A stretch of 31,357 nucleotides of DNA from a virus. Its lineage: Duplodnaviria > Heunggongvirae > Uroviricota > Caudoviricetes. Where the stretch lies: positions 1 through 31,357 of IMG/VR virus record IMGVR_UViG_3300032046_004423. The stretch is one strand, 5' to 3'. The position numbers and the translations under genes are program-made. The notes under the pieces were generated by a model. That model saw nothing but the letters and a program-made list of their open reading frames with translations, was not told the DNA's origin and searched no databases. Every line of letters starts with the position of its first letter. The first letter of the stretch is position 1. Of this stretch, positions 1 through 31,357 are shown in pieces.

Positions 1-70
1 TAAGCATCCTTCATAATGAAGGGTAGAAAATAGGTTAGAAAATAATAATTAGTAAGTACACTATAAAGAT

Positions 71-101
71 AAAGAAAAAGCCCAGACATTACTGCCTGGG
101 C
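71..101 (-). terminator. Rho-independent terminator ending the leftward gene run
   Basis: Minus strand reads GCCCAGGCA-GTAA-TGTCTGGGC (9-bp stem with one G-U pair, GNRA loop) followed by TTTTTCTTT. Confidence 0.85.
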
Positions 102-124
102 CTCTTCCTAATACCCGGTGCTAG

Positions 125-226
125 CTATACTACCTCTCCCTCTTCCTCCTCTTCTGTCTCTTCGCTGATGGGTTCAACTGGTATTGGATAGACATTGTTG
201 AGGTAAGGACTGAAGTTAAAACCCAT
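125..226 (-). CDS. Small acidic peptide, 33 aa (MGFNFSPYLNNVYPIPVEPISEETEEEEEGEVV)
   Basis: Translated by hand; fills the gap between the 231..467 ORF and the terminator; weak SD. Confidence 0.4.
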   Translation of the reverse strand: MGFNFSPYLNNVYPIPVEPISEETEEEEEGEVV

Positions 227-230
227 AGCG

Positions 231-467
231 TCAAGACGATTTACCGTTTCTCTTTCTAAGTCCACTCTTTTCCTCCTTTCTTAAACTTTCTAGGGCAGCC
301 TTTAGGGCATTCTCATCCTTGCAACCAAACAGTTTTGCTCGCCCTTCTATAATATCTGCTAGTTCCCCTCGCCTTTCCTTTGGGATTCCTTTTATCATCT
401 GCTTTACTTGGCAGATTTGATACTCCTTGTAGGTTCCTTTCAAAACATTCCTACTATCTAGTATCAT
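231..467 (-). CDS. Hypothetical protein, 78 aa
   Basis: ORF track; TGATG overlap with the upstream gene. Confidence 0.65.
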   Translation of the reverse strand: MILDSRNVLKGTYKEYQICQVKQMIKGIPKERRGELADIIEGRAKLFGCKDENALKAALESLRKEEKSGLRKRNGKSS

Positions 468-739
468 CAGTCACTCCCAAGGATTTTGCTTAGGGCACTT
501 TCGTTGGTAGGCATTTCGCCTGGAAGGTAAAGCATGGGACCACCTCTTACCATCCTTGACTGAACCTTTCCTTCAGCTATCAACCTGTCTACTGTTTCCC
601 TAGCGTTCTTACCAAAGTAATCTTTAAAGGCCACATTGAAGCCTGAGAATACGGCGTGTATTCCTTTGTAGGGACGCTTCCTGAGTGACTTGATAGCTTG
701 AAGGGTGAACTCTTCCTCGGTCAACTTTTTTTCACCCAT
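467..739 (-). CDS. Small conserved protein, possibly winged-helix or nucleic-acid binding, 90 aa
   Basis: AAGGAGG SD; motif LRKRPYKGIHAVFSGFN...VRGGPMLYLP resembles a conserved bacterial hypothetical family (recalled, not searched). Confidence 0.7.
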   Translation of the reverse strand: MGEKKLTEEEFTLQAIKSLRKRPYKGIHAVFSGFNVAFKDYFGKNARETVDRLIAEGKVQSRMVRGGPMLYLPGEMPTNESALSKILGSD

Positions 740-1012
740 TCAACTGCCTCCTTTCTCTTTTATTAGCCTGATTAATGTCTCCCTTCTGATGCTGATGATT
801 GTAGTCCAAAGGTTACTTCTTTTATCCTCAGCCTCTCGGAGCTCTTCTTTCATCTGCTTGTGTTGCTTGAGTAACGCCCTGTAGTAGTCATCCTTTTTTA
901 GGGCTTTACTGAGCTCTCTCTGAAGTCTTAGTCTTGAAGGCCTTTGACTAATCCACCTCTCGAAGGACTGCTTTTTCTCCTCGTCAGTCATCTCTTCAAA
1001 CTTTTTTGCCAT
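740..1012 (-). CDS. Basic helical protein, MAKKFEEMT family, 90 aa
   Basis: AAGGAGG SD; N-terminus nearly identical to 1353..1541. Confidence 0.75.
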   Translation of the reverse strand: MAKKFEEMTDEEKKQSFERWISQRPSRLRLQRELSKALKKDDYYRALLKQHKQMKEELREAEDKRSNLWTTIISIRRETLIRLIKEKGGS

Positions 1013-1262
1013 TAACTGCCTCCTTCCCCTTCTTTAAAGCTTCCCACTCGAGTCTGACTATGTCTTCCAGGGAGAATTTACCTTCCATTAGGAGTTGGAT
1101 TCGTGCTAGGTTTATCCCATTGTGCTCTTTGTAGCAGGAGATATGATGATGCTCAGGGAAGTGGTCAGTTGCTGGAGTTTCTACAATCCTGACTTCACCT
1201 GACTCGATGGGCTTGACGCAGGACTTGCAGATGGCCTTGTTGCCTGTTCTTGCTTCTATCAT
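996..1262 (-). CDS. Stand-alone PARP-type (CCHC) zinc finger protein, 88 aa
   Basis: AAGGAGG SD; EARTGNKAICKSCVKPIESGEVRI...HHHISC matches the zf-PARP pattern A-x-S/T-x-R/K-x-x-CxxC-x3-I-x2-GE-x-RI...HxxC. Confidence 0.65.
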   Translation of the reverse strand: MIEARTGNKAICKSCVKPIESGEVRIVETPATDHFPEHHHISCYKEHNGINLARIQLLMEGKFSLEDIVRLEWEALKKGKEAVNGKKV

Positions 1263-1303
1263 TCAACTATCCTCCTTATTCAATTTTTAAAGTACAGACT
1301 AGA

Positions 1304-1335
1304 AAGGGGGGCATCGTTTTATTGACACCCCCCTT
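1304..1335 (-). terminator. Probable terminator or attenuator hairpin after 1353..1541
   Basis: AAGGGGGGTGTC-AATAAAAC-GATGCCCCCCTT followed by TCT; short U tract suggests partial read-through. Confidence 0.6.
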
Positions 1336-1352
1336 GACCGGGGATTGAACTA

Positions 1353-1541
1353 CTATTTCTTGCCCTTGCCGCCGCCAGCTGCGAGCAACTTATTGTACTC
1401 ATCCTGGTGCGCCTTAATAAGTTGCTGAGTCGCTGTTCTGCGGGCTTTTGACTGACCTCGGCGAGCCGTGCGGTTCCCCATCCACTTTTCGAACGCTTCA
1501 CGTTTCTCTTCCTCAGTCATCTCTTCGAACTTCTTTGCCAC
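1353..1541 (-). CDS. Small Arg/Lys-rich protein, MAKKFEEMT family, 62 aa
   Basis: AAGGAGG SD and GTG start; lies between a consensus promoter and a terminator hairpin. Confidence 0.8.
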   Translation of the reverse strand: MAKKFEEMTEEEKREAFEKWMGNRTARRGQSKARRTATQQLIKAHQDEYNKLLAAGGGKGKK

Positions 1542-1650
1542 TTTTTCCCTCCTTCTTTTTCCCTTCGCCTCTCACCAAAGGTTGTCCTCGCTGTTGGGTC
1601 GACCGAACCCACTTTGTAGTGCTCACCTCCCTATTCGCTTCATTGTCCTA

Positions 1651-1679
1651 ATTGTATCATATCTTAAAGTGACTGTCAA
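1651..1679 (-). promoter_or_regulatory. Sigma70/sigmaA-type promoter with extended -10
   Basis: TTGACA-17 nt-TACAAT with TG at the extended -10 position and an upstream A-tract. Confidence 0.85.
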
Positions 1680-1722
1680 GCTCAACTTCATTATTGTTTT
1701 TATTTACTAATAGGGATGCTAG

Positions 1723-2670
1723 CTATTCATTGACTACATCTTCCTGTCGTGCCCTTCTCTTTGTCTCCCTTGCGACAAACTTTGCATACCACATTTCCCT
1801 TTCCTCATCGCTAAGGTCGTCTACAATGCTGTACTTCTCGCCAGTATCAGGATATTCGGCAGCGACTTCGGCTGCAAACTCGAGGGAGTGAACATAGTTG
1901 CGTCTTTCTTTGGCCTTGGCTAATTTGTCAATGTCGGCATAGGCTACAAACTTGATATAATCGCAGACTTTGCACTTTTCGTAGAAACCAAGTTCACTTG
2001 GAATATCTAGCTTTTCCCAGTTATCAGAACAAGAATGCCCTCTACCTCTCTTTTCTTTCTCATCACAATAATACTCACAGTTGAAGCAGTACCAGTGATT
2101 GCTATTTATACTATAGGGAATTTCGTGCCCGCAGAAAGGACAAATTCTGCTACCAAGCTTTGGTTTAATACTATCTAGTTGTAACCACTCTTCTAAACTT
2201 TCCTTACTATAGTAGGTCATAGTTTCTAGTGGGGGTACTGCTTCCTCACCCTCTTCTACTATATCGTCCTTGTGTAGTAAGTCAAATGAAGTTCGAAGTA
2301 AGTCAAGTAGACCTTCCTCAGTAAGAATTACTAAGTTTGGATTTTGGGAAAAGACATATTTCCACTTTTCTGTACTTATACTATCAAAGTTTTCTAGTTC
2401 AGCCCTAGTTAATAAAATTTCACCCCTGGATTCTTCTTTAGCTTCAGTTACCATAGCCCAAAACTCATCCTCGTCAATGCACTTTACGCCGAGTATCTGA
2501 GCAGTAGTGAATTTACTACCATAGTCTTCCCCAACAACTAAAAAGTCAGTACTCTTATTGACTGAGGAACCGGCAATACCGTCTAGCCTCTCAATAATAG
2601 ATTGAGCTTCTCTCCTGACAATAGAGAGTGCGCCGGTGAACATAAAAGTTTTATCCTTTATCTTGTTCAT
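1723..2670 (-). CDS. BRCT-domain protein (NAD-ligase-type BRCT) with C-terminal Zn ribbons, 315 aa
   Basis: KTFMFTGAL...REAQSIIERLDG...SSVNKSTDFLVVGEDYGSK...AQILGVKCIDEDEF is a typical BRCT; later CPFC/CFNC and HSC/CKVC motifs; no ligase domain. Confidence 0.85.
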   Translation of the reverse strand: MNKIKDKTFMFTGALSIVRREAQSIIERLDGIAGSSVNKSTDFLVVGEDYGSKFTTAQILGVKCIDEDEFWAMVTEAKEESRGEILLTRAELENFDSISTEKWKYVFSQNPNLVILTEEGLLDLLRTSFDLLHKDDIVEEGEEAVPPLETMTYYSKESLEEWLQLDSIKPKLGSRICPFCGHEIPYSINSNHWYCFNCEYYCDEKEKRGRGHSCSDNWEKLDIPSELGFYEKCKVCDYIKFVAYADIDKLAKAKERRNYVHSLEFAAEVAAEYPDTGEKYSIVDDLSDEEREMWYAKFVARETKRRARQEDVVNE

Positions 2671-2905
2671 TACTTTCCCTGTAGAGTTTCATAGGGTCGG
2701 CATCTGGTAGGTTGTATCTCCAACCTTCTGGAGGTTCAGGAGTCTCATCTAATAGTTTTTCTAGCCTTTCTTGGAGGGCCTCAAACTCCCTCATTACCTT
2801 AGTGTAGTGGCTGAGAAAGTTACGAGTAATCCTTACTGTCCTATCTCCATACTTGGATATCTCATAAACATACCATAAGTCTTTATCAAGTCTAACTTTA
2901 ATCAT
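2651..2905 (-). CDS. Hypothetical protein, 84 aa
   Basis: ORF track; co-oriented and overlapping its neighbour. Confidence 0.65.
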   Translation of the reverse strand: MIKVRLDKDLWYVYEISKYGDRTVRITRNFLSHYTKVMREFEALQERLEKLLDETPEPPEGWRYNLPDADPMKLYRESNEQDKG

Positions 2906-2907
2906 CT

Positions 2908-3096
2908 TTAGTAATCCTGTTCATGCCTAAAGTCACTAAGACTTCCATGCTCACCTTGCCAAACTGTTAAGGCTAAGTCCTCAAACTTGGGGAAGTTCTT
3001 TATAAATAGTTTAAAGAGTTCTGCTGAGCAGACGGGACATCTCATATCAGCAGCTAGTAGGATATCTAGTGTTTTTATTGCCTCGGTCCCACTCAT
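2908..3096 (-). CDS. Hypothetical protein with a CPVC motif, 62 aa
   Basis: ORF track; tight packing. Confidence 0.55.
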   Translation of the reverse strand: MSGTEAIKTLDILLAADMRCPVCSAELFKLFIKNFPKFEDLALTVWQGEHGSLSDFRHEQDY

Positions 3097-3097
3097 T

Positions 3098-3316
3098 TTA
3101 CTGTTTACTTAGTAGCTCGGCTGTTTTAGCTTTCATCCAGTTGTATAGTTCTTCTGGCTTACCTATGCTTCCACTGAGTATAAGTGAGTCATGGATTTGA
3201 ACTATTGTAACTCCTAGTTCTTTTGCTTTTTCATATAGTAGAGGTAGGAGTTTATTATCTAAAAGCTCTGCCTGCTTCCACTGTTCCTCAAAATTCTCAA
3301 AACTAGTTTTTGTCAT
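3098..3316 (-). CDS. Hypothetical protein with an IHDS motif (polymerase palm-like fragment?), 72 aa
   Basis: ORF track; GVTIVQIHDSLIL resembles motif C of PolA/T7-RNAP-type palms. Confidence 0.55.
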   Translation of the reverse strand: MTKTSFENFEEQWKQAELLDNKLLPLLYEKAKELGVTIVQIHDSLILSGSIGKPEELYNWMKAKTAELLSKQ

Positions 3317-3341
3317 TCTGCTTTCTTCTTATTTCTTTCTA

Positions 3342-4175
3342 CTACCCCAAATTACCCTCAAAAATTTGAGTTATATAGAGATATCCTACCCAATCATTAC
3401 CTTCTTTGGTAGTAAAGAGGCTTACTCCTACCCCAGTCTTAGTGAATCTGCTATGCAGAATATTATCTCTGTGACCTGGACTTTCCATCCACCCCTTAAC
3501 TGCCCAATTGGTTACTTCCTCTAGAGAAAGGAATCTTCCTGGAATAAATCTTTTATTTGGTGTTCTAGATAAGTTTTCTCCCCTTGTAGTCCCAGGCATC
3601 TGTCCAGCATCAAAGTCTCTTTCCCCAAAGAGCCTTTCGTGCGAGAAGTATCCATGGGATGCCATACTTTGACTATGCTCACTAGCTAAGTTAGTGAGGG
3701 AGGTGTCAAGTACTAGCGGGCTAAGCCCCTGTTTAATTCTTTCTGTATTTACTAGAGTATATACTTGATAGGCTACCTCCTCTATAGAGTAGCTGGGTAC
3801 TACTCCCACTGCAGTAGTTGGTGGAGTGGTCTGTACCCCAGGAGGACTTATAACGGAAGTTTGATTAGTTCCCCAAAGATAAGATACTAAAATAGGGGCG
3901 ATGACTAGAATAGCTAGAACTAAAACTATAGGTAGTAAGGGGCTCTTCCCCCGCTTAGTTATCTTCCTAAAAGGCTCTTTCTTATAGTATTCTATATGGC
4001 TAAACTCAGAGGGAGACTTATCCTTTCGTTTAGACACAAACTTGAGGGGAGGGTCCTGGTTCCCAAAGGAGATAGCATTCTCCTCTTGCCTAAGTTTTCT
4101 TAGTCTTTTCCGAGTGCATTCTACGCAGGTACAAGCTGGCGGGTGCCCAGACCTACTTGCTTCCCTACTATCCAT
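3342..4175 (-). CDS. Membrane-anchored CAP/SCP-domain protein (YkwD-like), 277 aa
   Basis: TM helix LLPIVLVLAILVIAPILVSYLW, P/T-rich linker, then LVNTERIKQGLSPL...HSQSMASHGYFSH...GENL...GWMESPGHRDNIL...GVGV. Confidence 0.9.
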   Translation of the reverse strand: MDSREASRSGHPPACTCVECTRKRLRKLRQEENAISFGNQDPPLKFVSKRKDKSPSEFSHIEYYKKEPFRKITKRGKSPLLPIVLVLAILVIAPILVSYLWGTNQTSVISPPGVQTTPPTTAVGVVPSYSIEEVAYQVYTLVNTERIKQGLSPLVLDTSLTNLASEHSQSMASHGYFSHERLFGERDFDAGQMPGTTRGENLSRTPNKRFIPGRFLSLEEVTNWAVKGWMESPGHRDNILHSRFTKTGVGVSLFTTKEGNDWVGYLYITQIFEGNLG

Positions 4176-5592
4176 CTGTCCGTCTCCTACTTTGCCTTAG
4201 GTCCTCAACTGTCTCCTTCATAATATCCCTATCGTTGAGGAATTCTACACTTAGTTTCTTCTTACCTTCTAGTATCTTGTCAAAACTTTCGTCTATTGTA
4301 TCTTCTATAACTGGAAGTATAACTTGGACAGCATTTTTAGCACCAATACGATGGAGCCTATCCTCTGCTTGGGTATTTACTGCTGGACTCCACCATCTAT
4401 CCATCATGACTAGGTTAGAAGCAGCAGTTAGTGTTATACCTTCACCCATACATTGGGTTGTGCCTAAAGCTAACCTTATGCTATCATCTTCTTGAAATCT
4501 CCTAACCATATCTGCCCTGTCAGTTAGGGAAGTTTCCCCAGTTATACATATGTGAGGGTAGGGCAGTGTAAAGTGGAGGTATTGAATATACTTCTCAAAG
4601 CAGGAATATATTACTATCTTACCATTAGTATCTTCTAATAATTCCTTAAGGAAGTCAGTCTTGGCTGATGGGGCGGTTATTCCTACAATAGTGGGTTCTA
4701 GATTGAGCTGTCTTAGTCTAGTTAGTTGGGCTAGTACTGATGGTGCCCATAAAGGTTCACCACTATCAAGTAGTATCCACAACTCATCCTCCATCTTTTT
4801 ATAAATCTCCCTCTGCTCATCACTCATCTCAAGTAATACCCTCCTATAGTACTTGTCTGGTAGATAGGGCAGTACTTCTTTCTTTGTTCTCCTTATAGTA
4901 AAGGGAGCTGTCTTTTCCCTTAGTATTTCCATATTCTTTACACCGGTTATCTTAATCCCATACCTGGTCTGCCAGAAATAGCAGTAATCCCTGATGAAGC
5001 TCATTCTACCGTATCTATTATAACTATCTGGTTTTACCATACAGAGTAGAGTATGAAGATCAGCTGGATTATTTACTATGGGACTACCAGTTAGAATTAA
5101 AACTCTACTATCCTTGTGGTGGGATAGGAACTCGAACATTCCCTTAGCTTGGGAAGTCTGTTGGTTCCTTAGTCTATGACCTTCATCCATTATGATTAGG
5201 TCAAAGGGATACTCATTGAGTATTTCTCTATGCCTCTGTGTCCTAAGGGTCTCGTAGTTAACGATGAAGAATGGATTGTAGCTATCCTTACCTAACATAT
5301 CATAGAAAAGTGGTTCTAATCTCCTATAGTAGGAACCCCTACCTCTTACTGCTGCGTCAATACCTGTCCAGTCTCTGATTTGTCTAACCCATTCTAGCTG
5401 TAGTGAGTTAGGGCAAGCAATTAGGGTTTTGCGGTAACCTCCTAGCATAGCTAGACCAATAGCTACGGGAGTTTTACCTGTGCCCATCTCACTTAACAGG
5501 AGGTATGACTCCTCAGTCTTTAATAGTCTATCTAAGTCTTCTTTTTGAAATGGAAATAGAGATTCCGGGAGTTTAAACCTATGCTCGTTCAA
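4168..5592 (-). CDS. SNF2-family (SF2) helicase/translocase, 474 aa
   Basis: Walker A EMGTGKT, DEGH box, LTGSP, GEGITLTAAS and QAEDRLHRIG motifs in the correct order. Confidence 0.92.
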   Translation of the reverse strand: MNEHRFKLPESLFPFQKEDLDRLLKTEESYLLLSEMGTGKTPVAIGLAMLGGYRKTLIACPNSLQLEWVRQIRDWTGIDAAVRGRGSYYRRLEPLFYDMLGKDSYNPFFIVNYETLRTQRHREILNEYPFDLIIMDEGHRLRNQQTSQAKGMFEFLSHHKDSRVLILTGSPIVNNPADLHTLLCMVKPDSYNRYGRMSFIRDYCYFWQTRYGIKITGVKNMEILREKTAPFTIRRTKKEVLPYLPDKYYRRVLLEMSDEQREIYKKMEDELWILLDSGEPLWAPSVLAQLTRLRQLNLEPTIVGITAPSAKTDFLKELLEDTNGKIVIYSCFEKYIQYLHFTLPYPHICITGETSLTDRADMVRRFQEDDSIRLALGTTQCMGEGITLTAASNLVMMDRWWSPAVNTQAEDRLHRIGAKNAVQVILPVIEDTIDESFDKILEGKKKLSVEFLNDRDIMKETVEDLRQSRRRTDG

Positions 5593-5827
5593 AGTTGAGT
5601 ATCCTCCTACTAAAATTTTTGTCTAGGAGCTCGTCATACCATACTACTAAGCAGTCATACCCTTGCTTTCTATAGTAGTTGATTACTTCCTCATCGTCGC
5701 CAAGCTCCTTGGTATGCCACTGATAGCCAAAGTACTCAATAAGCTTTTTCTTGCTAGTATGGATAAAGTCAGGTATCTTTCTACCTATCCTTGCCCCGGT
5801 GGAGTTATACTCCCAGCAGCCCGGCAT
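5579..5827 (-). CDS. Vsr/DUF559-like endonuclease domain, probably N-terminally truncated, 82 aa
   Basis: KIPDF...IEYFGYQWH...GYDCLVVWYDEL pattern; no SD, and an in-frame TAG four codons upstream of the ATG. Confidence 0.7.
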   Translation of the reverse strand: MPGCWEYNSTGARIGRKIPDFIHTSKKKLIEYFGYQWHTKELGDDEEVINYYRKQGYDCLVVWYDELLDKNFSRRILNFERA

Positions 5828-6129
5828 GCTTTCTAGCTAGACCATCAGCTATCTTTAACCATTGAACGCAGGAGGTTGATAGATAGAGAACTGGTTTCTC
5901 ATCCAGTATAGAGTGTAGAATGGTTATGCATCCTATCCTATAGTTGTAGCTAGCACTACGGAGAGGGCATCCCCCACATTCCGGATAGCTATAGCAAATG
6001 CAAGGTTTCTTAATTATTAGCTGATCTAGTCCTTCTTCAACGTTTTCTAGATTAAATCTTTTCTCTAAAATATTCCAGTCCCCTCTCGTTTAATCCTACA
6101 GTGAATCCACTAATTTTTGCTAGTCTCAT
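5805..6129 (-). pseudogene. Cys-rich hypothetical gene with an apparent +1 frameshift near 6080-6083
   Basis: ATG at 6129 (GGAGG SD, ATGA overlap) stops after 25 aa; removing one G from GAGAGGGGAC joins it to an open frame ...ERDWNILEKRFNLE...KPCICYSYPECGGCPL...WLKIADGLARK ending at TAA 5805. Confidence 0.6.
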
Positions 6130-6800
6130 CTAGCCTCCTGGGTAAATATTTCTAATGGCTTTGCATCCAAACCCATTTCCTTAGCCAATGACTGACAGTT
6201 GGAACATACCCAGACGAGAGTGTTAATAAAAGGAGTAGGCTTCACTGTAGCGTGAGGCATCTCAGTAACAAACTCGAGACGCTCTTCTAAGGAAGCATCG
6301 GGTGATAGTAGCTGCTTCCCGCAGAGGTAACATTTATCCCTAAGATTATCTAGCTCCTTAGATACCTCTTGCCATCTTGACAGTAAAGTCTTAACCTTTC
6401 CAGCCAGTACCTCATAGCTGTCGTCCATTAACCACTGACCATTAACTATCTCCTCTATAGCGAGGTCAGAATATCTGCGCTTGAGTACTGGACTTTCTAG
6501 TATCACTTTAAGATTAGCAATGTAAAGAATTTCCTCATCTTCTACCTCACCCCTGCATTGTTTGTCTATTAAATCTTGTCGTGTAGCAAAGACTGCTTGA
6601 ATTGAGAGCCAGCCTTCTACCATACGTTGAGCTATAACCTCTAAGGAAACAGAGTTCTTCTCAAGCTTGGGCAAGTTTAGCTCAATCGTTGGTCTCTGGT
6701 TCTTAAGGTCATCTCCCTGGGCTGCATCCCACTGACTGTGCTTGAGGATATCCTTATCTCCCCAGACTATTGTTGTTACTTTAACATTAGGAAGAAACAT
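6126..6800 (-). CDS. Hypothetical protein with C-terminal Zn motif (CYLC...CSNC), 224 aa
   Basis: ORF track. Confidence 0.75.
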   Translation of the reverse strand: MFLPNVKVTTIVWGDKDILKHSQWDAAQGDDLKNQRPTIELNLPKLEKNSVSLEVIAQRMVEGWLSIQAVFATRQDLIDKQCRGEVEDEEILYIANLKVILESPVLKRRYSDLAIEEIVNGQWLMDDSYEVLAGKVKTLLSRWQEVSKELDNLRDKCYLCGKQLLSPDASLEERLEFVTEMPHATVKPTPFINTLVWVCSNCQSLAKEMGLDAKPLEIFTQEAR

Positions 6801-6802
6801 AA

Positions 6803-6973
6803 TTATACCTTCTTCATACTTAGCAGAAAAGAATGGATTTTCTCTACCTGAATTCTAGCCTCTTTGTCATCTGAATACAACCAGTCTATGTTTTGACTAC
6901 TGAGCTCTATTACTTGGGCAACAGGTCTATCATCTATTGGTGAAAAAGGATTAAGAAAACTAAGCCAACTCAT
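6803..6973 (-). CDS. Hypothetical protein, 56 aa (MSWLSFLNPF...SMKKV)
   Basis: Translated by hand; GAGGAGG SD; fills the gap; homologous to the C-terminus of 5805..6129. Confidence 0.65.
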   Translation of the reverse strand: MSWLSFLNPFSPIDDRPVAQVIELSSQNIDWLYSDDKEARIQVEKIHSFLLSMKKV

Positions 6974-7371
6974 TCTTCCTCCTCTTTATCTTTATTATCT
7001 GAAATTCCCTTTTCTTTCAGGAAAGCTTGACCTTCTTGGGATTTCCATATATCCTTGCCACCCCAAAAACTGCGGGTGAACTCAACTACTTCTTTTATAC
7101 CTGTCTTTTGACTATCAAATTTAAGACAGGGAATAATACGGTTTAATTGCTGGGCTTGCTCAATTGTTATCCCATTTTGGGAACAGGATTTAATCCATTT
7201 TGTTTTCTCCTCAACTTCTCCTGCGGGGAAAGAGATAATAGCTTGGTTTTCTGCTGTTATTAGTGCTATATATGCTTCTCTATCAGCACTTAACTGCGAG
7301 TCTAATTTTCTAACTTTATCCCTTATAGCCTTTAATTCCTCGGGCTTCAGTATTGTATCTTTAGGGTCCAC
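6970..7371 (-). CDS. Hypothetical phage protein, 133 aa
   Basis: GGAGG SD and GTG start; KTGIKEVVE...W motif shared with 21175..21453. Confidence 0.7.
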   Translation of the reverse strand: MDPKDTILKPEELKAIRDKVRKLDSQLSADREAYIALITAENQAIISFPAGEVEEKTKWIKSCSQNGITIEQAQQLNRIIPCLKFDSQKTGIKEVVEFTRSFWGGKDIWKSQEGQAFLKEKGISDNKDKEEEE

Positions 7372-7384
7372 TATTTACCTCCAT

Positions 7385-8521
7385 TTATCCAAAGTCTTTT
7401 ATGATACCATAGACTTTCCGCATTCTTGCCTTCTCAAACTTGGTTGACATTGCTCTCATTACGCTAACCTTATCCACCAGGATGTTCTTACCAATCTTTT
7501 TATACTCAGACAGAACATCCTGCCTAAACTGCTGCTCTCCTTTTACAAAGTCTAGGCACTTCTCTATTAAATAGTGGTGTGCTTCTATAATTTCTGGCTT
7601 GAACTCCTCAAGGAGTAGTTCCTTTACGAAATCAACTGTTGGCTCATCTGTATTCTCATAGGAGTTCCAGCAAGTTGCTATTATTGTATTCTTGCCTAGA
7701 CCTCCTGCCCCAGCAGAGAAGTGTATCATCTCTATGGTTTCAGGCTTACATTTTAACTGGATATACCTACCATCGAGAGTTTTAAGATACCATACTGTTC
7801 CTTCTGTCCCTGAATAATAACCTTCCTCCTCCTGCTTGAGTCCCGCTTCCAATGTCTTTTGGAGAGTCTCATAATTCCATACATAGTCCTTGGTTACTAC
7901 ACTAAACTGTTTTACTACTGGAATGGGTTCAACTGTTCCTAAAACAGTAGGGGGAAGTACATTACCAGCATTAGTTACCCCAAATAGTAAGGCTATGGCT
8001 AGGGGGATATCTTTATACACAACAAGGTGTGGATTTCTTGCCCCATATAACTCAAAAGATAAATTACACTCATTCCTTACCATTATTTTCTTTATGCAAG
8101 CTTGCAAGGGGGGAGTAACAACTTCCAGCCACATATTCTGAAAATCGCCAAATCTGCTACTACTGACAAAAGGTCTCAGTCGTGTTTTGTAAGAGAAGTA
8201 CCTCCAGCCATCCTTATCAATATAGGAGAAAGCTAGAATATTGGTACCATCCAGCTTCTCATAAATTTCTATCTCCTTTGTGGGAGGGAATTTATAATTC
8301 CTAGTTCCATCTGCACGAGAATCAAATGGGTAGTTCATCTTGGGAGTACCCATTATCAACTGTGGTTCAACCTCGTGGTTATTCACCTTTGTAATGAGTA
8401 GAGCACCATAGAACTGGTTTGGTCTCCTTGAAATGTATCCCTCTACTAGGTTGGGGTTAAAAGGGTCGGACTCGCAAAATTCCTGGTAGTCCCTCCCAAA
8501 TAATTCTCGTGGGTCCATCAC
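7385..8521 (-). CDS. ATP-dependent RNA ligase, Rnl2-like nucleotidyltransferase, 378 aa
   Basis: Motif I EKLDGTN, motif III SFELYG, motif IV EGTVW, motif V LKCK, followed by a helical C-terminal domain. Confidence 0.82.
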   Translation of the reverse strand: MMDPRELFGRDYQEFCESDPFNPNLVEGYISRRPNQFYGALLITKVNNHEVEPQLIMGTPKMNYPFDSRADGTRNYKFPPTKEIEIYEKLDGTNILAFSYIDKDGWRYFSYKTRLRPFVSSSRFGDFQNMWLEVVTPPLQACIKKIMVRNECNLSFELYGARNPHLVVYKDIPLAIALLFGVTNAGNVLPPTVLGTVEPIPVVKQFSVVTKDYVWNYETLQKTLEAGLKQEEEGYYSGTEGTVWYLKTLDGRYIQLKCKPETIEMIHFSAGAGGLGKNTIIATCWNSYENTDEPTVDFVKELLLEEFKPEIIEAHHYLIEKCLDFVKGEQQFRQDVLSEYKKIGKNILVDKVSVMRAMSTKFEKARMRKVYGIIKDFG

Positions 8522-8778
8522 TTATCCTTCTCTATTTCCTTTACTGGCCTCCAGCCCTTTTGCCACATATCAGCTTCAATTCCTTCCATAGGTAATTCTA
8601 TCTTACCCTTAAAAACACACCTACTGGCTACTATAGGGAGGATTTGGTCAGCAATGTTGTAACAATGTCCTGACTTATGGACAAACTCGTAGCTAGTATA
8701 CCAGCCAGTATCACTACCGGTATCATCCATCCATATCTGCCTAGCTATCTCCTCCCTTAGTTCCTCATACTTACTCAT
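8518..8778 (-). CDS. Hypothetical protein, YEELREEIA...VASRCVF family
   Basis: ORF track 8518..8820; the start is more likely ATG 8778 (MSKYEEL), matching its paralogues. Confidence 0.7.
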   Translation of the reverse strand: MSKYEELREEIARQIWMDDTGSDTGWYTSYEFVHKSGHCYNIADQILPIVASRCVFKGKIELPMEGIEADMWQKGWRPVKEIEKDK

Positions 8779-9085
8779 CTTTGTGCAACCTTGCGGGGAG
8801 ACCACAGGGAAGTTCCCCAAACTCTTTCTCTACTTCCTCTAGAGGTGTAGCTGGGGAAGCATAACAGTAGTGTGTCCCATTATTAGATATATCAGCTATG
8901 AAGGCTGTACCTCCTTCATAAACAGTTACTTCTTCCTCCCAGTGGTGTCCTGTTTTTGACCTATGGAGTTCAACTATTTCCACGGGGCCTTTCAGAATGG
9001 AAGCTCCAGTATGGGCTCCCATACCAGTACTTCTCCCTTGGATAATGAACCTAGATACTATCTTATATTCCATTTTCCTTACCAA
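8771..9085 (-). CDS. Hypothetical protein, about 100 aa
   Basis: ORF track; tight packing. Confidence 0.65.
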   Translation of the reverse strand: MVRKMEYKIVSRFIIQGRSTGMGAHTGASILKGPVEIVELHRSKTGHHWEEEVTVYEGGTAFIADISNNGTHYCYASPATPLEEVEKEFGELPCGLPARLHKDE

Positions 9086-9089
9086 CCAT

Positions 9090-9668
9090 TCATATCTTCA
9101 CCATGGCCCAAGCCATAGGATAACCTATTACTATAGGCATGTAGAACCATGGGATAGCAAGTAGGCTAAAAGGAACCCTATTTACTAGACACCAGTACCA
9201 AAACCAAGTCTGTATTCCCTCAAACTGCTTTCTCATATCTGCCATACTCTCAGCATAATCCATAGAGCCTTTATCATAGGTCTTACTGAGAAATAAAGCC
9301 TTATCCCTAAGCTTTGCTAGGATAGTCTTATCTACTGAGATATCGTTGTTTGAGTTCTTGAATACAAGTGCATAGTGTCCTTCTGCTATTCCTAGCCTAT
9401 CCATCTCACTTAGGGTATTAGAGCAATATTCTGCTAACTGCTCTGCGGTTGAGGCTTGGGGGATACGGTCATACCAACCTTTAGCTGGCAGAATAACTAA
9501 ATAGGAATGGATGCAGATCGTAGTGGAAATAATAAACCAGGGGAGCATAAGAATAAGAATAATATTCCAGAACTTTATAAGGGTATGTCTCTCCCCCCTA
9601 TGGTCAGTAGTCTTTGAGTCGTAGTCATACCACGTGTGCTTGAAGAACGTTTCCTTTTCATCAACCAT
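9090..9668 (-). CDS. Two-TM membrane protein with a helical extracytoplasmic domain, 192 aa
   Basis: AAGGAGG SD; hydrophobic segments at both ends; paralogue of 18316..18807. Confidence 0.75.
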   Translation of the reverse strand: MVDEKETFFKHTWYDYDSKTTDHRGERHTLIKFWNIILILMLPWFIISTTICIHSYLVILPAKGWYDRIPQASTAEQLAEYCSNTLSEMDRLGIAEGHYALVFKNSNNDISVDKTILAKLRDKALFLSKTYDKGSMDYAESMADMRKQFEGIQTWFWYWCLVNRVPFSLLAIPWFYMPIVIGYPMAWAMVKI

Positions 9669-9694
9669 TGTTACCTCCTTAAACTAGTTTTATT

Positions 9695-9838
9695 TTATCT
9701 TCCTTTTTTGCAACCGCAAGAAGGGCACTCGATGCTTACTGGTTTTAACTTACCCTTTTCTACCCCGATGAACCAGATATTTCTACAGTTATCACAGAAC
9801 ATCCTAACAAGGTATTCGCCCGGTTTCTCTTCGGTCAT
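9695..9838 (-). CDS. Zn-ribbon peptide, 47 aa (CDNC...CPSC)
   Basis: Translated by hand; GAGGAGG SD. Confidence 0.7.
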   Translation of the reverse strand: MTEEKPGEYLVRMFCDNCRNIWFIGVEKGKLKPVSIECPSCGCKKGR

Positions 9839-9996
9839 ATTTCCCTCCTCTTAAAATATCTTAGTAGGTGCCACTTTATTACGTGCCACCAGGAACAAAA
9901 GAAGAAGATATATTCAGTCTTCTCTTCGTAAATGCAAATTAACTTTTTACCAACTGGAATCTTATTATGGCAGTAAATACACTTTCTGCTAGTCAT
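9835..9996 (-). CDS. TRASH/YHS-like metal-binding peptide, 53 aa (CIYC...FCSWWH)
   Basis: Translated by hand; ATGA overlaps at both ends. Confidence 0.55.
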   Translation of the reverse strand: MTSRKCIYCHNKIPVGKKLICIYEEKTEYIFFFCSWWHVIKWHLLRYFKRREI

Positions 9997-10295
9997 TCTC
10001 TTGACAGTAATAAATCAGTTTGGGGTTCTAATTCTATGCAGGTAGTGATTAGTCTAGTATCATAGTTAGTTGGAGTACCATCTGGATCAGTCATCCTTAG
10101 AAAGAAAGGTACTTTTGGCCCCATAGTTGGCTTGGACCTAATACCTCCTCCTAGTGGAAATATTCTGATGTTACTAGTATGGGCTATACCCAATACCCCT
10201 TTCGTTCTGTAGGACCTTACGGGGCATACATGTACTACCTGGTTGTGATACCTTAATAGTATAGGGCCTGTCTTAGTTAAATCTATTTCCTTCAA
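9993..10295 (-). CDS. Hypothetical protein, 100 aa
   Basis: ORF track; TTG start uncertain. Confidence 0.55.
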   Translation of the reverse strand: MKEIDLTKTGPILLRYHNQVVHVCPVRSYRTKGVLGIAHTSNIRIFPLGGGIRSKPTMGPKVPFFLRMTDPDGTPTNYDTRLITTCIELEPQTDLLLSRE

Positions 10296-10347
10296 CTGTG
10301 TACCTACTTAATCTTCTAGTTCTTCTGCCTCGACAACCGGATTGTGT

Positions 10348-10692
10348 TCACTTATTCTTCCTTATCCTCTTTACTGATAGCTTTTCCAGCATTGTGTCAG
10401 CACCAGACTCAAAAGTATCTTTTAGAAGAATTTCCATTTCTTTCGCGCTCATCGGTGCTACAGATAAGCCGCCTACTAGGGTATCAGGATTATAAGGACA
10501 TTTCCAATCATCAGACCTCCAACTAACTTTTTGCTTGAACCAGCATCTACTAGCTACTATAGGAAGGACTTCATTAGTTATTTTATCTGCTACTTGATTT
10601 AGCAAGGGAGATTCTAAGGTTGTGTTATCTATCAGAGTAACGACAACCTTTTCTGCTATTGCTTCTCTTAATTTCTTATATTTTTTCTCCAT
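10348..10692 (-). CDS. Hypothetical protein, YKKLREAIA...VASRCWF family, 114 aa
   Basis: ORF track; paralogue of 8518 and 24902. Confidence 0.7.
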   Translation of the reverse strand: MEKKYKKLREAIAEKVVVTLIDNTTLESPLLNQVADKITNEVLPIVASRCWFKQKVSWRSDDWKCPYNPDTLVGGLSVAPMSAKEMEILLKDTFESGADTMLEKLSVKRIRKNK

Positions 10693-11146
10693 CTTTAGCT
10701 CCCTTATATCCGGAAATCATTAACATCCCCATTCCTGCTAACTTTCTCGCTTCTGCATCACTCATTCCAAAAGTTTTGCCAGTAATGACCTTCCATAGTC
10801 CAAGCACTTCTCCTAAAGCAAACAGTTGGATGGCTGCTCCTTGGTCTCCAATAACTCCACCAACTTCTATGTAGGATGGGCCACCTGCTAGTCTATCGGG
10901 TTGTGGATAATCATTCAATATACTAACTAACTCATCCTGATACTGCTCAGCCTTTTGCTTATTTACTCCAACTGTTATGAAGATACAGTCAACCTTTTGA
11001 AGGTCTTTAACTTCATCCTCGTGTGGCATAGTATAGATTTCGGTTACCTTTAGATTACCCTTTTGGTGCTCTACAACCTCATCTCCTTTACGTAACTGGA
11101 CTGTAGTCTCGTCCAAAATCTTATAGAGCCTTTTCATATCTAACAT
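10676..11146 (-). CDS. Conserved phage hypothetical protein (GPSYIEVGGVIGDQG), 156 aa
   Basis: AAGGAGG SD; motif recalled from phage hypothetical proteins. Confidence 0.75.
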   Translation of the reverse strand: MLDMKRLYKILDETTVQLRKGDEVVEHQKGNLKVTEIYTMPHEDEVKDLQKVDCIFITVGVNKQKAEQYQDELVSILNDYPQPDRLAGGPSYIEVGGVIGDQGAAIQLFALGEVLGLWKVITGKTFGMSDAEARKLAGMGMLMISGYKGAKDGEKI

Positions 11147-11158
11147 AGTGCTGCCTCC

Positions 11159-11608
11159 TTACTTATCTGTACTTGTTAACTCCTTTACTGCATCTACGTG
11201 CCAGCATTCTCTTCTAAAAGTGAATCCTGGGCACTCACAGGATAGTTCCCCACTAGGACTTCTTCTGACTGTGTAACTTACATTAGGATTAGACCTGGAG
11301 GGAACATTTGCTACTATTGTGAACTGCTTCTCATACCACGGTTCAAATACCTCTGTAATATAATCTAGTGGGAGATTAGTACCATTATATAGGTTATAAG
11401 CTTTAACAGCTTCCTCTGGTAATACAGTTTTATCCCCACCTACTGCATACAGACCAGAAGCTAACATCCATAAGTTAGCTTTACTCCCTCCTAAGATGAG
11501 TAGGCTACCTTTTGCATCCTTCATACCCATTGATATTTGGGTATCCTCGGATGACTTAGTATCCTGCTCCTTCATAAACTCGGTAAATTTCTCGTAGTCT
11601 GTACTCAC
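11159..11608 (-). CDS. SWIM zinc-finger protein, 149 aa
   Basis: C-terminal SYTVRR...LSCECPGFTFRRECWHV fits the CxC-xn-CxH SWIM signature. Confidence 0.8.
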   Translation of the reverse strand: MSTDYEKFTEFMKEQDTKSSEDTQISMGMKDAKGSLLILGGSKANLWMLASGLYAVGGDKTVLPEEAVKAYNLYNGTNLPLDYITEVFEPWYEKQFTIVANVPSRSNPNVSYTVRRSPSGELSCECPGFTFRRECWHVDAVKELTSTDK

Positions 11609-12174
11609 TTAACTTCTTCAGCCCACTTTAGGTCTAGCTTTTGAGTCCAATAAAAGCCCCGACCGCCTCCTGCATACCTATAAAAGTTACCTTCATCGTC
11701 AATCCAAAGCTGTTCAAGATGGTCTTCCATTACATAACTACCAATACAGTGTGCTGTCTCGGGGAGGCTACAATCTTCACCCGACTTGAAGAAAAACTTC
11801 CAATGAATGTTAGTACCAAAGATTTTCGAATCCCTATCTACCTCCTCTTCTTGACTTAGGGGTAGTTGGAATTCCTTTATTCTTACTCCTTCCCTCCTGG
11901 GGGAGTTAGGCTGGCCTCCTAAAGCTTCTAAGAAGCCTTCTAGTGCCTCCCTTGCCTCAAGCTGCTTCTGCTTTGCTGTTTTTAGTTCTGTGGGGGTTAT
12001 AGCTTCTTCTTCAAAGTACTCAGCTTCTGCCTCTACCATATCTCTCCAGAAGATAGAGGGATCTACTATATACTCACAGTCTCCATTTATAAACTCCTCT
12101 ACTGCTTCCTCTGGACTTTCAGCATCAATTGTAGCTTCTACCTCCCCATCCCTATACCTAACATTATATCTCAT
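11605..12174 (-). CDS. Acidic hypothetical protein, 189 aa
   Basis: AAGGAGG SD; ORF track. Confidence 0.75.
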   Translation of the reverse strand: MRYNVRYRDGEVEATIDAESPEEAVEEFINGDCEYIVDPSIFWRDMVEAEAEYFEEEAITPTELKTAKQKQLEAREALEGFLEALGGQPNSPRREGVRIKEFQLPLSQEEEVDRDSKIFGTNIHWKFFFKSGEDCSLPETAHCIGSYVMEDHLEQLWIDDEGNFYRYAGGGRGFYWTQKLDLKWAEEVK

Positions 12175-12199
12175 AGATTACCTCCTTTTCTATCCCCTT

Positions 12200-12412
12200 C
12201 TATAAAATTAGTTTTATATCTACGTCTGGTGATACTATATTTCCTTTATGGATTTCTACCCTAAAGGTATCGGTAAAAGGTGGTTTCTCAAATCTTGGAT
12301 AGACATCGATAACAGCTTTGGTTTCTCCATTATCCCCGACTAGTTTAAGGTGGACTGACTTTGGCCTTCCTACCTGTATAGCAGGGAATTCTTCTATCTC
12401 TATTTTAGCCAT
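12200..12412 (-). CDS. Hypothetical protein, PAIQVGRP family copy A, 70 aa
   Basis: AGGAGG SD; close paralogue at 19233..19444. Confidence 0.75.
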   Translation of the reverse strand: MAKIEIEEFPAIQVGRPKSVHLKLVGDNGETKAVIDVYPRFEKPPFTDTFRVEIHKGNIVSPDVDIKLIL

Positions 12413-12431
12413 TTGTTACCTCCTATTATTT

Positions 12432-12542
12432 CCTCAACATCTAAATACTGGGTAGATAAGGAAGGAGAGAACATTTGGAGATGCAGTGAGACATGACTTT
12501 TGTTGTTACTACTTGTATCTACCCAGTGTTTAGTTGTTGAAG
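12432..12542 (-). repeat. Long intergenic inverted repeat (stem about 27 bp, loop 57 nt)
   Basis: CAACATCTAAATACTGGGTAGATA (12435-12458) versus TATCTACCCAGTGTTTAGTTGTTG (12516-12539): 22/24 complementary, extendable by 3 bp. Confidence 0.85.
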
Positions 12543-12554
12543 TCCTCCTTCGAC

Positions 12555-12998
12555 TCATATTTTTTCCTTAGAAATCAATACATAGACTTCTAGTTTATGG
12601 TCATCAACCCTCCGGTAAAGATATAATTTATTCTCCTTCTTAATAGGATAAAATTCTCCAAGCTTCATATTCTTGAAGTCAATCGTAATTGTGCCGTCTT
12701 CAACTTTAATTGCCTCTTTCTCGACTAGATCTATTCTACCTACTGGTACTGGTTCGTAACCGCTATCAAGCCATTCCTGGGTAGGTTTCCTAAGTTCTTT
12801 TAGTGGTTCTGGGTCATAACCATAGTCCTCACGCAGCTTGTTAATCTCATCTAAACTCATAAGGTTGGAGACTGTACTATAGTGGAAGCCACAATCTAGA
12901 CAAATTCCTGAGACTAAATCGTATGGTTTATAGTTTGAGTAGCAATGCATAAGTCCCCCACATCTGGGGCAACCGTCTGGATGACTTTCTCCACTCAT
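12555..12998 (-). CDS. Zn-ribbon protein (CPRC...CLDC), 147 aa
   Basis: AAGGAGG SD; ORF track. Confidence 0.75.
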   Translation of the reverse strand: MSGESHPDGCPRCGGLMHCYSNYKPYDLVSGICLDCGFHYSTVSNLMSLDEINKLREDYGYDPEPLKELRKPTQEWLDSGYEPVPVGRIDLVEKEAIKVEDGTITIDFKNMKLGEFYPIKKENKLYLYRRVDDHKLEVYVLISKEKI

Positions 12999-13021
12999 AT
13001 TTACCTCCTTTTACTAAGAAT

Positions 13022-13483
13022 CTATACCTGACCAAAAAGTCGGTTGATATCTACACCAAAGTTTGAGTAGGTTGGGTCTCCTAAAGTATCTAGGACTTCC
13101 TTAGCATACCTCTCCTTTGCGTAGTCAGCTAACTCAGCCCAGAGGTAAAAGTCTTCAACTTCTTTTGCTTTAAGGATACCAACTATCATTATCTTTATCT
13201 GCTTCTTTATCCAGTTCTCATCCCCAATGGGATACTTATCTGAGTCAAAGTGACCTGTATCGAAGCCATAGACTATACCTCTCTTATAAGGCTTAGCATA
13301 GGTAATACCCCCGTGAACAGGAACATAGGTGAGGATACCCCTATACCCCTTCTCTTTTACAGGCCTTCTTGGAAATACTACATACCCATTAAACCCATAC
13401 GAGCAAGGGCAAGGTACTATCCAGTACTCATAGCCTTCCATTTTGCCTATTTCCCGTGCTAAACTTTTAAGATGTTCTGACAT
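13022..13483 (-). CDS. Conserved phage hypothetical protein (VHGGITY...GFDTGH), 153 aa
   Basis: Motif typical of a widespread phage family (recalled); no SD directly before the ATG. Confidence 0.75.
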   Translation of the reverse strand: MSEHLKSLAREIGKMEGYEYWIVPCPCSYGFNGYVVFPRRPVKEKGYRGILTYVPVHGGITYAKPYKRGIVYGFDTGHFDSDKYPIGDENWIKKQIKIMIVGILKAKEVEDFYLWAELADYAKERYAKEVLDTLGDPTYSNFGVDINRLFGQV

Positions 13484-13578
13484 ATGACGGAGCAGCCTGC
13501 CTAGTTTTAATCCTATCCCTTACTCAAAAGGGACAAGTGGATTGGTTGGGCATAAAGGGTTACGACCTCACCTTATTA

Positions 13579-13612
13579 TGACTGTCAAGCTACACTTCAT
13601 ACATTGTTTTAT
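13579..13612 (-). promoter_or_regulatory. Second copy of the 34-bp promoter/operator module; -35 present, no canonical -10
   Basis: ATAAAACAATGTATGAAGTGTAGCTTGACAGTCA aligns without gaps to 1670-1703 and 28691-28724; the hexamer 17 nt after TTGACA is TCGTAA. Confidence 0.6.
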
Positions 13613-13625
13613 AATACCAAATATG

Positions 13626-14126
13626 TCAACTATCTAATTCCTTCAAATAATCTTCATAGGTTTTTCCGGGATGTTCCTTTAACCATTTTGCTGCTTGCCT
13701 GAAATCCTTTACTAGCTTTCTTCTCTTTAAGTGAGCATCTTGACCCTTTTTAGAGAAGTAGTACTTTTGTACTGAAAGCTTGAACTTCTCAGTCTGCTGG
13801 TATTTTTTTATTGTAGCTTGTCCTTTTTCTTTCTCCTCATACCTTCTCTGAGCTTCTTTCCTTTTAGGGGTCTTACTCCATCTTCTTCTAGCAGCATCTA
13901 GCTTATCTGCAGCTATTACTGAATCGACTATATGCTTGCCTTCTGAAGTCTTCAACTGGGAAGCATCCTCGAGAGATATGACTATCTTCCAGTCTAAGCA
14001 GAGTATACCCTCCTCGGTTTTTTTAAAGCCTAGTAGGGGTTTCCATTCTTTATTATCATCATCTCCTGGGCATCCTTTACAAACTTCTCGGTATGGGCAC
14101 TCAATCAGTTCTTCTCGCAAGTCCAA
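13626..14126 (-). CDS. Basic protein with a Cys-rich N-terminus and 13-aa helical repeats, 166 aa
   Basis: CPYREVCKGC, then four [RK]-[RK]-[YW]-x4-K-G/F repeats. Confidence 0.7.
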   Translation of the reverse strand: MDLREELIECPYREVCKGCPGDDDNKEWKPLLGFKKTEEGILCLDWKIVISLEDASQLKTSEGKHIVDSVIAADKLDAARRRWSKTPKRKEAQRRYEEKEKGQATIKKYQQTEKFKLSVQKYYFSKKGQDAHLKRRKLVKDFRQAAKWLKEHPGKTYEDYLKELDS

Positions 14127-14352
14127 TCTCCTTTCTTAGGGACTCGAGTACCTCCTCAGTAGTTTCTAGTGCATCTGGTGCAGTAACTAGCTTGGCTTTT
14201 GCATGGTCGGCTATACTAGTAAGCCAAGCTTCAATATCATACTTCTGCTTGAAAAGTTCTGAAGCCTTGTATCTGGCCCCTTGGTTATCATCTGCATTAA
14301 CTACGAAGAGGTCATCACCTATCCTAACTCTATACTCATCCATAACTGTCAC
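14101..14352 (-). CDS. Hypothetical protein, 83 aa
   Basis: ORF track; beta-hairpin/helix motif shared with 28196 and 29127. Confidence 0.65.
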   Translation of the reverse strand: MTVMDEYRVRIGDDLFVVNADDNQGARYKASELFKQKYDIEAWLTSIADHAKAKLVTAPDALETTEEVLESLRKEIGLARRTD

Positions 14353-14370
14353 TTCCTAGCTCCTATCTTC

Positions 14371-14655
14371 TCATTCATTGTTCTCACTTACAACTGGTAC
14401 AATAGACCATATAAGATCAGTACCAACTTTCTTATTAGTCTTGCCTAGATAGATATCACCACCTACAGTAAGGCTAATAAGTTCCGGTAATTTTGTTAAG
14501 GTTATAACTATCTTACTACTACTAAAGAAAGAGCCTACCCATTCTATTTGGTTATGGTTAGAAGACTCACAAGAACCTACTTGAACTGCATGAGCCTCAC
14601 CTTCCCAAATTTTACCTTCACCTTCTCCTAATATCCGTATTAGATAGGTCTGCAT
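14371..14655 (-). CDS. Hypothetical protein, 94 aa
   Basis: ORF track. Confidence 0.6.
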   Translation of the reverse strand: MQTYLIRILGEGEGKIWEGEAHAVQVGSCESSNHNQIEWVGSFFSSSKIVITLTKLPELISLTVGGDIYLGKTNKKVGTDLIWSIVPVVSENNE

Positions 14656-14739
14656 CTTTCCTTACTTCCCATCTCTTCTCGGTTTCCCAATCCTCAGCTT
14701 CGTGCTTTGGTTGGCATTTAACACAAACTAGTCTATAGT

Positions 14740-15198
14740 TTACTTGCTACCTCCAGGCTCGAATTCTTCGTGCCAGTGTTTTTTACTTTCAAGAAGGGCC
14801 TCAATATTATCGGGGTCTATTCCGTCATTTATGATAGCATACCTCACGAAGTAAGGAAGAGCATTTTCTTCAAACATTGCTCCATCAATGAACTCGTACA
14901 CCTCCCTGTCGTCTTCGGGCTGAAGTATACCACCGAATACATCGGCGATATTCCTAAACATTTGGATTGTTTCAGGTCTACTCCGAGCTATTAGCTCTAT
15001 TGCTGGTCCGATAGGTGTACTACCATCACAGAGCATAATGATATGCCTACCTTCAAACTCCAAAGTATACGTACCAATGACGTTGATACCGCCGTAGGAC
15101 TTAGTCTCTACCTCTATACCTTGTGTGCGTTCCAGTACCTTAACAATCTCGCTGGGCTGCCACCTATGGCTTAAAAATAATTTCGTATCAACTCCCAT
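14740..15198 (-). CDS. Hypothetical protein, 152 aa
   Basis: AAGGAGG SD; ORF track. Confidence 0.75.
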   Translation of the reverse strand: MGVDTKLFLSHRWQPSEIVKVLERTQGIEVETKSYGGINVIGTYTLEFEGRHIIMLCDGSTPIGPAIELIARSRPETIQMFRNIADVFGGILQPEDDREVYEFIDGAMFEENALPYFVRYAIINDGIDPDNIEALLESKKHWHEEFEPGGSK

Positions 15199-15199
15199 T

Positions 15200-15430
15200 T
15201 CAATCTACCTCCTTCCCAGTAGCACACTTCCAGTGTACTTCAACTGCAACAGCATTATAGGACTCCCCTAGCTTGCACTTTTCTTGTTCTTCTTTATCAT
15301 CACCGGGGCCTAGAGCTATAAGGGTAGTATAGTCACCTTCCTTAAAGAGTTTCCCACAGGCTGAGCAGCTTACTCCTATTGATGCGTCATTCTCTTTCTT
15401 TGGTCCGATTGGCCTAAGATTACCTACCAT
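15200..15430 (-). CDS. Zn-binding protein (CSAC...HWKC), 76 aa
   Basis: AGGAGG SD; CxxC...HxxC motif. Confidence 0.7.
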   Translation of the reverse strand: MVGNLRPIGPKKENDASIGVSCSACGKLFKEGDYTTLIALGPGDDKEEQEKCKLGESYNAVAVEVHWKCATGKEVD

Positions 15431-15439
15431 TTTACCCTC

Positions 15440-15806
15440 CTACAACTTTAGTCTAGATATATTAGCGTTAATCCAGAAACCATGCTCCGTAATTGTCTGA
15501 TTATCCTGATAGGTTCCCTTCCATATCCAACAGACTGAGGAGTACACAGGATTATCACCATGCCATAGCTCACGATATTTTTCATCAGGGTTATCCCAAT
15601 GAACCGGAACTACCCCCAACATACCACCCTCAATGGCAACTACTCTTACAGGTTTGAATCCCTCTACCTGTTCCCTTAAATAGTATGGAGTGTAGAGCAC
15701 TGCACATTGCACTGCCATCCTGCGGGGTTACAATGTCACCTACCCTAAGCTCCCTTTCTATTCTACCTGAACCTCCACAGGCCTCGCACCTTGATTTTAC
15801 TATCAT
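15440..15806 (-). pseudogene. CxxCxGxG plus SH3-like gene with an apparent +1 frameshift near 15724-15727
   Basis: ATG 15806 has an AAGGAGG SD (MIVKSRCEACGGSGRIERELRVGDIVT); the ORF-track frame 15440..15718 has no SD and continues an SH3-like sequence; removing one base in this stretch (e.g. from the C4 run) joins them. Confidence 0.55.
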
Positions 15807-15851
15807 TTACTACCTCCTTTTATTTAGATTCCTTGTATTCCTGAACTTAAC

Positions 15852-15983
15852 TTACTTCTCTATAAATTCGTAATCTATTCCTATTCCTATAATTAGTAGC
15901 GATGAAAGGAGCAGAAGCCAAGAGGAAAATACAATAGAAGCAGTAATTACAGCAATAGCTATGAGAATAATTATAACAAACAA
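15852..15983 (-). CDS. Hydrophobic membrane peptide, 43 aa
   Basis: Translated by hand; AAGGAGG SD and TTG start; MFVIIILIAIAVITASIVFSSWLLLLSSLLIIGIGIDYEFIEK. Confidence 0.6.
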   Translation of the reverse strand: MFVIIILIAIAVITASIVFSSWLLLLSSLLIIGIGIDYEFIEK

Positions 15984-15999
15984 TATACTTCCCTCCTTT

Positions 16000-16251
16000 T
16001 CATAGTCCTGCCTTGGACTCTCTTACTGCACGTGAGAGCTGTTTTAGTTCTATTGTAGCTCTAGCTACTACTAAGTTTCTCAAGCTTTTATCTTGAGGCT
16101 TACCTATTCCCTTATTACTACAGAACTGTATAAATCTAGTCTGTAGCTCTCTTCCAGAAGACTTACCATCTCGTATTGCTTCGAGAGTTTGGATTAGCCA
16201 TTCGTTAGTCAGTAACTTGACCCTTTCCTTCCTTTCCTCTTTTGTTCTCAT
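16000..16251 (-). CDS. Basic hypothetical protein, 83 aa
   Basis: ORF track. Confidence 0.65.
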   Translation of the reverse strand: MRTKEERKERVKLLTNEWLIQTLEAIRDGKSSGRELQTRFIQFCSNKGIGKPQDKSLRNLVVARATIELKQLSRAVRESKAGL

Positions 16252-16621
16252 TTGAGTCTACTTCGTAAATTTTCTTAAGCTTAGTAAGGGTCGCTTCCAT
16301 CTCCTTGCTAAATAGAGATTCTTTGAGAGTCTCATATAGCATTCTTCCTGCCCTGTCTTTTCTAAGCTTCAGATAGTCTAGGAGTTCAGTGTAGCTATCA
16401 GTAAGGGTTCTCATATCCCATTTAGTTAGAAGTCGAATGGGTTCTGGAGTTACCGCGATACTAAAGTACTGGCCCTTAGTATCAAAGAATTCTTTTCTTT
16501 CTGTGTTTGGGTCATTTCTCTGTATATTAGTTACCAAACTCTTAACTAGCTCCCAGGCCTCACTTTGGGAGACTTCTACCATAACTGAGTAGGGCCTTTT
16601 CTTAAAGATATCTATTCTCAC
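16205..16621 (-). CDS. Hypothetical protein, 138 aa
   Basis: AGGAGG SD; ORF track. Confidence 0.7.
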   Translation of the reverse strand: MRIDIFKKRPYSVMVEVSQSEAWELVKSLVTNIQRNDPNTERKEFFDTKGQYFSIAVTPEPIRLLTKWDMRTLTDSYTELLDYLKLRKDRAGRMLYETLKESLFSKEMEATLTKLKKIYEVDSNENKRGKEGKGQVTD

Positions 16622-16827
16622 TAGTTACCTCCTACCATATCTTCAAATATATGCTTTCTCTCTGGACTGGGTTCTATTACTAGAGTACCAGCCTTCATTG
16701 CTTCTAAAATCTCAAGCTTGGTAGTAAGTAGTTTACCATCTGAGTAATGCTTAGTACCAAGTGCTAACTCATTATCTATACTACCGATAATGAGTAGTGC
16801 TTTACAGTATGAATCTAAAACTCCCAT
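16621..16827 (-). CDS. Hypothetical protein, 68 aa
   Basis: ORF track; TAGATG junction. Confidence 0.6.
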   Translation of the reverse strand: MGVLDSYCKALLIIGSIDNELALGTKHYSDGKLLTTKLEILEAMKAGTLVIEPSPERKHIFEDMVGGN

Positions 16828-16834
16828 ACTAACC

Positions 16835-17077
16835 TTAACTAGGGCATCCCCTAAGTGTCCTTAAATCAAGCAGGTCAGGCTGGACTGTTGCAGGCTCAGT
16901 AAGGGGATTGTGGAGTATTATACTTTGCCAGCTTATATGTAAGTATCCTACCTTATTTCCATTTATCTCAATTAAGAGATGGTCATGGTCTTTCCTATAG
17001 TCTTCTTCTTTGGTTATTACTACTTTATCTCCCAAAAATCCCTTAAGTTCTATCATTTCCATTTTACTATCATCCAT
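16835..17077 (-). CDS. Hypothetical protein, 80 aa
   Basis: ORF track. Confidence 0.6.
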   Translation of the reverse strand: MDDSKMEMIELKGFLGDKVVITKEEDYRKDHDHLLIEINGNKVGYLHISWQSIILHNPLTEPATVQPDLLDLRTLRGCPS

Positions 17078-17276
17078 ACTTAACCTCCTTAACTATTACT
17101 AGGAAAAATCTAGGAACGGTTGGGGTTTTAACTCTAAGCTTAAGTTTAAGATCCCCTAACTTTTCTAGAACTTCAATAGTGGGTAGTTCATCGTAGATAT
17201 CATAGATGCCATCTCCATCTACTTTTCTAGTCCTGGAGAATATAGCATCTACTACCTGTTCCTTTAGATAATCCAT
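17070..17276 (-). CDS. Hypothetical protein, 68 aa
   Basis: AAGGAG SD; ORF track. Confidence 0.65.
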   Translation of the reverse strand: MDYLKEQVVDAIFSRTRKVDGDGIYDIYDELPTIEVLEKLGDLKLKLRVKTPTVPRFFLVIVKEVKYG

Positions 17277-17279
17277 AGC

Positions 17280-17432
17280 TTACTCCTTCTCCTCTTCAAC
17301 TTCTAGACTTACTATCGTTGCAGGTATTGGAAGTATTCTACTCCTAAGTATTGCCTTCTTGGCTTCCTCAGGTGTGAACCTATCAGAGACTGGGTTAGAT
17401 ATGAATTCCACTTTTACCCTTGGGATTCTCAT
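17280..17432 (-). CDS. Hypothetical protein, 50 aa (MRIPRVKVEFISNP...)
   Basis: Translated by hand; AGGAGG SD. Confidence 0.65.
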   Translation of the reverse strand: MRIPRVKVEFISNPVSDRFTPEEAKKAILRSRILPIPATIVSLEVEEEKE

Positions 17433-17450
17433 ATATGTTACCTCCTATCT

Positions 17451-17657
17451 TTAGTAGTTTACACACTCGAGTATTCTACCTTTTATCAGTGCTACTTTGA
17501 CATTGGGTCTAATACCTACCTTCCACCTGTAGAAGCACATAGCTTCGTTAGGGTTGTAAAACTGACTGATACCTTCTGGCTCTGTTACTAGATATCGGAA
17601 ATTTTTAGGTCTACTATCTTTTTCTGATGGGCGACTACCTTTCTTTTCTTCGGGCAT
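17451..17657 (-). CDS. Hypothetical protein, 68 aa
   Basis: ORF track. Confidence 0.55.
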   Translation of the reverse strand: MPEEKKGSRPSEKDSRPKNFRYLVTEPEGISQFYNPNEAMCFYRWKVGIRPNVKVALIKGRILECVNY

Positions 17658-17663
17658 TTGCGT

Positions 17664-17888
17664 TTAGTCCTCCCACTTGGTCTTCCACTCTTGGTAAGAA
17701 GCTAATGTATGTATAGTTGGGAATAAGAATAAGACCCAAATAGGAACAACCCCAATAGTAATTAAAACACTAGCAAAGAGTAGAACCATCAGTATACCTA
17801 CTAGTAAATCCTTTTCAGATTCCAGCCATCTAGGACACTCCTTGATTTCCTCTAAGTACCATCCCCAAAAACCTTCTTTGGTTTCCAC
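17664..17888 (-). CDS. Membrane protein, 74 aa
   Basis: Long hydrophobic stretch LLVGILMVLLFASVLITIGVVPIWVLFLFP. Confidence 0.65.
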   Translation of the reverse strand: METKEGFWGWYLEEIKECPRWLESEKDLLVGILMVLLFASVLITIGVVPIWVLFLFPTIHTLASYQEWKTKWED

Positions 17889-17928
17889 TTTACTTACTCC
17901 TTATCTCTTTCTTTATTTTCTTCTAACT

Positions 17929-18108
17929 TCAATCTTTCTTGGTAGCTTTTAAGACTTTTTGCCCTGTCCACTTCGCTATAAAGGCAGCATCTTCATTAGC
18001 CCTTATTGCAAATGCTAACTCATCATCAGTCATAGCAATCTTGCACTTCGGGCAGATGTAATAGCCACACGCAATGAGTTCTGTATCTTCGCAGTAGGGA
18101 CAAAGCAT
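17929..18108 (-). CDS. Zn-ribbon protein, 59 aa (CPYC...CPKC)
   Basis: Translated by hand; fills the gap. Confidence 0.65.
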   Translation of the reverse strand: MLCPYCEDTELIACGYYICPKCKIAMTDDELAFAIRANEDAAFIAKWTGQKVLKATKKD

Positions 18109-18128
18109 TCTATTTCCTTATCTTTGTG

Positions 18129-18329
18129 CTATTCCTTAACCTCAACCTCAATCTCATCCACATTACAAAGTACTACTGCTACTTCATCCTCTTCGGGGCT
18201 AAAGCAACCTGTTACAGCGCCAGCCGCGATACAATCTCGAACAAGCATCTCTGCCCTATCACTCGATACTGCATCAACAGAAACGTGAACTATAAATGTC
18301 TTTATAACTTCCATACTACCAGGACTCAC
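18129..18329 (-). CDS. Hypothetical protein, 66 aa
   Basis: ORF track. Confidence 0.55.
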   Translation of the reverse strand: MSPGSMEVIKTFIVHVSVDAVSSDRAEMLVRDCIAAGAVTGCFSPEEDEVAVVLCNVDEIEVEVKE

Positions 18330-18807
18330 TTACTAGTATATACCCTACTGTTCCGATTGTCACAATCCAGGAGATAATCATACTGATAAAAACTAGTACG
18401 AACATAGGATGTATAAAGTAGAAATAAACAGGAGCTATTTCTATTTCCCGAATTATCCCCCTTACATCATCCATCCCAGCCTGATATGCCACACCACTTC
18501 TGTCCATTAAGTTAATCGTCTCGGTACGATTTATAGCCTGACTGATAGTTTCTCTGTCCATATCCGCATTGTTCCACGGAGTCTTGAAGATTATTGCTGC
18601 ATATCCATTCTCATAGTGCCACTTACTGAGACCTGCGTCTGCTTGTTTCAGGTAATAAAGCATATCATCGGCCTGAGCTGCCACTTGTGCACGTTGCAGC
18701 CAAGCTCCTGTGTCACGGCTAATAAAATAGTCAGTTACTCCTACAATTACGGAGAGGACGACTGCCAGGATACCGAATAGTACCGCTATTGTTACTGCGA
18801 CTTTCAT
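18316..18807 (-). CDS. Two-TM membrane protein, paralogue of 9090..9668, 163 aa
   Basis: N- and C-terminal TM helices; shared internal motifs. Confidence 0.75.
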   Translation of the reverse strand: MKVAVTIAVLFGILAVVLSVIVGVTDYFISRDTGAWLQRAQVAAQADDMLYYLKQADAGLSKWHYENGYAAIIFKTPWNNADMDRETISQAINRTETINLMDRSGVAYQAGMDDVRGIIREIEIAPVYFYFIHPMFVLVFISMIISWIVTIGTVGYILVSESW

Positions 18808-19220
18808 TTTCCTCCTTTCCTGTTAGGCATAGCTTCATCTAAGTCCTTCTTGGTATTAGAACCCTGCCCAAATTCAACCACTCCTCTTACTCGGTTACAG
18901 TATTCTATAAACTCCTTAGCATCTTTGAGAGATTTACTAGAACATTGTTTTTCTAGTTGAGCAAGGGTTGGAAGGGGACAGTCAGGATGTAAGCTACTTA
19001 TCATAGAGGTTTTATATATTAGTTTTGGCTTCAAAGTGTCACCATCCTTTTGCAGAGGACAATAGACCTCCATTGGCTCACATTTTCCCCTTAATTCCAC
19101 TATTGCTATTGGGCAGTGTCCACAGCAGGTAAAGGCCAGTACTCTTATATCCTTGTCTAATTTAGGGTCCATAGTCACCTCTTTTTCCCTAAAATACCTA
19201 TCCTTTGCAATTCTATTCAT
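18804..19220 (-). CDS. Cys-rich hypothetical protein, 138 aa
   Basis: AAGGAGG SD; CCGHCP...C...YCP...DCPL. Confidence 0.7.
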   Translation of the reverse strand: MNRIAKDRYFREKEVTMDPKLDKDIRVLAFTCCGHCPIAIVELRGKCEPMEVYCPLQKDGDTLKPKLIYKTSMISSLHPDCPLPTLAQLEKQCSSKSLKDAKEFIEYCNRVRGVVEFGQGSNTKKDLDEAMPNRKGGK

Positions 19221-19232
19221 TAGGTTACCTCC

Positions 19233-19444
19233 TTATAAGTTTAACCTTATGTCTACTTCGGGGGATACAGGGCCTCCCTTGATGATTTCTACCAAAAATG
19301 TGTCAGTAAAGGGCAGCTTCTCATATTTGGGATAGACACTTACTAATGCTTTGACTACACCATCATCACCAATTAGTTTAAGGTGGACAGAGTCGGGCCT
19401 TCCTACCTGTATAGCAGGAGTTTTTCTACCTCTATTTTTTCCAT
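19233..19444 (-). pseudogene. PAIQVGRP family copy B with a 1-bp deletion near codon 9
   Basis: ATG 19444 (GGAGG SD, MEKIEVEK) aligns with copy A but has GG at 19417-19418 where copy A has GGG (12384-12386); the ORF track rescues the rest only via an upstream TTG. Confidence 0.65.
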
Positions 19445-19470
19445 TGTTCCCTCCCTCTCTCCTTTGGAAC

Positions 19471-19869
19471 CTACCGGCCTTCAAAAAACCTATGGATGAA
19501 GTCCTCGAAACTGGGTTCTCGGTCTGACCAAACTACAATGAAGCCTTTTCTAACCCCGATATTCTTACCCCACAGGTTATGCTCGACCTTCACAGAAAAC
19601 CAGAAGAGACGCTCTAGTATACCCATTCTATCTACGAGCTCCTCAAGCTTTGCATCATACTCTTCCTCGTTGTCTACTCGACCAAACTTTCTCTCTGCTG
19701 CTATCAGTGCCTCGCTCTTCATCGTATTGTTCCAGAGGGTGTAAAGCTTCCTTAAGTCTTCAGACATTACACCAGCCTCGTGGTCGTCTTTACTGAGTTC
19801 TGAGTTTGGTTCTAGAAACTCTTTAACTTCGCTTAGTTCAAGTGGTAATAGTTTAATAAATGTATTCAT
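19471..19869 (-). CDS. Hypothetical protein, 132 aa
   Basis: AAGGAG SD; ORF track. Confidence 0.7.
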   Translation of the reverse strand: MNTFIKLLPLELSEVKEFLEPNSELSKDDHEAGVMSEDLRKLYTLWNNTMKSEALIAAERKFGRVDNEEEYDAKLEELVDRMGILERLFWFSVKVEHNLWGKNIGVRKGFIVVWSDREPSFEDFIHRFFEGR

Positions 19870-19882
19870 CTTTGTCTCCTTC

Positions 19883-20341
19883 TTAGATAGTTTCTTTCCA
19901 TACAGTTAAGGGTGCTGGAGGTACTGGGGGTTTTATTCTTACCCACCATGTAGCCTCTAGCAGGAAGACATCATAACCTGTCGTTTTTGCAAGTCTCTCT
20001 GCTTCAGTTTTGGCTTCTAACTTATTCCAGTGTTGGTACTTGGGAACATCCTTTCCATCAACAAAGCACATCCAGAACTTCTTTCTGCCAGCTTTTTGGG
20101 GAGGAATATTGGGAAGAGTATCTTCTTCATCGTATGTGTAGAGTATCTCGTACTTTACCCTCTCTGGTAATCCATAAACTAGCTCATATGGGTTCCAGTG
20201 GTAGGTCTTTCCAGTATCCAAGTTAGTGCAGAGAGGCTCCCCCAACTGGTTCTTCTGGTTCGTTTTAATGTAGGTATTTCCATCCATACACTTCCTAAAC
20301 ATAGACCCTACACTTAACTGACTTAGTCTAACTTTATCCAT
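19883..20341 (-). CDS. Conserved phage hypothetical protein (FWM...P...H...EAERLA), 152 aa
   Basis: AGGAGG SD; motif recalled from phage hypothetical proteins. Confidence 0.7.
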   Translation of the reverse strand: MDKVRLSQLSVGSMFRKCMDGNTYIKTNQKNQLGEPLCTNLDTGKTYHWNPYELVYGLPERVKYEILYTYDEEDTLPNIPPQKAGRKKFWMCFVDGKDVPKYQHWNKLEAKTEAERLAKTTGYDVFLLEATWWVRIKPPVPPAPLTVWKETI

Positions 20342-20372
20342 TGTCCCTCCTATTATTGTTTATTTTCCTTTA

Positions 20373-20888
20373 CTAACTTAAATTGGGATTATACTCCTTG
20401 ATGATACTTCCAACTGGAATAACTAATCTGTTAGTGGCGTTATTGGTCTGTTCCCCCCAGCCAAAACTTGGAGGTGCTATCCACCAAGAGCAAGGTTTCC
20501 AAACGGGCTTACCTTTCTGGTAGCAGGGCAAAGTATTGTTAGTTTCATAGATATCACAGAAGCTTGCTTCTATGAACTCAAGATGGTATAGTCCTTCCGA
20601 TACTTCTCTGTAAACATAATAGACGGGTTCCTGCTGGAAATAACCACTTCCTAATATAAATGTTCCCCCAAGGTTCCGAGTAGTTTCTAATGAGGTAATG
20701 TTATATTGAGTAGTATACTTAATCTCAACTATACCAGTCCTACTGAGAGGCATGGCAGCTAGGAAGGAAACAAAGCCTATTATTAGGCATACAATACCAA
20801 TGTTAATTCCTTTTGTAAACTCCAAAAGATTAAGTACTATTATGAGAAGACCTACTGCTAAGAGGACAATCCCTAGTATAAATAACAT
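20373..20888 (-). CDS. Two-TM membrane protein (GTFILGSG family), 171 aa
   Basis: N-terminal TM hairpin followed by a soluble domain. Confidence 0.7.
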   Translation of the reverse strand: MLFILGIVLLAVGLLIIVLNLLEFTKGINIGIVCLIIGFVSFLAAMPLSRTGIVEIKYTTQYNITSLETTRNLGGTFILGSGYFQQEPVYYVYREVSEGLYHLEFIEASFCDIYETNNTLPCYQKGKPVWKPCSWWIAPPSFGWGEQTNNATNRLVIPVGSIIKEYNPNLS

Positions 20889-20891
20889 ACT

Positions 20892-21125
20892 TTACTCCTT
20901 CGGTCTTTGTACTAAATTCTTATAGAAGGTATTACCAAGCTCCCATTCAATAAGTTCTACCGAATCCCTTCTAAAGTCCATACCCAGAAAACCATGCTTT
21001 TGGTTGTGGCATTGCATCTCACCATCATCTCCATAGAAGTACTCACTAGGGCATCCGTGATGAAGCCATAGTAGTGTTCTTAGTACTAATTCTTCCCTGG
21101 GTATATCTGGAAAATCATCTGGCAT
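20892..21125 (-). CDS. Conserved phage hypothetical protein (LWLHHGC...YGDDGEMQC), 77 aa
   Basis: AAGGAGG SD; recognisable motif. Confidence 0.7.
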   Translation of the reverse strand: MPDDFPDIPREELVLRTLLWLHHGCPSEYFYGDDGEMQCHNQKHGFLGMDFRRDSVELIEWELGNTFYKNLVQRPKE

Positions 21126-21174
21126 CTAAACCTCCTTATCAATAAGATAGTCCAGTATAGGCTTAATTGGGAAG

Positions 21175-21453
21175 TCACAATATCTCCTTACTAATTACCC
21201 AATCTTTCTTTTTAGCTTGCCAACGAACTGTATCTTTAATACAAGGCACATCGCTTTCTGCTTCCTCTACTGCTTCCTTTATCCCTGTCTTGTAGCCTTC
21301 ATTGGCTTTATATTCTATCCAGCGATTTACAAGGAATTTTACAGCCTCCAATTTATTCTCAGTGGTTACCTGTGACTGGAAGGTTGTTCTGAGATTACAA
21401 AATAGTTTACGAATTTCTTTATCATCCATTGCTATTTTAGTTTTAGCTTCCAT
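21175..21453 (-). CDS. Hypothetical protein, 92 aa
   Basis: AAGGAGG SD; KTGIKEAVE...WQAKKKDWVI. Confidence 0.7.
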   Translation of the reverse strand: MEAKTKIAMDDKEIRKLFCNLRTTFQSQVTTENKLEAVKFLVNRWIEYKANEGYKTGIKEAVEEAESDVPCIKDTVRWQAKKKDWVISKEIL

Positions 21454-21473
21454 TGTCTCCTCCTTTATGTCTT

Positions 21474-21579
21474 ATTCTATAGTATTTGGGAGCAAGATGC
21501 CTAGGGAGGTTAATCCATAGAAAGGAGACAGCTCTGGCAAGGAGAGTCAACTGCATCTTGCCCCCAAGTACTATAGAAT
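21474..21579 (-). repeat. Long intergenic inverted repeat (27-bp stem, 52-nt loop)
   Basis: ATTCTATAGTATTTGGGAGCAAGATGC (21474-21500) versus GCATCTTGCCCCCAAGTACTATAGAAT (21553-21579): 25/27 Watson-Crick, and one of the remaining two is G-U. Confidence 0.9.
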
Positions 21580-21597
21580 CTTGACTCACTGTCAGTA

Positions 21598-21657
21598 CTA
21601 CCTTCCTTCACCGTTACCGGAAAATACTTTGACCTTAATACCCTTCTTGCACCTCAT
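21598..21657 (-). CDS. 19-aa micro-ORF or gene remnant (MRCKKGIKVKVFSGNGEGR)
   Basis: Translated by hand; ends just before the stem-loop. Confidence 0.3.
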   Translation of the reverse strand: MRCKKGIKVKVFSGNGEGR

Positions 21658-21665
21658 ACTTTTAC

Positions 21666-21842
21666 TTACTCTTCTTCTTCCTTCCACTCAAACTCAGCAC
21701 AGCAAATGCCACAGGTAGTTTGCCCTTGCATTTGGCCTATAGGAACAGTGCGTGAAAGATGTGCACCACACTTAGGGCAAGGGAATCTAACTTCCCTATG
21801 GGTCGGTTCCCTTGTTAACTTAGTTTTAATTATCTTAACCAT
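21666..21842 (-). CDS. Zn-ribbon protein, 58 aa (CPKC...CGIC)
   Basis: Translated by hand; TAATG junction with the upstream gene. Confidence 0.7.
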   Translation of the reverse strand: MVKIIKTKLTREPTHREVRFPCPKCGAHLSRTVPIGQMQGQTTCGICCAEFEWKEEEE

Positions 21843-22249
21843 TATTTTTCTTCCCCCAATTCTCCTTTCCTACACTCAAGGGGGTCACCCCACTTCTTAT
21901 TACACAGTGGGCAGTACTCAAACTGCTCGCACCAGCACCCATAGCATATTTTACTATCACCTATCCAAACTGTCCCGCTGCCTGGATGCTTCTTCCCACA
22001 ACTAGTAACTCCTTTACCCTCCACTACTATTTTTGGTGCTAAGTCTATTGTAGCTACCTTTACCTTTACTACATCATAGATTTCAATTTCTAGTAGTTCC
22101 TCAACTGGATGGGATATATGGAAGTTCTCTCTTACTCTAGGAATTTCCTCCGAGGCCTTTTCAGTTATATCCTTCAAGTTCTCTGCCTCAAGAACATTAT
22201 AGCATATGGTACTTTCACTTAACTTGGCCCAAAGCTCATAGAGTCTCAT
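21842..22249 (-). CDS. Hypothetical protein with a Cys-rich C-terminus, 135 aa
   Basis: AAGGAGG SD; ORF track. Confidence 0.7.
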   Translation of the reverse strand: MRLYELWAKLSESTICYNVLEAENLKDITEKASEEIPRVRENFHISHPVEELLEIEIYDVVKVKVATIDLAPKIVVEGKGVTSCGKKHPGSGTVWIGDSKICYGCWCEQFEYCPLCNKKWGDPLECRKGELGEEK

Positions 22250-22768
22250 TTAACCCTCCTTTACTATCTCAGCAATTCTATCTGCTAGCTGATTAATGCT
22301 TTCTGGGTCAGTAGGGTCTACATGGATTATATTTTCTTTGGGGATACTCTTAAGGACTTCCTCCATGGGGTCATACCCTCCATCAAGTTTACGTTGCCAC
22401 TCAGTTTGGGCACTCAGTATCTCCTTATCTAGGGCTTCTTCACTGGATATCTCGTAAATTCTCATTCCATGTCCCTCTGCCTGTTTTAACCAGGCATCAT
22501 AGCCATTCTTGTGAATATAGGCTAGGTGACTGACCACTGCTTGGTGCATTGCACCAGTCGTATCTTCCAACTCCCCATAAATTGCTTTATCCAGTGCCTT
22601 AGCATCCTTATTTTCTGCTATACATATCCCAGTTATATTTTGGTAGGATTTATAACCACTCCAATCAAAGGTTGGTTTATCCTTCAGAAACCTTATTCCA
22701 TTAAGAAGCATCTTTTGGCAGGCAGCTTCATAACTACTACCAAACCCACTGATATCAACTGTTTTCAC
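22250..22768 (-). CDS. Hypothetical protein, 172 aa
   Basis: GGAGG SD and GTG start. Confidence 0.75.
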   Translation of the reverse strand: MKTVDISGFGSSYEAACQKMLLNGIRFLKDKPTFDWSGYKSYQNITGICIAENKDAKALDKAIYGELEDTTGAMHQAVVSHLAYIHKNGYDAWLKQAEGHGMRIYEISSEEALDKEILSAQTEWQRKLDGGYDPMEEVLKSIPKENIIHVDPTDPESINQLADRIAEIVKEG

Positions 22769-22812
22769 TCAATCCTCCATAATACGGTCTCTTTTTTAGT
22801 TCCCTACTTATA

Positions 22813-22968
22813 TCACCCTATACTCTTGATGAAAAACTTACCATGAGTAGGGCAGATATAATCTGCTCCACCCATAGCCTTACCCAACCGTTTACATCCA
22901 CGACTACATTTTGGGCAGGGCTGATACTTAGGCATATTGGGTAATTCAGAACTACTTCCACTAGTCAT
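22813..22968 (-). CDS. Zn-binding peptide, 51 aa (CPKC...CPTH)
   Basis: Translated by hand; AAGGAGG SD. Confidence 0.65.
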   Translation of the reverse strand: MTSGSSSELPNMPKYQPCPKCSRGCKRLGKAMGGADYICPTHGKFFIKSIG

Positions 22969-23026
22969 AGAACTTTTGCCTCCTTTGGTATTTTAGCTAG
23001 GGTGATTTGATATCTTACTCCTCCTT

Positions 23027-23287
23027 TTAGAAATACCTTCTTTGGCTTACTGGCTTATCCATATCTGCAAGTATATTACTAGTTAGGGGATGTCTAAGAG
23101 CCTTAGGAGTTTCCTCTGATAGTTTTCTATAAGCTGGACAAACTTCCTTATTCCATATGCGCCAATACTCAGGACTCATACCATTCTCCTTCTTTTCAGC
23201 TTGTAGTTTGTTCCAATACTTACACCAGATAACATAAGCTGAAGGTTCATTTATCCAACCCCAAAGTCTTTTCAGCAGATTTTTCAT
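23027..23287 (-). CDS. Hypothetical protein, 86 aa
   Basis: AAGGGGAG SD; ORF track. Confidence 0.65.
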   Translation of the reverse strand: MKNLLKRLWGWINEPSAYVIWCKYWNKLQAEKKENGMSPEYWRIWNKEVCPAYRKLSEETPKALRHPLTSNILADMDKPVSQRRYF

Positions 23288-23301
23288 TCTCTCTCCCCTT
23301 A

Positions 23302-23895
23302 TTAGACTAAGCTTTCCCGCAAAGCCTTAATCCAAGCATTTCTCCCAGCTGTTCTCTCCACTTCCTTCTGGTACTCTTCAGTATGGTATTCAATATCTTT
23401 ATGGGCTTCTTTTTTCTTTTGGGATAACTAGTCTTTACCCGATAGTAGTTTGGCTGGGTTTTCTATGTAATAGTCTTCCATACCATCAAACTTAATTGAC
23501 CTTTCTATCTGTTGAACCATAAAGTCCTTAAACTCAATATGTTCTAGTGTGGGAGGCTGCCACTGTCTAACCTTCTCAAGCATACTCCTGTATTGGGCCA
23601 TAAGTTTACGGTCTTCCTTGATTTCTAGGACTATACGATTGGATTCCTGCCAGTATTCTACCCTAGCAAACCTTTCTGCTTCTGTTTCAGTCATATCTTT
23701 TAGTTTCTCAAGGGTTACCTCTGCTTTTCTTAACTCCTCTAAGTTCCAATCAGAAGGTTTGAACTCCTCAGGAATTGGCGTATCGGTTGAGTCATCTCGC
23801 ATAGTGATACAGGCTCCAAAAGCTCTAGCACAACTCATAGCGAACTGCGGGAATGTAATACCTTTTTTAATATCTTCTGTATATCCCGTTGGCAT
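23302..23895 (-). pseudogene. Conserved phage protein (MPTGYT family) interrupted by an in-frame TAG at 23428-23430
   Basis: The same frame continues LSQKKKEAHKDIEYHTEEYQKEVERTAGRNAWIKALRESLV to TAA 23302, directly before the next SD; 197 codons if read through. Confidence 0.7.
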
Positions 23896-23921
23896 TCTTC
23901 CTCCTACTGGTAAAATTTAAT

Positions 23922-24014
23922 TTGGGTGGAACAGGTTAGACCCGCAGCGGCCCTCAGTCGAGTCCATAACACCGCAAGCCTGCTCTTACAGGGCACGGCA
24001 TAACCCCAGCCCAA
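23922..24014 (-). ncRNA. Candidate compact structured RNA or cis-element
   Basis: About 60% GC intergenic island; closing stem TTGGG(C)TGG/CCACCCAA, plus AGCAGG/CCTGTT, GCGGT/GCCGC and GGACTC/GGGTCT. Confidence 0.45.
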
Positions 24015-24028
24015 TAGCATTTTTCTTT

Positions 24029-24466
24029 TCAGCTTTCATCTCCCAAAAACCAACTGGCATCAGGGTCTTTCTTTACCTTCTCAAACCAGTTAGTAAACTT
24101 TACCTTATCCTCCTCCTGTTCTGCTTCATACTTAGCAAGTTCAGGAGTATCCTTAGCAGTTGCGACTGGAATATTCTTAAAGTAGTTCATGGTCTTTCTT
24201 CTATTGAACCAGAGAGAATCCCAGAATATCCATCTTATCTTCCAGTATAAACTGCTAAACCAAATCCTTAGTCTATCCTTGACAATTAACCTAATTGGAG
24301 GAAAATGAGCAACCATCCTTTCTGTTGTCTTGGAGTAAGCAAAATGAGGGCAATGCCCATTCTCTAAACATAGATGGGAAGGGCAATTCCTTCCGCATGG
24401 ATAGTTGCCATTATCATCGGTACATCCGAAGCAGAAAGCTTCCATACATAAATTAGTCCAACTCAT
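24029..24466 (-). CDS. Cys-rich hypothetical protein, 145 aa
   Basis: N-terminal CMEAFCFGC...CGRNCPSHLC...HCPH. Confidence 0.7.
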   Translation of the reverse strand: MSWTNLCMEAFCFGCTDDNGNYPCGRNCPSHLCLENGHCPHFAYSKTTERMVAHFPPIRLIVKDRLRIWFSSLYWKIRWIFWDSLWFNRRKTMNYFKNIPVATAKDTPELAKYEAEQEEDKVKFTNWFEKVKKDPDASWFLGDES

Positions 24467-24486
24467 TATCTTCCCTTATTATAGTA

Positions 24487-24696
24487 CTATTGGGTGACTA
24501 CTTCCATTTCGTCCTCAAATATATATGCCTCATAGTCCTTAAACTTGACTACCCAACTCCTAGGCCATTCCCCTCTTGCTCTTTTGTGAAGTTGTGTAAT
24601 CACACCTTCCTCACCTTTAGAAAGAGGTCTACCTCCAGCTACTAGACCCCACCCAGGTAGGTCTTCAGTAAGTCTTATTGTATCACCTATTTTCAT
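24487..24696 (-). CDS. SH3/KOW-like small beta-barrel protein, 69 aa
   Basis: MKIGDTIRL...KGEEGVI...WVVKF...EDEMEVV pattern. Confidence 0.6.
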   Translation of the reverse strand: MKIGDTIRLTEDLPGWGLVAGGRPLSKGEEGVITQLHKRARGEWPRSWVVKFKDYEAYIFEDEMEVVTQ

Positions 24697-24999
24697 CTAG
24701 TCCTTTTTCTCCCTTTCTTCCCTTAGTAGGAGCTCGTTTTGATATACGAGTGCAATGTTAGAAAGAGCAGTAGTAGCTGAACTTCGTCCTACCACTTGGA
24801 TTCCTTCTGTCTCGGCCAGCCACAGATACTCATTTACTTTCTCGTATAACTGCTCCTCGGTTAAATTTCTAATATCTGGGTAGACTATCTTCTCTTGACT
24901 ATTAGTAGGGGTACAGCTTATAGTTCCAAATACCCCGCATAGTATTATGGCTATTAGTAGGGCAGAACCTACGAGTACTGCTTTCTTTATTCCATTCAT
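24697..24999 (-). CDS. Putative lipoprotein or exported protein, 100 aa
   Basis: Basic N-terminus, hydrophobic core, GTISC lipobox-like site. Confidence 0.55.
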   Translation of the reverse strand: MNGIKKAVLVGSALLIAIILCGVFGTISCTPTNSQEKIVYPDIRNLTEEQLYEKVNEYLWLAETEGIQVVGRSSATTALSNIALVYQNELLLREEREKKD

Positions 25000-25273
25000 C
25001 TACTCTTACTTCAACTGCTTTTACCTTCTTGAAGTTTGCCTTGAGCATCTTCCTAATTGTTTGTTGGCAACAAGCTGTTTCCCACATCCTTGCTGGTAAA
25101 CTCTGGTCAGTATCAAGAAATACACACCTGTTAGCTATAACTAACATAATTTGGCTAAGTAAGGACTCAAGAAATGGTGGGTAATTCACTAAGGCTGTAA
25201 ACTCAGCATCTCGGCAGTTATGTTTAGCCACATCCTCAATAGCAACTTTCAGTTCCTCATATTCTTTGCTCAC
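24902..25273 (-). CDS. Hypothetical protein, YEELKVAIE...IANRCVF family
   Basis: AAGGAG SD; long overlap with the next gene suggests the C-terminal tail may be run-on. Confidence 0.65.
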   Translation of the reverse strand: MSKEYEELKVAIEDVAKHNCRDAEFTALVNYPPFLESLLSQIMLVIANRCVFLDTDQSLPARMWETACCQQTIRKMLKANFKKVKAVEVRVDEWNKESSTRRFCPTNSHNTMRGIWNYKLYPY

Positions 25274-25290
25274 TATTCATACTCCTTTCC

Positions 25291-25722
25291 CTATTTTTTA
25301 TATTCTTTTAGCACTTTAACAGCTAGGAAACATACTGTTCCCAAAGGGGAATTAAATGAGACTCCTCTTCTAAAGTGGGGATGGAAGTAGGAGAAATCTA
25401 TCCTACCCGGTTTAATACCCTTTCCTATTCCCTCAACAAGTAATATTCTATACTCCCAGTGTGAACCAAATCCTAATGCATCCTCAAGTACCTCAAAGCA
25501 GAAGAGCCCAAGACTCCCTCTTACAGACCTAGTTACTTTTCCTATCCTATATATCCTAGCTGGAACTTCGTCTTCCCCACACCTTGCTAGAGTTAGCCTA
25601 TTTCCATTTATACAGGATGTAAAGGCTCCTTCCTTTCCTGAAGTCCTAACTACTTTGTATACCTTCTTGCTCATTTTAGTTTCTAATACCTTCTGGTAAG
25701 TATAGCATCTTCTCTTTACCAA
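25291..25722 (-). CDS. Basic hypothetical protein (start may be MSKKVYKVV)
   Basis: ORF track. Confidence 0.65.
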   Translation of the reverse strand: MVKRRCYTYQKVLETKMSKKVYKVVRTSGKEGAFTSCINGNRLTLARCGEDEVPARIYRIGKVTRSVRGSLGLFCFEVLEDALGFGSHWEYRILLVEGIGKGIKPGRIDFSYFHPHFRRGVSFNSPLGTVCFLAVKVLKEYKK

Positions 25723-26173
25723 TTATCCTATCCCAGGCAAACCATATTCTTATAGGACCTTGGCATAGTATCCCATCTATTGAGTTTATACAAAGTTGAA
25801 GGATAAAGCCCTTCTTTCCTCGACCATAGTATGGTTCATGCCTAAGATAAGGGTGGGAACCAATTACAGTTATTATTCTATGGCGGGATAGTTTATATTC
25901 AAAGATTATAGGAGTCAATATGCTTCCATACTTTTCCTTCATCCAATACCAAAGGGCTTCCCTCATACCTTCAGTAAAGGAATTCATTGCTTTACCTACT
26001 CCTCCCCTTCTTCTAGTTTCAGCTGAGTCAAGGATGGAGGCAGCGAGGGAAGGTTCGCCAGTCCTTCTATATTGCTCTAGTAGTTCCCTATCCGCCCTTA
26101 GGCACCGGGACGGCATTATACCTCGCCATCTACCATTTACAACTTGAAGTTGGGTTGGGTATCTTCCACTCAT
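25676..26173 (-). CDS. Hypothetical protein, possibly two fused genes (internal GGAGG SD before MNSFTEG)
   Basis: ORF track; internal SD and ATG. Confidence 0.55.
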   Translation of the reverse strand: MSGRYPTQLQVVNGRWRGIMPSRCLRADRELLEQYRRTGEPSLAASILDSAETRRRGGVGKAMNSFTEGMREALWYWMKEKYGSILTPIIFEYKLSRHRIITVIGSHPYLRHEPYYGRGKKGFILQLCINSIDGILCQGPIRIWFAWDRIIGKEKMLYLPEGIRN

Positions 26174-26691
26174 TTAATTGGGTGCTCCTCCAATTTCCAT
26201 TGGGGCTCCTCCAATATCCAATCTACCCCATCCCAAATCTTCCCATATAACTCCCTCATAACAAATGCGAGCCATAACTGTTCTAATGATACTTGACCTC
26301 CGTAAGACCAATCTAATCCTGAGCAATCATTGAGTACCCAGTCTTGGAAGTCATCTAGTATGACTACTATAATATTGGAACTTTCCTGCTCATCTTGGGA
26401 TAGTGATTTAAGATATATCTCCTGCAACTGGCTCTGTGTCGGTAGCCAAGTATAATCTACTGGTACACTGAACTCAACTAGTTGCCCCTTATAAGGATAT
26501 TGACTTATTCTTTCACTAGAACAGAATAAGATATCCCTCTCAATTTTACATACTAACCATTGCCCGAAGCTAATTCCATCCCTCTTATAAAACCAGTCTC
26601 CCACTTTTGGAGCCCAAAGGGCCTGTATCTCCTTTGCCTTCCCGAACATCTTTATGGTTTCACTATCTGTTATCATTTCCTTACTCCTCAA
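26170..26691 (-). CDS. Conserved phage hypothetical protein (WLPTQSQLQE...EQLWLAFVM...YGKIW), 173 aa
   Basis: Motif recalled from phage hypothetical proteins. Confidence 0.75.
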   Translation of the reverse strand: MRSKEMITDSETIKMFGKAKEIQALWAPKVGDWFYKRDGISFGQWLVCKIERDILFCSSERISQYPYKGQLVEFSVPVDYTWLPTQSQLQEIYLKSLSQDEQESSNIIVVILDDFQDWVLNDCSGLDWSYGGQVSLEQLWLAFVMRELYGKIWDGVDWILEEPQWKLEEHPIK

Positions 26692-26712
26692 CTACCCTAC
26701 CATCTGGGTATA

Positions 26713-27429
26713 TTAAGTAGATAGTCTTCCTGCTAGGTTTTTCAGCTCTTCAACAGAAGTAAGGCCCTTGCCCCGCATAACTTGTCCATTGTGTAGCCTG
26801 AGGATTCTTTCTTTCTCCTCTGCTTCCTTTTTGAGGGCACCGTTCAATTCTGAAATCGTCTCCTTGTAAACTCTCTCGTTTGCGTTCAAGGTTCCTACCT
26901 GGGAAGTAAGTCTATCATACTCTTTTATAGCCTCAACAACTCTAGTAAGTAAAGCGTCGGCTATACTTCCCGAGGTTACTTCTATTCTCGAAGCCTTCTT
27001 TAATGAGGACCTTACTGGTGTCTGGTCCCTTATACTCCTACGCCAACCGAAGACTGTGGTACGAGCTATTCCATACTGGTGTGCGAACTTTTCACAGCTA
27101 ATTTTGTGATTTTTCTCATACTCATCACTAAAGAATCTTCGTATCGGTACTAGTTCATTTTCGCTTAGCCTTCTTTTTTTACCTTCCTTAGTCCCGGGCG
27201 AAGACTCTCCCTGGCTTTCCCCTAGGACTGGAATATTAGCTTTGTCAGGTTTATCTATCAGTCTCTGCAAAGCTGGAACACCGATATGGTAGTGCTTCAT
27301 CGTAGCAATCCTACCATGAGCTTTATAGTATTCCACAATCTCAACTTTATTCTCGGAAATCCACTTACTACGGGCTGCGTAACTTAAAAAACCCCGTTTT
27401 TTTAGTCTCTCAAGTGGTGATTCTGCCAT
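26713..27429 (-). CDS. HTH DNA-binding protein with a C-terminal coiled coil, 238 aa
   Basis: AAGGAGG SD; SCEKFAHQYGIARTTVFGW is a classic HTH; a possible second HTH (RIATMKHYHIGVPALQRLI). Confidence 0.65.
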   Translation of the reverse strand: MAESPLERLKKRGFLSYAARSKWISENKVEIVEYYKAHGRIATMKHYHIGVPALQRLIDKPDKANIPVLGESQGESSPGTKEGKKRRLSENELVPIRRFFSDEYEKNHKISCEKFAHQYGIARTTVFGWRRSIRDQTPVRSSLKKASRIEVTSGSIADALLTRVVEAIKEYDRLTSQVGTLNANERVYKETISELNGALKKEAEEKERILRLHNGQVMRGKGLTSVEELKNLAGRLST

Positions 27430-27457
27430 CTTGTACCTCCTTACTAATTTTATTTAG

Positions 27458-27577
27458 TTACTCAGGTTTACTATTCTTTGCTGTGGTTTCTCTTAGGCAC
27501 CCTTCGCACAGCTTGAGTCCTAGTTTCCACTTCAACACCTTTTCAACCTTGCTTTTACACCTACTACAAGTTCTCAT
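27458..27577 (-). CDS. Zn-finger peptide, 39 aa (CSRC...CEGC)
   Basis: Translated by hand; AAGGAGG SD. Confidence 0.7.
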   Translation of the reverse strand: MRTCSRCKSKVEKVLKWKLGLKLCEGCLRETTAKNSKPE

Positions 27578-27604
27578 AATAGCTACCTCCTTTTCTCTTT
27601 TATT

Positions 27605-28190
27605 ACTCCTACTGGTTCGGGAACTCGGAGTGAGGGCTGGAGGCTGGGATTATTATTTGGTTCCTCCACTAAGTAAGTTCTACCTTACCTTCTATCACCC
27701 TCACTTCTTACCTTGACCAGGCTCGTACCTATTTTTATGCCTGAGCCTACCGCAGTAGCGGGACTCTGACCCCATCCAAATGTATGAGGCTGTAACTGGA
27801 CTTAGCCCAAACTTATCAGCCTGCTAGTGCAGTGTTCACTTTCTGACCACCTGTCTCTACGACCATTAGGGGTGTTGGTAGTGAACATACTCGTTTGGTA
27901 CTCCAAATGCCCCTTGCTTCTCTCTCGTGTACTAGCAGACTTATGCCAGCCCAAGGACTTCCACCTTGGGACGGGGAGCTTAGTAGCGAGGACTACTCGC
28001 AGACTTTTACTGCGTCAATTTATCGCCCTGTGTCCTAGGTTGTCGTTTTTATACAGGTTCGCCTCGCTCTGATGGCTCAAAGGCTTAGTGGTAAGCTCCA
28101 CTCGGATGACAACCACATCTTGCTCTCCCTAACCAATTTCCCAGCGTCTTTAATGAGAATTTCGCCACTGGCAATCTTATTCAGTTGTTA
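27605..28190 (-). ncRNA. Candidate large structured ncRNA (about 590 nt), family unassigned
   Basis: No sense-strand ORF of 60 aa or more in a gene-dense operon; about 48% GC by hand count versus about 39% in flanks; more than 10 helices of 5-10 bp, including crossing pairs; ends approximate. Confidence 0.65.
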
Positions 28191-28195
28191 ATGTA

Positions 28196-28408
28196 CTAAC
28201 TTTTTCTAGCTTTAACTAGTCCATTTCTTACTAGCTGGTAAGGTTGAAGATTTTGAGGATGCCTTCTGAGGAATTCTGTTGCACCATCCATCATAGCACT
28301 ATTGTAACCGGATGACTCAACCTCAATTTCTTCTCGTATATTAAGGTAGTGAATATGAACAATATACTTACTCAGGTTTTTTATTTCCTTTCTTATCTTT
28401 AACCTCAA
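28196..28408 (-). CDS. Hypothetical protein, 58-70 aa (start uncertain)
   Basis: ORF track; the core YIVHI...IEVESSGYNSA resembles 29127. Confidence 0.55.
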   Translation of the reverse strand: MRLKIRKEIKNLSKYIVHIHYLNIREEIEVESSGYNSAMMDGATEFLRRHPQNLQPYQLVRNGLVKARKS

Positions 28409-28499
28409 CTAACCAAGTCGGAAAATGTTTCCTTGCTGAATTGGCTATCTCCTCAGCATCCTCATCCTTCACTGTTACCTTCATAGTAATCGTCTTCAC
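28368..28499 (-). CDS. Small protein, 43 aa (MKTITMKVTVKDEDAEEIA...)
   Basis: Translated by hand; GGAGGAGG SD; GTGA overlap. Confidence 0.6.
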   Translation of the reverse strand: MKTITMKVTVKDEDAEEIANSARKHFPTWLVEVKDKKGNKKPE

Positions 28500-28603
28500 T
28501 TACCCTCCTCCTTCTCTTCTTTTGACTTAAGGGCTTCTTCTAGTAACTGCCTTTTAAACTTCTTGATTTTATGGTGCTTTTTATACTGTTCCAAACTAGC
28601 CAA
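28496..28603 (-). CDS. Small basic protein, 35 aa (MASLEQYKKHHKIKKFKRQLLEEALK...)
   Basis: Translated by hand; AAGGAGG SD and TTG start; first SD-supported gene after the leftward promoter. Confidence 0.55.
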   Translation of the reverse strand: MASLEQYKKHHKIKKFKRQLLEEALKSKEEKEEGK

Positions 28604-28671
28604 TTTACTTGCCCTCCTTTGCACTTACACTTGAGTTGGTCATCTTTCCGACTCAATTTTAATCATACCAT

Positions 28672-28700
28672 ATCATAACACACTTTCATATAACTGTCAA
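28672..28700 (-). promoter_or_regulatory. Main leftward sigma70-type promoter
   Basis: TTGACA-17 nt-TATGAT with extended TG; a second TG-n-TATGAT 10 nt downstream; part of the repeated 34-bp module. Confidence 0.85.
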
Positions 28701-28763
28701 GCTCAACTTCAAATGGATTTTTATAAAATAATTTGTATTGCTATGTTTAGATTGATAAAACAC

Positions 28764-28792
28764 TTGAACATACTCATATGGGAAATTATAAT
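28764..28792 (+). promoter_or_regulatory. Rightward sigma70-type promoter
   Basis: TTGAAC-17 nt-TATAAT. Confidence 0.7.
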
Positions 28793-28799
28793 ATGATTA

Positions 28800-28829
28800 T
28801 AGACATTGGTTATTAGAATATGATAAACT
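28800..28829 (+). promoter_or_regulatory. Possible second rightward promoter
   Basis: TAGACA-18 nt-TAAACT with extended TG. Confidence 0.45.
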
Positions 28830-28898
28830 ATGAGTATGATTTGACATAGCTATAGGGAAATTAAAGTAGTAGATAATCAGTCAATAAGGAGGATTAAG

Positions 28899-29123
28899 AT
28901 GGATTATATGGAAGTCAAACAGATATTTAGGGAGGAGTTGCATCGCTGGCTTGAGCACACGCTAGAAGGAAAGAAATGCCCAGAGTGTGGTACTATTACT
29001 ACAATGGTTAAGGTATTTGTTGAGCCACCTGAGGGTGCACCTGAGTTAGCCCCAACTGTACTAAAGTGGAGATGCCTCAACTGTTTGGGACTATTCACCG
29101 AGGAACTAACTAGGAGTAAGTAA
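28899..29123 (+). CDS. Zn-ribbon protein (CPEC...CLNC), 74 aa
   Basis: AAGGAGG SD; first rightward gene. Confidence 0.75.
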   Translation: MDYMEVKQIFREELHRWLEHTLEGKKCPECGTITTMVKVFVEPPEGAPELAPTVLKWRCLNCLGLFTEELTRSK

Positions 29124-29126
29124 AGA

Positions 29127-29483
29127 ATGCTTAGGGAAGTAACACTTAGGTATGGTGAGTATGATAAAACATACCCTATAGAAGCGGATAGTTACTATGC
29201 TGCAAAGATGGAGGCCCTTGGAAAGTTCCTTGAGGAATTTAAGATACCTGGGAAGCCTTTCGAGTACCTAACTAGGAAGAAAGGGCTTATTGAGATTACA
29301 GCGAGGTCTTCAGTTGATAGGAGAACCTTTTCTCGTGAGGGCCCACAACCACAGTTTTATACTGAACAGGTTGAGAGACTAAGGAAGTGGATTAGAGAGG
29401 GAGACCTTCCCGAAACTACAAAGGTTAAAGCAACAAAGTTATTACTACGGTTGGGGGAAGTACTAGGCGGGCAAGCTCTATGA
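29127..29483 (+). CDS. Hypothetical protein, 118 aa
   Basis: ORF track; tight packing. Confidence 0.7.
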   Translation: MLREVTLRYGEYDKTYPIEADSYYAAKMEALGKFLEEFKIPGKPFEYLTRKKGLIEITARSSVDRRTFSREGPQPQFYTEQVERLRKWIREGDLPETTKVKATKLLLRLGEVLGGQAL

Positions 29484-29716
29484 TAATAGTACTTTCTGTT
29501 ATAATCAGTCTACTTATTTTTGCTAGTATATACTTTTCTATTAAACATACTTTTGAGTATGGGGAACCTTTTGTATCACTAAGGAGAGAAGCCGAGAAAA
29601 TTAGGTCTGAGTTTCACGAGGTAACTCAGTCTAGTGGATGGACCAAGGAGGAAACCCTAAAGGTCATAGAAGAGTTCAATAAGATGGCTAAAACTTTGGG
29701 AATAGAAAAGTTCTAG
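29480..29716 (+). CDS. Single-TM membrane protein, 78 aa
   Basis: N-terminal hydrophobic helix; ATGA overlap. Confidence 0.65.
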   Translation: MIIVLSVIISLLIFASIYFSIKHTFEYGEPFVSLRREAEKIRSEFHEVTQSSGWTKEETLKVIEEFNKMAKTLGIEKF

Positions 29717-29729
29717 TTGAGGAGCATAG

Positions 29730-30461
29730 ATGGGTAAAGAGTTAGTACCTATACCTGGGGATGAGCAGTATACTGAGTTACAGAAGATTAGTATAGAGAA
29801 GTATGAGGCTGCACTTAAAAATCTTATAACTGGAAAAACACCTAGGGATGTAGTTTACCAAAGGCCAGCTAGGGGTGGAATGCAGGTAGATTATGTTCCC
29901 GGTTGGTGGTTTGTTGAGCAGGCTAATGCATTGTTTCACCACTTGTGGGACCACGATGTATTAGAGGTTAATATAGGTCAAGAACAGGTTTGGACCAAAA
30001 ACAGGGTTACTATAAAGATACCTGGTAGCTCAGTTATAGAGAGATTCCACGATGGTAGAACAATAGAGACAAGGTATGACCCTATTGAGGTTTCCAAAAC
30101 TCAGTTTGGTGGTTCTGACATTAAAAGGTATACTGAAAAGTCTGATAAGGCTGGGAAGGTAATTGATATTGGTGATGATTTAAAGTCTTCCGCTACAGAT
30201 GGGATGAAGAAGTGCTTCGCAGAGTTCGGCTTTGCAGCTGATATCTATGGCAAGAGAGAGGTTATGGAACAGGCTGGTCCTCAAAAGTCTCAACTGGGTG
30301 CTCTCTATAAAATCGGACAGTCAAAAGGAATGGATAAAGGCCAAGTAGATGACATCTGTATGAAGAAGTATGGTAAGCTACCAAATGAGATTGAGACAGT
30401 TTTAGTTTTAGGCTTAATACAAGAGCTAAGGACTACAGTTAAACCTCCAGTTACTAGGTAG
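29730..30461 (+). CDS. Rad52/Rad22-family (Sak-like) single-strand annealing recombinase, 243 aa
   Basis: RPARGGMQVDYV...ANALF...W...FGG...IGDDLKSSATDGMKKCFAEFGFAADIYG signature. Confidence 0.85.
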   Translation: MGKELVPIPGDEQYTELQKISIEKYEAALKNLITGKTPRDVVYQRPARGGMQVDYVPGWWFVEQANALFHHLWDHDVLEVNIGQEQVWTKNRVTIKIPGSSVIERFHDGRTIETRYDPIEVSKTQFGGSDIKRYTEKSDKAGKVIDIGDDLKSSATDGMKKCFAEFGFAADIYGKREVMEQAGPQKSQLGALYKIGQSKGMDKGQVDDICMKKYGKLPNEIETVLVLGLIQELRTTVKPPVTR

Positions 30462-30469
30462 ATACTGGT

Positions 30470-30991
30470 TTGAACTGGATAAAAGAGCACTGGAAAGATT
30501 TATTTCTTACCTGTCTCAGTATAATACTTATTTATTCTCTTATCAACTCAGTAGGTCTCTCAATTAGGGCTAATAAGTACGAGAATCTTTACTACGAAAC
30601 CTACAGGGAGTTAGTACTAGCCCAAAGAAATCTTGAGCTTAGAAGCTTTGAAGACTACGGTACAATGGAGGAGTGGGTTCATAGTTGGGTAGAGAGTAAA
30701 ATGTATAGTCTTACTGGTATCTGGAGTTCCTTTAGTAATCTACTTAATAAACTTATTACTGGTAGGTACCTTTGGGACTGTACCGATATAGCGGAGGAAA
30801 TGGTAATAGATGCAAGACAGGATGGTTATCTTGTATCGGAGTGTCTAGTAGGTAAGGGTGGACTAGTATATGGTGTTAAAGTTAGTAATTTCGAGTACCA
30901 TATGGGGTGTTTAACCTATTTGGATGGTTACTACTGGTATATTGAACCCCAAACTGGTTCTATAGTAAGAATTGTTAACAGGCTGAGCTAA
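30470..30991 (+). CDS. Membrane-anchored transglutaminase/papain-like protein, 173 aa
   Basis: N-terminal TM, coiled coil, then WDCTDIA...HMGC...YIEPQTG (Cys-His-acid triad pattern). Confidence 0.65.
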   Translation: MNWIKEHWKDLFLTCLSIILIYSLINSVGLSIRANKYENLYYETYRELVLAQRNLELRSFEDYGTMEEWVHSWVESKMYSLTGIWSSFSNLLNKLITGRYLWDCTDIAEEMVIDARQDGYLVSECLVGKGGLVYGVKVSNFEYHMGCLTYLDGYYWYIEPQTGSIVRIVNRLS

Positions 30992-31037
30992 CTGAGGCTA
31001 ATCCCTAGGAAACTAGGAAGTATAATAAGGAGGGCTT

Positions 31038-31357
31038 ATGCCAGAAAAAAAAGTTAAACCAGTTGAGGACGAGGAAGAGGGTCTGGGGGAGGAAATATCT
31101 ATAGATATGACCCAGGCAAAGACCTTTGAGCCACTACCGGAAAGGAAGCCGTTACTAGCATCATGCAGTAAGTGGAAGTACGGTAGGACTCCAAATGGTC
31201 GAAAGGTAGACTACGAGTTTACCATTGTTGAACCATCAGAGTTAGCCAATAGGAAGGTACAAGAGAGTGTATCCCTGGAGAATGAGTACACCCTTGGTAG
31301 ACTCCAGACTATTCTCATAGCAGTAGGCTTTGCTGAGGATGCGGTGAAGGTTAAAAA
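31038..31357 (+). CDS. DUF669-like phage ssDNA-binding protein (partial, runs off the window)
   Basis: AAGGAGG SD; IDMTQAKTFEPLP...YEFTIVEP...NRKV...LGRLQTILIAVG; downstream of Sak. Confidence 0.65.
   Translation, partial: MPEKKVKPVEDEEEGLGEEISIDMTQAKTFEPLPERKPLLASCSKWKYGRTPNGRKVDYEFTIVEPSELANRKVQESVSLENEYTLGRLQTILIAVGFAEDAVKVK

Follow-up and report, generated by a model that had tools for sequence, protein, structure and literature searches.

Long intergenic hairpins with anti-SD loops in an uncultured sediment virus, candidate cis-acting processing or stability elements

What might a hairpin of 106 bases, whose loop carries anti-SD motifs on the transcribed strand, be doing in the spacer between two small viral genes? 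The question is raised by the hairpin at 21474-21579 of a window of 31,357 nucleotides, which is the left 31.4 kb of the genome of an uncultured sediment virus (109,607 bp in a single contig, 40.7% G+C). A preliminary description of the window had seen in it a possible class of RNAs that block the translation of several targets. Genes of this virus run on the minus strand from ~28.7 to 0.2 kb, on the plus strand from 28.9 to ~70 kb, and on the minus strand again beyond. The focal hairpin occupies a spacer of 212 nt between genes of 58 and 92 codons, both on the minus strand (Table 1). The hairpin-flanking genes are ORFans, and a search for homologues of the downstream 92-aa protein among 5.8 billion proteins returned none.

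The focal hairpin is real and far beyond chance. Repeat finding and a genome-wide scan agree on a 27-position stem and a 52-nt loop, and the loop sequence and the motifs CTCTCCTT, TCTCCTTT and CCTCCCT are exactly as first described. The arms are complementary at 25 of their 27 nt; on the transcribed (minus) strand the stem has 25 Watson-Crick pairs, one G-U and one C-A, which makes 26 pairs as RNA. The segment 21470-21583 of that strand folds at -48.8 kcal/mol, versus -26.3 +/- 3.4 for its shuffles (z = -6.6, 0/200), and the plus strand folds equally well (-51.3). By our own estimate, a 25/27 inverted repeat with a loop of less than 120 nt is expected ~1e-6 times per 110 kb. The element as a whole is 58% pyrimidine and has the small size (106 bp in total), the terminal inverted repeats (27-nt arms) and the absence of coding capacity expected of a MITE- or Correia-like mobile element. 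Indeed, a coding reading was rejected: the 48-codon and 33-codon ORFs that run across it are not kept in a second copy at 53.9 kb, in which three indels (2, 7 and 2 nt) and an ATG-TAG break the spanning frame. No tRNA or tmRNA was found, and an integron attC site was discarded, the R''/R' core sites (RYYYAAC ... GTTRRRY) being absent from the arms. In Rfam, the window has no match at the gathering score, and the loci of the 21.5-, 33- and 53.9-kb elements have none at E <= 1.

Table 1. Features of the focal locus, long hairpins of the source genome and hairpins of related viruses
Feature	Position	Strand	Remarks
Upstream gene	21666..21842	-	58 aa, zinc-ribbon-like; stop 86 nt before the hairpin
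5' arm	21553..21579	-	27 nt, pairs with 21474-21500
Loop	21501..21552	-	52 nt, three anti-SD motifs; last part conserved in the 53849-53953 copy
Anti-SD motif 1, CUCUCCUU	21539..21546	-	not conserved in the second copy
Anti-SD motif 2, UCUCCUUU	21521..21528	-	aligned with GCCUCC of the second copy
Anti-SD motif 3, CCUCCCU	21503..21509	-	within the conserved block GGAUUAACCUCCCUAG
3' arm	21474..21500	-	ends 7 nt upstream of the next gene's SD
SD of the 92-codon gene, AAAGGAGGAG	21457..21466	-	predicted unpaired (P 0.94) with the hairpin formed
Downstream gene	21175..21453	-	92 aa, ORFan
Long hairpin (stem-loop 1)	12432..12542	-	27-position arms unrelated in sequence to the focal ones; 57-nt loop ending in UCUCUCCUUCCU
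Long hairpin (focal)	21474..21579	-	
Long hairpin	32973..33108		
Long hairpin	53849..53953	+	
G1 hairpin			28 bp, 46-nt loop, CCUCCC on the sense strand
G2 hairpin			24 bp, SD and anti-SD in the arms
L098 hairpins	16034-16220, 7036-7219 of L098		stems of 27-29 bp, structured cargo of 133 and 126 nt

The element does not look like a gene for a separate RNA, as had been proposed. The single strong promoter, TTGACA-17-TGnTATGAT, lies at 28700-28672 on the minus strand and drives an operon of ~28 kb in which the hairpin is embedded, and no outstanding promoter or terminator was found in the hairpin or beside it; the only promoter-like sequence inside it is a 9/12 consensus match at 21503-21474, which is not kept in the 53.9-kb copy. 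With a duplex of at least ~20 bp in the intergenic region of a co-directional operon and no terminator upstream, the hairpin is probably transcribed with its neighbors. The promoter-early stem-loops (PeSL) of T4-type phages, reportedly described by Arbiol et al. in 2010, are said to be repeated stem-loop modules bordering small accessory genes in hyperplastic early regions. These have an early promoter and short stems, whereas no promoter was found for our element, and we set this reading aside: there is no early promoter joined to the stem-loop, the lone 9/12 match being unconserved. Also, the UCCC-motif sRNAs of Staphylococcus, RsaE/RoxS and the actinobacterial 6C RNA show that loop motifs of the CCUCC or UCCC type can pair with SDs; anti-SD sRNAs are independent transcripts with short stems and their own promoter and terminator, unlike the focal element, which has none of these and no Rfam match. 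A free-standing translation-blocking RNA is therefore not supported: nothing that we found shows it.

Scanning the 109.6-kb genome for long stems, as the preliminary description had advised, yields only four inverted repeats whose arms span 27-33 positions, 24-29 of these being complementary, around loops of 51-70 nt. All four have anti-SD loops, and the next-best inverted repeat has arms of 17 nt. The observation thus extends solidly to a class of four members, one of which is a true paralogue of the focal hairpin. All four are intergenic in co-directional operons, without overlap with ORFs of at least 80 aa. The likeness to stem-loop 1 that had been noticed holds (27-position arms, a 57-nt loop and the common CTCTCCTT), and this 12.4-kb hairpin has no sequence relative. 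At its 5' foot, at 12544-12550 of the window, stands an orphan AAGGAGG with no start codon, reminiscent of the STAB-SD mRNA stabilisers of Bacillus. Mini-ORFs with strong SDs, perhaps leader peptides or remnants of lost genes, are found directly after the 53.9-kb hairpin (11 codons, 53969-54004) and directly before the 33-kb one (9 codons, 32942-32971). The arms of the 33-kb hairpin recur outside the window, at 31731-31764 and 32044-32069, where a closing stem of ~20 bp surrounds a GC-rich structured RNA of 290 nt (31731-32069, or L005:332-670; z = -3.3) for which a search of Rfam gave no match. Since the same arms close such different interiors, the long stems seem to behave as closing stalks around a variable cargo. 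The 290-nt RNA lies within an ORF-free leader, and the contig of the closest relative (L002) ends exactly at this arm.

The 53.9-kb copy is a true homologue of the focal element (72% identity over 110 nt, E = 3e-9) and, although it belongs to a plus-strand operon, its orientation relative to transcription is identical. No duplicated gene-plus-hairpin cassette was found, the proteins that flank the hairpins being unrelated to one another. Identity amounts to 21/26 columns in the 5' arm, 23/28 in the 3' arm and 33/54 in the loop, where the last 18 columns (13 identical) are better kept than the rest (20/36) and define a conserved block, GG(A)UUAACCUCCyUAG. The expectation that the loop motifs would be conserved is thus borne out for motifs 2 and 3, which align between the copies, and fails for motif 1, which is not kept. 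Four of 24 stem pairs vary between the copies, three of them on one side only and one in a compensatory manner (G-C to A-U); a further change of the top pair from C-G to U-A depends on the alignment. With two sequences such covariation is statistically weak: the four stem positions that differ in non-Watson-Crick status are three G-U and one C-A in the sense strand (P ~0.3 by our count). A covariance model of the two copies, another check advised at the outset, finds just those two in the genome (sense 134-139 bits, antisense 43-48) and none in the relatives G001 and G002. Fold energies prefer the sense strand at 53.9 kb (-49.0 vs -40.5), the antisense strand at 12.4 kb (-37.4 vs -43.3) and neither in the other two elements. 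RNA-level selection on the stems is not shown by these energies, and selection on structure, which had been argued from the differing arms, does not follow from one compensatory pair between homologues and from stems of which two in four fold as well in antisense.

The loops tell a more consistent story, as CUCC-type anti-SD motifs are present on the sense strand of all four. The four loops, 230 nt in total, contain eight CTCC where the genome sense strand would predict 0.53, a ~15-fold enrichment (Poisson P ~1e-7; 0/20,000 loop shuffles) from loops that are not fully independent, two of them being homologous; GGAG is absent from the same strand of the four loops. In the genome sense strand at large it is CTCC that is depleted (2.3 per kb vs 8.5 per kb for GGAG). 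The anti-SD content that was first described is hence strand-specific and common to the whole set. The three CUCC motifs of the focal loop are C-rich, complementary to SDs and partly accessible, with P unpaired of 0.29-0.56 in the predicted ensemble, and of up to 0.73 in the other elements. No known hairpin class explains such a strand-specific, 16S-tail-like load in every loop. As for its origin, a 12-mer search of the rest of the genome for a source of the loop, with one mismatch allowed, gave generic ribosome-binding site matches only. In ~1.05 Mb of unrelated phage loci (fetched by their helicase) there are ten comparable inverted repeats, and one of them has a sense CTCC loop. This case, L023:2185-2284, comes from an unrelated phage with a helicase 29% identical and consists of a 32-bp stem between genes with a 36-nt loop carrying CUCCCCCUCCUUU on the sense strand; the anti-SD-loop design may therefore recur outside the lineage.

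The targets of these motifs, if they have any, are harder to name. Read on the opposite strand, the loops had been likened to SD-plus-spacer segments, and they do match real viral ribosome-binding sites: duplexes between loops and predicted viral sites are 2-4 kcal/mol better than those of shuffled loops, a preference that follows trivially from the loop motifs. Loops that bind viral sites in this way would hit the virus itself, and they match its ribosome-binding sites as well as any others, which leaves little of the trans-acting, host-selective blocker that had been proposed. The supposed preference for host-type AAGGAGA sites falls for a similar reason: among 198 predicted viral genes, the SD is of the GGAGG type in 99 and of the GGAGA type in 28, and UCUCC also pairs with GGAGG through a U-G wobble. 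Motif 2 contains CUCCUUUCUA, which we take to be the Firmicute-type 16S rRNA tail, and GGUUAACCUCCUUA in the 53.9-kb copy matches at 12 of 14 positions GGAUCACCUCCUUA, presumably the 3' tail of 16S rRNA. The conserved block also complements typical viral ribosome-binding sites exactly, as with TAAGGAGGTTAA at 17080; a mimic of 16S rRNA and an inverted ribosome-binding site cannot be told apart from sequence.

All this happens close to the SD of a downstream gene. In three of the four hairpins the 3' arm ends 5-8 nt before an SD of the AGGAGG type (7-8 nt in stem-loop 1), and in the 33-kb hairpin the stem base itself contains the SD. The fold prediction for the closed hairpin leaves the SD open (P unpaired 0.74-0.99); with the 5' arm removed, the loop CUCC masks it in three of four elements in the predicted minimum-free-energy fold (P unpaired 0.00-0.13). 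Such masking after loss of the 5' arm would fit a fail-safe mask, although any RNA with both motifs would do likewise. Ranked among 199 sites, the cognate SD comes 43rd for the focal loop; the remaining loops place theirs 101st, 91st and 128th. Also, a 27-bp helix separates the SD, at its foot, from the loop, at its top, so that the two could pair only if the stem opened. A cis pseudoknot with the downstream SD, formerly offered as an alternative, finds no favor in this rank and in this position at the opposite end of the helix.

How old and how widespread are these hairpins? Conservation beyond the source genome, and an orthologous or empty site, were found in none of the collections and relatives searched. 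The interval 20000-23000 gave nothing in blastn against 50,697 phage records, and the arm patterns had no true match in IMG/VR, JGI metagenomes and 185,579 GTDB species genomes; the sole metagenome match (L001) was rejected, being a perfect palindrome of high GC that is unrelated to the arms, stands at the end of a contig and is probably an artefact of assembly. The proteins flanking the hairpin have no loci in IMG/VR, and of nine such proteins sought in four relatives none was present. In the nearest relatives (helicase 90% and 75% identical) ~4 kb separate the divergent promoter region from the helicase, versus 23 kb here; this early minus-strand region, 5600-28400 of the window, is filled with small ORFan genes. 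All four hairpins lie in accessory gene insertions missing from relatives: by tblastx, the 12.4-kb hairpin is in a 2-kb insertion, the focal one in a stretch of ~13 kb without counterpart, and the family-B pair (that of the 33-kb arms) in a 1.8-kb insertion adjoining a RusA gene. A second related virus from the same sample skips 14344-29119. The relatives have one or two hairpins each, non-homologous to ours, of the same build and in other intergenic places (Table 1), which makes this kind of hairpin a low-copy, fast-changing feature of the lineage. The cargo of the L098 hairpins contains no CUCC. Contigs from four sediment runs represent the same virus, near-identical and at low depth, and bring no informative variation in the hairpin. 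Three more sediment metagenomes, which stem from other studies, also contain near-identical, low-depth contigs in the 10500-30000 part of the window; one of these contigs has a 12-nt insertion after 18336, and positions 27984-28046 vary among the near-identical sediment contigs.

The explanation that we tentatively prefer is that of a dispersed, co-transcribed hairpin repeat of Correia-like architecture acting in cis as an RNase III-type processing or stability element, with the loop anti-SD motifs serving as a fail-safe mask of the SD or as the business end of an excised hairpin RNA. The family would comprise arms of 25-33 bp around an interior of 51-70 nt, or 290 nt once, placed in intergenic spacers and mostly in accessory insertions. 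The focal member would be transcribed within a polycistronic early mRNA from the promoter near 28.7 kb, and its 27-bp duplex would be long and regular enough for any bacterial RNase III, or else would block exonucleases, so that the message may be split or stabilised just upstream of the next gene, whose SD would stay free 7 nt past the stem. A closed stem would keep the loop motifs off that SD, and masking would only come with the loss of the 5' arm, which would silence decapitated transcripts; alternatively, the motifs may leave with the excised upper hairpin. In this scenario the hairpin would have spread as a small repeat and would decide what becomes of the accessory message downstream of it. 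If so, hairpins of this kind could explain how operons of 28 kb and 40 kb, with no obvious internal promoters, set the expression of individual accessory genes, and would carry the RNase III logic of Correia elements and of T7 over to an uncultivated lineage of viruses. The loop motifs may then guard the downstream ribosome-binding site as a safety catch, or form the surface by which an excised regulatory RNA acts, and either role would bear on how genomes with strong SDs tolerate or use anti-SD sequences within mRNA.

There are good precedents for parts of this proposal. Duplex RNA is a substrate of RNase III from about two helical turns upwards, and intercistronic RNase III hairpins are known in T7. 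The sites R0.3-R1.3 of T7 and those of the Bacillus phages SP82 and SPO1 have shorter stems, internal bubbles and small loops. Our hairpin resembles them in that it lies between genes of a long early operon, just upstream of the next ribosome-binding site, with several related copies in the genome and a stem long enough for RNase III; it differs in its nearly perfect 27-bp stem and its 52-nt anti-SD-rich loop. Cleavage of the phage sites is experimentally shown. A passage of PMC4838370 attributes intercistronic RNase III hairpins to SP82 (citing Panganiban and Whiteley 1983). The short form of the Correia elements of Neisseria (CREE or nemis) measures 104-108 bp with 26-bp terminal inverted repeats, is intergenic and often 5' of genes, and is co-transcribed, its hairpin in mRNA being a substrate that RNase III binds or cuts (PMC2649163). 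The focal element is like it in its 106 bp, its 27-position arms, its intergenic position 5' of a gene and its dispersed second copy. However, Correia elements exceed 100 copies per genome, duplicate a TA target, bind IHF, share a conserved core and can give rise to promoters, while ours has two copies in a viral genome, an anti-SD-loaded loop, and no target duplication, promoter or sequence likeness. Other points weigh against a processing hairpin. An RNase III gene was sought in the viral genome and none is encoded there. Two of the four stems fold as well or better in antisense, so a palindrome acting at the DNA level is possible. Also, a plain processing signal needs no loop of 52 nt, and a processing or stability mechanism alone leaves the anti-SD enrichment of the loops unexplained. 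Elsewhere in the genome, at 75563-75700 on the minus strand, a frame interrupted by one TAG gives a sub-threshold match to a dsRNA-binding domain (dsrm, 15.7 bits, E = 0.002).

The arms could instead be the terminal inverted repeats of a non-autonomous mobile element, a selfish or neutral MITE-like DNA palindrome of the Correia, RUP or ERIC type lodged in intergenic spacers, in which case any effect on RNA would be incidental and the loop motifs would be relics of inverted ribosome-binding sites. We consider this unlikely, even if it accommodates much of the data: the size and build equal those of short Correia elements (PMC2649163), the two dispersed copies have unrelated flanking genes, the arms are better conserved than the interior and those of family B enclose 70 or 290 nt, the elements sit in accessory insertions and such hairpins come and go between relatives, the stems are equally good on either strand, and the antisense loops resemble SD-plus-spacer pieces that match real viral sites. 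What it does not predict is that three unrelated arm families, inserted at random, should share their size, their anti-SD bias (8 CTCC, 0 GGAG) and their distance to the SD. Target-site duplication is inconsistent as well, with AAG flanking the 21.5-kb copy and nothing comparable at 53.9 kb; the copies are only two, their arms are unmatched in the metagenome and species-genome collections, no empty site was found, and a search of the genome for DDE_3, Y1 and TnpB-type transposases returned none. Because the anti-SD load of the loops is unexplained by the processing mechanism alone, a reading in which the hairpin is excised and acts in trans stays alive, at a low probability. RNase III or another enzyme would release the upper stem and loop, ~80 nt, and its 16S-tail-like motifs would pair with SDs and damp translation, for host shut-off or viral timing. 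Stems would then be processing stalks and loops the product, that is, hairpin RNAs cut from polycistronic mRNAs that mimic the 16S 3' tail (ACCUCCUU with natural flanks), a bold proposal to which we give little credence. Such RNAs could mask SDs in general or act as decoys that divert a 16S-tail-recognising factor, and might be linked to the RNA toolkit of the virus itself, such as its Ro60; if real, these anti-SD RNAs, encoded by a virus and derived from mRNA, would form a new class. The sense-strand enrichment, the block kept between copies, the near match of the 53.9-kb block to the presumed 16S tail, the partly unpaired motifs, the better binding of ribosome-binding sites than by shuffled loops and the existence of a known class of SD-targeting sRNAs with C-rich loops all speak for it. 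It is weakened by the lack of a promoter or terminator of its own in our searches, by the very strong SDs of the virus, which would be hit at least as well, by motif 1 not being conserved in the second copy, by the L098 cargo free of CUCC, and by a stoichiometry that seems doubtful, with one RNA per mRNA facing hundreds of SDs.

The predicted masking of the SD in three of four elements also invites the idea of a translational switch in cis, in which the 5' arm is an anti-anti-SD that leaves the SD free when paired and lets the loop mask it once a terminating ribosome, 5'-to-3' decay or cleavage has occupied or removed that arm. In three elements the distance from the upstream stop codon to the stem is 1-13 nt, which would suit such a switch; in the focal element, however, it is 86 nt, a terminating ribosome would probably open only ~10 bp, and a 27-bp stem (~-40 kcal/mol) always wins at equilibrium. 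Together with the generic complementarity to the cognate SD (ranks 43 to 128 of 199) and the fact that CUCC and GGAG in any one RNA would give the same masking, this makes the switch rather improbable. A still more remote candidate, which we consider very improbable, is a Y-RNA-like ligand of a viral Ro60, suggested by the long end-to-end stem and the large pyrimidine-rich loop. A long stem and a large internal loop characterise Y RNAs, which measure 80-130 nt and are encoded on the strand of the Ro60 gene, no more than 4 kb from it (PMC4201824), and there is a documented case of a phage Ro60 accompanied by Y-like RNAs that the phage itself encodes (PMC12135203). Our virus has a Ro60 orthologue at 49406-50707 on the plus strand (TROVE 57 bits, plus the Ro60 vWA domain), 3.1 kb upstream of the homologous copy at 53849 and on its strand, within the distance just given; a search of the surroundings of this gene with Rfam gave no canonical Y RNA at E <= 5. 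The focal element is like Y RNAs and YrlA in its size, its long closing stem, its large loop and this homologous copy near Ro60. Unlike them, it has no tRNA-like module, bulged helix or Rfam match, the defining CGAA or GNCGAA(N)G Ro60-binding motif is absent from all four elements, and the focal copy lies 28 kb from Ro60 in the opposite operon, far outside the 4-kb same-strand range.

A better candidate stands directly upstream of Ro60, at ~48530-48592, where GGACGAAUG in a stem-bulge-stem fits the GNCGAA(N)G Ro-binding motif, which makes this element a likely Y-RNA-like partner of Ro60; Rfam does not find it. The 0.9 kb upstream of the gene (48528-49406) that holds this 64-nt stem-bulge-stem is ORF-poor and structured. 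In L098, a virus with a helicase 57% identical, the hairpin at 16034-16220 has two CGAA motifs, with an SD 3 nt after it, and is possibly a Y-like RNA, and an intergenic gap of the early operon carries a type II hammerhead ribozyme (14950-15014, plus strand; 38.2 bits, gathering score 37). Another relative, L100 (helicase 60% identical), encodes a Ro60 (TROVE plus vWA_Ro60) and a nucleotidyltransferase of the RlaP family (L100:1-1185 and 12312-13316); genes for RNA repair and quality control are recurrent in the lineage.

Follow-up and report, generated by a model that had tools for sequence, protein, structure and literature searches.

We find that the stretch between positions 27578 and 28195 of this phage DNA is non-coding, without residual coding signal, and that, by comparison with a sister contig, it forms one optional, sharply bounded unit of a hypervariable early region together with a small gene for a basic zinc-ribbon protein (Table 1). 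Our favored reading, which we put forward tentatively and hold to be somewhat short of probable, is that the stretch represents a new, rare and sparsely populated family of structured RNA that is read from the minus strand and co-transcribed with the early genes. The window analyzed here (the whole stretch of DNA presented, 31,357 nucleotides) covers the initial 31.4 kb of an IMG/VR virus record that is 109.6 kb long. Among public sequencing runs, the phage was listed in only one, a sediment metagenome that is probably its source sample, and in no RNA sequencing run.

The minus strand carries almost all genes from position 125 to 28624, rightward genes begin at 28899, and an AT-rich divergent promoter region separates the two gene blocks. 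The sequence TTGACA-17-(TG)TATGAT is the only strong leftward promoter-like site, and the ORF-free stretch follows about 470 nt downstream of it. In minus-strand order, the promoter is followed by ORFs of 42, 43, and 70 aa, the ORF-free stretch, a 39-aa ORF, and the gene for a 238-aa HTH protein. The earlier note had placed a candidate RNA at the head of the early operon; it does lie inside the early leftward unit at that distance from the promoter, but it is an optional part of it, as the operon of the sister contig runs without it.

This sister contig (L002) is a 10.7-kb ENA contig that is syntenic with the window, with flanks that are 93 to 97% identical. Window positions 28599-28197 correspond to 3384-3774 of the contig with 92.8% nucleotide identity, up to the stop codon of the 70-aa ORF, and homology resumes with window positions 27459-27038 against 3781-4208. 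The HTH gene copy in the sister contig directly follows the 70-aa ORF. Because the contig has the same operon without the element, we regard the element as an optional cassette rather than a fixed operon leader, and as dispensable. A Logan contig of the run covers the region identically, and the HTH protein (P0001) was recovered from JGI/IMG, Logan, and ENA, so that a chimeric or otherwise artefactual origin can be set aside. No second copy of the stretch was found in the 109.6-kb genome.

Several smaller observations concern the neighborhood of the cassette. The 70-aa ORF looks like a real gene, since it differs from its counterpart in the sister contig by 7 nt but only 1 aa. For that counterpart, the gene caller listed no gene. 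The 70-aa ORF has only a TTG start, without a clear Shine-Dalgarno site, and overlaps the end of the 43-aa ORF by 41 nt (28368-28408) in the +1 frame; an A-rich run, AAUAAAAAACC, stands at the end of the 43-aa ORF, and translational coupling or frameshifting at this overlap is possible. A search with the 70-aa product against 5.8 billion proteins gave no match, not even to itself. Directly behind its early promoter, the sister contig carries an extra 70-aa predicted membrane protein (3171-3383) that has no counterpart at about 28600-28650 in the window. Its SNF2 helicase lies about 3.5 kb downstream of the HTH gene (3811-8724), compared with about 21 kb in the window (4168-27429), which indicates that the phage studied here has roughly 18 kb of extra small early ORFs. 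Only two relatives of the 238-aa HTH protein, one of them on the sister contig, turned up among 5.8 billion proteins; searches of IMG/VR with this protein, the 70-aa product, and the Rad52-like flanking protein returned no relatives, and a search of JGI metagenomes with the 238-aa protein returned only one contig (L003/L008), which is without an RNA-like region. An 881-nt contig of the same run shares 36 nt of the HTH gene (27154-27189) with 4 mismatches, suggesting that more relatives of the phage are present in the sample.

The 39-aa protein encoded in the last part of the cassette is rich in lysine and arginine, and among 1.84 billion representative proteins it matched itself only, as a single-member cluster. 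The GC content of its ORF is 41%, the same as that of the genome and unlike that of the ORF-free stretch with which it was inserted.

The absence of coding capacity in the stretch, which the earlier note had claimed, is borne out here. No credible ORF runs from the stop codon of the 70-aa ORF (28196) to the start of the 39-aa ORF (27577). Overlapping ORFs on the plus strand (27414-27716, 27827-28072, and 27895-28038) and on the minus strand (27802-27954, with a TTG start) were rejected as spurious, as they have no family matches, and the spurious 81-aa plus-strand ORF found no match among 5.8 billion proteins. All six frames are broken, those of the minus strand by 6, 15, and 17 stop codons. 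Dinucleotide shuffles give an equally low minimum, six stops or fewer in the best of six frames, in 41% of cases (P = 0.41), and their longest open runs are comparable to that of the stretch (P = 0.30). When the least-broken frame was read through, it gave no Pfam, PHROG, or phage tblastn match, and the codon-usage log-likelihood relative to the phage's genes is negative in every frame. The 70-aa open piece of the least-broken frame reached a protein-model recognition score of 1312, compared with 2495 for the neighboring zinc-ribbon ORF. A pseudogene was dropped as an explanation because the low-stop frame is not significant against shuffles; a run of micro-ORFs was dropped because only ORFs of 13 and 28 aa with weak Shine-Dalgarno sites are present; and an alternative genetic code was dropped because each frame contains all three stop codons.

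The composition of the stretch also sets it apart. Its GC content, given earlier as about 48%, is 48.8% by our measurement, whereas the window averages 40.9% and the 109.6-kb genome 40.7%; this places it at the 99.3rd percentile of 586-nt genome windows and makes it the fourth highest among non-overlapping ones. The GC-IGR approach to RNA discovery (PMC11109978) enriches for candidates by this very property, a long intergenic region whose GC content is raised within an AT-rich genome. No plus-strand promoter and no strong terminator were found inside the stretch. Iterons, long repeats, and the AT-rich tracts typical of origins or packaging sites are likewise missing from it, and a replication origin or repeat array was dropped from consideration for want of iterons.

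Known RNA families do not account for the stretch. A search of the whole window with the Rfam 15 covariance models at gathering thresholds gave no match there, nor did searches at E <= 10 with permissive filters on slices of 1201, 251, and 400 nt; the models for ROOL, GOLLD, OLE, raiA, and HEARO were without a match to it. The same search scored a group I intron (RF00028) elsewhere in the genome with 52.3 bits (E = 1.7e-11) as a positive control. These results uphold the view that the stretch bears no hallmark of RNase P, tmRNA, group I or II introns, or HEARO. ARAGORN found no tRNA or tmRNA in the window.

Folding analysis gave a more mixed picture. All ten helices that the earlier note had found by hand and listed with coordinates are indeed present, two of them requiring a G.U wobble on the minus strand (equivalent to an A.C mismatch on the plus strand), but their number does not exceed that in dinucleotide shuffles. 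Perfect complementary 7-mers number 16 compared with 10.8 +/- 4.2 in shuffles (P = 0.14), perfect complementary 8-mers number 5 compared with 2.6 (P = 0.19), and the stretch contains no perfect complementary stem of 9 bp or longer. The two proposed pseudoknots are 5- to 7-bp complements that are indistinguishable from chance in one sequence. As regards folding energy, the stretch does about 2 SD better than dinucleotide shuffles, but the minus strand, which had been proposed, does no better than the plus strand: with 150 shuffles, the minimum free energy z-score is -2.0 for the minus strand (3 of 150 shuffles as good) and -2.6 for the plus strand (0 of 150), and with 20 shuffles only it was -1.5 and -3.8, respectively. 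In 150-nt windows, the mean z-score is -0.78 (minus) and -1.28 (plus) inside the stretch, compared with -0.04 and -0.31 outside (Mann-Whitney P ~0.015). Folding thermodynamics is undecisive with regard to strand.

The predicted ensemble is diffuse, with a high diversity of 153, and the long-range helices P1 and P2 listed earlier have pair probabilities below 0.6. A single large multi-pseudoknot fold, as first proposed, is not established. Local elements are predicted with higher pair probabilities (Table 1); the best-predicted hairpin of the ensemble lies toward the 5' side, and no other part of the stretch has a better local z-score than the 3' three-way domain (minus strand, -2.3; plus strand, -4.0). 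A hairpin module occurs in two copies whose stems differ by a G-C to A-U swap. The loops of this module are complementary to sequence that is used in helices P1 and P2, and the local hairpins and the long-range helices would thus be alternative foldings.

Table 1. Features of the early region, in window coordinates; L002 is the sister contig, and records 3 and 4 are contigs of sequencing run X1.
Feature	Position	Strand	Basis or comparison
Main leftward early promoter-like site (TTGACA, 17 nt, TG-TATGAT)	28700-28672	-	11/12 matches
43-aa early ORF	28368..28499	-	Kept in L002, differing at 9 nt and 5 aa
70-aa ORF, directly upstream of cassette	28196..28408	-	L002 homology ends exactly at its stop codon
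Accessory cassette, ~736 nt (ORF-free stretch plus 39-aa ORF)	27460..28195	-	~6 nt instead in L002
ORF-free, GC-enriched stretch (candidate structured RNA)	27578..28195	-	ORF, stop-codon, and GC analysis
Conserved block A	28125..28153	-	27/29 nt identical in 598-nt contig (record 3), run X1
Predicted closing helix AUUGGU/ACCAGU plus GGGA/UCCC, enclosing ~520 nt	28137-28126/27622-27611	-	Pair probabilities 0.80 and 0.69
Hairpin module CGAGURG-N6-CYACUAAGC, two copies 105 nt apart	28104-28083, 27999-27978	-	
Conserved block C	28026..28065	-	36/40 nt identical in 315-nt contig (record 4), run X1
Conserved block B	27989..28022	-	31/34 nt identical in record 3, collinear with block A
Predicted hairpin CGCAG-UAAAAGU-CUGCG	27998..28014	-	Pair probability 0.96, best-predicted in ensemble
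Predicted central hairpin domain UGUUCACU/AGUGAACA	27833..27887	-	Pair probability 0.87
Predicted 3' three-way domain AGUGAGGGU/GCCCUCACU, two hairpins enclosed	27629..27705	-	Pair probability 0.95
39-aa basic CxxC...CxxC zinc-ribbon ORF, last part of cassette	27458..27577	-	Shine-Dalgarno site AAGGAGG, 8 nt before ATG
238-aa HTH protein (P0001), downstream of cassette	26713..27429	-	52%-identical copy in L002

None of the collections that we searched yielded a full-length homologue of the region. A blastn comparison with 50,697 phage records and 72,556 plasmids found none, and five exact or gapped DNA patterns searched in IMG/VR returned only chance k-mer matches in coding regions (L004-L007, L013-L038, and L018). 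One DNA pattern found no homologue in JGI metagenomes, and two patterns searched in 185,579 species genomes gave one chance match, in Lysinibacillus. A search at blastn level of 401 Bacillota genomes returned only matches of 20 to 37 nt with per-genome E values of 9e-4 to 8e-3, which we take as chance because 401 genomes were searched.

The positive leads came from a comparison of the region with the contigs of run X1, the one run that holds the phage. Blocks A and B are separated by 98 nt in record 3 and by 102 nt in the window, and block A includes the 3' arm of the first hairpin as well as the 5' strand of the long-range helix that is predicted to enclose about 520 nt. Block C corresponds to the hairpin CCUGU...ACAGG, whose 21-nt loop contains GACAACC. 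We calculate that chance alone would produce fewer than 0.01 matches of each such kind in 3.7 Gb, and a collinear pair much more rarely still. Similarity in record 4 extends beyond block C: of the 30 nt beside it, 19 are identical and collinear, compared with 6 to 10 of 30 at the other loose ends. The best-predicted hairpin (27998-28014) reads CGCCG-UAAAAGC-CGGCG in record 4, a single compensatory change from A-U to C-G, for which we estimate a chance probability of about 0.1; its loop is almost the same in both sequences. On the other side of block C, GGAGCUUACCAC recurs as GGAGUCUACCAC, with a linker that is 4 nt shorter. The fragments are GC-richer than the window and the upstream context of record 3 is unrelated, which indicates that they come from other genomes. 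Run record 5 also matches over 35 nt that span the cassette junction, but this match was set aside because it is at chance level by our own calculation.

Taken together, the conserved blocks, the kept spacing, the unalignable linkers, and the one compensatory pair hint at a conserved structured RNA. The homologous fragments span only the 5' 165 nt of the stretch, not the remaining 400 nt, and these two partial fragments are too few for a statistical covariation test. The possibility raised in the earlier note, a new class of early-expressed phage RNA, gains from the non-coding nature of the stretch, the lack of an Rfam match, and two partial homologues, but draws nothing from the number of helices, which is at chance level.

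Should the reading of a new structured RNA family be correct, the stretch would be the template of a structured non-coding RNA in a cassette that ends in the gene for the 39-aa zinc-ribbon protein. The RNA would be part of the early minus-strand transcript, which would start at the promoter near 28672-28700, and may fold into separate domains that are each stable on their own: blocks A, C, and B would make up a 5' domain, followed by the central hairpin and the 3' three-way domain. We assign it to the minus strand on the grounds of its context, the lack of a plus-strand promoter, the two G.U pairs, and a minus-strand purine richness of 58.6%, which is equal to that of the operon's coding strand. 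Promoter-proximal variable early regions of phages are a typical home of host-takeover and anti-defense genes. The location of the cassette in such a region and the co-travelling 39-aa protein lead us to propose, with low confidence, an accessory RNA that acts in trans. Its early function may be of the host-takeover or anti-defense type, and co-insertion raises the possibility that the RNA forms a small ribonucleoprotein with the zinc-ribbon protein. We consider improbable the bolder idea that an ornate RNA of a new class, about 0.6 kb long, and its own 39-aa protein make up an early ribonucleoprotein that acts against, or decoys, host defense and moves between unrelated phages of sediment bacteria.

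Among the alternatives, the one that survives best, though we judge it rather unlikely, is that the stretch is functionless foreign DNA, a decayed gene or non-coding DNA of a GC-richer genome that arrived by illegitimate recombination and looks structured merely because it is GC-rich. This would fit with its absence from the sister contig, with a highly mosaic early region (the SNF2 helicase lies 21 kb downstream in one phage and 3.5 kb downstream in the other), with helix counts and folding energy near chance, and with the lack of homologues in the large collections searched. It fits less well with short blocks of about 90% identity that keep their spacing and are unalignable in between, found in two partly GC-richer contigs, as this pattern points to constraint. 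Moreover, phages rapidly delete useless DNA, and the stretch carries no residual coding signal.

A long cis-acting leader, which we think quite unlikely, would control the translation, stability, or read-through of the 39-aa ORF, the HTH gene, and some 27 kb of genes on the same strand. Occlusion of the start codon, antitermination, and processing are conceivable mechanisms. In favor of this reading, the stretch lacks its own promoter and terminator, leads directly into the 39-aa ORF with its strong Shine-Dalgarno site, is gained and lost with that ORF, and is followed by a very long single-strand operon. Moreover, UUCUCAU (28158-28152) is complementary to AUGAGAA at the start codon of the 39-aa ORF, within an inverted repeat (15 nt, 80%) whose arms bracket the whole stretch; at this length, however, chance alone would yield about 11 complements of 7 bp. 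A length of 590 nt also far exceeds that of known bacterial or phage leaders of such a kind, the operon of the sister contig runs without the element, and the diverged homologue in record 3 has an unrelated upstream context.

Very unlikely, in our view, is a plus-strand RNA that is antisense to the early transcript, or an element that acts at the DNA level as a protein-binding or recombination site. The plus strand does fold at least as well as the minus strand, both overall (-2.6 versus -2.0) and in the 3' domain (-4.0 versus -2.3), and the compensatory change is neutral with respect to strand. On the other hand, no plus-strand promoter-like site was found at or to the left of the stretch, two helices require G.U pairs of the minus strand, and iterons, long repeats, and AT-rich tracts are missing; no integrase or transposase partner accompanies the stretch, and no reverse transcriptase, IS110, or TnpB protein scores above cut-off in the genome.

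A divergent form of a known mobile or guide RNA (group I or II intron, omega RNA [HEARO], IS110 bridge RNA, or retron) is largely refuted and hardly credible: the stretch does behave as an insertion and a group I intron is present elsewhere in the genome, but the stretch itself lacks the RF00028 core and any covariance match at E <= 10, group II intron and retron models included, the insert is intergenic, beginning directly after a stop codon and ending before the next Shine-Dalgarno site, and the 109.6-kb record holds no RVT_1 (with positive controls detected), no IS110 recombinase (PF01548), and, for TnpB (PF07282), only a sub-threshold 17-bit zinc-ribbon match in a BRCT protein 25 kb away. 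The flanking 238-aa HTH protein, moreover, is found in the sister contig without the RNA.

If the preferred reading of a structured RNA is right, the stretch would be a new family among the large structured phage RNAs. Like GOLLD and like ROOL, whose size class is about 0.6 kb, it is phage-borne, non-coding, about 0.6 kb long, and GC-enriched relative to its genome, with an accessory distribution. Unlike them, it is without a covariance match, adjacent tRNA genes, or its own promoter and terminator. ROOL and GOLLD are large ornate RNAs of phages, prophages, and bacteria that have been studied by cryo-EM (PMC12286853). A second comparison is with OLE, a non-coding RNA of about 600 nt with dedicated Oap proteins, since here, too, a protein gene, the basic zinc-ribbon ORF, was co-inserted with the candidate RNA. 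The stretch differs from OLE in having no Rfam match and a 39-aa protein whose lack of detectable relatives leaves no demonstrable tie to OapA, OapB, or OapC, and in that the pairing is deduced from co-insertion. Finally, the stretch resembles the candidates of the GC-IGR and comparative pipelines (PMC11109978) and of a phage-wide survey (PMC10690425) in being a long intergenic region with a GC content well above that of the genome. Those candidates are defined by covarying alignments, whereas the stretch amounts to one full sequence and two fragments, and by the GC-IGR scheme (PMC11109978) it would rank as an 'unnamed' or low-ranking candidate.

Large structured RNAs such as ROOL, GOLLD, and OLE are among the least understood products of bacteria and phages, and each new family broadens the basis for their study. 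Two points would make this candidate unusual: it is embedded in an early operon rather than free-standing, and its gain and loss are coupled to those of a tiny basic zinc-ribbon protein, a co-insertion that offers a concrete, testable RNA-protein pair. The case at present consists of a single complete sequence and two fragments, all from the same sediment sample, and is of value as a lead for a targeted homologue search rather than as an established RNA class.

Other regions of the genome show some of the same features. Past the end of the window, at genome positions 31411-32180 (L009), is a second ORF-free, GC-rich stretch with 50.5% GC over 586 nt, whose ORF gap (31503-32180) lies behind the rightward early genes. 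Neither the Rfam nor the tRNA search matched it, and it does not resemble 27578-28195. The group I intron lies at genome positions 108499-108696 on the minus strand (L012:1500-1697), outside the window and within an ORF-free gap (108248-108679). Further GC maxima over 586 nt occur at genome positions 99728-100313 (L011), which have no Rfam or tRNA match and reach 52.4%, and at window positions 1042-1627, which reach 49.3%.
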